Position numbers and translations under genes: made by a program
The notes under the pieces: model-generated
The model's database searches: none
The model's input: the letters and a program-made list of their open reading frames with translations, nothing else
Told to the model about the DNA's origin: nothing
Part shown: positions 1-44,018 of the stretch, one piece after another
Layout: each line of letters starts with the position of its first letter
Position numbering within the stretch: position 1 is the first letter of the stretch
Source: an uncultured Bacilli bacterium
GTDB lineage: Bacteria; Bacillota_I; Bacilli_A; RF39; UBA660
Assembly (NCBI GenBank): GCA_947588975.1
Contig: CANQAF010000002.1
Location: forward strand, 1 to 44,018
Length of the DNA: 44,018 nt
Direction of reading: 5' to 3'

Positions 1-67
1 AATTTGACAAATTAAAAATTATAAGATACAATGAAGATGTTCTCATAAATAACACAGAGGTGAAAAT

Positions 68-688
68 GTGAAAAAAGAGCACAAAAAAACATGGAAAAAA
101 TGGGGTATGTTTTTTAGTATCTGTCTTATGTTACTTGGAACATTTTGTGTAAAAAATATAATAGATACCAATCCAAAAAAATTATTTGCTGGAAATCAAA
201 ATGATTTTGCATATATGCCAAATAAAAGTACTGTTGTCTTAGAATATCTTCAAAAAGAAGTAGAGAATAAAATTGTATATGATAATTTAACAATGGATCA
301 ATTAATTGAAAAATTAAATCGTTCTTTAAAAGGTAAATTAGCTGGAACTGGAGAACAAATTGCTACAAAAAGTTTAGAATTAGGCATTGATCCATATTTA
401 GCAGTTGCAATCATGTTACATGAAACAGGATGTAATGGTACTTGTAGTAAATTAGTAGAAACATGCAATAATGTTGGTGGTATGAAAGGTAGCCCTGGAT
501 GTAATGGAGGCTCTTATATTCAATATGATACTATCCAACAAGGTATTGATTCTTTTATGAATAATTTATATCGTAATTATATTGCAAAAGGACTTACTAC
601 TCCTGAACAAATTAATGTTAGATATGCAGCAAGTAAAACATGGGCAAGTAAAGTAATTTATTATATTGATAAAATTAAAGCTTCATAA
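68..688 (+). CDS. Membrane-anchored cell-wall hydrolase, glucosaminidase-like (mannosyl-glycoprotein endo-beta-N-acetylglucosaminidase family)
   Basis: GTG start 4 nt after GAGGTGA. The N-terminus is Lys-rich followed by a hydrophobic anchor (MKKEHKKTWKKWGMFFSICLMLLGTFCV). The block LAVAIMLHETG...NNVGGMKG resembles the catalytic-Glu and NN.fGiK motifs of the glucosaminidase domain. A hairpin terminator follows. Confidence 0.55.
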   Translation: MKKEHKKTWKKWGMFFSICLMLLGTFCVKNIIDTNPKKLFAGNQNDFAYMPNKSTVVLEYLQKEVENKIVYDNLTMDQLIEKLNRSLKGKLAGTGEQIATKSLELGIDPYLAVAIMLHETGCNGTCSKLVETCNNVGGMKGSPGCNGGSYIQYDTIQQGIDSFMNNLYRNYIAKGLTTPEQINVRYAASKTWASKVIYYIDKIKAS

Positions 689-704
689 TTCAGAAGCTTT
701 TTTC
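678..704 (+). terminator. Rho-independent terminator
   Basis: AAGCTTC - 8 nt loop - GAAGCTT followed by a T-run. It overlaps the stop codon of the upstream gene. Confidence 0.6.
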
Positions 705-726
705 ATATCATGAATTGGTGAAGTAT

Positions 727-960
727 ATGCGCTTATCGGATTTGCAAAATAAAGATGTTGTAAATATGGAAGACGGGAAAAAAATTGGAAACATTATAGA
801 CGTAATTATTGATAGAGAAGGGAATATGCAATCTCTTATTGTTCAAAAAAATAAATTTATTTCCAACTTTTTTAGTAATAAAGATGAATTAGAGGTAAAA
901 TGGCAACAGATTCAAAAAATTGGTGAAGATGTCATTTTAGTGAGTATGGTAATCTATTAA
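727..960 (+). CDS. YlmC/YmxH-family PRC-barrel sporulation protein
   Basis: MRLSDLQNKDVVNMEDGKKIGNIIDVIIDREGNMQSLIV is the typical N-terminus of this small PRC-barrel family. ATG at 727 with GGTGA upstream is preferred over the TTG at 715 used by the ORF track. Confidence 0.75.
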   Translation: MRLSDLQNKDVVNMEDGKKIGNIIDVIIDREGNMQSLIVQKNKFISNFFSNKDELEVKWQQIQKIGEDVILVSMVIY

Positions 961-991
961 AAAACATGGTATAATGAGATAGGTGATACTT

Positions 992-1996
992 ATGAAAATC
1001 TTATTATATACTGAATTTGAGCATCTGAATAGAAAATCAGGATTAGGAAAAGCAATTCGTCATCAAATGCAAGCATTAACTGAACACCATATTGAATACA
1101 CAACCGATCCAAAATGCAAAGATTACGACATCATCCATATTAATTTTTATGGTCCAAGAAGCTATTTACTTGCAAAAAAAGCTAAAAAAATGAGAAAAAA
1201 GGTCATTTATCATGCGCATTCTACTGAGGAAGATTTTCGCAATTCTTTTATCTTTTCCAACACAATTGCACCATTGTTCAAAAAATGGATCTGCAAATGT
1301 TATCGTTTAGGTGATCATATTATTACACCAACTGAATACTCTAAAAAATTACTTGAAAATTATCATTTAAACCGACCAATTACTGCTATTTCAAATGGTA
1401 TTGATATGCAATTTTTTATGCATGATGAAAAGAAAGGACAAGCTTTTCGTAACGCATATGGATATCAAAAAAACGATAAAGTCATTATGGGCGTAGGACT
1501 TTATTTGGAACGTAAAGGAATTCTCACATTTGTGGAACTTGCCAAACGTATGCCAGAATATAAATTCATTTGGTTTGGTTATTCTCCACTTACATTTTCT
1601 CCTAGAAAAATTAAAAAAGCAGTTCATACAAAACTAGATAATTTAGTATTTGCTGGATATGTAGAACCAGAAATTTTACGTGGAGCATATAGTGGGGCAG
1701 ATTTATATTTATTTCCAACATTAGAAGAAACAGAAGGAATTCCTATTTTAGAAGCATTGACTGCTAAAATTCCAACTATTGTAAATGATATTCCTGTATT
1801 TGAATTTTTAGAAGATAAAAAGGACGTATATAAAGCTAAAACATTAGATGAATGGCAAGAAACCATCCATAACATTCTAACTGGGAAATTACCGTCTTTA
1901 GCAGAAAATGGATACCATAAAGTAGAATCACGTGAAATAAAGTATACTGGTCAACAATTAATTGAACTATATAAAAAAGTCTTAAAGGAAAAGTAG
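992..1996 (+). CDS. GT4-family glycosyltransferase (glycosyl transferase group 1), possibly a diacylglycerol glycolipid synthase
   Basis: GT-B layout with C-terminal E..EGIPILEAL-type motif (LEETEGIPILEALTAKIPTIVNDIP). Extended -10 TGgTATAAT at 967-975 and AGGTGA RBS before ATG 992. The glycolipid role is inferred from resemblance to monoglycosyl-DAG synthases. Confidence 0.7.
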   Translation: MKILLYTEFEHLNRKSGLGKAIRHQMQALTEHHIEYTTDPKCKDYDIIHINFYGPRSYLLAKKAKKMRKKVIYHAHSTEEDFRNSFIFSNTIAPLFKKWICKCYRLGDHIITPTEYSKKLLENYHLNRPITAISNGIDMQFFMHDEKKGQAFRNAYGYQKNDKVIMGVGLYLERKGILTFVELAKRMPEYKFIWFGYSPLTFSPRKIKKAVHTKLDNLVFAGYVEPEILRGAYSGADLYLFPTLEETEGIPILEALTAKIPTIVNDIPVFEFLEDKKDVYKAKTLDEWQETIHNILTGKLPSLAENGYHKVESREIKYTGQQLIELYKKVLKEK

Positions 1997-2014
1997 AAAA
2001 CTTTTCCTTTTTTT
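1986..2014 (+). terminator. Rho-independent terminator
   Basis: AGGAAAAG - 7 nt loop - CTTTTCCT followed by TTTTTT. Confidence 0.65.
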
Positions 2015-2037
2015 GTTATAATGAGTAAGGTGATTCT

Positions 2038-3057
2038 ATGCAACGAAAACTGAATTATGTGATTTGGATTGCAATTCCTATTTTATTGATTCTTTTTGTC
2101 ATTTTCTATTTTTGTACTAAGAATGTAGAAAATACATTTACCAAAAATTTATTTTATATGGATACTTATATTTATATCAAAATAGAAAATCAATCCAAAG
2201 AAAAGGCTGAAGAAGCATTTCAACATATTGAACAAATTTATCAAGAATATCATCAACTTGCCGATCGATATCAAGCATATGATGGTATCAATAATTTATA
2301 TACAATTCATTATAATACAGATCCAAGTGAAACTTTGACACTAGATCCTAGATTATATCAGATGCTTACATTTGGAAAAGAATGGTATGTAATCAGTAAT
2401 GGCAAAATTGACATTAGTATGGGTAATATCATAGATGTTTGGAAACAATATCGAACCACCCAAACAGGAGTTCCAACCTTAGAAGAATTAACGTTAAATG
2501 ATACAGGTTCTATTAAAGATATTGTATTATTAGAAAATAATCAAATTCAAAATACGCATCCTAATATTGATTTAGGAGCAATTGCTAAAGGATATGCTAC
2601 TGAAAAAGTAGGGGAATATCTAGAATCAATTGGAATTACAAATTATATTATCAATGCAGGCGGAAATGTTAAAGTAGGAACCCCATATCAAAAGGAAAAA
2701 TATGCAATTGGTATTGAAGACCCTAATAGTCAATCTGGTGATATCTTTAAAGTAGTCTATGGTCAAAATATAAGTGTAGTGACAAGTGGGGGATATGAGC
2801 GATACTATGAATATAATGGTCAAAAATATCATCATATTATTGATCCAGATACAAATATGCCTAGTAATTGGATGAAAAGTGTTACAATTATTACGAAAGA
2901 TAGTTCCTTAGGAGATATTTTATCTACTTTATTATTTTTATTACCAATTGAAGAAGGACAAGAATTTATAAAACAATTTGATGCAGAAGCAATTTGGTAT
3001 ACAAATGAGGATACTATCATTACATCTGAGGGAATTGAAATTTATGAACAAAAATGA
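2038..3057 (+). CDS. apbE: FAD:protein FMN transferase (ApbE family), membrane-anchored or lipoprotein-like
   Basis: ApbE hallmarks are DLGAIAKGYA, NAGGNV, VVTSGGYERY and HHIIDPDT. It has an N-terminal hydrophobic anchor. An extended -10 (TGTTATAAT) and AAGGTGA RBS lie upstream. Confidence 0.85.
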   Translation: MQRKLNYVIWIAIPILLILFVIFYFCTKNVENTFTKNLFYMDTYIYIKIENQSKEKAEEAFQHIEQIYQEYHQLADRYQAYDGINNLYTIHYNTDPSETLTLDPRLYQMLTFGKEWYVISNGKIDISMGNIIDVWKQYRTTQTGVPTLEELTLNDTGSIKDIVLLENNQIQNTHPNIDLGAIAKGYATEKVGEYLESIGITNYIINAGGNVKVGTPYQKEKYAIGIEDPNSQSGDIFKVVYGQNISVVTSGGYERYYEYNGQKYHHIIDPDTNMPSNWMKSVTIITKDSSLGDILSTLLFLLPIEEGQEFIKQFDAEAIWYTNEDTIITSEGIEIYEQK

Positions 3058-3400
3058 TCAAACATTAATTGGTTGTATTGTAATCATATGTTTATTATTT
3101 ATTGTTACATTGAATCATTCAGATCATAACGTTGCAGTCGTATATTATAAAAATGAAATAATCAAAAAAATTGATCTTTCTTTAGATGACATCAAAGAAT
3201 ATCAAGTAAATGGCGAAAATGGAATAGTAACACTTGAAGTCAATCGAGGACGTATTCGTGTAAAAGATGAAAATAGTCCCTTACATTTATGTTCTAAGCA
3301 AGGATATATTAGTAAAAGTACAGAAAGCATCGTTTGTTTACCAAATAAAATTGTAATACAAATTGAACAAAACAATGATATAGATACGGTGGTAAAATAA
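3044..3400 (+). CDS. NusG domain II-containing small membrane-anchored protein
   Basis: The internal ATG at 3044 overlaps the apbE stop by 14 nt. One N-terminal TM helix is followed by a beta-rich domain (VNGENGIVTLEVNRGRIRVKDENSPLHLCSKQGYI...IVCLPNKIVIQIE) that matches the NusG_II (formerly DUF1312) pattern with conserved Cys residues. Confidence 0.7.
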   Translation: MNKNDQTLIGCIVIICLLFIVTLNHSDHNVAVVYYKNEIIKKIDLSLDDIKEYQVNGENGIVTLEVNRGRIRVKDENSPLHLCSKQGYISKSTESIVCLPNKIVIQIEQNNDIDTVVK

Positions 3401-3401
3401 T

Positions 3402-3896
3402 ATGACATATCAAAAACTTACAAGATTATCTATGTATTTAACGCTAGCTATTATATTCAGTATTCTTGAAAGTATGATTCCGATCAATTATATGATTCCT
3501 GGTATTAAACTAGGTTGTGCGAATATTATTCTTGTGTTAGTACTTTATCAATATGGAATTCGTGAAGCACTTGCGATTGCAGTTTTACGCGTTATATTAA
3601 TGGGTATCTTACGAACAGGATTATTTAGTGTTACTTTTTTCTTTAGTTTATTTGGAACTTTATTTAGTGTTATTAGTATGTACCTTACTAAAAAAACTCA
3701 TTTATCAGTGATAGGAGTTAGTATAGTTGGGGCTATATTTCATAGTATTGGACAATTATTAGCAGCTATGTTATTTTTACATCTTCATATGTTAATCTAT
3801 TATTTACCTTGGATGATACTTGGATCTATTGTAACTGGAATGATTATTGGGTATTTATCGCAATATCTATTAAAGCAACTAGAAAAGACATTGTAA
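3402..3896 (+). CDS. Gx transporter family protein (often annotated heptaprenyl diphosphate synthase component I)
   Basis: The ATG lies 1 nt after the upstream stop (TAAtATG). The product is a small polytopic membrane protein of about 164 aa. Its N-terminal LESMIP...IPGIKLGCANII motif is typical of this family. Confidence 0.7.
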   Translation: MTYQKLTRLSMYLTLAIIFSILESMIPINYMIPGIKLGCANIILVLVLYQYGIREALAIAVLRVILMGILRTGLFSVTFFFSLFGTLFSVISMYLTKKTHLSVIGVSIVGAIFHSIGQLLAAMLFLHLHMLIYYLPWMILGSIVTGMIIGYLSQYLLKQLEKTL

Positions 3897-3943
3897 TTAT
3901 GTATAAAATAAGTTATAATATCAAAAGAATAGGAGAAAAAAAT

Positions 3944-4435
3944 ATGAATAAATTCAAAAAATATGGGATGTTATTGATCACAATTTTAATATTATCTGGA
4001 TGTGAAAAAATTGAACCAGAAGGGATCTATCAACAAGGAACTTATACTGGTGTTGTTCCATATGAATCTTATGGAACACAATATGTAACACTTGCCACTA
4101 TTTATGTAGGGAAAAATGGAAATATTGAAAGTTGTTATATTGATTCTACTTATCAAACCGCAGATGGCGTTATCACCACAAAAAAAGCATTACATGATGA
4201 CTATAATATGAAGTCAACATCCGCTAGTATTGGAGTGATTCCTGGTGGAGCTGAATGGTATGAACAAGTAGAACAAATTGAACAAAAAGTACTTGAAGAG
4301 CAAAATTTAGATTGGGTTCGTTGGTCAGATGATACCCAAACAAAATTAGATTTAGATACAATTAGTGGGGTTACTATTACAGCAGATACTTATATTCGTG
4401 CCATTGAACAAGCATTATCACAAGCAAAAAAATAA
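3944..4435 (+). CDS. FMN-binding-domain lipoprotein, candidate ApbE flavinylation substrate
   Basis: AGGAGA RBS 7 nt before ATG 3944. Lipobox ILSGC. The C-terminal LDLDTISGVTITADTYIRAIEQAL resembles the vDavSGAT.s...A...Al acceptor motif of FMN_bind domains (NqrC, RnfG, PplA). A hairpin terminator follows. Confidence 0.65.
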   Translation: MNKFKKYGMLLITILILSGCEKIEPEGIYQQGTYTGVVPYESYGTQYVTLATIYVGKNGNIESCYIDSTYQTADGVITTKKALHDDYNMKSTSASIGVIPGGAEWYEQVEQIEQKVLEEQNLDWVRWSDDTQTKLDLDTISGVTITADTYIRAIEQALSQAKK

Positions 4436-4454
4436 GAGATTCTCTTATTTTTAT

Positions 4455-4483
4455 TTGACAAAATATTCGATTTTATATATAAT
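4455..4483 (+). promoter_or_regulatory. Sigma-A-type promoter
   Basis: TTGACA (4455-4460), 17-nt spacer, TATAAT (4478-4483), about 28 nt upstream of the ATG at 4511. GAAAGGGGA RBS. Confidence 0.55.
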
Positions 4484-4510
4484 AGCAACTACATATGAAA
4501 GGGGATTTAT

Positions 4511-5164
4511 ATGACAAATATTGTAGAACAACAATTTTGGAAAAAATGGAAAAAAATCTTAAAAAAAAGTCCAATCAATAATATGATACATTCACAAAAA
4601 GAATTATTTCAACAATATCCTATAAAACTCATTGTAAAAAACGGAAATATTCTTGGATATGAAAGAGGAATTTGGACAAATGATGGACAATTAACAACTG
4701 GAATTTCTGTTTTAATAGAGAATAATCAAATAATATGCCATTTAGCAGATTCATCTCGAAGACAATATCCTAATATAAATTATATATATGACTATAATAA
4801 TTCTTTAAAAGGTGGATATTTACAAACACAATATAAACAAACTACTGATTCCAACGTATTTAAAGTAAAAGAATTGTCTTATTTTAAGAAAAATGGAAAT
4901 GAATACTGTCGATCAAAAGAAATAAGAGATAAATTTAATTCATTAAAATTAGTTGAAAATATTGAAATGATTGGTAATGTAGTTGTTAGACATCAATGTA
5001 TAGATAATCATTCAGAATATTATATATATTTATTATCTTCAGATGAACAATTAGCACTTAAATTTGGGCATCAAGCACTCCCATACCCATTAGAGCCAAT
5101 TGATGAGAAAACTTATTTAAGTTTTTATAATAATGATTATTTTAAACAATTATTGAAGCGTTAA
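4511..5164 (+). CDS. Hypothetical protein, no recognised domain
   Basis: Clean ORF with a consensus promoter, an RBS and its own palindromic terminator (AAAAGCGCTTTTTTT). I recognise no motif in the 217-aa product. Confidence 0.6.
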   Translation: MTNIVEQQFWKKWKKILKKSPINNMIHSQKELFQQYPIKLIVKNGNILGYERGIWTNDGQLTTGISVLIENNQIICHLADSSRRQYPNINYIYDYNNSLKGGYLQTQYKQTTDSNVFKVKELSYFKKNGNEYCRSKEIRDKFNSLKLVENIEMIGNVVVRHQCIDNHSEYYIYLLSSDEQLALKFGHQALPYPLEPIDEKTYLSFYNNDYFKQLLKR

Positions 5165-5217
5165 AAAGCGCTTTTTTTCTTGTATCAAATTTGATATAAT
5201 GAAGTAGGTGAAGTAAA

Positions 5218-6162
5218 GTGATATATTTATATTATGGGTTGGAATCTTTTTTAATTAAAAAAGAAATAAAATCAATACTTTTAAAAGAACATATCGAAGC
5301 AATTAATCAAAATACGTATGATTTAGAAAATAGTACATTAGATGATATTATTGAAGATGCTTCTACCATGTCTCTTTTTGGTGATAAAAAAGCGATTATT
5401 GTAGAAAATAGCTATATTTTTACGGGAACTACAAATCAAAAATTACCAACTCAAAATATAGATTTATTAAATCAATATTTCCAAAATATAAATAACAATA
5501 CTTTATTATTTTTTATTGTTAACAAAGATAGCATTGATAAACGAAAAAAAATAGTTTCAGAATTAAAAAAAGTAGGCATTATAAAAGAATTTACTACATT
5601 ATCCAATCAATCTGATTATATAAAAACTTTGTTTGAACCCTATCAATTATCATCTTCTGATCTTACTTATTTTCAAGAGAGAGTAGGAAATGATCTTGCA
5701 ACTATAGAACAAGAAATTCAAAAATTAAAAAGTTATAAAGCAGATGATTACAAAATTACCAAACAAGATATTATGGATGTTACTTGTAAAAATGTTGATA
5801 CAGATATTTTTAATTTAATTGATCATATTATTACTGGTAATAAAGCAAAAGCCTTAGAAAGTTACACTATGATGATTCAATTAGGTGAAGAACCTATTAA
5901 AATAGTGATTATGCTTGCGAATCAATTTCGTATCATGTATCAATCAAAGCAAATGTTCAAAAAGGGATATTCAGAAAAAGATATTTCTACTAGATTAAAT
6001 ATTCATCCATATCGTATTAAACTTGCATTACAAAAGAGTCATAATTTTGATGAAGAACTATTATTAGATTATTTAAAAAAATTATCAAATCTAGATTATG
6101 AAATGAAAAGTGGTAAAATTGATAAAAATATTGGTTTAGAACTATTTATTTTAAGTATATAA
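5218..6162 (+). CDS. holA: DNA polymerase III subunit delta
   Basis: GTG start after AGGTGAAG. The N-terminus YLYYG.E.FLI...I and overall size fit HolA. The C-terminal helical domain carries the typical LA.QFR....K motif (IMLANQFRIMYQSKQM). Confidence 0.8.
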   Translation: MIYLYYGLESFLIKKEIKSILLKEHIEAINQNTYDLENSTLDDIIEDASTMSLFGDKKAIIVENSYIFTGTTNQKLPTQNIDLLNQYFQNINNNTLLFFIVNKDSIDKRKKIVSELKKVGIIKEFTTLSNQSDYIKTLFEPYQLSSSDLTYFQERVGNDLATIEQEIQKLKSYKADDYKITKQDIMDVTCKNVDTDIFNLIDHIITGNKAKALESYTMMIQLGEEPIKIVIMLANQFRIMYQSKQMFKKGYSEKDISTRLNIHPYRIKLALQKSHNFDEELLLDYLKKLSNLDYEMKSGKIDKNIGLELFILSI

Positions 6163-6163
6163 A

Positions 6164-6186
6164 AACAACAGAAATCTGTTGTTTTA
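6164..6186. terminator. Bidirectional rho-independent terminator between holA and the pilus ATPase
   Basis: AACAACAG-AAAT-CTGTTGTT flanked by A-runs and T-runs on both sides. Confidence 0.6.
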
Positions 6187-7800
6187 AAAATCCATATTCA
6201 TAAGATCATCATCGTCATTGATATCTGTTAATGGTTCTTTTTTTTCATTTGAGTTTAATGTAGTTGATTCTGATAAATTTTCATCCAAATCAGAAGTAGG
6301 GGATTTAATGTCATCCCAATTAAAATCAAATTTTGAATTTAAATCATCAGTGGTTGTATCTTGATGATCTATAGATGAGATACTTTTTTCTTCATCTACT
6401 GTTTCTTCTTGAGTAGGTTCTAATATCTTCTTTTCTGTAAAAAGTTGTGTAGATTGTTCTTTCAAATTATTTTTATCTTCTTGAATAGGATTTAACATCT
6501 TATTTTCTGTTGAAGATTGTGTGGATTGTTCTTTCGAATTATTATCGTTACTTGATTGAGATATCGAAGTATAATCTAATGCAGATTTCAAGTCATAAGA
6601 TCCACCAACTTTATCATCATTTTCTAATTCAATCAATTTTAATACTTCCTCAAAAGTAGTAAGACCTTCTGCAACCTTTTCAAGACCATCTTCTAATAAA
6701 GTAGTAACATCAGCACTATATACTAATTTACGTAATTGTTCTTTTGGTAAATTACTACTAATTGCATCTTTAATTTCTTGATTCACTAAGAGAACCTCTT
6801 GAATAGCAATACGTCCTTTATAACCATTTCCACATTCTTCACAACCTTCAGTTGTATAGATTTCATCAATATCACGGTGTAATACACGTTTAAATAAATC
6901 TTTTTCATATTGATTTGTTTTTTTCTTTACACGACATTTAGTACATAGACGACGTGCCAATTTTTGTGAAATAATACCTGTTAAAGCACTAGCTAATAAG
7001 TAACGTTCTACTTCCATATCCAATAAACGTTCAATTGTATTTAATGAACTGTTGGTGTGAATTGTAGATAATACAATATGTCCTGTAATTGATGCACGTA
7101 CGGCAATACGTGCTGTTTCAGTATCACGAATTTCTCCAATCATAATTACGTTAGGGTCTTGACGCAAAATAGAACGAAGTGCAGTTGCAAATGTCAAACC
7201 AATTTCGCTATTTGTCTGAACTTGATTAATACCCTCAATATTCATTTCGATAGGGTCTTCTACTGTAATAATATTTGTTTCTTCACGATTTAAACGTTGT
7301 AAAATAGAATATACCGTTGTAGATTTACCAGATCCAGTCGCACCTGTTACTAATATAATTCCATTTGGCAATGAAATCATTTTTAATACTTTTTCGTAAT
7401 TTTTTTCACTAAACCCAAGTGTCTCTAAACCACTAGAACTCATACTATAATCCAAGATACGAATTACTATTTTTTCTCCATCCAAAGTAGGAAGACAAGA
7501 AACACGTAAGTCTAAGTTAATATCTTGTAAAGTAGCTTTAATCGCACCATCTTGTGGTAATCTGGTTTCTGTAATATTCATACCTGAAATGATTTTAATA
7601 CGTGTAATTAAATTCTTTTTGATTGAATTTGGTACTTCTGCATAGTCAATCAAAGCTCCATCAATACGAATACGAATTTTCATATATTGTTCTAATGGAT
7701 CAAAATGAATATCACTTGCGCCTCGTTTACTAGCGTCTACTAAAATATCATTGACAATTTCTACAACCGGTGTTTTATCATAATCGAACTTTCTTAACAT
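6184..7800 (-). CDS. Type IV pilus / competence pseudopilus assembly ATPase (GspE/PilB/ComGA family) with a C-terminal acidic low-complexity tail of about 147 aa
   Basis: Walker A GATGSGKS, Asp box TVEDPIE, Walker B VIMIGEIRD, His box TGHIVLSTIHTN, and tetracysteine CTKC...CEEC. It lacks a long N1 domain, as ComGA does. Residues about 392-538 are Asp/Glu/Ser/Thr/Asn-rich. Confidence 0.9.
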   Translation of the reverse strand: MLRKFDYDKTPVVEIVNDILVDASKRGASDIHFDPLEQYMKIRIRIDGALIDYAEVPNSIKKNLITRIKIISGMNITETRLPQDGAIKATLQDINLDLRVSCLPTLDGEKIVIRILDYSMSSSGLETLGFSEKNYEKVLKMISLPNGIILVTGATGSGKSTTVYSILQRLNREETNIITVEDPIEMNIEGINQVQTNSEIGLTFATALRSILRQDPNVIMIGEIRDTETARIAVRASITGHIVLSTIHTNSSLNTIERLLDMEVERYLLASALTGIISQKLARRLCTKCRVKKKTNQYEKDLFKRVLHRDIDEIYTTEGCEECGNGYKGRIAIQEVLLVNQEIKDAISSNLPKEQLRKLVYSADVTTLLEDGLEKVAEGLTTFEEVLKLIELENDDKVGGSYDLKSALDYTSISQSSNDNNSKEQSTQSSTENKMLNPIQEDKNNLKEQSTQLFTEKKILEPTQEETVDEEKSISSIDHQDTTTDDLNSKFDFNWDDIKSPTSDLDENLSESTTLNSNEKKEPLTDINDDDDLMNMDF

Positions 7801-7906
7801 GGTTCACTTCCCCTTTAAATTTCTTTTTATTCACTTAGGACTAGCTTTTATCCTGAATATATTATATAATAGTTTTGAGATAATTACAATAAAAAGGAGT
7901 TAACTT

Positions 7907-8398
7907 ATGAAAAAAAATAAGAAAGGTTTTACCTTAATGGAAACACTTTTAGTTTCTGCTTTTATCATTGGTACGCTTGTATATTTATTTGTTCAATTTT
8001 CAAACATAAAAACAGTTTATGATACTAGTTTTAAACGTGATACCATCCCTGAAATATATTATGTACAAAACCTTAATTTGTATTTATCTAGTACAGATAT
8101 TAATAAAATTATTTCAGGTTTACAAACCAATAATTATGTAGAAATTGAAAATTGTATATTTACTGTTTCAGGTACAGATTATTGTAAAAAGTTGATGCAA
8201 ATGGCAAACGTAAAAAAAGCAATTGTTGTAAAAGATCAATTATCTGCATTAAAAGAACAACTAAAAAATAGTGCAACCAATCCATTCAGTGAAACAATGT
8301 ATCAATACATTATGGATTTATCTACATTTGATTTAGAGAAAAATCGTCTAATTGTTGAATTTACAAATGGAACAGTTGCTTCGCTAGTCATGAAGTAG
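7907..8398 (+). CDS. Prepilin-type N-terminal cleavage/methylation domain protein (type IV pilin or pseudopilin)
   Basis: MKKNKKG|FTLMETLLV has the class III signal, with Gly-1, Phe+1, Glu+5 and a hydrophobic helix. AAAGGAG RBS. Confidence 0.8.
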   Translation: MKKNKKGFTLMETLLVSAFIIGTLVYLFVQFSNIKTVYDTSFKRDTIPEIYYVQNLNLYLSSTDINKIISGLQTNNYVEIENCIFTVSGTDYCKKLMQMANVKKAIVVKDQLSALKEQLKNSATNPFSETMYQYIMDLSTFDLEKNRLIVEFTNGTVASLVMK

Positions 8399-8411
8399 AA
8401 AGGAAATCTAT

Positions 8412-8975
8412 ATGAATAAAAAAAGAGGTTTTACATTAATTGAAGTTGCGGTTACTTTCAGTTTGATCTCCGTAATTGTGATATTATTATTTCAAATTAT
8501 TATTTCTCTTCGTGAAGTTTATATTAAAGGAGATTTACAAACTACATTATTAAGTAGACAAGGCATCTTAACGAAAAAAATAAATGATGATTTTCAAAAT
8601 TTAAAGTTGAAGTCCATTACTAGTTGTGGTAAATTCTGTATTACAATAACCTATATGGATAATAGCGCATATAACTTATCTCTTGATATTGATAAGAATC
8701 AAATTAAATATCATGATTATACGTGGCAACTTCCGGAAGGTTCAAGTATTGGTACAGTAGAAACACAAGTTGTTACGGATACAACATCTACAGGATCAAC
8801 CTATAATTCTATTTTATTAATTAATATACCTGTTACTCATAAATTGTTAGAACAAGATTATGGAATACGTATTCTTTATCAATTTTCAAATGGATCAGTA
8901 TCCATCCCAACTAGTATTCCAAAACCAACAGATGTTACAAATGAACAACATCAAAAATATAGTTTTTTTAGATAA
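8412..8975 (+). CDS. Prepilin-type N-terminal cleavage/methylation domain protein (minor pilin or pseudopilin)
   Basis: MNKKRG|FTLIEVAVTFSLI has the class III signal with Glu+5. It starts 13 nt after the preceding pilin gene. Confidence 0.8.
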   Translation: MNKKRGFTLIEVAVTFSLISVIVILLFQIIISLREVYIKGDLQTTLLSRQGILTKKINDDFQNLKLKSITSCGKFCITITYMDNSAYNLSLDIDKNQIKYHDYTWQLPEGSSIGTVETQVVTDTTSTGSTYNSILLINIPVTHKLLEQDYGIRILYQFSNGSVSIPTSIPKPTDVTNEQHQKYSFFR

Positions 8976-9948
8976 GTGATGTCCAAATAGGGAATATTAA
9001 ATAGACCAAAATACCTGCAAACGCACTATGTAAAATACGTGCTGTTAAAAATGGCAGGTATTTTATTTTAGTATCACTTAAAATACTAATCACTTGCATA
9101 TGCACACTTAATCCACCAAACGATAAAATCATTGCGGTTAATACACTTTTTACTTTTAAAGAAATATTTAACATACTAATATATTTTAATCCTTGTGTCA
9201 TTTCAATAAAACCATTTAAAGTACTTTGATATAAAGGACTGAGTGTTAGATTATGATCAATAATAGTAGTTAATACCAAAAACATTGTAACTGTTCCCAA
9301 AATGAGTAATAATGTTTGAATACTATGTGTTAATGCATTTGTAATCATCTGTCCAAAACTATTTTCATTTTTTATTCTTTTATCATGCATTTTTAGAATA
9401 GCGCGTTTTAGTGAGACTTTGTCATTAGATTTCTCACTACGACAGTATCCACGAAAAATGAGACCAATGATGATATTAGATATATAGTGACATATTAGAA
9501 TCAAAAATCCGACTTCTTTATTTTTTAAAAAAAGAAGGGATACTGTTCCTAAAATAAATAATGGGTTTGAAAAATGCGTAAAGGTAAGAATTTTTGTTGC
9601 TTCATCCTCCGATAACATTCCTTTTTGATACAGTTCTCTAGTATATTTTGCGTTACTTGGAAATCCAGAAACCAAACTCATAAAAAAAATAAATGAAGCA
9701 TTTCCATTCATACAAAATAATTTAGACATAAAAGGTCGAAATAATTCAGAAATAAATTCTACAAATCCATAATGAATTAAAATTTCTGATAGAACAAAAA
9801 AAGGAAATAATGAGGGAAAAATATTGTTTTGCCAAATTTGAAATGAAAAAGTAACAGATTCCATAATCGATTTAGATTCGGTTAAAATCTCAAATACAAT
9901 AAATAAAAGTAATATTAATATAAAAACACTATAACCAATTTTTTTCAT
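8968..9948 (-). CDS. ylbJ: Sporulation integral membrane protein YlbJ-like (nucleoside-recognition/Gate domain)
   Basis: Polytopic membrane protein. The N-terminal block SFQIWQNNIFPSLFPFFVLSEIL is typical of YlbJ. Confidence 0.7.
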   Translation of the reverse strand: MKKIGYSVFILILLLFIVFEILTESKSIMESVTFSFQIWQNNIFPSLFPFFVLSEILIHYGFVEFISELFRPFMSKLFCMNGNASFIFFMSLVSGFPSNAKYTRELYQKGMLSEDEATKILTFTHFSNPLFILGTVSLLFLKNKEVGFLILICHYISNIIIGLIFRGYCRSEKSNDKVSLKRAILKMHDKRIKNENSFGQMITNALTHSIQTLLLILGTVTMFLVLTTIIDHNLTLSPLYQSTLNGFIEMTQGLKYISMLNISLKVKSVLTAMILSFGGLSVHMQVISILSDTKIKYLPFLTARILHSAFAGILVYLIFPIWTSLI

Positions 9949-10030
9949 GTTCTCACCAACTTTTTTCTGATTTAATTATATGATATAATAAATACAATAG
10001 TCATAAAATAAATAGAAAGGAAAATAAAAT

Positions 10031-11050
10031 ATGGTAAAACAACTTATTCAAAAAATAAAACAAATACTACAAGAACATATACGTTTCATTCTTCTATTCT
10101 TTTTCTTGTTGATTGTTTGTACTTATCAATTCCCATATTATATTGAAGCTCCTGGTGGAACGATAGATATTTCTTCCCGTGTTGATGTTGAAGATGGTTA
10201 TACATCTACTGGGAGTTTTCACATGGCGTATGTAAGAGAGCTTTCTGCTACCATTCCTACCTTAATTTTGGCAAAATTGAAACGTGATTGGGATATTATT
10301 CCAAAAAAAGCTACAATTCCTAGCAATGAAGAGGAAAGTGATGTTTATTTTAGAGATCATTTGTTATTAGAAGAAGCAAATCAAATTGCAACTATTGTTG
10401 CTTTTAAAAAAGCCAATAAAGATTTAGAATATACGAATACACAATTATATATCACTTATGTAGACGAAATTGTAAATGCTGATTTAAAAGTAGGGGATGA
10501 AATTTTAAAAATTGATGGAAAAACAGTACATAGTAAAGAAGAAATGGGTAATTTACTACAATCATATGCTATCGGTAGTACAATTCCTTTTACTATTTTA
10601 CGAGATAAAAAACAAATGATAATATCCGCCAATATGATCAAATACGATGAAAATCGCAAAGCAATTGGAATTATGGTAACTGAAAAACAAGAAATTAAAA
10701 CCAATCCAGAAGTTTTATTCCATTTTAAATCTTCAGAATCTGGATCCTCTGGGGGATTGATGATGACACTTGCTATTTATAATGCACTCATTCCAGAAGA
10801 CATCACCCATGGAAAGAAAATTGTGGGAACAGGTACAATTGATAAAGATGGAAACGTTGGAACAATTAGTGGTATCAAATATAAATTAAAAGGTGCTATA
10901 TCTCAAAAAGCAGAAATATTTTTTGTTCCAAACGGAGAAAATTATGAAGAAGCGATTCGTCTTAAAAACGAAAATAATTATAAAATTGAAGTAATAGGGG
11001 TTAGTACATTTGAAGAAGCTGTCGATTATTTAAATCATATTACAAAATAA
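10031..11050 (+). CDS. YlbL/SepM-type PDZ plus Lon-like (S16) serine protease
   Basis: N-terminal TM helix, PDZ segment (LKVGDEILKIDGKTV) and a Lon-C-like domain with SSGGLMMTLAIYNAL and GTGTIDKDGNVGTISGIKYKL. Confidence 0.75.
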   Translation: MVKQLIQKIKQILQEHIRFILLFFFLLIVCTYQFPYYIEAPGGTIDISSRVDVEDGYTSTGSFHMAYVRELSATIPTLILAKLKRDWDIIPKKATIPSNEEESDVYFRDHLLLEEANQIATIVAFKKANKDLEYTNTQLYITYVDEIVNADLKVGDEILKIDGKTVHSKEEMGNLLQSYAIGSTIPFTILRDKKQMIISANMIKYDENRKAIGIMVTEKQEIKTNPEVLFHFKSSESGSSGGLMMTLAIYNALIPEDITHGKKIVGTGTIDKDGNVGTISGIKYKLKGAISQKAEIFFVPNGENYEEAIRLKNENNYKIEVIGVSTFEEAVDYLNHITK

Positions 11051-11072
11051 AAAAACGAATTTTCGTTTTTTA
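11051..11072. terminator. Bidirectional terminator
   Basis: AACGAA-TT-TTCGTT flanked by an A-run and a T-run, between convergent genes. Confidence 0.55.
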
Positions 11073-11978
11073 TTTTGCTTCTAAATAAATTGAAGAATCA
11101 AATGTGTGTTCTGTTCTATCTAATTGTTTTAAAGTATCTGTCGAAATCAAGAAGAAATTATAATTCATTTTAGACTTAACAGGATCATCCCATGTTAAGT
11201 CTAAATGTTTCCATGCACCATCTACATAAACAAAATTCCATATATGATTATCACTTGCAATTTTATAATTTGGAAGACCCATTTTATCTAAAAATAGTGC
11301 CATTGCATCTGTATAGCCACCACAAACTGCTTCCCCTGTAAATAAAGGTCCGTAAGCAGTACTAGAAGTTGTGACATAAAATGGATTGGAAGTATCGATA
11401 TATTCCGATCTATTTTGATCATAAACAGTATTTTCAATAATGTAGTCATGAATCGTACGAATTTTTTCTTCATCTGTCATATTAGGAGAAATCAGTTCTT
11501 CATATAATTGATTTACTTTGGTTTCTATCTCCAATTTTTGATCTTCTGTATATGTATGTTCAAACTGAACATGAACTCTACCTAATACATTCATATTTAC
11601 ATATATACGATGATAACTATTCAATGTTGTTACTAAATTATTGATATTTGATAAAATATAGTTATCATTTGTTAGTATCTGCATATCATCTAAACATTCT
11701 TTATAGGTTTCATCACAATAAAAGGTAAATTCTTCTAAACCATTATCTAATGCTGTATAAAATAAATTCAATAAATCCTGTCTGTTTTTTGGATAAAAAT
11801 CATTTGTTTTTTGGACAAATAACCAATCTTGATCTTTCGCATACATACTATTTTCTGGCATAAATAATTGATCTTTATAAATCACATGAATCATTAAAAA
11901 TTGAATGATAGGAGTATGATATAAAAATATTAAATATATCACTCCAAGCAATATGATAGTAGATAGAAGTTTTTTCAT
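11070..11978 (-). CDS. Transglutaminase-like superfamily protein, membrane-anchored
   Basis: Cys-His-Asp core GEAVCGGYTDAMALFL...NHIWNFVYVDGAWKHLDLTWDDP. N-terminal hydrophobic anchor. Confidence 0.7.
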   Translation of the reverse strand: MKKLLSTIILLGVIYLIFLYHTPIIQFLMIHVIYKDQLFMPENSMYAKDQDWLFVQKTNDFYPKNRQDLLNLFYTALDNGLEEFTFYCDETYKECLDDMQILTNDNYILSNINNLVTTLNSYHRIYVNMNVLGRVHVQFEHTYTEDQKLEIETKVNQLYEELISPNMTDEEKIRTIHDYIIENTVYDQNRSEYIDTSNPFYVTTSSTAYGPLFTGEAVCGGYTDAMALFLDKMGLPNYKIASDNHIWNFVYVDGAWKHLDLTWDDPVKSKMNYNFFLISTDTLKQLDRTEHTFDSSIYLEAK

Positions 11979-12042
11979 AGCATCACCTTAATATTACTAT
12001 ATCATGAAATGTTTATTTTTGAAATAAAAAAGAAGTAAAAAA

Positions 12043-12306
12043 TTACTCCATTGAATTCACTTTAATTGTTAAACGTGATTTATTACGAGCTACATAGTTT
12101 GCAGTAATAACACCAGCTGCACATGCCTTATCAATTTTTTTGATCGCTACTTGCAATGCTTCTTGTGCTTTTACTTTATCTTTAGAAGCAATAGCTTTTT
12201 CTACATTTTTTATAGCAGTTTTCATACTAGCTTTAAAATCATTATTACTTACTTTTCTTTTAGCAATTGTTTTCACAGCTTTTTTAGCATTTTTCATATT
12301 TGGCAT
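12043..12306 (-). CDS. rpsT: 30S ribosomal protein S20
   Basis: MPNMKNAKKAVKTIAKRKVSNNDFKASMKTAIK is the typical S20 N-terminus. The product is 87 aa and basic. GGAGGTGAG RBS. Confidence 0.9.
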   Translation of the reverse strand: MPNMKNAKKAVKTIAKRKVSNNDFKASMKTAIKNVEKAIASKDKVKAQEALQVAIKKIDKACAAGVITANYVARNKSRLTIKVNSME

Positions 12307-12411
12307 AATCTCACCTCCATGTCATCTCTAATCTATTCTATTCTAACAAATATTAGAAAAAAAAGCAATAAAAAGTAACAATTTGGGTAAAAATATAATT
12401 AGGTGATATAA

Positions 12412-13446
12412 ATGAATCATGAAATTGATTTAAGCAAGTATCAAATTCGTACCGATTTAGTCTTAGAAACAATCGAAAATCAAATAGAAAATAATGGATT
12501 TGAAAAAACAACTTATAAAGAGAATGATATTCAAGTGACACAAGTTACATTAGATGAAAAAAGTGCACATATGATTGATAAAAAAGTAGGAGATTATATT
12601 ACAATTGAATTTCAGGATATTACAGATTTTCATAATCGAGAAAATGTCAAAACAATTGTTACCAAAGAATTACAATCATTATTGAAAAAGGCCAATGTGA
12701 AAAAAGAAGATCGTTGTTTGGTCATTGGACTTGGAAATAAAAAATCAACTCCTGATGCATTAGGTCCTTGTACAATTGATCATATTTTAGTAACCAATCA
12801 TTTATTTTTACTGGATACTCCGGAAGATGGATTTCGCCAAGTTTGTGCGATATCACCTGGTGTCATGGGCGAAACTGGAATTGAAACTAGTGATATAATT
12901 TATAGTGTGATTCAAACGACAAAACCAGACTTTGTAATTGCTATTGATGCATTAGCTAGTCAAGCAATATCACGCGTTAATAAAACAATCCAAATGAGTA
13001 ATACAGGAATTCATCCAGGAAGTGGAGTAGGTAACAATCGAAAAGAAATTAGCCAAGAGACATTAGGAATACCTGTTATTGCAATAGGAGTCCCAACAGT
13101 AGTGGACGCTGTAACAATTGTTAGTGATACGATAAAATATCTACATAAATTTTATGCCTTTCAAAAAGATTTTATCAATCATCCAATGCGAAAAATGATC
13201 TATGATGGTCATATTAATTATTTAAACAAAGAAGTAGAATTAAATGAAAATGATAAAAAAGAATTATTTGGTATTATGGGACATTTTACTGAGGAAGAAA
13301 CTAAAACACTTATTAATGAGGTATTAACACCGATTGGTTATAATTTAATGATCACTCCTAAAGAGATTGACTTTGTAATTCAACACTTAAGTGATATCAT
13401 CGGTAATGGAATTAATCAAGCTCTACATGAAAAAGTAACACATTAA
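12412..13446 (+). CDS. gpr: GPR endopeptidase (spore germination protease)
   Basis: VIGLGNKKSTPDALGP, IAIDALAS and NTGIHPGSGVGN motifs. The rpsT-gpr neighbourhood matches Bacillus. Confidence 0.9.
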   Translation: MNHEIDLSKYQIRTDLVLETIENQIENNGFEKTTYKENDIQVTQVTLDEKSAHMIDKKVGDYITIEFQDITDFHNRENVKTIVTKELQSLLKKANVKKEDRCLVIGLGNKKSTPDALGPCTIDHILVTNHLFLLDTPEDGFRQVCAISPGVMGETGIETSDIIYSVIQTTKPDFVIAIDALASQAISRVNKTIQMSNTGIHPGSGVGNNRKEISQETLGIPVIAIGVPTVVDAVTIVSDTIKYLHKFYAFQKDFINHPMRKMIYDGHINYLNKEVELNENDKKELFGIMGHFTEEETKTLINEVLTPIGYNLMITPKEIDFVIQHLSDIIGNGINQALHEKVTH

Positions 13447-13457
13447 AAAAACCAACA

Positions 13458-13562
13458 TTAGTTGGTATACATTAAAATAGAAGACAAATACATTCCTACC
13501 ATTGCAATTAATAAAATAATCGCAACAATTCTTTGAACATTTACTTTCTTTTTCTTTTTCAT
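13458..13562 (-). CDS. Candidate 34-aa single-pass membrane micro-protein (below the ORF-track size cutoff)
   Basis: Hand translation gives MKKKKKVNVQRIVAIILLIAMVGMYLSSILMYTN*. GAGGTGA lies 7 nt upstream of the ATG, and an extended -10 TGTATAAT lies about 20 nt further upstream on the minus strand. The stop is embedded in the ACCAAC-ATTA-GTTGGT hairpin. Confidence 0.4.
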   Translation of the reverse strand: MKKKKKVNVQRIVAIILLIAMVGMYLSSILMYTN

Positions 13563-13659
13563 TCGGATTTCACCTCAACTGTATTCATTATACAATAAAT
13601 CACTTTAAATTGGAATATTTTTAAAAAAAATTCATATCTTTGATTAGAGGTGGCAAGAT

Positions 13660-14283
13660 ATGAAGAAATTATTGGACAAGTTAAAACAAAAGTTATACGC
13701 AAATAAAAGGCTAGTATTATTTTTATGTGGAATTTCGCTAGTTGGATTAATTTTTGGATCTCTTTTCATCACTATTATTTCTAATTCCGATAAAGATTTA
13801 ATTCAAACTTATATTGCAGCTTTTATAAACAATATTCAAAATAATCAATTAAATTATGTAGAAAGTATGAAAAATACACTCATTTCCAATTTCAGTTTTA
13901 TTATTGTAATATGGTTACTTGGAATTTCTATAATTGGAATTCCAATTATAGTATTTATGTATTTTACAAAGTCATTTATGATTGGTTTTTCGGTCGCATC
14001 TTTTCTTTTAAAATTTAAGTTCAAAGGATTACTATATGCAATCATTTATATATTTCCTCATCATTTAATCAATTTAATTCTTTTTACATTATTAATGGTA
14101 TATTCAATGAAATTTTCTTATTATTTAGGTACTTCTATTTTGAAAAGAAAAACGATTTATTTTAAGAATTTAATGAATCCTTATTTAGGTGTTTTAATTA
14201 TTGTCATAATAGGAATAATTGCTACTTGTTCCTATGAAGTATTTATTGTTCCATATTTATTAAAATATATCATTTCGGTATAA
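13660..14283 (+). CDS. spoIIM: Stage II sporulation protein M
   Basis: About 207 aa with 5 TM segments. The N-terminus (K...LVLFLCGISLVGLIFGSLF) and topology are typical of SpoIIM. GAGGTGG RBS. Confidence 0.8.
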   Translation: MKKLLDKLKQKLYANKRLVLFLCGISLVGLIFGSLFITIISNSDKDLIQTYIAAFINNIQNNQLNYVESMKNTLISNFSFIIVIWLLGISIIGIPIIVFMYFTKSFMIGFSVASFLLKFKFKGLLYAIIYIFPHHLINLILFTLLMVYSMKFSYYLGTSILKRKTIYFKNLMNPYLGVLIIVIIGIIATCSYEVFIVPYLLKYIISV

Positions 14284-14359
14284 TCAACGATATAACATCG
14301 TTTTTTTTATTATTTATTAGAAACTATGGTATAATACTAAATAGAAATTGGTGATGTTG

Positions 14360-15463
14360 ATGAAAAAAGTTGTTATTGGAATGAGTGGTGGAGTAGATAG
14401 TAGTGTTGCTGCTATTTTATTAAAACAACAAGGATATGATGTTATAGGTTTATTTATGCGTAATTGGGATAGTAGCGTCAATAATGATATTTTAGGGAAT
14501 CCAACTTTACAAAATGATATTTGTCCACAAGAACAAGATTATAATGATGCATTAGCGGTTTGTCAAAAATTGGAAATACCTTTACATCGTGTTGATTTTG
14601 TAAAAGAATATTGGGATTATGTTTTTACATATTTTTTAGATGAACTCAAAAAAGGTAGAACACCTAATCCAGATATCATGTGTAACAAATATATTAAATT
14701 TGATATGTTTGCAAAAAAAGCAAGAGAATTAGGTGCCGATTATATTGCAACAGGTCATTATGCGCGTATGCAAGATGGTAAATTACTTCGTGGAGTGGAT
14801 CGAAATAAAGATCAAACTTATTTCCTTTCACAATTATCAAAAGAGCAATTACAAGATGTTTTATTTCCAATAGGAGATTTAGAAAAAACAGAGGTCAGAA
14901 AAATAGCGTTAGAATATGATTTGATTACAGCCAAAAAGAAAGATTCAACTGGTATTTGTTTTATTGGAGAACGTAATTTTACTAATTTTCTAAAAAATTA
15001 TTTACCTAATTTACCTGGTAAAATCATTAATATTGAAACCAATCAAGAAGTAGGGGAACATATTGGGTTGATGTATTATACAATTGGTCAAAGAAGAGGA
15101 CTTCATTTAGGTGGAAATGACAACAGATTTTTCGCAGTAGGAAAAGATTTAAAACAGAATATATTATATGTTGCTGAAGGAGAGGAAAATCCTTATTTAT
15201 ATAGTGACTCCTGCATAGTGGAAATGGTTAATTGGATAGGTGATCGGGTATCTGATTGCACTGCAAAATTTCGTTATCGTCAACCAGATAATGAAGTGCA
15301 TATTACTCACTTAGAAAATGGTGAACTACTTGTTTCTTATCCTCAAACTGTAAAATCTGTAACACCTGGGCAAGCTTGTGTATTTTACAATAATGAAGAG
15401 TGCCTTGGTGGAGGAATTATTAAAGAAGTTCGAAAAAATGGAAAAAAATTATGGTATTTATAG
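14360..15463 (+). CDS. mnmA: tRNA 2-thiouridine(34) synthase
   Basis: PP-loop VVIGMSGGVDSSVAA plus RTPNPDIMCN, ATGHYAR, KDQTYFL and DSTGICFIGE. ATG at 14360 is preferred over the TTG at 14348. Extended -10 TGGTATAAT upstream. Confidence 0.95.
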   Translation: MKKVVIGMSGGVDSSVAAILLKQQGYDVIGLFMRNWDSSVNNDILGNPTLQNDICPQEQDYNDALAVCQKLEIPLHRVDFVKEYWDYVFTYFLDELKKGRTPNPDIMCNKYIKFDMFAKKARELGADYIATGHYARMQDGKLLRGVDRNKDQTYFLSQLSKEQLQDVLFPIGDLEKTEVRKIALEYDLITAKKKDSTGICFIGERNFTNFLKNYLPNLPGKIINIETNQEVGEHIGLMYYTIGQRRGLHLGGNDNRFFAVGKDLKQNILYVAEGEENPYLYSDSCIVEMVNWIGDRVSDCTAKFRYRQPDNEVHITHLENGELLVSYPQTVKSVTPGQACVFYNNEECLGGGIIKEVRKNGKKLWYL

Positions 15464-15533
15464 TATACTTTTACTTTACACTTGACAATTGACATAAAAA
15501 TTACTACAATGATAGTAGGAGGTTTTATGATAT

Positions 15534-16331
15534 ATGGATAGATTAAATGAAATACTACATGAGTTAGGTATATCGAAAGTAAAACTCGCTAAATTTTTAG
15601 GAGTCTCTAGACAAATGATTTATAATTATCTAGAAATGGATGATATTAATAAATGGCCAAAGGATAAAAAAGTGTTATTGTTAAATCTGTTAGGAATTAA
15701 ATCCGCAGATGAATTAGATCAAATTAAAGTAGATACAGATTATATTTTAAGTGTAGAATCTAGAGTCAATTCTTTATTTGAAAATACAATAAAATCAGAA
15801 GTAATTACAGATACATCTACCATTTACAATGGTTTAGGCAAAAAACAAAAAGAATTACTATCTAATATTATAAATTTATTGAAAGAAAATTTAGAAGATG
15901 ATACAGATAGTAGTAATGGTACATATGATGCTTATTTATATTTATATCATTTTTTGCAAGCCATGGAAACTTCAAAGGAATTAAAATATATTTTAGCGTA
16001 TGTTTCAAAAGCTGCTGGATTTGTAAAGCCATTAGAATATGCTTTTGACGAAGAAGAACAATTCTTATTTGAAAGTATTATGTTTTCCGCTATGACATTA
16101 TATAACGGAGGAAATACTAGAGGTCTTTCTAAAGTAAAAATTGCGGAATCTCATCGTCGTTTCATTAATCAAATTGAACATAAAATGGAAGAAAAGATGA
16201 GTCGTACTTTAGAATTAAATACATTAAAAGTACAAGCTGTAAAAGAATTAGGTTATACCGAAATAAATGAAACAAATGCTGCTGAAGTATTGGAAAAGAT
16301 TGCTGAAATTCAATCACGTAAAGTATCATAA
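15534..16331 (+). CDS. Helix-turn-helix domain protein with an unrecognised C-terminal domain
   Basis: N-terminal HTH LGISKVKLAKFLGVSRQMIYNYL. The remaining 200 aa or so are helical and unrecognised. TTGACA...TACAAT promoter and AGGAGG RBS upstream. Confidence 0.6.
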   Translation: MDRLNEILHELGISKVKLAKFLGVSRQMIYNYLEMDDINKWPKDKKVLLLNLLGIKSADELDQIKVDTDYILSVESRVNSLFENTIKSEVITDTSTIYNGLGKKQKELLSNIINLLKENLEDDTDSSNGTYDAYLYLYHFLQAMETSKELKYILAYVSKAAGFVKPLEYAFDEEEQFLFESIMFSAMTLYNGGNTRGLSKVKIAESHRRFINQIEHKMEEKMSRTLELNTLKVQAVKELGYTEINETNAAEVLEKIAEIQSRKVS

Positions 16332-16355
16332 ACATACAAAATTTGTATGTTTTTT
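16332..16355 (+). terminator. Rho-independent terminator
   Basis: ACATACA-AAATT-TGTATGT followed by TTTTT, immediately after the stop codon. Confidence 0.7.
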
Positions 16356-16893
16356 AATAGGGAAGAGCAACAAATATATAAAATTTATGTATTTTTATAA
16401 CAAATTTCCCCTATTCTAATATATCTATAATTTTTCTTAATCCATGATTCATTATTTAAATATTATATGATGCTAAATGATGTTCAATTGTTGTAATCAA
16501 TTATATTTTTACATTATTCGACTCCCCTTTTATATATTTTAAACTGAGAGAGTAGAAGAGTAGAATGATTATATATTTATTTTATGATGCATTCTGACGC
16601 ATTTATAAATGAAATGATGAACAATTATTCATCTTAATTATTTTAAATTCATTTAAATTTATAATAAAATCGTGATATTGTTAAAAATATTTAAAAAATT
16701 TTATAATTTATTTTTATGTTATGATATGTAATATTTTGTTTAAATTAATAATAAGTAGTTCATGATCTATAAAAAAAAATATATTATAATAAACTGTATA
16801 TATTTAAAATATATTTAAATTTTTATCGTTTATTTGAACTATTATCTTACTTTTCATAATGTATATTATGTTAACTAGTAGGTATTTCTAAAA

Positions 16894-16918
16894 TTAAAAA
16901 AATAGGAATTTACCTATT
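16894..16918 (-). terminator. Rho-independent terminator of the NERD gene
   Basis: On the minus strand, AATAGG-TAAATT-CCTATT followed by a T-run. It overlaps the stop codon. Confidence 0.5.
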
Positions 16919-17476
16919 TAAATGCATATAGAAATATTTTAAATCAATATATAATTTATCAATTTGTTCTAGTGATAATACAATATCTTTTGAATGAATA
17001 TCTTCAATTAAATTTGCCACTAAATCTTTTAAATTCATTACTTTTACTTGTAAATTTGAATTTGACATCGATATTTTTTTCAAAACAGCATTATCTCCAA
17101 ATACAACATATGAATAAATATTGCTAGGATCTAGTTTAATATTATGTACTATATATTCGATATGATATTCGTTTTGTTTAATTGGATTTTCAAAATATAT
17201 TTTTCGTTCAGGAAACCATTCTGTCCAGCTATCATCTGTATCTGATCCATATATCGTTCCATTAAAATTTTTACTTTCAATCACAAAAATTCCAACACAT
17301 GTGATTAATATAATGTCTACTTCTGTATTCTTATTATTTTTATTTAGAATTACGTTTGAGATCATTTTATGATAAATATCAACATTTTCTTCAATAAGAT
17401 TTTTGATATTTTCTTCTCCAATTTTTCCTAATTCTACTTTATAATCACTATAATTTTTTTGATCTGTTTCTGTCAT
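16910..17476 (-). CDS. NERD (nuclease-related domain) protein
   Basis: VDIILITCVGIFVIESKNFNGTIYG...W...ENPIKQNEYHI matches the NERD core (D..li...gv.viE.Kn..G.i.g ... nP..Q...h). Confidence 0.75.
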   Translation of the reverse strand: MTETDQKNYSDYKVELGKIGEENIKNLIEENVDIYHKMISNVILNKNNKNTEVDIILITCVGIFVIESKNFNGTIYGSDTDDSWTEWFPERKIYFENPIKQNEYHIEYIVHNIKLDPSNIYSYVVFGDNAVLKKISMSNSNLQVKVMNLKDLVANLIEDIHSKDIVLSLEQIDKLYIDLKYFYMHLNR

Positions 17477-17622
17477 ATATTATACTCTTCTCTCCCCTAT
17501 TTACAACATACAACATACTACATTTATAGTATATCATAATACTTTAATTTTTTACAAATTTTACCATATTCATTTTTACATAGAAATAAATTTGACGTCA
17601 ATACTATTATTGGGTGATAAAA

Positions 17623-17844
17623 ATGAAAAAGAATAATGCAAAACAATCTAAGAATACACAATTAACAAATAAAAGTAACAATAATATTACAAACAAAAGT
17701 AATAACAATGTTACCAATAGTAATTGTAAAGAAGTTTCAAGCAAAAATTCAAGTAACGTAACTGATAGTATCGGTTTCGATGACGATGAATCACACTCGT
17801 TTCGTTTAGACGAAAACGATGAACATTCTTTTGAACTTAGATAA
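17623..17844 (+). CDS. Asn/Ser-rich low-complexity micro-protein with a duplicated acidic D-x4-HSF-x-L motif
   Basis: GGGTGA RBS before ATG 17623 (the ORF track starts at GTG 17614). Repeats are NKSNNNITN / NKSNNNVTN and DDDESHSFRL / DENDEHSFEL. A bidirectional terminator follows. Confidence 0.5.
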   Translation: MKKNNAKQSKNTQLTNKSNNNITNKSNNNVTNSNCKEVSSKNSSNVTDSIGFDDDESHSFRLDENDEHSFELR

Positions 17845-17862
17845 AAGTTTTAAACCCAAATA

Positions 17863-17885
17863 AAAGAGACAATTTGTCTCTTTTT
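17863..17885. terminator. Bidirectional terminator
   Basis: AAAGAGACA-ATT-TGTCTCTTT with a flanking A-run and T-run, between convergent genes. Confidence 0.65.
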
Positions 17886-18633
17886 AAAATAAGAAATGAT
17901 TGATGATAATAAAGAAAAAACCAATAAGAAAATATAGAATTGTCACTCCCCTATTCTTATATCGCCAAGAAGTAGGTAGCAATTCAAATATTGAAATATG
18001 TAGCATAATTCCTGCAATAAAAGCAAATAAATAACCCATTAAACGATCTGTAATAAATGGTTTTAAAAATAAATATGTAATCATTGCACCAAATAACTCT
18101 GATATTCCTGAAATAAAAGTATATAATAATGCTTTTTTTCTACTTCCAGTTGCATAATAAATTGGAATAGAAATACTAATACCTTCTGGAATATTATGCA
18201 GTGCAATTGCAAATGTAAGAGCAATACCTAAATGAATATCAGTGTTTCCTGCCATAAAAGTTGCCATACCTTCTGGAATATTATGTAAAATAATTGCAAT
18301 CATTGAAAAAATTCCTACTCGGTATAATCCATTTTTATTCATATCATCAGGTAAATATTTATCAATTAAAAATGAAAATATAATTCCTATATTAATCCAA
18401 ATTAATAGAATGATCACACATGGAAACCAAACAAATTCTTTTGCTAACATTCCATATGATTCTGGAATCAAATCAGTAAATGATACTGTAAACATAACTG
18501 CTGCCGCAAAACTTAACGAAGCAATTATTATATTTTTTGTTTTCTTTTTTATCCATATGAAAATGCATCCAATCATTGTAGAAAGTCCTGCAATTGTAGA
18601 TAATAAAAATGCATATAGTACTGATTGGTTCAT
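17884..18633 (-). CDS. zupT: ZIP-family zinc transporter ZupT
   Basis: The duplicated HNIPEG motifs (ILHNIPEGMATF, ALHNIPEGISISIP) and 8-TM layout are typical of ZupT. Confidence 0.85.
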   Translation of the reverse strand: MNQSVLYAFLLSTIAGLSTMIGCIFIWIKKKTKNIIIASLSFAAAVMFTVSFTDLIPESYGMLAKEFVWFPCVIILLIWINIGIIFSFLIDKYLPDDMNKNGLYRVGIFSMIAIILHNIPEGMATFMAGNTDIHLGIALTFAIALHNIPEGISISIPIYYATGSRKKALLYTFISGISELFGAMITYLFLKPFITDRLMGYLFAFIAGIMLHISIFELLPTSWRYKNRGVTILYFLIGFFFIIINHFLF

Positions 18634-18681
18634 ACAATCACCAATTCACTATATGTATTTTATTGAAAAATATGAAATGAA

Positions 18682-19119
18682 TTATTTTAAACTATTGTTA
18701 ATCATCCAATATTCCTTTTCATAAAATTGTAATAGTTCTTCTAATATACTTACAGTACCATAGTCTCCTGCTTTTTCAAAACATTGCACCATATCTTTTG
18801 TATATTCTTTCATAAAACCAAAATCGTTTTGCAATACTTCCAGTACTTGTGTTCCATTATAATCCATACTTTGCATAGATTTCATAGTAGAAACTTCTTC
18901 TATTTTCTTTAAGGAAGTAATAGGATATCCATTTAACATCTTAATTCGTTCTGCAATTTTATCATATTGTAAAGCAACTATCTCATAATATTCTTGTAAT
19001 TTTTTATGGATTCCAAAAAAACTCATTCCTACAATATTAAAATGCATATTATATAAATTATTATTAAGTACCTTTAAATTGGCTAAATATTCATTTAAAA
19101 TATTAATATCTTTATTCAT
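18682..19119 (-). CDS. dps: Dps-family DNA protection / ferritin-like protein
   Basis: LN..LA...VL....YN.H.N..G..F..HK.L.E.Y pattern (NNLYNMHFNIVGMSFFGIHKKLQEYYE). Size is 145 aa. Confidence 0.85.
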   Translation of the reverse strand: MNKDINILNEYLANLKVLNNNLYNMHFNIVGMSFFGIHKKLQEYYEIVALQYDKIAERIKMLNGYPITSLKKIEEVSTMKSMQSMDYNGTQVLEVLQNDFGFMKEYTKDMVQCFEKAGDYGTVSILEELLQFYEKEYWMINNSLK

Positions 19120-19154
19120 AATAAATCCCCCATAACATTATATGAGGGATTTGC

Positions 19155-19862
19155 CTATATGTGCCTAACAATATTTTTTTCTTCCATTGAAACACGATTT
19201 GATTCTATTATTTTTTGAATTGCATGTTTTCGTGTAAATTCATCTAATTCTTTTTTCTTTAAAAATTTTAATATTTTATCTGGATAATGAACATAGCAAA
19301 CTGAAATTAACCAGGCATTAGCCATACCAACATAATAATTATTTCCTGATATGTTTTTTATAGAATCTAAAACGAAATCAATATATTCATCATTGATATA
19401 ATAATTGATCAATAAAGTTAACCCAAATCGTTGTATCCAAGGATTTGTCTGATTGAAATAAGATTGAATATATGGGATCCCCTCTTTTAAATATTTCTTC
19501 CATATTTTTAAATTAGCGCATGTAATATCATTTAATGCCCAATTGTTCATATAAGGAAAAAAGTTGTTTAATTGAATCACTAAATCTTTTAATTCTAACT
19601 TCATATATCCAAGTAAAAGGCCATGAATTAATGTTTCTTCATAGGTTGTATGTTTTATACATTTTAGAAATTCCTCTGGATGATTTTTTGATATTTTCTT
19701 CGCAATTTTTTTTAATATTGGAGTACGGATACCAATTAAAGAGGAAGTATCTTGAATCAGTTTGCCATGAAATTTCTGATAGTTTAAATCCTGTAATTGA
19801 TATAATTCTTCCTGAAACACTTGATAAGTCGTTTGATTCCAAATACATGTTTCTAAGTTCAT
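19155..19862 (-). CDS. DNA alkylation repair protein (AlkD-like HEAT-repeat family)
   Basis: About 235 aa, helical repeat. YEE..IHGLLLGY ... NNWALND ... WIQRFGL pattern. 4-nt ATGA overlap with deoB. Confidence 0.7.
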   Translation of the reverse strand: MNLETCIWNQTTYQVFQEELYQLQDLNYQKFHGKLIQDTSSLIGIRTPILKKIAKKISKNHPEEFLKCIKHTTYEETLIHGLLLGYMKLELKDLVIQLNNFFPYMNNWALNDITCANLKIWKKYLKEGIPYIQSYFNQTNPWIQRFGLTLLINYYINDEYIDFVLDSIKNISGNNYYVGMANAWLISVCYVHYPDKILKFLKKKELDEFTRKHAIQKIIESNRVSMEEKNIVRHI

Positions 19863-21022
19863 TTTATTTCTTCTAAGAAGCTTTCTCCAATTTGTGGCAT
19901 TGTGACATTAAAGTTATCAGCAATCGTTGCCCCAAGAGAAGCAAAAGTATGTAAATTAGGTAAATGATGTGGATTTTTTAATCCTTTATAATATACAAAT
20001 ACTGGTACATTTTCTCTTGTATGATCTGTTCCTTGATAAGTAGGATCATTTCCATGATCTGCTGTTAAAATTAGTAAATCATCATCGTTTAATGCTTCAA
20101 CAAATTTAGGAAGTGCTTCATCTAATTCTTTTAATGCATTTGCATACCCTACTGGATTTCTTCGATGTCCATATTTAGAATCAAAATCATTTAAATTAGC
20201 AAAACAAAGGCCTGTAAATTCATCATGCATTGTTTCAATAATCTTATTAATTCCATCTTGATTATCCTTTGTTTTTGTACTTTTAGTAATACCACATCCA
20301 TTAAAAATATCAGAAATCTTACCAATAGAAACCACATCATAATTTTTTTCTTTTAACGCATCTAAAACGGTTTCATGAGCAGGATTTAACGCATAATCAT
20401 GACGATTTGGTGTACGAACAAAATTACCTGGTGTTCCAATAAATGGTCTTGCAATAATACGTCCTACTTTCCATTCTTCTTTTAAAGTAAGCTCTCTTGC
20501 AATTTCACAAATATGATAAAGTTCTTCAAGTGGAATGATATCTTCGTGTGCGGCAATTTGTAATACAGAATCTGCAGAAGTATATACGATTATTTTTCCA
20601 GTTTCCATATGTTCTTTTCCTAATCGCTCAATAATTTCCGTACCAGAGGCATTACAATTACCGAGTACTCCTCTACCTGTACGAGCGATTAATTCATGAA
20701 TTAATTCATCAGGAAAGCCAGTTTCTGTAAAAGTACGGAATGGAATTTTAGTCTCTATACCCATCATTTCTAAATGGCCTGTTAAAGTATCCTTACCATT
20801 ACTAATTTCGATTGCACGCATATAAGACGCAATAGTAGTATCTTCTGTATGATTTAATAAATTATAGAGTCCAAATTGCTTAAAATTGGGTAACTCTAAT
20901 CCTGAAACTTCCAAAGCATGTTTGATGGTATTTGCTCCTTCATCATGAAAGAGTGCTGCATCTTTTGCTTCGCCAATTCCAGTAGAATCCATAACAACTA
21001 AAAATATTCTTTTAAATTTCAT
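19859..21022 (-). CDS. deoB: Phosphopentomutase
   Basis: MKFKRIFLVVMDSTGIGEA, DTLTGHLEMMG, TADHGNDPT and TDHTRE motifs. Confidence 0.95.
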   Translation of the reverse strand: MKFKRIFLVVMDSTGIGEAKDAALFHDEGANTIKHALEVSGLELPNFKQFGLYNLLNHTEDTTIASYMRAIEISNGKDTLTGHLEMMGIETKIPFRTFTETGFPDELIHELIARTGRGVLGNCNASGTEIIERLGKEHMETGKIIVYTSADSVLQIAAHEDIIPLEELYHICEIARELTLKEEWKVGRIIARPFIGTPGNFVRTPNRHDYALNPAHETVLDALKEKNYDVVSIGKISDIFNGCGITKSTKTKDNQDGINKIIETMHDEFTGLCFANLNDFDSKYGHRRNPVGYANALKELDEALPKFVEALNDDDLLILTADHGNDPTYQGTDHTRENVPVFVYYKGLKNPHHLPNLHTFASLGATIADNFNVTMPQIGESFLEEIK

Positions 21023-21037
21023 AAAATCAAATCCTTT

Positions 21038-21922
21038 CTAATTTCCATGTGGATGAAAATTTGTATAATTTTCTTGTAATTGTTGATTAGATATATGCGT
21101 ATATATTTGCGTTGTTGAAATGTCTGAGTGTCCTAATAATTCTTGAATACTTCTTAAATCCGCACCATTTTCAAGTAAATGTGTTGCAAAGGAATGTCTT
21201 AAAGTATGAGGAGAAAAATCAGTATGAATATGTTTAGATTGCCCTAATTGTTTAATAATTTTAAAGAAGGCTTGTCTAGACATTTGATCTCCCCTACTAC
21301 TTAAAAATAATATATCTGTATCATGTTTCTTTAACAACATAGGACGATATTCATTTAGATAAATACCTATATAATAAGTTGCATAATCACCAATTGGAAC
21401 AATTCTTTCTTTATTCCCTTTTCCAAATATTCTTACTGTTTGCATTTCTAAATTTACATCATGAATATGTAAAGAAATCAGTTCTGAAATTCTTAATCCA
21501 GATGCATACATAAGTTCAAGCATTGCTTTATTGCGATATTGATAAGCATTTGTTAATGGCACTTCTAGTAAACATTCAACCTCTTCTTTAGAAAGTACTT
21601 TTGGTAATGTTTTTGGAATTTTAGGAAGTACAAGATCATCCATTGGATTTCGGTCAATTACTTCTTCTATTTCTAAAAATTTATAAAAACTACGAAATAC
21701 TGTCATAAAATGAGCTTTTGTTTTTGGACTACTTTCTTTTTTAAAAGAAAGAAATTTTTGAATATCATCTTTTGTTAATTTACTTAAATCTTGCTTACTG
21801 TATTGTTCTAATTCCATCAATTGTAAATCATAAGAAGAAACAGTATTATCACTATACTTACGATCAATCAGCAAATAATTTAAAAAATCAATTGCATTCA
21901 TATCATTTACATGAAATTTCAT
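21038..21922 (-). CDS. xerD: Site-specific tyrosine recombinase XerD
   Basis: N-terminal SAM-like domain. Catalytic ASGLRISEL, HTLRHSFATHLL, LLGHSDISTTQIYTH (R-H-R-Y). Conserved xerD-deoB context. Confidence 0.85.
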   Translation of the reverse strand: MKFHVNDMNAIDFLNYLLIDRKYSDNTVSSYDLQLMELEQYSKQDLSKLTKDDIQKFLSFKKESSPKTKAHFMTVFRSFYKFLEIEEVIDRNPMDDLVLPKIPKTLPKVLSKEEVECLLEVPLTNAYQYRNKAMLELMYASGLRISELISLHIHDVNLEMQTVRIFGKGNKERIVPIGDYATYYIGIYLNEYRPMLLKKHDTDILFLSSRGDQMSRQAFFKIIKQLGQSKHIHTDFSPHTLRHSFATHLLENGADLRSIQELLGHSDISTTQIYTHISNQQLQENYTNFHPHGN

Positions 21923-22045
21923 AGCATCACTACCATCTATTTTTATTATACAATATTTCTATTTTTTTTGCACGTTTCAACCTTTAACTATACAAAAATT
22001 GACAAAAGAAACTTATTTCGTGATAAAATAGGTTTAGGTGATACA

Positions 22046-23269
22046 ATGAATGAACCTTTAGCAATTAAATTAAGACCTAAAAATATTGATGAAGTAATTG
22101 GTCAAGAGCATCTAATTGGTCCTGGAAAAATTATTCGAAATATGGTTCAAAATGGACGTATTTTTTCCATGATTTTATATGGAAAACCAGGTATTGGAAA
22201 AACATCTATCGCAGAAGCCATTGTCAAAACTGTGAATGTAAAATATCGTATGTTAAATGCAGTAATTAATAATAAAAAGGATTTTGACGTAGTTGTAGAA
22301 GAAGCAAAATTATATGGTGGTTTAGTAGTAATTATGGATGAAATCCACCGTTTGAATAAAGATAAACAGGATTTATTATTACCTTACTTAGAAAGTGGTC
22401 TCATTGTTTTAATTGGAATGACTACTTCTAACCCTTATCATAAAATCAATCCTGCGATTCGTAGTCGTTGTCAAATCTTTGAATTACATGAATTAACAGT
22501 TGAACACATCAAAAAAGCAATTGATCGTGCTTGCAAATCTGAATATTTAAAGGGCATCAAAATAGATAAAGATGCCAAAGAGTTTATAGCTACAGTATCC
22601 AGTGGAGATTTAAGGCATGCTTATAATTTGTTAGAAGTAGCTTATTATGCAACAGAAGATTTTCATATTACATTAGATGTTTTAAAAAATATCAATAGCA
22701 AACCAGTATTTTTCCATGATAAAAATGAGGATGGTCATTATGATGTTATTAGTGCTTTTCAAAAATCTATTAGAGGTAGTGATGTCAATGCTGCTCTTCA
22801 TTATTTAGCGCGCTTAATTGAAGCAGAAGATTTAGATATTATTTACCGTAGAATGACTGTAATTGCTTATGAAGATATTGGACTAGCAAATCCATCGATT
22901 GGACCTAAGGTAGAGGCTGCTATACAAGCTTGTGAACGATTAGGACTGCCAGAAGGTCGTATTCCACTTGGAGATATTGTCATAGAACTTGCATTATCGC
23001 CAAAATCTAACACAGGTCATTTAGCTTTAGATGCGGCATTAAAAGATATTGAATTAGGAAATACCGGTAATGTACCTAACCATATTAAAACAACTTCAAA
23101 AGATTACAAATATCCTCACGATTATCCTAATAGTTGGGTAAAACAACAATATTTACCTGATAATTTAATAGGTAAACAATATTATCATCCTAAAAATTCT
23201 AGCAAATATGAAGAATCTTTAAAAACAATTTATGAAAATTTAGAAAAATTAAGTAAAAAAGACGATTAA
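22046..23269 (+). CDS. rarA: Replication-associated recombination protein A (RarA/MgsA AAA+ ATPase)
   Basis: MNEPLAIKLRPKNIDEVIGQEHL start with AGGTG RBS (the ORF-track 5' extension is rejected). Walker A GKPGIGKTS, Walker B VVIMDEIHR, and the C-terminal MgsA domain (SAFQKSIRGSD.NAALHYLARL). Confidence 0.9.
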   Translation: MNEPLAIKLRPKNIDEVIGQEHLIGPGKIIRNMVQNGRIFSMILYGKPGIGKTSIAEAIVKTVNVKYRMLNAVINNKKDFDVVVEEAKLYGGLVVIMDEIHRLNKDKQDLLLPYLESGLIVLIGMTTSNPYHKINPAIRSRCQIFELHELTVEHIKKAIDRACKSEYLKGIKIDKDAKEFIATVSSGDLRHAYNLLEVAYYATEDFHITLDVLKNINSKPVFFHDKNEDGHYDVISAFQKSIRGSDVNAALHYLARLIEAEDLDIIYRRMTVIAYEDIGLANPSIGPKVEAAIQACERLGLPEGRIPLGDIVIELALSPKSNTGHLALDAALKDIELGNTGNVPNHIKTTSKDYKYPHDYPNSWVKQQYLPDNLIGKQYYHPKNSSKYEESLKTIYENLEKLSKKDD

Positions 23270-23329
23270 CGTCTTTTTATTTTTATAATGAATAAAATAT
23301 TGATTGATTCCATATATTGGTATTAAAAT

Positions 23330-23357
23330 TTGACAAATTCAAAAAACATGTTATAAT
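23330..23357 (+). promoter_or_regulatory. Sigma-A-type promoter with extended -10
   Basis: TTGACA (23330-23335), 16-nt spacer, TGtTATAAT (23349-23357). Confidence 0.5.
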
Positions 23358-23391
23358 AGCAGACATTCATAAGAAAAAAGGGGGTATTTTT

Positions 23392-23580
23392 ATGAAAATT
23401 AACTGGAATAAAGTGTGTTATTTAGTATTAGGTTCTATTGCAATCGCACTTGCAGCAATTCTATCTGCCCTACTATTATTAACAGACTATACAGTACTTA
23501 CTTATATATCTTTCTTTGGAACATATTTATTTGGAATTTATTTTATGAAAACACAAAGAAAATATAAACTTATGAAATAA
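23392..23580 (+). CDS. Small two-TM membrane protein (62 aa), hypothetical
   Basis: GGGGGT RBS before ATG 23392. Two hydrophobic helices. Promoter upstream and terminator downstream. Confidence 0.5.
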   Translation: MKINWNKVCYLVLGSIAIALAAILSALLLLTDYTVLTYISFFGTYLFGIYFMKTQRKYKLMK

Positions 23581-23604
23581 ACCAACTTTAATAGTTGGTT
23601 TTTA
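23580..23604. terminator. Bidirectional terminator
   Basis: AACCAACT-TTAAT-AGTTGGTT followed by TTT, between convergent genes. Confidence 0.65.
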
Positions 23605-23607
23605 TGT

Positions 23608-24492
23608 TTAATTATAAGATTCTAATGTGATTTTAGCTTTTCCATTTCCAGATTGAACTCCATTTTTTGTTTCAGTAGTTCCTGCAATTAACCAAGACAT
23701 ATTAAGGTAACCAGAGCCTCCTCCACCACCGTAGTAGTCGCAAGCGCCACCGCCGCCATACCAGCCGCCGCCTCCGCCACAGGATCCTTTACCTTTACCA
23801 CCTTGACCAAAAGTTCCATTATTTCCGCAGCCCCAACCACCATTAGTTTGAGAGCCTCCCTGTGCACTATTATTATTATTTGTACCTCCAGTAGTTCCAC
23901 CACCAGTTCCTCCTATAAATTCTGATCCAAGGTAAACTTGATGAACACTACCTCCTCCTCCACCTGCAACAATGATTACATCGCTTTGATAAGAACTATA
24001 ATTTTTTAATTCTCCATGATCTGTAATAGCAATATGGGTAGCTCCTCCACCAGATGTAGCACCGGTATATGTGTTACCATTATTATCACCATATTGTCCA
24101 CCACCATTATATGGAATTCCACCTACAACAATATACAATGATTGATCTTTATTTAATGAAATATTCCCATAAGAATATCCACCTTTTCCTCCTGGTGCTG
24201 CCGAATTACTAGTACCACCTTGAGAACCCCATACTTCTAATTTGTATATTCCATCACATGAGGCAGTCCATTCTGCTACTTTCCCTTGATATACAAAATC
24301 CCATGATGTTCCTAATTCAATATCACAAATATCTGTTTCATTTGAATCTTCTAACTGTTGTTTGGTTTCGTTTTTTAACTCATCTAATATCATTTTACGA
24401 CTTTGCGTATTACTTAATATTCCTATTAATAATACTAAAAATAATAAAAGTAATGTATAAATAATAGCACTCGTTGCAAATCCTTTTTTCAT
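23608..24492 (-). CDS. Prepilin-like N-terminus fused to a glycine-rich domain (ALK/LTK-GRD-like pattern); last gene of the pilC-pilD operon
   Basis: GGAGAGGAG RBS. N-terminus MKKG|FATSAIIYTLLLLFLVLLIGIL. Ordered Gly blocks are YKLEVWGSQGG, GGKGGYSYGNISLNKDQSLYIVVGG, GGGATHIAI, IIVAGGGGGS, GGGGGWYGGGG, GGGGGSGYLN and GNGKAKITL. Confidence 0.8.
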   Translation of the reverse strand: MKKGFATSAIIYTLLLLFLVLLIGILSNTQSRKMILDELKNETKQQLEDSNETDICDIELGTSWDFVYQGKVAEWTASCDGIYKLEVWGSQGGTSNSAAPGGKGGYSYGNISLNKDQSLYIVVGGIPYNGGGQYGDNNGNTYTGATSGGGATHIAITDHGELKNYSSYQSDVIIVAGGGGGSVHQVYLGSEFIGGTGGGTTGGTNNNNSAQGGSQTNGGWGCGNNGTFGQGGKGKGSCGGGGGWYGGGGACDYYGGGGGSGYLNMSWLIAGTTETKNGVQSGNGKAKITLESYN

Positions 24493-24513
24493 ATTATTTT
24501 CTCCTCTCCAATA

Positions 24514-25311
24514 TTATCGTGTTAATAGTTTTACTATAAATTGAAAATCAATTTGACTTAATAATAGTAAAATGGAAGATATTGCTAGAAATGGTCCAAA
24601 TGGAATACTATGTTCTGGGATTTCATCATCTTCTATATATTTTTGATCTTTATTTCGCAGTACAAAACAAATTGCAACTGGTAAAGCAATAAAAGATGCA
24701 ACAAAAATGGAAATAATTGCAATGGGATATCCTAATACAAGTCCCAGTAGAAACATGAGTTTAATATCTCCACCACCCATAGATTCCTTATGGAACAGAA
24801 AATCGCCAATCTTTTTTAAACAAAACATTGTAATAAAAGCTAATATTCCTTCACTCATGGAATATAGAGTACTTTTCCAACCGTATCCAATTAGAAGTAA
24901 AACAATCAGAACAATTGAACTAAAAATAAGTACTTCATCTGGAATAATCATTGTTTGATAATCACTAATAATAATAATTAATAAACTTGAAATAAATACT
25001 AATGCAATTGCAAGTTCTATTGAAAATCCAAATAATCGATAACTGATTGCGAATAATAAACCTGAAGTAAATTCAAATATAGGATAAAAAAATGATATTT
25101 TTTCCTTACAATTTTTACATTTACCTCCTAAAAATATATACGAAAAAATAGGGACTAATTCACTTGCCCCTAATTTATGATTACATTTTGTGCAATGTGA
25201 AGATGGAAATAACAATGATTCTCCTTTTGGTAAACGGTACCCAACCACATTATAAAATGATCCAAGTACTGCTCCAAATACAAACATAACTACTGTATAA
25301 TATATTTCCAT
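24514..25311 (-). CDS. Prepilin peptidase / N-methyltransferase (A24 family, PilD/ComC)
   Basis: Four Cys as two pairs, HCTKCNH...GKCKNCK. Catalytic-Asp regions IISDYQTMIIPD and GGGDIKLM. ATG 25311 with AGGTGG 8 nt upstream is preferred over GTG 25323. Confidence 0.9.
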   Translation of the reverse strand: MEIYYTVVMFVFGAVLGSFYNVVGYRLPKGESLLFPSSHCTKCNHKLGASELVPIFSYIFLGGKCKNCKEKISFFYPIFEFTSGLLFAISYRLFGFSIELAIALVFISSLLIIIISDYQTMIIPDEVLIFSSIVLIVLLLIGYGWKSTLYSMSEGILAFITMFCLKKIGDFLFHKESMGGGDIKLMFLLGLVLGYPIAIISIFVASFIALPVAICFVLRNKDQKYIEDDEIPEHSIPFGPFLAISSILLLLSQIDFQFIVKLLTR

Positions 25312-25327
25312 GCTTTCAACCACCTAC

Positions 25328-27190
25328 TCACCCATAATTTTGAATTGTAGAATACATACCAAACATTGGTACGACAATTGCAAGAACAATAATACCAACC
25401 ACTACTGTTAAGAATATTGTTAACATTGGTTCAATGAATGTTTTAATTCTTGTAACTGATTCTTTATGTAATTCTTGATAATATGATGACACTTTTGCCA
25501 TCATTTCTGCTAATTCACCTGTTTTTTCTCCAGTGACTAACATTTCATATGCTGGAATTGGGAATGCCCAATGTCCTGCAAACGCAGTAGAAATTTTATC
25601 TCCCTTTGCCAAATTGGTAATGGTATCTAGAATTAACATTTTATAAATTTCATTATTGGTAATTTTATTTAAAATTTCCATACTGTCTGTAATAAAAACA
25701 TTATGTGCCAACAAAGAAGAGAAAGTTTTTGTAAACATTGTAACTTCATTATAAATTACTGTATCACCAAAGACTGGTAAATGCATTACAACCCATTGTA
25801 CAATTGTTCTAAATCCTCTTACTTTCTTATATAAGTACATAAATATTACAACAAATAATACAATACCAATAATCAAAAGTACAATATAATTTTGTAAAAA
25901 GTCACTAACTGCAATAACTGCTCTCGTGAATGCTGGAATTTGATTTTCATCAAGATTTGTATAAATTTCCACAAATTGAGGAATTACGAACATCATGATG
26001 AAAGTAATAACTGCAACTGAAAATACAAATACAAGAGATGGATACATCATTGCTGTGATCATTTGTTTTCTTGTCTTTTCAGTTTCTGTATAATAATCAT
26101 ACATGTCATCTAATACTTCTGGTAATTCTCCAGTCATTTCAGCTGTTTTTACCATGTTAATGAATAATCGAGGGAAAGCAACATTTTGTTTATTTAAAGC
26201 TTCACTGAAATTTTCTCCCATCGTTAAATCATAAATAATGGCTTTAAATATTTTTTGATATTTTTTGCTTTTAAATTGTCTTGATAATATTTTTAATGCT
26301 TCTACAAGTGGAATACCAGCTTTCAAATAGGTAGATAATTGTGTAATAAAGAAAATCAAATCTTTGGTTTTAATACGTACATTATTGGTTCTATTTTGAC
26401 CATGTAAGAAAATTTCCCATTTGCTTGCTTTTTTAATGCTATATACTTCAAATCCTTCTCCTAATAAATAAGAATGTACTTCTACTTTAGAAAAAGCTTC
26501 GAAATAATCTTTTATAACATGTCCTTCTTCATCTTTGGCTACATATTGATATAACTCTTTGGTTTCACTTTTTTGCGCATCTTCCCCATCAAAATCAATT
26601 AATAGAGCTTCTCGTTGCATCAAACGCTTATTACGTCGATGTTTTGCGAAATCATTATTAAAAATTTTATTATGAAACCACTCTGGAATATGATTCAGTT
26701 TATTCAACATTTTTTTCATTTTTTGGAAAAAAGTTTCTTTTTCAATCTTGACGTTTTCATTTACATAGATATCATTATCTTTACTCTTTTTTTCTTCAGA
26801 TACTATTTTAGTTTCTTTTTTATGAGAAACTTTTTTTACTTTTTCTTTTTTCTTTGGCAAAAGTTTATGTAGTAAAAATGGAATCATCAAAAAAATTGTG
26901 ACAATTCCTTTGAAAAAATAGTAAGCTAATCGATATGTTAAATAACAAACATAGAGTATACCTTTGAACATATAGCGAAACATTTGATAAATCCAATAAC
27001 AAACACAAGAACATCCATAAATAAAATATTTAAAGATAAATGCGAATGCTGTTGTGATAAAAAGAATTGCAAAATAAATCGTATATGCTGTTCCTAAACA
27101 AAAATATTTGATTAAAAAGATTGGTATATTTAGTAGTGTTGTAATTAATTGATATATGAATGTAAATACCTGATTGTTCATTTTCTGCAT
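25328..27190 (-). CDS. Type II secretion system F family platform protein (PilC/ComGB) with an N-terminal polytopic extension of about 200 aa
   Basis: Two T2SSF repeats (FFITQLSTYLKAGIPLVEAL...; FTKTFSSLLAHNVFITDSMEIL...) and the typical soluble N-domain (YQYVAKDEEGHVIKDYFEAFSKVEVHSYLLGEGFEVYSI). Residues 1-200 add aromatic/Cys-rich TM helices and a Lys-rich linker. Confidence 0.85.
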   Translation of the reverse strand: MQKMNNQVFTFIYQLITTLLNIPIFLIKYFCLGTAYTIYFAILFITTAFAFIFKYFIYGCSCVCYWIYQMFRYMFKGILYVCYLTYRLAYYFFKGIVTIFLMIPFLLHKLLPKKKEKVKKVSHKKETKIVSEEKKSKDNDIYVNENVKIEKETFFQKMKKMLNKLNHIPEWFHNKIFNNDFAKHRRNKRLMQREALLIDFDGEDAQKSETKELYQYVAKDEEGHVIKDYFEAFSKVEVHSYLLGEGFEVYSIKKASKWEIFLHGQNRTNNVRIKTKDLIFFITQLSTYLKAGIPLVEALKILSRQFKSKKYQKIFKAIIYDLTMGENFSEALNKQNVAFPRLFINMVKTAEMTGELPEVLDDMYDYYTETEKTRKQMITAMMYPSLVFVFSVAVITFIMMFVIPQFVEIYTNLDENQIPAFTRAVIAVSDFLQNYIVLLIIGIVLFVVIFMYLYKKVRGFRTIVQWVVMHLPVFGDTVIYNEVTMFTKTFSSLLAHNVFITDSMEILNKITNNEIYKMLILDTITNLAKGDKISTAFAGHWAFPIPAYEMLVTGEKTGELAEMMAKVSSYYQELHKESVTRIKTFIEPMLTIFLTVVVGIIVLAIVVPMFGMYSTIQNYG

Positions 27191-27304
27191 AGTTAGACAC
27201 CGTCCAATTCCCTATTTTTATACTATATAGATTATACTATAAAAAAGATTATTTGTAAAATATTTTTTAGTAGATCATATAATATTTTAGAAAGGAGTTC
27301 TATT

Positions 27305-27637
27305 ATGAATTATTATAACCCTTATTTTGGCTTTTATCCTACGGCAGCAGCAAGCTCACCAGGTTTATTTGCAAGACTATTTGGTGGAAATGGAATTCGT
27401 TGGGGCTCACTACTTTCTGGAACTCAAAAAGTTCTAGGGGTTGCTAATCAAGCAATTCCAGTGATTCGACAAATGTCACCAGTAATTAAAAATGCCAAAA
27501 CCATGTTTAAAGTCATGAATGAATTTAAAAAAGTAGACACTCCAACTTCTTCAGAACAAAATGAAAATACATCTTCACAAGAAGAAAATCAAACAATACA
27601 ATCACAAGAAACGGAAGGTCCTACTTTCTTCATATAA
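27305..27637 (+). CDS. YqfQ-like small protein
   Basis: AAAGGAG RBS. The pattern LLSGTQKVLGVANQAIPVIRQMSPVIKNAKTMFKVMNEF plus a Ser/Gln/Glu-rich tail resembles the Bacillus YqfQ family. The location next to trmK-sigA-dnaG matches Bacillus synteny. Confidence 0.55.
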   Translation: MNYYNPYFGFYPTAAASSPGLFARLFGGNGIRWGSLLSGTQKVLGVANQAIPVIRQMSPVIKNAKTMFKVMNEFKKVDTPTSSEQNENTSSQEENQTIQSQETEGPTFFI

Positions 27638-27640
27638 AAA

Positions 27641-27670
27641 CTAAAGGTGATAAGCCTTTAGTTCTTTTTT
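27641..27670 (+). terminator. Rho-independent terminator of the yqfQ-like gene, embedded in the 3' end of convergent trmK
   Basis: CTAAAGG-TGATAAG-CCTTTAG followed by TTCTTTTTTTT. Confidence 0.5.
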
Positions 27671-28306
27671 TAACCAATGGATTCTTTTTCTTATATCATA
27701 TTTTTTCTTCACATATTGTTTTGGAATATTTTGAAGTATATTGAGATATTGCTGAAGTGTTTCTTGAAAATATGGTATATTTTCAGAATGATGCATAAGA
27801 CATGGTCCTAAGAAACACTTTTTATTACTATAATGTGCATTCCCTTTTTGCCATTTCATAATAATATAATATTTGTGATTTTCTAATACTGTTTTTTCTT
27901 CTACTAAGCAAAATCCTTTTTGGGAAAATGTTTTTCTTAGTTTTTCCCACTCATTGTTGGTCTGAATAATCAAATAGGAAAAGAGATAAACTTTAGATGT
28001 ATTTAAAATAGATAAAATGGTGGAAGTTCCCATACCTGCAAGTACTGCAACTGCTTTCTTAGATGGAACAATATTATTTAGTCCATCACTTTGTATAATC
28101 TCAATTTGGTGATCTAATTGATAAGATTGAATATTTTTTTTAGCAATTTCTATTACACTAGATCTCATATCACTGGCAATACAGTGATTATTTCCTTTTT
28201 GTGTTAAATATATATCCAATAATGCATGATCACACCCAATATCAATGACCTCATAATCACTTGGAATCATAGATGCAATTGTTTCCAAGCGTTTTGATAG
28301 ATGCAT
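27641..28306 (-). CDS. trmK: tRNA (adenine(22)-N(1))-methyltransferase TrmK
   Basis: MHLSKRLETIASMIP...VIDIGCDHALLDIYL...ASD.. is the TrmK/YqfN N-terminus with the SAM motif. It lies immediately downstream of sigA. Confidence 0.8.
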   Translation of the reverse strand: MHLSKRLETIASMIPSDYEVIDIGCDHALLDIYLTQKGNNHCIASDMRSSVIEIAKKNIQSYQLDHQIEIIQSDGLNNIVPSKKAVAVLAGMGTSTILSILNTSKVYLFSYLIIQTNNEWEKLRKTFSQKGFCLVEEKTVLENHKYYIIMKWQKGNAHYSNKKCFLGPCLMHHSENIPYFQETLQQYLNILQNIPKQYVKKKYDIRKRIHWLKKELKAYHL

Positions 28307-28307
28307 A

Positions 28308-29393
28308 TTATTCCCCCATATAATCTTTTAATTTTCGAGAACGTGAAGGATGTCTTAATTTTCGTAATGCTTTGGCTTCAATTTGACGAATACGCTCTCT
28401 TGTTACACCAAATAATTGCCCTACTTCTTCCAAAGTTTTAGATTTGCCATCATCTAATCCAAAACGCAAACGAATTACTTTTTCTTCACGTTCTGTTAAA
28501 GTTTCCAAAACATCATTAATTTCATCTTTTAACATTTCATTAGTAGCATATTCTTCAGGACTTACATTACGTTCATCTTTAATAAAGTCACCTAAATGAG
28601 AATCATCTTCTTCTCCAATTGGAGTTTCCAAACTTACTGGTTCTTGACTAATTTTATATATATCTCTAATTTTATCAATAGATGTATTCATTTTAGCAGC
28701 AAGTTCTTCTTCAGAAGGTTCACGATTTAACTCTAAAGTTAATTGACGTTGAATGCGCGCTAGTTTGTTAATTGTTTCTACCATATGTACTGGAACACGA
28801 ATTGTTCTAGCTTGATCTGCAATTGCTCTTGTAATTGCTTGACGGATCCACCAAGTTGCATAAGTTGAAAATTTATAACCTTTTGTAACGTCAAATTTTT
28901 CAACTGCTTTCATTAATCCAATATTTCCCTCTTGAATCAAATCTAAGAATAACATTCCTCTTCCGACATATCGTTTTGCAATACTAACCACTAAACGTAA
29001 ATTTGCTTCTGCAAGTATAGATTTAGCCTCTGTATCTCCTGCTAAAATTCGATCTGCTAATTCTAATTCTTCATCCATAGATAACAATTTAATTTGACCA
29101 ATTTCTTTTAAATACATACGAACTGGATCATTGATTGTAAGATCTTTGGTCAATGTACTATCATCTAACAATAATTTATCACTATTACCATCATCATCTT
29201 CTGATTCTTCTTCTGAAACAACAGCAATACTATTTTCATTGAATAAATTATACAATTCATCTAGTGCATCTGCATCTAATTCTAATCCTTTTAATGAACT
29301 TGCTAATTCTTCATATGTAATAAAACCTTTTTCTTTTCCTTTTTTGACTAATTCTACTTTTCTTTCTTCAAATGTTTTAATTTCGTTTATCAT
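28308..29393 (-). CDS. sigA: RNA polymerase primary sigma factor
   Basis: Regions 1.1 to 4.2 are present, including [37 protein letters not shown] and [29 protein letters not shown]. Confidence 0.95.
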
Positions 29394-29402
29394 AATTTTC
29401 TC

Positions 29403-31151
29403 CTATCTTATCATTTCTGTTTTCCGTAAATCTACTATTTTTTGACCGATTTCTGCTTTTTTCATGGGATCAATTTCCATTTGCATCATTTCTTGTAAAC
29501 GTTCACACTGAAATTTTACACCATATTCATGAATATTTTTGATATAATCCATAATTTCATCGATTGTATAATTTTCTTTTAAATCTAATGCTAATATATC
29601 ATTTAATGTTTTAGTTAATACTTCATCATTTTGTATATATGTTATAAAATCAGCAACATTAATAAATTTATAATCTTTATAAAAACAAGCGATTTGCATT
29701 GCTAACATGCGATATTCTTTGGTTGGCATATAAGTGACATGTTTTTTATATAATTGAATGACTTCTGTTGATTCTAACATATAATAAATTAAATTTTGTT
29801 CTGCTTGTTGATATTTGTTTTGTTTTATATTTTTAGGTTTAGATTCTATTTGTTTTTTTGGTTTTATTTCTTGTAATTGTTCTTTTAAAAAAGATTCTTC
29901 CAAATTTGTTTCCACACTTAATTTTTGAATGGTTAATTGTCGTAATACAGGATCGTCTACTTTTTTTAACTCATTTAAAACTTGATTGACATAAGTTGCA
30001 ATATCTTGTGAATTATTAAAATCTTTTTTTTGTTTCAAATATTTTAATTTAAAATCCATTAATTGCATTGGATTTTCTAATTTTCTTAAAAATTGTTCTT
30101 TTCCATATTTTAGTATATATTCATCTGGATCTAAATTATCTTCTAATCTTACTACTTTAGGGGTCACACCGATTTCTAATAGTTCATTGGCACAAGAAAT
30201 GGTTGCTTTCTCACCTGCTTGATCTCCATCAAAACATAAAATAATTTCTTTAGCCATTCTTTTTAATAATAGTGCTTGTTGTTTGGTAACAGCAGTTCCC
30301 ATCGTTGCAACCACATGTTCAATCCCAACTGTATATGCACGAATTACATCCATAAAACCTTCCATGACAATTACTTGTCCAATTCTTCTCGCTTCATTCT
30401 TAGCACGATGATAATTGTATAGTAATTCTCCTTTTTTAAAAACGTCTGTTTCTTTTGTATTAACATATTTAGAAGTATCACTATTTTGATAGATTCGTCC
30501 ACTGAAGCCAACCACTCTACCTTCTAAATCCCAAAGTGGAAATAAAATACGGTTATAATAAATATCATGTAATCCATATTCATTTTGATTCACTAATCCA
30601 GTTTTTAGTAATAAATTGGTATCATATCCTTTTTTTATTAATAATTTGGTTAACATTTCGGTATTTTTTAAAGAAAGCCCAATTTCAAATTCTTTGATAA
30701 TATTCGTTTCTATTCCGCGTTTATTTAAATATTCTTTTGCTTCTTTTGCCATCGAAGTACTCATATTGTTTTGATAAAATTTATGAGCAAGATCATATAC
30801 TTCATAATATGCTTCAAATTTTTTCGATTTTGGAGCTTGATAACTCGCTATTTGTAATGGAATACCTGCTTTATTTGCAAGAATTTTAACTGCTTCAATA
30901 AAATTAATGTTTTCATAATTCATTACAAAATTAAATACGTTACCTCCTGCTCCACAGGAGAAGCAACGATAAATTTGTTTTTCTCTAGAAACACTCATAC
31001 TTGGAGAATGGTCATCATGAAAGGGACATACTCCAAAAAAACTCTTTCCTTTTGATACTAATGGTATATACCCAGAGATGATATCTACAATATCCACGGA
31101 TTCACGTATGTTTTGTATTTGTTGTTCAGATAATTGATTGCCGTTCTCCAT
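29403..31151 (-). CDS. dnaG: DNA primase
   Basis: Zinc ribbon CPFHDDHSPSMSV...YRCFSCGAGGN, TOPRIM VVMEGFMDV...LCFDGDQAG. ATG 31151 with GGGAGAG RBS is preferred over the ORF-track start at 31181. Confidence 0.95.
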   Translation of the reverse strand: MENGNQLSEQQIQNIRESVDIVDIISGYIPLVSKGKSFFGVCPFHDDHSPSMSVSREKQIYRCFSCGAGGNVFNFVMNYENINFIEAVKILANKAGIPLQIASYQAPKSKKFEAYYEVYDLAHKFYQNNMSTSMAKEAKEYLNKRGIETNIIKEFEIGLSLKNTEMLTKLLIKKGYDTNLLLKTGLVNQNEYGLHDIYYNRILFPLWDLEGRVVGFSGRIYQNSDTSKYVNTKETDVFKKGELLYNYHRAKNEARRIGQVIVMEGFMDVIRAYTVGIEHVVATMGTAVTKQQALLLKRMAKEIILCFDGDQAGEKATISCANELLEIGVTPKVVRLEDNLDPDEYILKYGKEQFLRKLENPMQLMDFKLKYLKQKKDFNNSQDIATYVNQVLNELKKVDDPVLRQLTIQKLSVETNLEESFLKEQLQEIKPKKQIESKPKNIKQNKYQQAEQNLIYYMLESTEVIQLYKKHVTYMPTKEYRMLAMQIACFYKDYKFINVADFITYIQNDEVLTKTLNDILALDLKENYTIDEIMDYIKNIHEYGVKFQCERLQEMMQMEIDPMKKAEIGQKIVDLRKTEMIR

Positions 31152-31204
31152 AGAAACACTCTCCCTAATTATATTATACAATAAAACTTTTCAATTTCCT
31201 TTTT

Positions 31205-32149
31205 TTAAATGAAAAATGTTGTATCATTGATGAAAATATAATCTGTTTTATATTTTAATTCTCTTACAAGTCGAAATAATGCTTCGTCTTTCATTTTAGC
31301 TTCTATCATAACATCAAAATCTTGATTTGTAAATTTAATTTTATTTAAAAATTGAATAAATTTTTCACTATTAATATAATCATGGTGACTTCTTTTTTGA
31401 TGATTACTTTTTGGGGATGAAATATGTATTTTAGGGCATTCTTTTCTAGATGCCCATGTTGCAAAAATTCGTTCAATATAATCTTCTATTTTTTCATGAT
31501 TATGATTACATATAAAATGATGATAATCTAAAACCATTGGAATATGTAATTTTTCACATATTGATAAAGTATTTCGTACCGTAAAAATTTTATCATCATT
31601 TTCTAGTACAATCATCTTTTGTAAAGAAGGATCTAAGGCTTCAAATACACTGATAAACCTTTGCATAGCTTGTTTCTTGCCACCTACTGCACCACCAATA
31701 TGCAATACTAAAATACTTTCTAAATGCATTGCATTTAACATATTTTGATAAAATTTGAGTATATTAATAGTATTCTTTACAACATTTGGATTATCACTAT
31801 TGAGGACACAGAATTGGTCAGGATGCAAATCTACTCGTAAATGATTCTCTTTGATATATTTACCAATTTGTTCCCAATTTGCTTTATATGTATCCCATAC
31901 CTCATAATGTACATCAGGATGGGTACCTAAAGGAATTAGATTACAAGTCATTCGAAAAAAGAAAATATTGTTTTTGACATTATATTTTAAAATTTCCTGT
32001 AATGCTTCAAAATTAGATAATATCGTTTGATGTAATTTTTCATTTCCTCTTTTTTGCCCTAACCTTTTATAATGAGAATATGTAACAGTGGAAGACGATG
32101 TAATGGGAAGTGTCACAGGAAGTGCTACATAACCGAATCGAATTTGCAT
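31205..32149 (-). CDS. uvsE: UV damage endonuclease UvsE (UVDE)
   Basis: MQIRFGYVA... N-terminus as in Bacillus UvsE (MIFRFGFV). LHPDQF, VLHIGG and DYHH motifs of the TIM-barrel UVDE family. Confidence 0.85.
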   Translation of the reverse strand: MQIRFGYVALPVTLPITSSSTVTYSHYKRLGQKRGNEKLHQTILSNFEALQEILKYNVKNNIFFFRMTCNLIPLGTHPDVHYEVWDTYKANWEQIGKYIKENHLRVDLHPDQFCVLNSDNPNVVKNTINILKFYQNMLNAMHLESILVLHIGGAVGGKKQAMQRFISVFEALDPSLQKMIVLENDDKIFTVRNTLSICEKLHIPMVLDYHHFICNHNHEKIEDYIERIFATWASRKECPKIHISSPKSNHQKRSHHDYINSEKFIQFLNKIKFTNQDFDVMIEAKMKDEALFRLVRELKYKTDYIFINDTTFFI

Positions 32150-32190
32150 GAGGATCACCATCATTAGTATGAGAAAAAAGGAGAGATTTT

Positions 32191-32733
32191 ATGAACAAAA
32201 AGAAACTATTTATTAATAGTATATGGATTTTTTTATTCTGTTTTATCACGCATTTTATTTATGATTGGTTACCTGTTAACTTTCTTGCAATTTTTTTCCC
32301 TGTCAATGAAAGTACATGGGAACATATGAAAATGTTATATACGACTATTTTGTTGTTTGGTTGGTTTGAAAATTGCATTCGTCTATATCATCATCAAAAT
32401 ATTCAAATCTTTCAGATATGGATTGGAGCTATTATAAGTATACCAATATACCTTGTACTCTACCTTCCTATTTATCATTTTATCGGATATCATATGTGGC
32501 TTGCTCTTACAATATTATGGATTACTATTTATATATCACAAATCATCATACAATTAGTTAGTAGAAAAGAAAATCAGTTAACGTTATTATTTTCACTGGT
32601 AGGAATTATATTTTCTTATATTGGATTTGGTTATCTTACTTTCCATCCTATCTTGACAGATTTATTTTATGATCATCATGATCATGTATATGGTTTAAAT
32701 TATTACGAAATAAATGATAAAAATGCACAATAA
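32191..32733 (+). CDS. Polytopic membrane protein, hypothetical (possibly DUF6512-like)
   Basis: GGAGAG RBS. Four or five TM helices. N-terminal H..YDW.P......FFPVNES.WEH.K motif. The family assignment is from memory only. Confidence 0.5.
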   Translation: MNKKKLFINSIWIFLFCFITHFIYDWLPVNFLAIFFPVNESTWEHMKMLYTTILLFGWFENCIRLYHHQNIQIFQIWIGAIISIPIYLVLYLPIYHFIGYHMWLALTILWITIYISQIIIQLVSRKENQLTLLFSLVGIIFSYIGFGYLTFHPILTDLFYDHHDHVYGLNYYEINDKNAQ

Positions 32734-32752
32734 AAAACTCCTATTGGAGTTT

Positions 32753-34168
32753 TTATTTGATTTCTTTTAAATAACGTTTCACTGCATCTTCATAATGTGG
32801 TAATTGTTCAAATCCTTGTTCTGTTAATCTAATCGTACTCATGCAGGAATTTTGTGGACGTTTTACAGTTGTAGGATAATCTGTTGATAAAATAGGATGA
32901 ATTTGTGTAGTTAGTTCCGCAGTTTGATAAATATATTTTGTAAAATCATACCAACTACAAAATCCGTCATTATGTGCATGATAAATACCATATTTTTCGG
33001 TAGAAGACATATCTACTAGTAATTTTGCTAAATCAACTGTATAAGTTGGACTTCCTATCTGATCTTTTACTACATTTACTTCCTTTTTTGTTTTTGCTTG
33101 TTCTAACATTGTTTTAACAAAATTATTCCCATTTTTTCCAAATACCCATGAAGTTCTTACAATAAATGATTTTGCATATTGACTCGCAATTTGTTCTCCC
33201 ATTAATTTCGTTTTACCGTACACATTAATCGGATTGGTTGGATCATTTACAAAATATGGTGTTTCTTTTGTACCATCAAATACATAATCTGTAGATATAT
33301 AAATTACCTTGGCATCTACTTTGGCTGCACTCTCTACAATATGTTTGGTACCCCACTTATTTACTTGTTCTGCTTCTTCTTGATTGGTTTCAGCACCTTT
33401 TACATTGGTATAAGCGGCACAGTGAAAAATAACTTCTGGCTTATAACTGCAAATAATATCTTGTACACGTCTTTCATCTGTAATATCCATATCATTGCTT
33501 CCAAGTGCTAGTACATCATAAATACCGCGAGCATTTAATTCACGAACAATATCATAACCGAGTTGTCCGGTTGCACCTGTTACAAGATAACGATATTTTT
33601 TATAAAATTGGGTAGGACAATTTTTGAATAATGGAAGTGTTTGATCAGCTGCTTTCAATTTAATAGAATTAAAATCTATACCATATTTCGTACAAATTTC
33701 TTCCCATGGTATTTTTAAATCTGGATCATTCCAACGAATGCCACTCTCTTTTTTTGGAGAATAGATATTATCGACATAATATTCAAATCTCGTATCATCT
33801 TTTAAGGCTATAAATCCATGAGCAAATCCACGTGGTACAAATAACATTTTATGATTATCTTCCGTTAATTCTACTGTTGTATACTCGCCATATGTATCAG
33901 AATCTTTACGTATATCTACTACAACATCAAGTACAGCGCCTTTATTTACAAGTACTATTTTAGCTTGTGTATCTGGAGCTTCCTGATAATGCAAACCTCT
34001 TAATACACCTTTTTGACTTACACTTTGATTACATTGTTCTAGTGTAGCAAATCCAAATTGTTCCATCTCGGCACGATGAAATGGAACACAAAAAGATCCT
34101 CTGGCATCTCCAAACATGTTTGGTGTTAATATATAACAATCATTTAATTTTGTTTTTTCTATTTTCAT
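32753..34168 (-). CDS. Fused dTDP-4-dehydrorhamnose 3,5-epimerase / dTDP-4-dehydrorhamnose reductase (RfbC-RfbD)
   Basis: AGGAGG RBS before ATG 34168. The N-terminal half is RmlC (FGDARGSF, RGLHYQ, VLDVVVDIR, FVPRGFAHGF). The C-terminal half is RmlD (LVTGATGQLG, HCAAYT, YGKTKLMGE, TSWVFG). Confidence 0.85.
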   Translation of the reverse strand: MKIEKTKLNDCYILTPNMFGDARGSFCVPFHRAEMEQFGFATLEQCNQSVSQKGVLRGLHYQEAPDTQAKIVLVNKGAVLDVVVDIRKDSDTYGEYTTVELTEDNHKMLFVPRGFAHGFIALKDDTRFEYYVDNIYSPKKESGIRWNDPDLKIPWEEICTKYGIDFNSIKLKAADQTLPLFKNCPTQFYKKYRYLVTGATGQLGYDIVRELNARGIYDVLALGSNDMDITDERRVQDIICSYKPEVIFHCAAYTNVKGAETNQEEAEQVNKWGTKHIVESAAKVDAKVIYISTDYVFDGTKETPYFVNDPTNPINVYGKTKLMGEQIASQYAKSFIVRTSWVFGKNGNNFVKTMLEQAKTKKEVNVVKDQIGSPTYTVDLAKLLVDMSSTEKYGIYHAHNDGFCSWYDFTKYIYQTAELTTQIHPILSTDYPTTVKRPQNSCMSTIRLTEQGFEQLPHYEDAVKRYLKEIK

Positions 34169-34204
34169 AAAAACCTCCTGCATATTTAGTATATCATATA
34201 TCAT

Positions 34205-34228
34205 AAAAAAAAGGAACTTTAAGTTCCT
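34205..34228 (-). terminator. Rho-independent terminator downstream of comEC
   Basis: On the minus strand, AGGAAC-TTAAA-GTTCCT followed by TTTTTTT. Confidence 0.6.
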
Positions 34229-34382
34229 CATCTATATAAACGCTAACTTGCGATTAGCGAGCAAGTATAACACTATTATCTTTTGTTCTTCTTCCATAAT
34301 ATATTCTTTTTTTCTTCTTTTGTGTACATATTTGATTCTTTTTATCATAAATTTATATCAAAAAAATTTTATATAGTTTTTT

Positions 34383-36527
34383 TCATTGACTCTTAAGATC
34401 ATATCCTATTTTGGATTCATCGTTTTTTATACAAGTTTTTATACTGAATTGATTATTTTTGATTTGAAACATAATACTTCCGTTTTGATCTGTTCTATAT
34501 ATATTAGAATTTTTCAAATTTTCTAAAACTTCAAGATCAGGATGACCATACCGATTATTTTCACCTACGCTGATCACTGAATAGTTAGGATGAATCCAAT
34601 TGATAAATTGGTTACTACTACTTGTCTTACTTCCATGGTGCCCAATTTTTAACACATCAATATTACTTAAACGATATGTATTTATTATATCGTTTTCTTT
34701 ATCAATTCCAGCATCCCCCATCAATAAAAATTGATATTGATTAAATTTCATATAAATAACACTACTGTTATCATTTTCATTACCATATATTTTTGTATTT
34801 AAAAAATATAGTTTATGATGATCTATGTTTAACTCACTTAAACAACTATAATAAGGAATTTGTTTATTTTTTAATACTTTGAGTAATTCTTCTTCTAATT
34901 CATTTCGTTCACCACAATTTAAAATTACTTTTTTGACTTTAAAATGATTCACTAAATCAATAGCAGCACCCATATGGTCATAATCTCCATGTGTTAATAT
35001 AAGATAATCCAAGTGATGGATCCCAACTGATTTCATATAAGGAATTAAGGTAGATTCCGCAAGTGTCATATTGTTTCTTTTTTTCCATGTTTCATGTTCA
35101 TAATTTAAAATACCACCTGTATCAATTAAAATATTTCCTCTTTGATTAGGAAACATCACAAGTGTAGAATCTCCTTGACCTACATCTAACATTGTAACTG
35201 TGAAATGGCAATTGAAAAAAGCGATAAAATAATAAAAAACTAGAAACAATATTAAGCAAAGAAATGGTTTTCGTTTTTTGAGTAACCAACATTTTAATGT
35301 ATAAAGAATCCATAATAATATAATCGGTAATAAAATAGATGGATAATCGGAAAATGGTACTATAAAAAAGGTTATATGATTTGTTATATCAATCATCGTT
35401 TCTAATATGATTTGGAAAAATGTAAAAATAGGTCGTAACCAAGGAATCCAAACAGAAAAAAAACAAATTGGAAATAACAAAATTGATACAAATGGTACAA
35501 ACAATATATTCCAAATAGGTGCTAAAAAATTTATGGTAAAAAAGGAATGAATTAAAATAGGAACACCCATCCAAAAAGAAATCCATGAAGTTTGCCATAA
35601 CTGCTTTATGTATGATTGTTTTGTTTGAAAACGGCTTAAATATAGTAAAGAGAAACTAATCGTAAAACTAAATACAAAGCCCAAGTGATACACATAAAAT
35701 GGATTATAAATTAACATTCCTAATGCAATACCTATCAGTATCATTAAAGGTTCCCAGTGTAAATGATATATCTTCTTTAATAATAAAATTAAAAAGAAAA
35801 TACTAGCGCGTATGATCGATGGACTAAAATTGGTTAAGAACATATAGAATCCAAGAAAAATTGTCAAAAAAATCCATTCTACTTTTCTATTTTTTACAAT
35901 TTTAGAAAGTATCCATGTCAATATACTTGCTAGTAAATGGATATGCATACCTGAAATTGCGAATAAATGACTAATTCCTAACATCTGAACTTTTTGAAGA
36001 AATGCATCATCCATATTATTAGAATCACCTAATAACAAATAGTAAAAATATTGAGCATTCTTTTGTTTTGCTAATAACTGATAAAATTGATTTTTCCATT
36101 GATATAAAATATTTTTATTTTTGCTTTTTAATTGTATTTGATCGCTATTCATAACCCAATTTATTTTCTTAGATTTTAAGTATTTTTGATAATGAAATAG
36201 ATGAAAATTACGATTTTGCATTGGAAATTTTAATATACCTTTTACCAATATGTGATCCCCAATTTGATATATATGATAAAAATTTTGTTTTTCTTCTTCT
36301 GTTTTAAAATAATAATTTACAAGTATTTTTTCTTTTGCTTTTAGTTCTATTTTTAATTGATCACCATTGATTTGATAGGATAAGATTTTTCCGGTAATGG
36401 ATGTTTCATTTCCTATATATGCACTATGTGTATAAAACAATCGTATCAGAAAAATAAGGATTAAAACAAACCATAATACACTATAATGTAATTTGTTCTT
36501 TAATTTTTTCAAATAATGCATCGCCAA
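34383..36527 (-). CDS. comEC: DNA internalization-related competence protein ComEC/Rec2
   Basis: N-terminal OB/DUF4131 region, polytopic competence domain (GISHLFAISGMHI) and C-terminal metallo-beta-lactamase (MLDVGQGDS, LTHGDYDHMG, GHHGS). The start overlaps the comEA 3' end, so the exact start is uncertain. Confidence 0.9.
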   Translation of the reverse strand: MAMHYLKKLKNKLHYSVLWFVLILIFLIRLFYTHSAYIGNETSITGKILSYQINGDQLKIELKAKEKILVNYYFKTEEEKQNFYHIYQIGDHILVKGILKFPMQNRNFHLFHYQKYLKSKKINWVMNSDQIQLKSKNKNILYQWKNQFYQLLAKQKNAQYFYYLLLGDSNNMDDAFLQKVQMLGISHLFAISGMHIHLLASILTWILSKIVKNRKVEWIFLTIFLGFYMFLTNFSPSIIRASIFFLILLLKKIYHLHWEPLMILIGIALGMLIYNPFYVYHLGFVFSFTISFSLLYLSRFQTKQSYIKQLWQTSWISFWMGVPILIHSFFTINFLAPIWNILFVPFVSILLFPICFFSVWIPWLRPIFTFFQIILETMIDITNHITFFIVPFSDYPSILLPIILLWILYTLKCWLLKKRKPFLCLILFLVFYYFIAFFNCHFTVTMLDVGQGDSTLVMFPNQRGNILIDTGGILNYEHETWKKRNNMTLAESTLIPYMKSVGIHHLDYLILTHGDYDHMGAAIDLVNHFKVKKVILNCGERNELEEELLKVLKNKQIPYYSCLSELNIDHHKLYFLNTKIYGNENDNSSVIYMKFNQYQFLLMGDAGIDKENDIINTYRLSNIDVLKIGHHGSKTSSSNQFINWIHPNYSVISVGENNRYGHPDLEVLENLKNSNIYRTDQNGSIMFQIKNNQFSIKTCIKNDESKIGYDLKSQ

Positions 36528-37176
36528 TTCCTTTGATTTCTTTTAATTCTTCAATGGATGAAAATGGCTTTTTGGTTCGGTATTCTATAATGGTTTTTGC
36601 TTTACTTGCTCCAATTCCTGGTAATGTTTCTAATTGTTCTTGCGTAGCATTATTAATAGATATTTTTTGGGATGAAGAAGGTAGCTCATTTTCTTGACTA
36701 GATTCCATACATGCATCATTGATAGAATCAGGACATGTACATTCAGGTTCAACATATACATATTCTATTTTAGTTTGGGCTTCATTTAAAGCTGCAATTT
36801 GCTCTTTTGTATATATAATGATTACCATTTCATCTGTTACATGCTTACTTAAATTAATTCTAGATAAATCTGCATTTTCAAGTGTACCACCAGCTTGATA
36901 AATAACATCATTAACTCTAGAACCTTCGCGCATCTCATATACACCTGGTGATGATACTGCTCCTTTAATATCTACACGAATCACTTCAGGTGTAGTTTGT
37001 TCTATTTTTGGTGTTTCAAAAGTAGCTTGTGTGATTTCTTCTTGAATTTCTCCACTACTAGCTTTTGATTTTGGTATTAAACATACTAAACCAATTAATA
37101 TGACCAAACAACAGGACCCAAAAATACAAATTTCTTTCCGATAATAATAAAAATATCTTCGTAATTTTTCTTTCAT
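36481..37176 (-). CDS. comEA: Competence protein ComEA (membrane-anchored DNA receptor)
   Basis: TM anchor, SLBB-like VDIKGAVSSPGVYEM..GSRVNDVI..AGG and C-terminal helix-hairpin-helix INNATQEQLETLPGIGASKAKTIIEYR...F.SIEELKEIKGIG. GAGGAGGTG RBS. Confidence 0.85.
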   Translation of the reverse strand: MKEKLRRYFYYYRKEICIFGSCCLVILIGLVCLIPKSKASSGEIQEEITQATFETPKIEQTTPEVIRVDIKGAVSSPGVYEMREGSRVNDVIYQAGGTLENADLSRINLSKHVTDEMVIIIYTKEQIAALNEAQTKIEYVYVEPECTCPDSINDACMESSQENELPSSSQKISINNATQEQLETLPGIGASKAKTIIEYRTKKPFSSIEELKEIKGIGDALFEKIKEQITL

Positions 37177-37228
37177 AATTCACCTCCTCACTGTTATTAT
37201 AGAAAATAAATTGGATAAATCCTTTTTC

Positions 37229-37261
37229 AAAAAAAAAGAATCTTGAAAAATCAAGATTCTT
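37229..37261 (-). terminator. Rho-independent terminator
   Basis: On the minus strand, AAGAATCTTGA-TTTT-TCAAGATTCTT followed by TTTTTTT. It separates the 114-aa ORF from comEA. Confidence 0.75.
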
Positions 37262-37262
37262 T

Positions 37263-37607
37263 TTAAATCCATTTCGTAGTAGAAGTGGATTTCATCTCAT
37301 CTTTAATATAATCATGATAAAGAGCAATAATATCTGCTGCATCTTCAAATATCATAGAAGTTCCATTCATATCGTAATTTTGGACCATTTGATAAAAATG
37401 TTTGGTCGTTAAATAGACATACATGACTTGATCTAATTGTCTTGCCATTGTTAATGCTTTTTTATCATCAGGGTTCATTCCGAAGATAAATTCTTGATAA
37501 ATATTGATTAACTTTTCTGTAACATAATCATAAGTTGGGTAGTGAAAATTAATAATGAAATCATAATACTTACAACATACAAGCACTGCTTCCATTTGTG
37601 TTTTCAT
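37263..37607 (-). CDS. Hypothetical cytoplasmic protein (114 aa)
   Basis: The ORF starts 11 nt after rseP, with AAGGAGAA immediately upstream of the ATG, and is followed by a strong terminator. No recognised motif. Confidence 0.55.
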   Translation of the reverse strand: MKTQMEAVLVCCKYYDFIINFHYPTYDYVTEKLINIYQEFIFGMNPDDKKALTMARQLDQVMYVYLTTKHFYQMVQNYDMNGTSMIFEDAADIIALYHDYIKDEMKSTSTTKWI

Positions 37608-37618
37608 TTCATTCTCCT

Positions 37619-38659
37619 TTAGTGAAATAAGCGAAGTATATCATTATATGTAATCACAAGCATCAATATCATTAAAAAGATAAAACCAATGCTATGAATT
37701 GTATTTTCCAATTTAGGATTTACACGGCTTCCCTTTATTTTTTCAATGATTAAAAATAGTAATCTTCCTCCATCGAATGCCGGAAGCGGTATAAAGTTGA
37801 TAAATCCAACATTGATACATAAATATGCAATTAAATAAAGTAAATTTAAAAATCCTGCTTTTGCGGTTTCTCCTACTATACTAAAAATACCAATTGGACC
37901 TGCTAAATTATCTAGACTTAATTTACCTGTAAACAAATATCCAATAATCATTGTCATTTGTTCTATTAAACTTCCAGTTTTGACAAAAGCATAACGAATT
38001 GCAGGAACAATCCCTTTTTCTACTGTATTTTGTAATGAAAATCCATAGCGATAACTAGACACTCCATCTTCTTCTACTAAAGTAGGTTGTAACGTAACAG
38101 TTTCACTTGTTCCATTGATATGTTGCACTGTTACTTTTAATGTCTCGCCTGCATATACCTGCATTTCTAGAAGTAATCGATCAATTGAATGAATGGATTT
38201 TCCATTGATTTTGGTAATTAAATCTCCTGAGGTAACTGATGTTTGTGCGATTGGATAACTAGATTCTACTGTATCAATATAAGGTTTTGTAGAAGGTGTA
38301 CCATTTATGCATGCAACAATAAATAATAAAATAATTGCCAATAAAAAATTAAATAGGATCCCTGCAATAATCGTAGAAAAGCGTTGAATCCATGTTTTAT
38401 TACATAATTGTTTTTCTTTTGGAATTTGGTCATCTGCTTCTAAATCTTCACCAGCCATACTTACAAATCCACCAATAGGAAGCAGACGAATGGAATAAGT
38501 TGTTTCATCACCTTTACGATTCCAATGAAAAATACGAGGTCCCATTCCAATTGAAAATTCGTATACATAAACACCCGCTTTTTTTGCAAAAAGGAAATGT
38601 CCAAATTCGTGGATCATAACGGTTATGCCTAAAACTAAAATAAAATATATGAGTGTCAT
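37619..38659 (-). CDS. rseP: RIP site-2 zinc metalloprotease RseP/RasP
   Basis: HEFGHF zinc motif, central PDZ, and C-terminal NLLPLPALDGG-type motif (NFIPLPAFDGGRL). Confidence 0.9.
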   Translation of the reverse strand: MTLIYFILVLGITVMIHEFGHFLFAKKAGVYVYEFSIGMGPRIFHWNRKGDETTYSIRLLPIGGFVSMAGEDLEADDQIPKEKQLCNKTWIQRFSTIIAGILFNFLLAIILLFIVACINGTPSTKPYIDTVESSYPIAQTSVTSGDLITKINGKSIHSIDRLLLEMQVYAGETLKVTVQHINGTSETVTLQPTLVEEDGVSSYRYGFSLQNTVEKGIVPAIRYAFVKTGSLIEQMTMIIGYLFTGKLSLDNLAGPIGIFSIVGETAKAGFLNLLYLIAYLCINVGFINFIPLPAFDGGRLLFLIIEKIKGSRVNPKLENTIHSIGFIFLMILMLVITYNDILRLFH

Positions 38660-38672
38660 AAGTGCCTCTTTT

Positions 38673-39473
38673 CTATATGATAGAAATAAAAAACATAAAT
38701 CCTAAAGTTACAAAAATAAGACTATCTAAACGATCTAATATTCCACCATGTCCTGGCATAATGTTTGAAAAATCTTTTACACCATAATATCGTTTGATTG
38801 CCGAAAATACTAAATCACCAAATTGGCCTAATAATGATAAAAAGAGTGTTATTGGTATTAAAATTGTTAATGATAGACTTGGATCAACTACAACATGATA
38901 AAATACAGTTGCAATGATTACCCCAAAAATAGTTCCACCAATAGTGCCTTCCCATGTTTTATTTGGGGAGATATCTGTTAATAATGGATATTTTCCAATT
39001 AATTGACCAACAATCAAAGCATAAGTATCTGTAATAATTGTAATAATTGCCAAATATAGTAATAAGTTCATATTATAGTTTCGTAATGCAATAATTAAAG
39101 AAAAACTGGTCCCAAGAAAAAAGATTCCACCAATTAAATAAAAAGCATCTACAATACTATATATTTTTGAATCATGGTATAAAACTGTAGGAAGCAATAG
39201 CACTAAAAATAATCCTGCAATTACACGATAGTCAATACTAAATATGAGATGATCAGCTGTCATATTGAGTAATACTAAAAATGTTAGTGCCATATATGAA
39301 ATAAAATTTACAAAAATTGGTAATTCATTTTTAGATTCTTTTGTTTTTAAAAATTCCCTAAGTCCTAAAATAGATAATAAATAGATTGTAATTGTAAAAG
39401 GCAATCCACCTATTAAATAAATAGGTATCATGATTAAGAGTGCAACCACTGCACTTAAGATTCTTTGTATCAT
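38673..39473 (-). CDS. cdsA: Phosphatidate cytidylyltransferase
   Basis: C-terminal signature SAIKRYYGVKDFSNIMPGHGGILDRLDS. Polytopic. cdsA-rseP synteny. Confidence 0.9.
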   Translation of the reverse strand: MIQRILSAVVALLIMIPIYLIGGLPFTITIYLLSILGLREFLKTKESKNELPIFVNFISYMALTFLVLLNMTADHLIFSIDYRVIAGLFLVLLLPTVLYHDSKIYSIVDAFYLIGGIFFLGTSFSLIIALRNYNMNLLLYLAIITIITDTYALIVGQLIGKYPLLTDISPNKTWEGTIGGTIFGVIIATVFYHVVVDPSLSLTILIPITLFLSLLGQFGDLVFSAIKRYYGVKDFSNIMPGHGGILDRLDSLIFVTLGFMFFISII

Positions 39474-39597
39474 AGTTCACCACCATACTCTTATATTATA
39501 TTATAGTATAAATTCTATTAATATACAAGTATAAAGAGATTTCTCTTCTTATTTATGCTTAAATTTTGCCCAATAAAAAAAGAAAAGAGAATATTCT

Positions 39598-40590
39598 CTA
39601 ATCTTCCGCTTCTTCCAACATATTTTCAATTAAAATTCCATATCCTTTATTTGGAGAATCGATAACCACATGTGTTACAGCACCTACAATATAATCCCCT
39701 TGTATAATAGTAGAACCACTCATACCTTGCACAACACCACCTGTTTTTTCTAATAATTCTTGATCTGTAATCTCAAATAATATATTTTTGGTTTCTTGAT
39801 TTGGGTTATTATTAACCTTTAATATTTCAATATCATATTCACCAATTTGGTTTCCTTCTACGACAGTCAACATTTGAGCTTTTCCTAATTCTACATCTTC
39901 AAAAGAAGCAACTTGATATAATTTTTTGTTTGGAATTTCACCTGTATATGTTCCAAAAATTCCCTTTTTTGTATTCTCTTCTATGGTACCATTTTGATTT
40001 GAAAAATCAAATTTTGCATTTTTACTTCCTGGTGTTCCTTCGGCACTTCGATCAATACTAGTCACATTTGCGCTAAATATTTTCCCGTCTTTAATTTCTA
40101 AAATTTGTCCAGTTGTTTTTTCAACAATTTCATGTCCTAGGGCACCAAAAATTTTACGATCAGGATCAATAAAACTTAATGTTCCAATTCCTGTTATACT
40201 ATCTTTTACATATAGACCTGTTTTCAATATACCATCTTCTTTTGCAATGGATAGGAATGTTTCTTTTGTTGTTTCTCCTCTTTCAAATGTAATTTCAAGT
40301 TTTAAAGACTGAGACGCATTAATTTTAGTTACCATGTCATCAATATTTTCTACAACTACTCCATTAATTTTTAATATTTTATCGCCTATTTTAAGTCCCG
40401 CATCCGTTGCAGGATATGTACCATTTACTTCATATACACCTACTACCATAATTCCTTTTGATGTAATTTGAATCCCGATATTTTCACCACCTGGAATTAA
40501 GTATTTTGAATAAGCGAAAACAGAATATGGCATAATAAATAGTGAAAGAAGTAATAAGGCAAACGATTTTTTAAATTTTTTAAAAATCAT
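39598..40590 (-). CDS. spoIVB: SpoIVB peptidase (S55)
   Basis: Signal anchor, PDZ (AGLKIGDKILKINGV) and S55 motifs GIGTLSFIDP...FGALGHEI and QGMSGSTIIQGDYIVGAVTHV. Confidence 0.85.
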   Translation of the reverse strand: MIFKKFKKSFALLLLSLFIMPYSVFAYSKYLIPGGENIGIQITSKGIMVVGVYEVNGTYPATDAGLKIGDKILKINGVVVENIDDMVTKINASQSLKLEITFERGETTKETFLSIAKEDGILKTGLYVKDSITGIGTLSFIDPDRKIFGALGHEIVEKTTGQILEIKDGKIFSANVTSIDRSAEGTPGSKNAKFDFSNQNGTIEENTKKGIFGTYTGEIPNKKLYQVASFEDVELGKAQMLTVVEGNQIGEYDIEILKVNNNPNQETKNILFEITDQELLEKTGGVVQGMSGSTIIQGDYIVGAVTHVVIDSPNKGYGILIENMLEEAED

Positions 40591-40675
40591 TTTATCATCT
40601 CCTTCACCTGCAGACTACATTATTATTATGTGTGTTTTTTATATGGTTATAAAAGAAAAAATACCCAATCAGGTA

Positions 40676-40900
40676 TTAATTGTCAATTACTTCAAATGGT
40701 TCTTCTTCTCCATTTTCTAAAACCATTTTACTTACTTGTTCTTCTACTGTTTTTAATTTTTCATCGCATTCTTTTACAAGTTTCATAGCGGTTGTATATT
40801 TATTGATTGATTCATCTAAATCAATTTCTCCAGTTTCTAATTCATTGATGATTTGTTCTAATTCTTTTATATTTTCTTCAAATTTTTTTGTTTTTTCCAT
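40676..40900 (-). CDS. xseB: Exodeoxyribonuclease VII small subunit
   Basis: KKFEENIKELEQIINELETGEIDLDESINKYTTAMKLVKECDEKL fits the XseB pattern. ATG 40900 is preferred over TTG 40912. It overlaps the xseA 3' end. Confidence 0.85.
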   Translation of the reverse strand: MEKTKKFEENIKELEQIINELETGEIDLDESINKYTTAMKLVKECDEKLKTVEEQVSKMVLENGEEEPFEVIDN

Positions 40901-42167
40901 TTTGTTTTTCAATCCTTTCTATATTCGCATAGATATCGCCATCATAAAGTTTTACCATAATTTGATCTCCCTTTTTTAAAGATGCAATATGGTGTAATAA
41001 AGTGTCATTATGATAAGTTAGAGAATAACCACGTTTTAAAACACTAAGCGGATTTAATAGTTCTAATTTTTCTATGATATTTTTTAACATTTGTTTAGAA
41101 GGCTCATATAGCTGTTTTGGGTTACTCAAAATATAATGTGTTTGTAATTGATATAAAGCATTTTTCTTTCGTTCTACATAACTTTGTATAGATCGTATGA
41201 GTTGTTCATATAATACATCCAATTTTTGTCTTTTATTTTCAAACAATAACATTGGATTTTTAATTGCAAATGAACTTTTAAAGCTTTCTAAATATAGTTT
41301 TTGTATTTTTACTTTTTTTATAATACTTTCATTCAAACGAATATGATATTGTGTTAATTGATGTTTTAAATCTACTAAATTAGGCACTGCTAGTTCAGCA
41401 GCTCCAGTTGGTGTTGGTGCTCTTAAATCGGCTACAAAATCAGCAATGGTATAATCTACTTCATGCCCAACAGCGCTAATGACAGGAATCGTAGATGCAA
41501 AAATGGTTCTAGCAACTTCTTCATCATTGAAACAATTTAAATCTTCAAATGATCCACCACCACGACCTACAATTAACACATCTAATGGATATTCATTTGC
41601 TTGTTTTATTTTTTTTACAATATCTTTTGCAGCATTTTCACCTTGTACTAAACAAGGAAATAAATAAGTTTTACAAAGTGGAAAACGTCTATGAATAGTA
41701 GATAAAATATCACGGATAGCTGCACCCGTAGATGCAGTTACAATCCCAACTTTTTCAGGAATTTTTGGAATTGGTTTTTTGTGTTTTAAATCAAATAAGC
41801 CTTCTTGTTCTAGTTTCTTTTTTAATTGTTCAAAAGCAATATACAGGTTTCCTACTCCATCTTCAAGCATATCTTCCACATATATTTGATAATTTCCTGT
41901 TGCTTCATAAACACTAATTGAACCTGTAACCAATACTTTCATTCCTTCTGTTGGTGTAAAATTTAATTTGCTAGTATTCGTTTTAAACATAATGGCATTA
42001 ATTTTACTCGTTTCATCTTTCAAAGAAAAATAGAAATGTCCAGTTGTATGTGATTTAAAATTAGAAATTTCTCCTCTTAAATAAACTTTTCTTAAATTAG
42101 AATCACTATCAAATTTATATTTTAAATAACGAGTGAGCGCAGTAACAGTTAAATACTTTTCTTCCAT
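40878..42167 (-). CDS. xseA: Exodeoxyribonuclease VII large subunit
   Basis: N-terminal OB fold (VYLRGEISNFKSHTTGHFYFSLKD), catalytic core (VGIVTASTGAAIRDI, LIVGRGGGSFEDL, PVISAVGHEVDYTIADFVAD). Confidence 0.9.
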   Translation of the reverse strand: MEEKYLTVTALTRYLKYKFDSDSNLRKVYLRGEISNFKSHTTGHFYFSLKDETSKINAIMFKTNTSKLNFTPTEGMKVLVTGSISVYEATGNYQIYVEDMLEDGVGNLYIAFEQLKKKLEQEGLFDLKHKKPIPKIPEKVGIVTASTGAAIRDILSTIHRRFPLCKTYLFPCLVQGENAAKDIVKKIKQANEYPLDVLIVGRGGGSFEDLNCFNDEEVARTIFASTIPVISAVGHEVDYTIADFVADLRAPTPTGAAELAVPNLVDLKHQLTQYHIRLNESIIKKVKIQKLYLESFKSSFAIKNPMLLFENKRQKLDVLYEQLIRSIQSYVERKKNALYQLQTHYILSNPKQLYEPSKQMLKNIIEKLELLNPLSVLKRGYSLTYHNDTLLHHIASLKKGDQIMVKLYDGDIYANIERIEKQNGKNKKI

Positions 42168-42177
42168 AAATCCTCTT

Positions 42178-42579
42178 TTATTTATTATGATATATTTTAT
42201 CTAATACTCCATTAATCATTTTACGAACACTATCATCACTATACATTTTCGCTAATTCAATAGCCTCATTGATACATACAACATCTGGTGTTTCTGTATA
42301 AAGTAGTTCATATATACCCATACGTAAAATTGCAGAATCTGTATTTCCCAATCGATCAATTGTCCATCCATCTAAATATTGATTGGCAAGTTCATCGATT
42401 TCTTTTTGATAAGTAATAACTCCATATACAATTTCCTTTACAAATTCATTTTCAATTTCGACTACTTCTTTCATGATAGAATCCACATCATAAGACATTT
42501 TATTGTTTTGATAAACATTAATTTGATATAGAATTGTCATTATTTTTTTTCTAAGCTCACTACGATTAAATTGTTCCAT
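42178..42579 (-). CDS. nusB: Transcription antitermination factor NusB
   Basis: About 133 aa. R.LR...MTILYQ start and RL...D..ILR.GIYEL pattern ([20 protein letters not shown]). Confidence 0.85.
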
Positions 42580-42645
42580 GTTCTCACCTCATTCATTTTA
42601 TCATATTTGAATGATTTTTAAAACAAAAAGAGAATTTTTCTCTTT

Positions 42646-43188
42646 TTATATACTCATTAATTCTTGTTCTTTCTCTTTTGCTTTATCATCTACTATTTTA
42701 TTATATTTTTGAATTAATTCTTGAATATCATCTTGTACTGCTTTGATATCATCTTCTGGTAATTCTAAACGTTTACTATCATTCATTCCATCTTGACGAA
42801 TATTACGTAAAGCAATTTTAGCTTCTTCCGCAACGGCTTTAGCCTGTTTTACATATTCTTTTCTTGTTTCTTCTGTTAGTGCGGGAATATTTAAAATAAT
42901 TGTTTCTCCATTATTATTTGGGGTTAAACCTATGTTTGCTTCATATATTCCTTTTTCAATTAAACCAATACTAGAACGGTCAAATGGTTTAATACATAAT
43001 TGACGTGCTTCTGGAATGGAAATTGTGGCAAGTTGCTTTAATGGTGTATCAACACCATAATAAGAAACTGTCACATTATCTAATATTGCTGGATTGGCAC
43101 GACCTGCACGAATATTTAACAATCTTTTATCTAGATTTTCAATCGTACTTTCCATTTTTTGTTCTGTGCTTAATAAAATATCATCCAT
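42646..43188 (-). CDS. frr: Ribosome recycling factor
   Basis: IRAGRANPAILDNVTVSYYG..TPL.QLA.ISIPEAR and LTEE.RKEYVK. A hairpin terminator follows. Confidence 0.95.
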   Translation of the reverse strand: MDDILLSTEQKMESTIENLDKRLLNIRAGRANPAILDNVTVSYYGVDTPLKQLATISIPEARQLCIKPFDRSSIGLIEKGIYEANIGLTPNNNGETIILNIPALTEETRKEYVKQAKAVAEEAKIALRNIRQDGMNDSKRLELPEDDIKAVQDDIQELIQKYNKIVDDKAKEKEQELMSI

Positions 43189-43305
43189 ATTGTCCTCCTA
43201 TATTTTATAGCTTGCTAAAGTATATGTAATTGTTACATCATACTATTAAAATTCTAACATAAAGGTAAAAAAAAAGAAACAGTTTTTATAAAAAAGAGTG
43301 AAAAT

Positions 43306-43929
43306 CTACTTTAAAGTATATTGTTTTTCTTTTAAGTAACTGTTTAATTGATTTAGTGCTTTTTCAGCACTCATTTTTGCTTGTGGTGTATCATAATACC
43401 ACATTTTAGCAAAAGGACTAATTACTCCTCTATTTAAATCTTCTTCATAATATGTAAACATTCCTGTTCTTTGAAATAATTCTTTTACTTGTTCTTGGTT
43501 ATAGTGATATTTAGCAATAAAAAACTGTTTGTACATGCCTTGAGATGTTACTGTTTTTAAAACAGGATCATATGTAATACCCTCTTTTTGAATCCATGAA
43601 TGGTAATATTTTCTTTCTTGATCTATAAAATCAAATTCTCCTTGAATTAATTTCCAACTAGAATTTGCTAAACAAAACAAACTAGAAAGAAAATAACATA
43701 ATGATTGTGAATTATAATGATAATTTCCTTGTATTTCTTTATAATATTTTAAAATAAATGGATCTAGTATTTCTGTGAGATCCAATACTTCATCCACAAT
43801 ATGATCAGAAATATTTGGATGGAATCCAATATAACCACATTCAAAAAGTGATTCTTCTTCACCTGTTAATATTTTTCGAATTTCTTTATAATTCACAACT
43901 TTTTGTTTTTTAATCTCTTCTATACTCAT
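43306..43929 (-). CDS. Hypothetical protein with a possible papain/transglutaminase-like Cys-His-Asp arrangement
   Basis: Clean 207-aa ORF. SLCYFLS (Cys78) ... YYHSWIQKEGITYDP (His110, Asp121) has the spacing seen in transglutaminase-like cysteine peptidase cores. This rests on pattern only. Confidence 0.5.
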   Translation of the reverse strand: MSIEEIKKQKVVNYKEIRKILTGEEESLFECGYIGFHPNISDHIVDEVLDLTEILDPFILKYYKEIQGNYHYNSQSLCYFLSSLFCLANSSWKLIQGEFDFIDQERKYYHSWIQKEGITYDPVLKTVTSQGMYKQFFIAKYHYNQEQVKELFQRTGMFTYYEEDLNRGVISPFAKMWYYDTPQAKMSAEKALNQLNSYLKEKQYTLK

Positions 43930-44018
43930 AACATGCTCCCCTTTTTTAGGCTATAATATATCATGTTTTAAAAGGTAAGTCAAATTCATTTATAATGAAA
44001 AAAGAAAAGAATCTATTT

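Follow-up and report, generated by a model that had tools for sequence, protein, structure and literature searches.

A candidate Glu5-less minor pilin with a hypervariable ALK/LTK-type glycine-rich domain, encoded next to the prepilin peptidase gene of an uncultured Bacilli bacterium

The pilC-pilD operon of an uncultured Bacilli bacterium ends in a gene, here named X, whose product joins a prepilin-like leader to a glycine-rich body. The question raised by this locus is whether X is a pilin that presents a binding module on a type IV filament, or a surface protein of another kind which stands beside pilus genes. The window is the whole stretch of DNA that was analysed (44,018 nucleotides). 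What the preliminary description had said of the gene holds for its open reading frame and its ATG, but the frame lies on the minus strand. The operon and its signals are as follows:

23608..24492, minus: gene X, 294 aa, with an ATG start and the stop codon at 23608..23610 (ORF listing)
24501..24509, minus: ribosome-binding site GGAGAGGAG, 8 nt before the ATG and within the 21-nt pilD-X spacer (read from the sequence)
24514..25323, minus: PilD/ComC-type bifunctional prepilin peptidase, A24 plus N-terminal domain (PF06750, E=1.4e-32; PF01478, E=1.5e-15)
25328..27190, minus: PilC/GspF-type platform protein (PF00482 in two stretches, E=3e-49; TIGR02120, the GspF model, 278 bits; ComGB, 147 bits)
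27231..27259, minus: promoter-like site TTTACA-17-TATAAT (11/12) upstream of pilC (consensus scan only)
23579..23601, no strand: hairpin between convergent genes, 3' of X (terminator-like scan, with the T-run scored on the plus strand only)

On the minus strand the genes follow each other as pilC, 4 nt, pilD, 21 nt and X, and X is the last gene of a pilC-pilD-X operon. Both the 21-nt distance from the peptidase gene and the strong ribosome-binding site previously attributed to X were recovered. The hairpin is the likely end of the pilC-pilD-X transcript. The PilC of the window carries an unusual hydrophobic N-terminal extension of ~200 aa. A prophage origin of X was considered and rejected, since the housekeeping genes on its flanks are conserved and keep the same order in relatives.

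The protein itself is composed of the following parts:

24481..24492, minus: putative class III leader MKKG; a prepilin-peptidase cut is predicted after Gly4
24346..24480, minus: carrier helix, residues 5-49, one continuous helix in the AF2 model
24307..24345, minus: short acidic linker from the helix to the glycine-rich domain, residues 50-62, with Cys56 and a lower pLDDT (75-79)
23611..24306, minus: ALK/LTK-type glycine-rich domain (GRD), residues 63-294 (PF12810; Foldseek; profile against PDB sequences)

The body of X is a genuine ALK/LTK-type GRD. This likeness had been proposed in the preliminary description and was borne out by profile and structure searches. The match to Pfam PF12810 (E=5.2e-26; 92.5 bits, gathering score 24.5) aligns residues 81-290 in one colinear stretch with profile positions 8-242 of 243. 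Glycine makes up 28% of residues 63-294. Every sequence block quoted earlier is present, MKKGFATSAIIYTLLLLFLVLLIGIL as well as the glycine blocks YKLEVWGSQGG, GGKGGYSYGNISLNKDQSLYIVVGG, GGGATHIAI, IIVAGGGGGS, GGGGGWYGGGG, GGGGGSGYLN and GNGKAKITL.

The AF2 model of X (pLDDT 94, pTM 0.81) shows edge β-strands together with long glycine stretches that are neither helix nor strand (pLDDT 96-99), which would be consistent with polyglycine-II helices on a TNF-like β core. In a Foldseek search of this model against the PDB, the 21 best matches were all GRDs of ALK or LTK (E from 9e-10 to 1e-6, probability 1.00), the next one having E>1; superposition on ALK/LTK was moderate (TM 0.38-0.47, rmsd 7-11 Å). 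The family profile retrieved from the PDB sequences only chains of ALK, LTK and SCD-2 (E from 9e-12 to 1e-10), and ALK/LTK was reached by this profile only, as phmmer with the single sequence of X found nothing in the PDB. The animal domains (PF12810; PDB 7NX1, 7LRZ, 7MZY and 7LIR) share colinear glycine blocks with X and are its only significant structural neighbors. X differs from them in being bacterial, in having no kinase or EGF-like module, in its smaller size (~230 aa) and in its low identity (~15-22%). The animal ligands are ALKAL cytokines, and the ligand of X cannot be the same.

GRDs are also found on Bacteroidales fimbrillins and on phage structural proteins. Phage matches to the model came from BFVD (32% identity, TM 0.62-0.64) and are GRD proteins without characterisation; the PHROGs of phage GRD proteins (7388, 5811 and 1589) are listed with function unknown. 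In the Bacteroidales type V fimbrillins (Mfa-like, PF13149), as in a PilY1, the GRD is located at the C-terminus of a subunit of another filament system, and the fimbrillins differ from X in carrier, assembly (lipoprotein, strand exchange) and phylum. The GRDs of fimbrillins, phage structural proteins and the PilY1 are all in distal binding positions.

The N-terminus of X, MKKG|FATSAIIY..., has the geometry of a class III signal peptide: a short basic leader, Gly at -1 and about 20 hydrophobic residues, with 22 uncharged residues after the Gly-Phe junction of the cleavage site. The carrier helix begins with the hydrophobic α1N-like segment FATSAIIYTLLLLFLVLLIGIL and continues with a juxtamembrane motif, conserved in the carrier as N-x-Q-x-[RK]-K-x-I-L-D-x-L-K. 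Position +5 is Ala and not Glu. A prepilin-like leader combined with the lack of Glu5 is the hallmark of cap subunits, and X shows both. On the other side, X has neither the Glu at +5 and N-methylation-motif profile of a pilin nor an α1 helix with a globular α-β head; in the AF2 model, helix 5-49 is followed by the 13-residue linker and the GRD. The profiles PF07963, TIGR02532, ComGG, GspK and PilX gave no match to the N-terminus, even at E<=10, and the 71 N-terminal residues alone found nothing in Pfam at E<=10. Among the ORFs of at least 40 aa in the window, the N-terminal pattern is restricted to X and to the two prepilins already cited in the preliminary description, which do exist and are here named pil1 and pil2. 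Together with an ATPase gene, they form the remaining pilus genes seen in the window:

6184..7800, minus: assembly ATPase, GspE/PilB core (PF00437, E=1.5e-126)
7907..8398, plus: Glu5 prepilin pil1 (KKG|FTLME), with GRD-fused homologues in L051, L054 and L078
8412..8975, plus: Glu5 prepilin pil2 (KRG|FTLIE; PF07963 28.1 bits, above the gathering score), with a GRD-fused homologue in P0005

The machinery seen is minimal and consists of ATPase, platform and peptidase; PilMNO and PilT are absent from the window and from the contiguous cluster of the related locus L051. The ATPase has no N-terminal domain, ends in an acidic tail of ~150 aa, and scores ~488 bits with the GspE and PilB models and 268 bits with ComGA, all below the equivalog cut-offs.

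The carrier of X is not restricted to this gene. A profile made of the carrier only retrieved 2286 representatives. In the 142 best of them, G-1 and Y+8 are invariant (100%), F+14 is kept in 99%, F+1 and A+2 in 98%, L+22 in 98-100% and K-2 in 94%. The leader is 3-9 aa long in 135 of these 142, and none has Glu5 or any D/E in positions +1..+22. Such a conservation pattern would be typical of a recognition or assembly signal. When 103 carrier proteins were compared with Pfam and NCBIfam, no model was found for the carrier and only the cargo domains matched; the GspK/PilK (PF03934, NF037980) and ComGG profiles of the same collections matched neither X nor these 103 relatives. The cargo includes GRDs (19), Gp10_C (6), ConA-like lectin (2) and Ig-like domains (2), as well as phage tail-fibre heads, the other heads being unknown, and many of the paralogues, P0133 and P0141 among them, have coiled-coil stalks. 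Judged by these matches, the Glu5-less N-terminus is a large unannotated family of its own, apparently with many adhesin-like heads. A tighter carrier alignment, used as a profile, found one metagenome locus (L091) and none in viral contigs, and the carrier does not appear to be evidently phage-borne.

In 5 out of 13 lineages, X adjoins pilD or prepilin genes, in three independent arrangements, so that the homologues are not devoid of pilus linkage; a consistent absence of such linkage is the outcome which the preliminary description had named as counting against it. The order pilC-pilD-X is also found in L001, which belongs to the same species, and in the more distant lineage L004/5. In L020 and L040, X lies directly upstream of two Glu5 prepilin genes which are syntenic with the pilin operon of the window, and in L002 it follows a prepilin-GRD gene. 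X is therefore genomically associated with pilin genes or with genes of type IV filament machinery. In 8 of the 13 lineages the carrier-GRD gene stands alone, inserted between housekeeping genes with no pilus gene adjoining, and the two non-GRD carrier loci examined are both unlinked to pilus genes.

Related genomes commonly encode fusions of Glu5 prepilins with GRDs. Of the 120 best homologues, at least 21 are KKG|FTLIE prepilins of the canonical type that end in a GRD. For instance, the N-terminal half of P0005 is 65% identical to pil2 of the window (E=3e-75) and is fused to a GRD; its model forms a typical pilin lollipop (helix 8-64, β head 66-154) followed by the GRD, and a fold search with it returned GRD matches only, besides a nonsignificant one to S. 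sanguinis PilB (E=0.26). Similarly, L051, L054 and L078 have the order pilC-pilD-pilB-[pil1 homologue::GRD]-pil2, where the fused proteins (475-594 aa) were linked to pil1 of the window by phmmer. Since both prepilins of the window have GRD-fused homologues, the GRD is a cargo of pili. One and the same cargo, made of Ig and GRD, is found on a Glu5 carrier (P0002) as well as on Glu5-less carriers (P0170, L091).

The GRD is also the part of the locus which differs between strains:

23640..24260, minus: hypervariable recombining cassette within the GRD, ~620 bp (nucleotide alignment of window and L001)
23986..24045, minus: conserved island inside the cassette (window and L001)

The window and L001 are 98-100% identical in nucleotide sequence over 5.5 kb except for the cassette, where identity falls to 30-65% with indels. 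At the protein level, the GRDs share 64% identity, whereas residues 1-62 are 100% and PilC and PilD 99% identical. Strain-level hypervariability is therefore confined to the GRD. The GRD of the window is 90% identical in nucleotide sequence to that of a class A gene, that is, a gene of a Glu5 pilin, with homology starting at codon 63; this is an indication that the cassettes move between carriers. In nucleotide comparisons, the GRD appears to be a fast-swapping, recombining cassette. A diversity-generating retroelement as the source of the variation was ruled out, because the alleles differ by indels and sharp-edged block replacement and because the class A copy, 90% identical, resembles a donor.

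Within the GRD of the window, conserved glycine motifs alternate with variable segments, among them residues 94-100, 133-147, 182-193, 206-238 and 249-270. A comparable alternation is described for Gp38, the tail-fibre adhesin of T-even/S16 phages, a polyglycine-II sandwich which binds receptors as a monomer at the distal tip and whose glycine-rich motifs, set between hypervariable segments, are proposed recombination hotspots for modular shuffling (PMC12032242). The likeness in alternation and mosaic recombination is meant as an analogy only.

Taken as a whole, we consider X to be probably a modular minor type IV pilin, processed by PilD and capping the filament, that presents a variable adhesin. 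The basic leader MKKG would be removed by the prepilin peptidase encoded directly upstream. The mature protein would start with Phe and consist of one α1-type helix of ~45 residues, without Glu5 or a globular pilin head, joined by the short linker to the rigid GRD of ~230 residues. X would be expected as the first subunit loaded, capping the filament, because a subunit that lacks Glu5 has no means of neutralising the N-terminus of one placed above it, and because the GRD is bulky. The filament would be built by the PilB-like ATPase and the PilC platform from pil1, pil2 and PilA-like pilins encoded elsewhere; a PilA-like major pilin is encoded, for example, in L088 at 14373..14885. At its tip, the GRD may act as a variable adhesin or receptor-binding module, the conserved glycine blocks serving as scaffold and the ~10 variable segments between them setting specificity; these segments would be traded with paralogous GRD genes through recombination.

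The rule that Glu5-less subunits sit at the filament tip, on which the preliminary description relied, agrees with the literature: GspK/PilK and S. sanguinis PilA cap their filaments, the signal peptide of the latter is degenerate, lacks Glu5 and goes undetected by prediction tools, and the pilin moiety of S. sanguinis PilC is unusually short (PMC9934059, PMC10191384). X resembles GspK/PilK/XcpX, ComGG and S. sanguinis PilA in the leader ending in Gly, the Glu5-less hydrophobic α1N and the expected place as first-loaded top subunit. It has no sequence-profile relationship to GspK (NF037980), ComGG or PilX_N, and these caps have pilin heads (GspK with an inserted α-domain), whereas the head of X is interchangeable cargo and its paralogues are many.

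The closest layout is that of the modular type IV pilins, such as S. sanguinis PilB with a vWA and PilC with a ConA-like lectin module (PMC8179133, PMC9934059). As in X, a binding module is joined by a short linker to an N-terminal pilin carrier; these pilins are predicted at the tip and found in monoderms, and the pilin moiety of PilC is, again, short. The class A relatives P0002, P0005 and P0021 are textbook modular pilins. X departs from them by lacking Glu5, the IPR012902/PF07963 signature and the globular pilin head; furthermore, none of the pilus modules characterised so far is a GRD, and cassette exchange between carriers is unreported for modular pilins.

Besides the moderate superposition on ALK/LTK, the following findings speak against X as a cap pilin. 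The N-terminus matches no pilin or pseudopilin profile, the AF2 model has no β-sheet pilin head, so that a plain signal anchor would look alike, and the genes are isolated in 8 of the 13 lineages. The same findings, with the lack of Glu5, suit an uncleaved N-terminal signal anchor. X would then be a type II bitopic membrane protein that displays the GRD (and its paralogues their other heads) on the cell surface with no filament involved, and coregulation or chance would explain why it follows pilD. Most family members are scattered single genes without pilus neighbors, and the juxtamembrane segment and the coiled-coil stalks of many paralogues would fit a membrane-anchored fibre. We regard this as unlikely. 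In a signal anchor, nothing would require that G-1, F+1 and A+2 stay at 98-100%, K-2 at 94% and the leader within 3-9 residues when the ectodomains are unrelated, nor does an anchor account for the three independent arrangements with pilD or prepilin genes, or for identical cargo carried by, and exchanged with, bona fide Glu5 prepilins. Moreover, Mur, LtaS and Spo genes were seen and the organism makes a cell wall and spores, so with 13 residues between it and the membrane, the GRD would lie buried within the peptidoglycan.

Processing by PilD is also compatible with a position other than that of a GspK-like monomeric cap. X could be a receptor that is membrane-proximal or borne by a short pseudopilus, as are the archaeal class III sugar-binding proteins, or it could form a homotrimeric tip like the T4b minor pilins CofB/TcpB. 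The signal-peptide evidence is the same as for a capping pilin, the machinery, without PilMNO or PilT, is minimal, and many paralogues combine coiled-coil stalks with heads that are trimeric in phages (Gp10_C, tail-fibre PHROGs). A trimeric CofB is known at the tip of the T4b pilus (cited in PMC8179133). The protein of the window itself has no coiled-coil stalk, as its helix 5-49 is followed by the GRD in the AF2 model. Nor is the fold of the ALK/LTK GRD known to be trimeric. We regard a processed X that does not cap as improbable. The trimeric state of the coiled-coil, Gp10_C and tail-fibre cargo in phages is an unusual one for a pilin and also counts against X as a cap pilin.

The competence (Com-type, T4d) pilus deserves mention, since the window encodes ComEC (TIGR00361, 256 bits, cut-off 190) and ComEA. 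The set of ComGA, ComGB, ComGC-GG and ComC equivalogs that defines such a pilus was not recovered: ComGA scored 268 bits against a cut-off of 300 and ComGB 147 against 240, and the ComGC and ComGG models matched no protein of the window. That X is a ComGG-like tip subunit whose GRD is a DNA receptor, one of the roles suggested in the preliminary description, is very improbable: the ATPase without the PilB N-terminal domain, the Com-like minimal machinery and the weak N-terminal matches of pil1 and pil2 to ComGD, ComGE and ComGF speak for it, but a DNA receptor should be conserved while hypervariability between near-identical strains falls on the GRD alone, monoderm Com pili bind DNA at the ComGD-ComGF interface and not through ComGG (PMC12153270), and GRDs are carried, too, by fimbrillins and by tail proteins of phages, which are non-DNA-binding. 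The filament could still serve competence and the GRD adhesion.

If X is a tip-located minor pilin, the uncharacterised GRDs of bacteria and phages would receive their first concrete role, that of a distal hypervariable binding module of type IV pili, type V fimbriae and phage tails, and the concept of modular pilins would extend to a carrier cut down to a Glu5-less α1 helix. The mosaicism suggests a role for the tips in determining which hosts, glycans or cells are recognised in the gut. As the Glu5-less carrier is missed by every current pilin detector, the pilin repertoires of gut Firmicute MAGs are under-counted.

A wider reading is offered tentatively. The KGFA...Y carrier may mark cap pilins without Glu5 that make up a very large and so far unrecognised family among the uncultured Bacilli of the gut, with at least 2286 clusters at 50% identity that are invisible to Pfam and NCBIfam. 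Its members would differ in their heads, be they GRDs, lectins, phage tail-fibre or baseplate heads or unknown ones, and provide one minimal Com-like machine with interchangeable tips. The heads, notably the GRD cassettes, would be recombined between carriers with and without Glu5 in the way that phages reassort their receptor-binding proteins. In that event, the ligand-binding domain of animal ALK/LTK might derive from an adhesin module at the filament tips of microbes or phages, or have a common ancestor with it.

The fusion of a prepilin with a GRD had been thought undescribed, which needs correction. Datasets S1/S2 of Raynaud et al. 2021 (PMC8179133) list, undiscussed, the architecture IPR012902-PF12810 (two proteins), a three-copy form (one) and a PilY1 with PF12810; beyond this supplementary table, the literature on bacterial GRD function or PF12810 gave nothing relevant. 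Modular pilins and Glu5-less caps are already established as general principles. What appears to be new are the common Glu5 prepilin-GRD fusions, the large Glu5-less carrier family and the movement of cassettes between carriers, as far as comparisons of genomes and proteins tell. The preliminary description had overlooked the carrier family and the recombining cassette.

Other GRD proteins begin with IGYAAYN.. or SSYALFS.., N-termini which may be SipW/TasA-type signals; NCBIfam gave this proposal no support. In Prevotella, the GRD fimbrillins form arrays of 5-8 tandem paralogues.

The glycine-rich protein under study (the target) is encoded at the end of a tightly packed unit, and the filament genes of the window are located as follows (the arrow marks the predicted cleavage after Gly).

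25328..27190, minus strand: PilC/GspF platform protein (PF00482 in two stretches, E=3e-49; GspF model 278 bits)
24514..25323, minus strand: bifunctional A24 prepilin peptidase, pilD (PF06750, E=1.4e-32; PF01478, E=1.5e-15)
23608..24492, minus strand: target ORF, 294 aa, third gene of the unit
6184..7800, minus strand: GspE/PilB-type ATPase (PF00437, E=1.5e-126)
7907..8398: pil1, Glu5 prepilin, N-terminus KKG↓FTLME
8412..8975: pil2, Glu5 prepilin, N-terminus KRG↓FTLIE

The three genes of the unit are separated by 4 and 21 nt, and GGAGAGGAG can be read 8 nt ahead of the target ATG. A sequence scan showed a promoter-like near-consensus site 5′ of pilC and a hairpin 3′ of the target. The preliminary description of the target as the last gene of a pilC-pilD operon is supported; every sequence block quoted there is found in the protein, and the two clear prepilins reported at 7907 and 8412 are confirmed. 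When every ORF of the window was scanned for the pattern, prepilin-like N-termini were found in pil1, pil2, and the target only. The host is a spore-forming Firmicute, since GPR protease, SpoIIM, and SpoIVB are encoded in the window, and the related genomes are MAGs from the gut that carry the label "Bacilli bacterium".

The body of the target is a true glycine-rich domain (GRD) of the ALK/LTK type. The resemblance, initially proposed from motif blocks, is borne out by Pfam PF12810 (E=5.2e-26, 92.5 bits against a gathering score of 24.5), which aligns in one colinear stretch over profile positions 8–242 of 243. As a single sequence the target had no match among PDB sequences. A family profile built from 84 homologues and searched against all PDB sequences retrieved ALK, LTK, and SCD-2, the homologue of ALK in nematodes, and no other protein (E 9e-12 to 1e-10). 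The AlphaFold2 model based on the same alignment (mean pLDDT 94, pTM 0.81) consists of a single helix (residues 5–49), a lower-confidence linker, and a beta/coil domain (63–293). The structural likeness holds for the Foldseek search against the PDB, where all 21 matches with E<=1e-6 are ALK/LTK GRD structures and the next one has E=1.2, but global superposition is only moderate (TM 0.38–0.47).

Homologue classes were read from the best 120 of the 1302 target homologues. At least 21 of these 120 are canonical prepilins (KKG↓FTLIE...) with PF07963 above its gathering score, in which the prepilin N-terminus leads into a pilin body, often followed by an Ig-like domain, and the GRD forms the C-terminus (class A); one is named prepilin-type cleavage/methylation protein by NCBI. 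Both prepilins of the window have GRD-fused homologues. The N-terminal half of the homologue P0005 is 65% identical to pil2 (E=3e-75), and its model (pLDDT 90) shows a pilin lollipop (helix 8–64, beta head 66–154), a linker, and the GRD. Three MAG loci (L051, L054, and L078) have the contiguous order pilC-pilD-pilB(reversed)-[pil1 homologue::GRD]-pil2 homologue, with fusion proteins of 475–594 aa, and a fourth locus (L035) is arranged as pilB-pilin-[prepilin::GRD]. Thus, the GRD is a pilus cargo in the target's lineage. Since pil1 and pil2 homologues are both fused to it elsewhere, these fusions are strong evidence, of the Rosetta-stone kind, for a joint function of the separately encoded GRD protein and the filament of the window.

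The N-terminus of the target (the carrier) belongs to a large family. A profile of only its first ~50 residues, searched against 1.84 billion representatives, matched 2286 proteins at E<=1e-3, of which 492 reach E<=1e-10. Most of them have 170–220 aa and are not GRD proteins, and near-identical N-termini (MKKKGFATSAILYTMLLLFLVLLVGILNNLQNKKTILDQLK) precede unrelated C-terminal halves. Among the 142 best representatives, the leader has 3–9 residues in 135, and the conserved positions are K-2 (94%), G-1 (100%), F+1 (98%), A+2 (98%), Y+8 (100%), F+14 (99%), and L+22 (98%), followed by an N-x-Q-N-[RK]-K-x-I-L-D-x-L-K segment. None of the 142 has Glu5 or any acidic residue at +1 to +22. Neither Pfam nor NCBIfam has a model for the carrier. 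The cargo of 103 members comprises GRD (19), phage baseplate Gp10_C (6), DUF6273 (5), ConA-like lectin (2), Ig-like domains (2), and single cases of trans-sialidase-C, Flg_new, and others, with about two thirds having no assigned domain. One member bears a phage tail/tail-fibre head, with PHROG E-values as low as 2e-31; a search of viral contigs yielded no carrier. Many carriers, among them the paralogues P0133, P0139, P0141, P0145, and P0012, extend into a coiled-coil-like stalk that includes the motif (T/S)DIS.I.(D)GTITGA, resembles phage tail-fibre shafts, and ends in a variable head of small size.

The invariant Gly-Phe behind a short basic leader is a requirement for substrates of prepilin peptidases, whereas a plain membrane anchor could do without it. 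Loss of Glu5 is the hallmark of the subunits capping type IV filaments (GspK/PilK; S. sanguinis PilA), and the PilA of S. sanguinis, with a degenerate signal peptide that escapes all predictors, parallels the carrier in being both Glu5-less and missed by prediction (PMC9934059, PMC10191384).

The Glu5-less N-terminus (class B) is found in 18 of the best 120 homologues, and its genes (X) are arranged in the following ways.

pilC-pilD-X: the window and L001; L004/5 (PilC 79% identical)
X, then a Glu5 prepilin, a pil2-like prepilin, and the same two genes as after pil2 of the window: L020, L040
prepilin::GRD then X, in tandem: L002/13/3
X as a lone insertion between housekeeping genes, in 8 lineages: L006/7, L009/10, L039, L071, L091, L095/96, L097/98, L099

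Linkage to pilus genes is found in 5 of the 13 lineages, in three independent arrangements, far more than expected for random genes, but is not universal. The many unlinked loci, together with the missing profile match and pilin head, would fit an uncleaved signal anchor. Such an anchor is nevertheless unlikely, as Gly-Phe-Ala and the leader length are conserved and the cargo is common to Glu5 prepilins. In relatives of the window organism, L093 has tandem non-GRD carrier genes (2396..3127 and 3273..3851; 229 and 181 aa), L089 has large modular Glu5 pilins among sporulation genes (44..1552 and 5517..6761; 494 and 385 aa), and L088 (14373..15504) has a pair of PilA-like pilins of ~160 aa, candidates for the major subunits that the window lacks.

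L001 comes from the same species as the window: their PilC proteins are 99.5% identical, their PilD proteins 98.9%, and the flanking DNA 98–100% over 5.5 kb. Residues 1–62 of their target proteins are 100% identical, but the GRDs only 64%. The DNA divergence is confined to a sharply bounded block of ~620 bp with indels (window ~24260..23640), including one conserved island (24045..23986). From codon 63 to the stop, the GRD of the window is 90% identical (over 705 nt) to that of P0002, a class A Glu5 pilin gene of L089, whose assembly derives from the metagenome sample that also yielded L001. P0002 and P0019 have carriers 97% identical and GRDs 62%, and P0170 (L091) combines a Glu5-less carrier with the Ig+GRD cargo of class A. 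Judging from these comparisons, GRD cassettes move between carriers and strains. Inside the GRD, conserved glycine blocks alternate with ~10 variable segments. Phage Gp38 adhesins similarly alternate glycine-rich motifs, proposed as recombination hotspots, with hypervariable segments (PMC12032242), an analogy and not a demonstrated homology.

Other systems have GRDs at distal binding positions. Some homologues form fusions with Mfa-like fimbrillins of Bacteroidales (PF13149); others accompany Flg_new repeats or are part of a PilY1. Against phage proteins in BFVD, the target model gave 124 matches at E<=1e-3 (best 32% identity, TM 0.62–0.64), and the target matches PHROGs 7388, 5811, and 1589, whose function is not annotated (E 1e-28 to 1e-32). 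Prevotella/Segatella loci (L008, L021, L026, L060, and L086) contain arrays of 5–8 tandem paralogous lipoprotein genes, with products of ~550–620 aa carrying PF13149 and a C-terminal GRD; these look like a type V pilus tip-adhesin repertoire with the same module. In Bacilli MAGs, GRD proteins of 650–830 aa, often in tandem pairs, have one of two other recurrent N-terminal types, MKKTTILLITVLFMVIGYAAYNATVNIYGN... (L011, L030, L036, L042, L073, and L082) or MKREYKVIMLLVLIISIVALVLTSSYALFSFEEKG... (L014, L018, L035, and L043). Both types may resemble SipW/TasA-type signal peptides; an NCBIfam search of them had no match.

We infer that the target is probably a modular minor pilin, alpha1-only and without Glu5, which PilD would process and which would be loaded first into the filament, cap it, and present its variable GRD to a ligand as an adhesin. 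That it is processed by PilD but does not cap, or acts in a trimeric CofB-like form, seems rather improbable; the stalks hint that some carriers trimerise, which would change the assembly model. A ComGG-like DNA receptor is very improbable: the machinery resembles a Com system in being minimal and the window encodes ComEC and ComEA, but all Com equivalogs are under cut-off, the GRD hypervariability speaks against DNA as ligand, and in Com pili DNA is bound by ComGD and ComGF (PMC12153270). The two competence genes are ~10 kb from the pilC-pilD operon.

34383..36527, minus strand: ComEC, Competence and Lactamase_B domains (TIGR00361 256 bits, cut-off 190)
36481..37176, minus strand: ComEA, SLBB and HHH_3

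Given these genes, the organism probably takes up DNA, and its minimal type IV machine may also serve as a competence pilus.

The concept of modular pilins is already established. The preliminary statement that a prepilin-GRD fusion is undescribed is not quite right, because Raynaud et al. 2021 list IPR012902-PF12810 (two proteins and a three-copy form) and a PilY1 with PF12810 in their supplementary data, without comment (PMC8179133). The following appear to be new: a large, unannotated carrier family that has neither Glu5 nor a pilin head and whose cargo is polymorphic; the complementary distribution of GRDs fused to pil1 or pil2 and GRDs encoded in a separate carrier::GRD gene; the exchange of cassettes between Glu5 and Glu5-less carriers; and the convergence of GRDs on filament tips of three kinds. 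The minor pilin proposed here is a coherent and testable idea that builds on established principles and would be a moderate surprise to pilus specialists.

Other features of the window concern the machinery. Residues 1–200 of PilC form an unusual extension ahead of the two T2SSF domains, rich in aromatic/hydrophobic residues, with several predicted TM segments and then a Lys-rich stretch; the homologues in L051 (703 aa) and L078 (583 aa) likewise have an extension. The ATPase has no PilB/GspE N-terminal domain (its match begins at PilB profile position 176) and ends in an acidic Ser/Asn/Asp-rich tail of ~150 residues. The filament subtype is left unclassified, because this ATPase does not reach the cut-off of any of the three equivalogs (GspE, PilB, and ComGA). 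A small convergent ORF (23317..23580, plus strand; 87 aa with two predicted TM segments and no family match) adjoins the GRD gene at its 3′ end and is conserved in L001 and L004. The gene holA (DNA polymerase III delta; 5218..6162, plus strand) directly adjoins the ATPase gene. In Bacillus subtilis, holA follows comEC, and its position beside a competence-like ATPase may be a remnant of that gene order.
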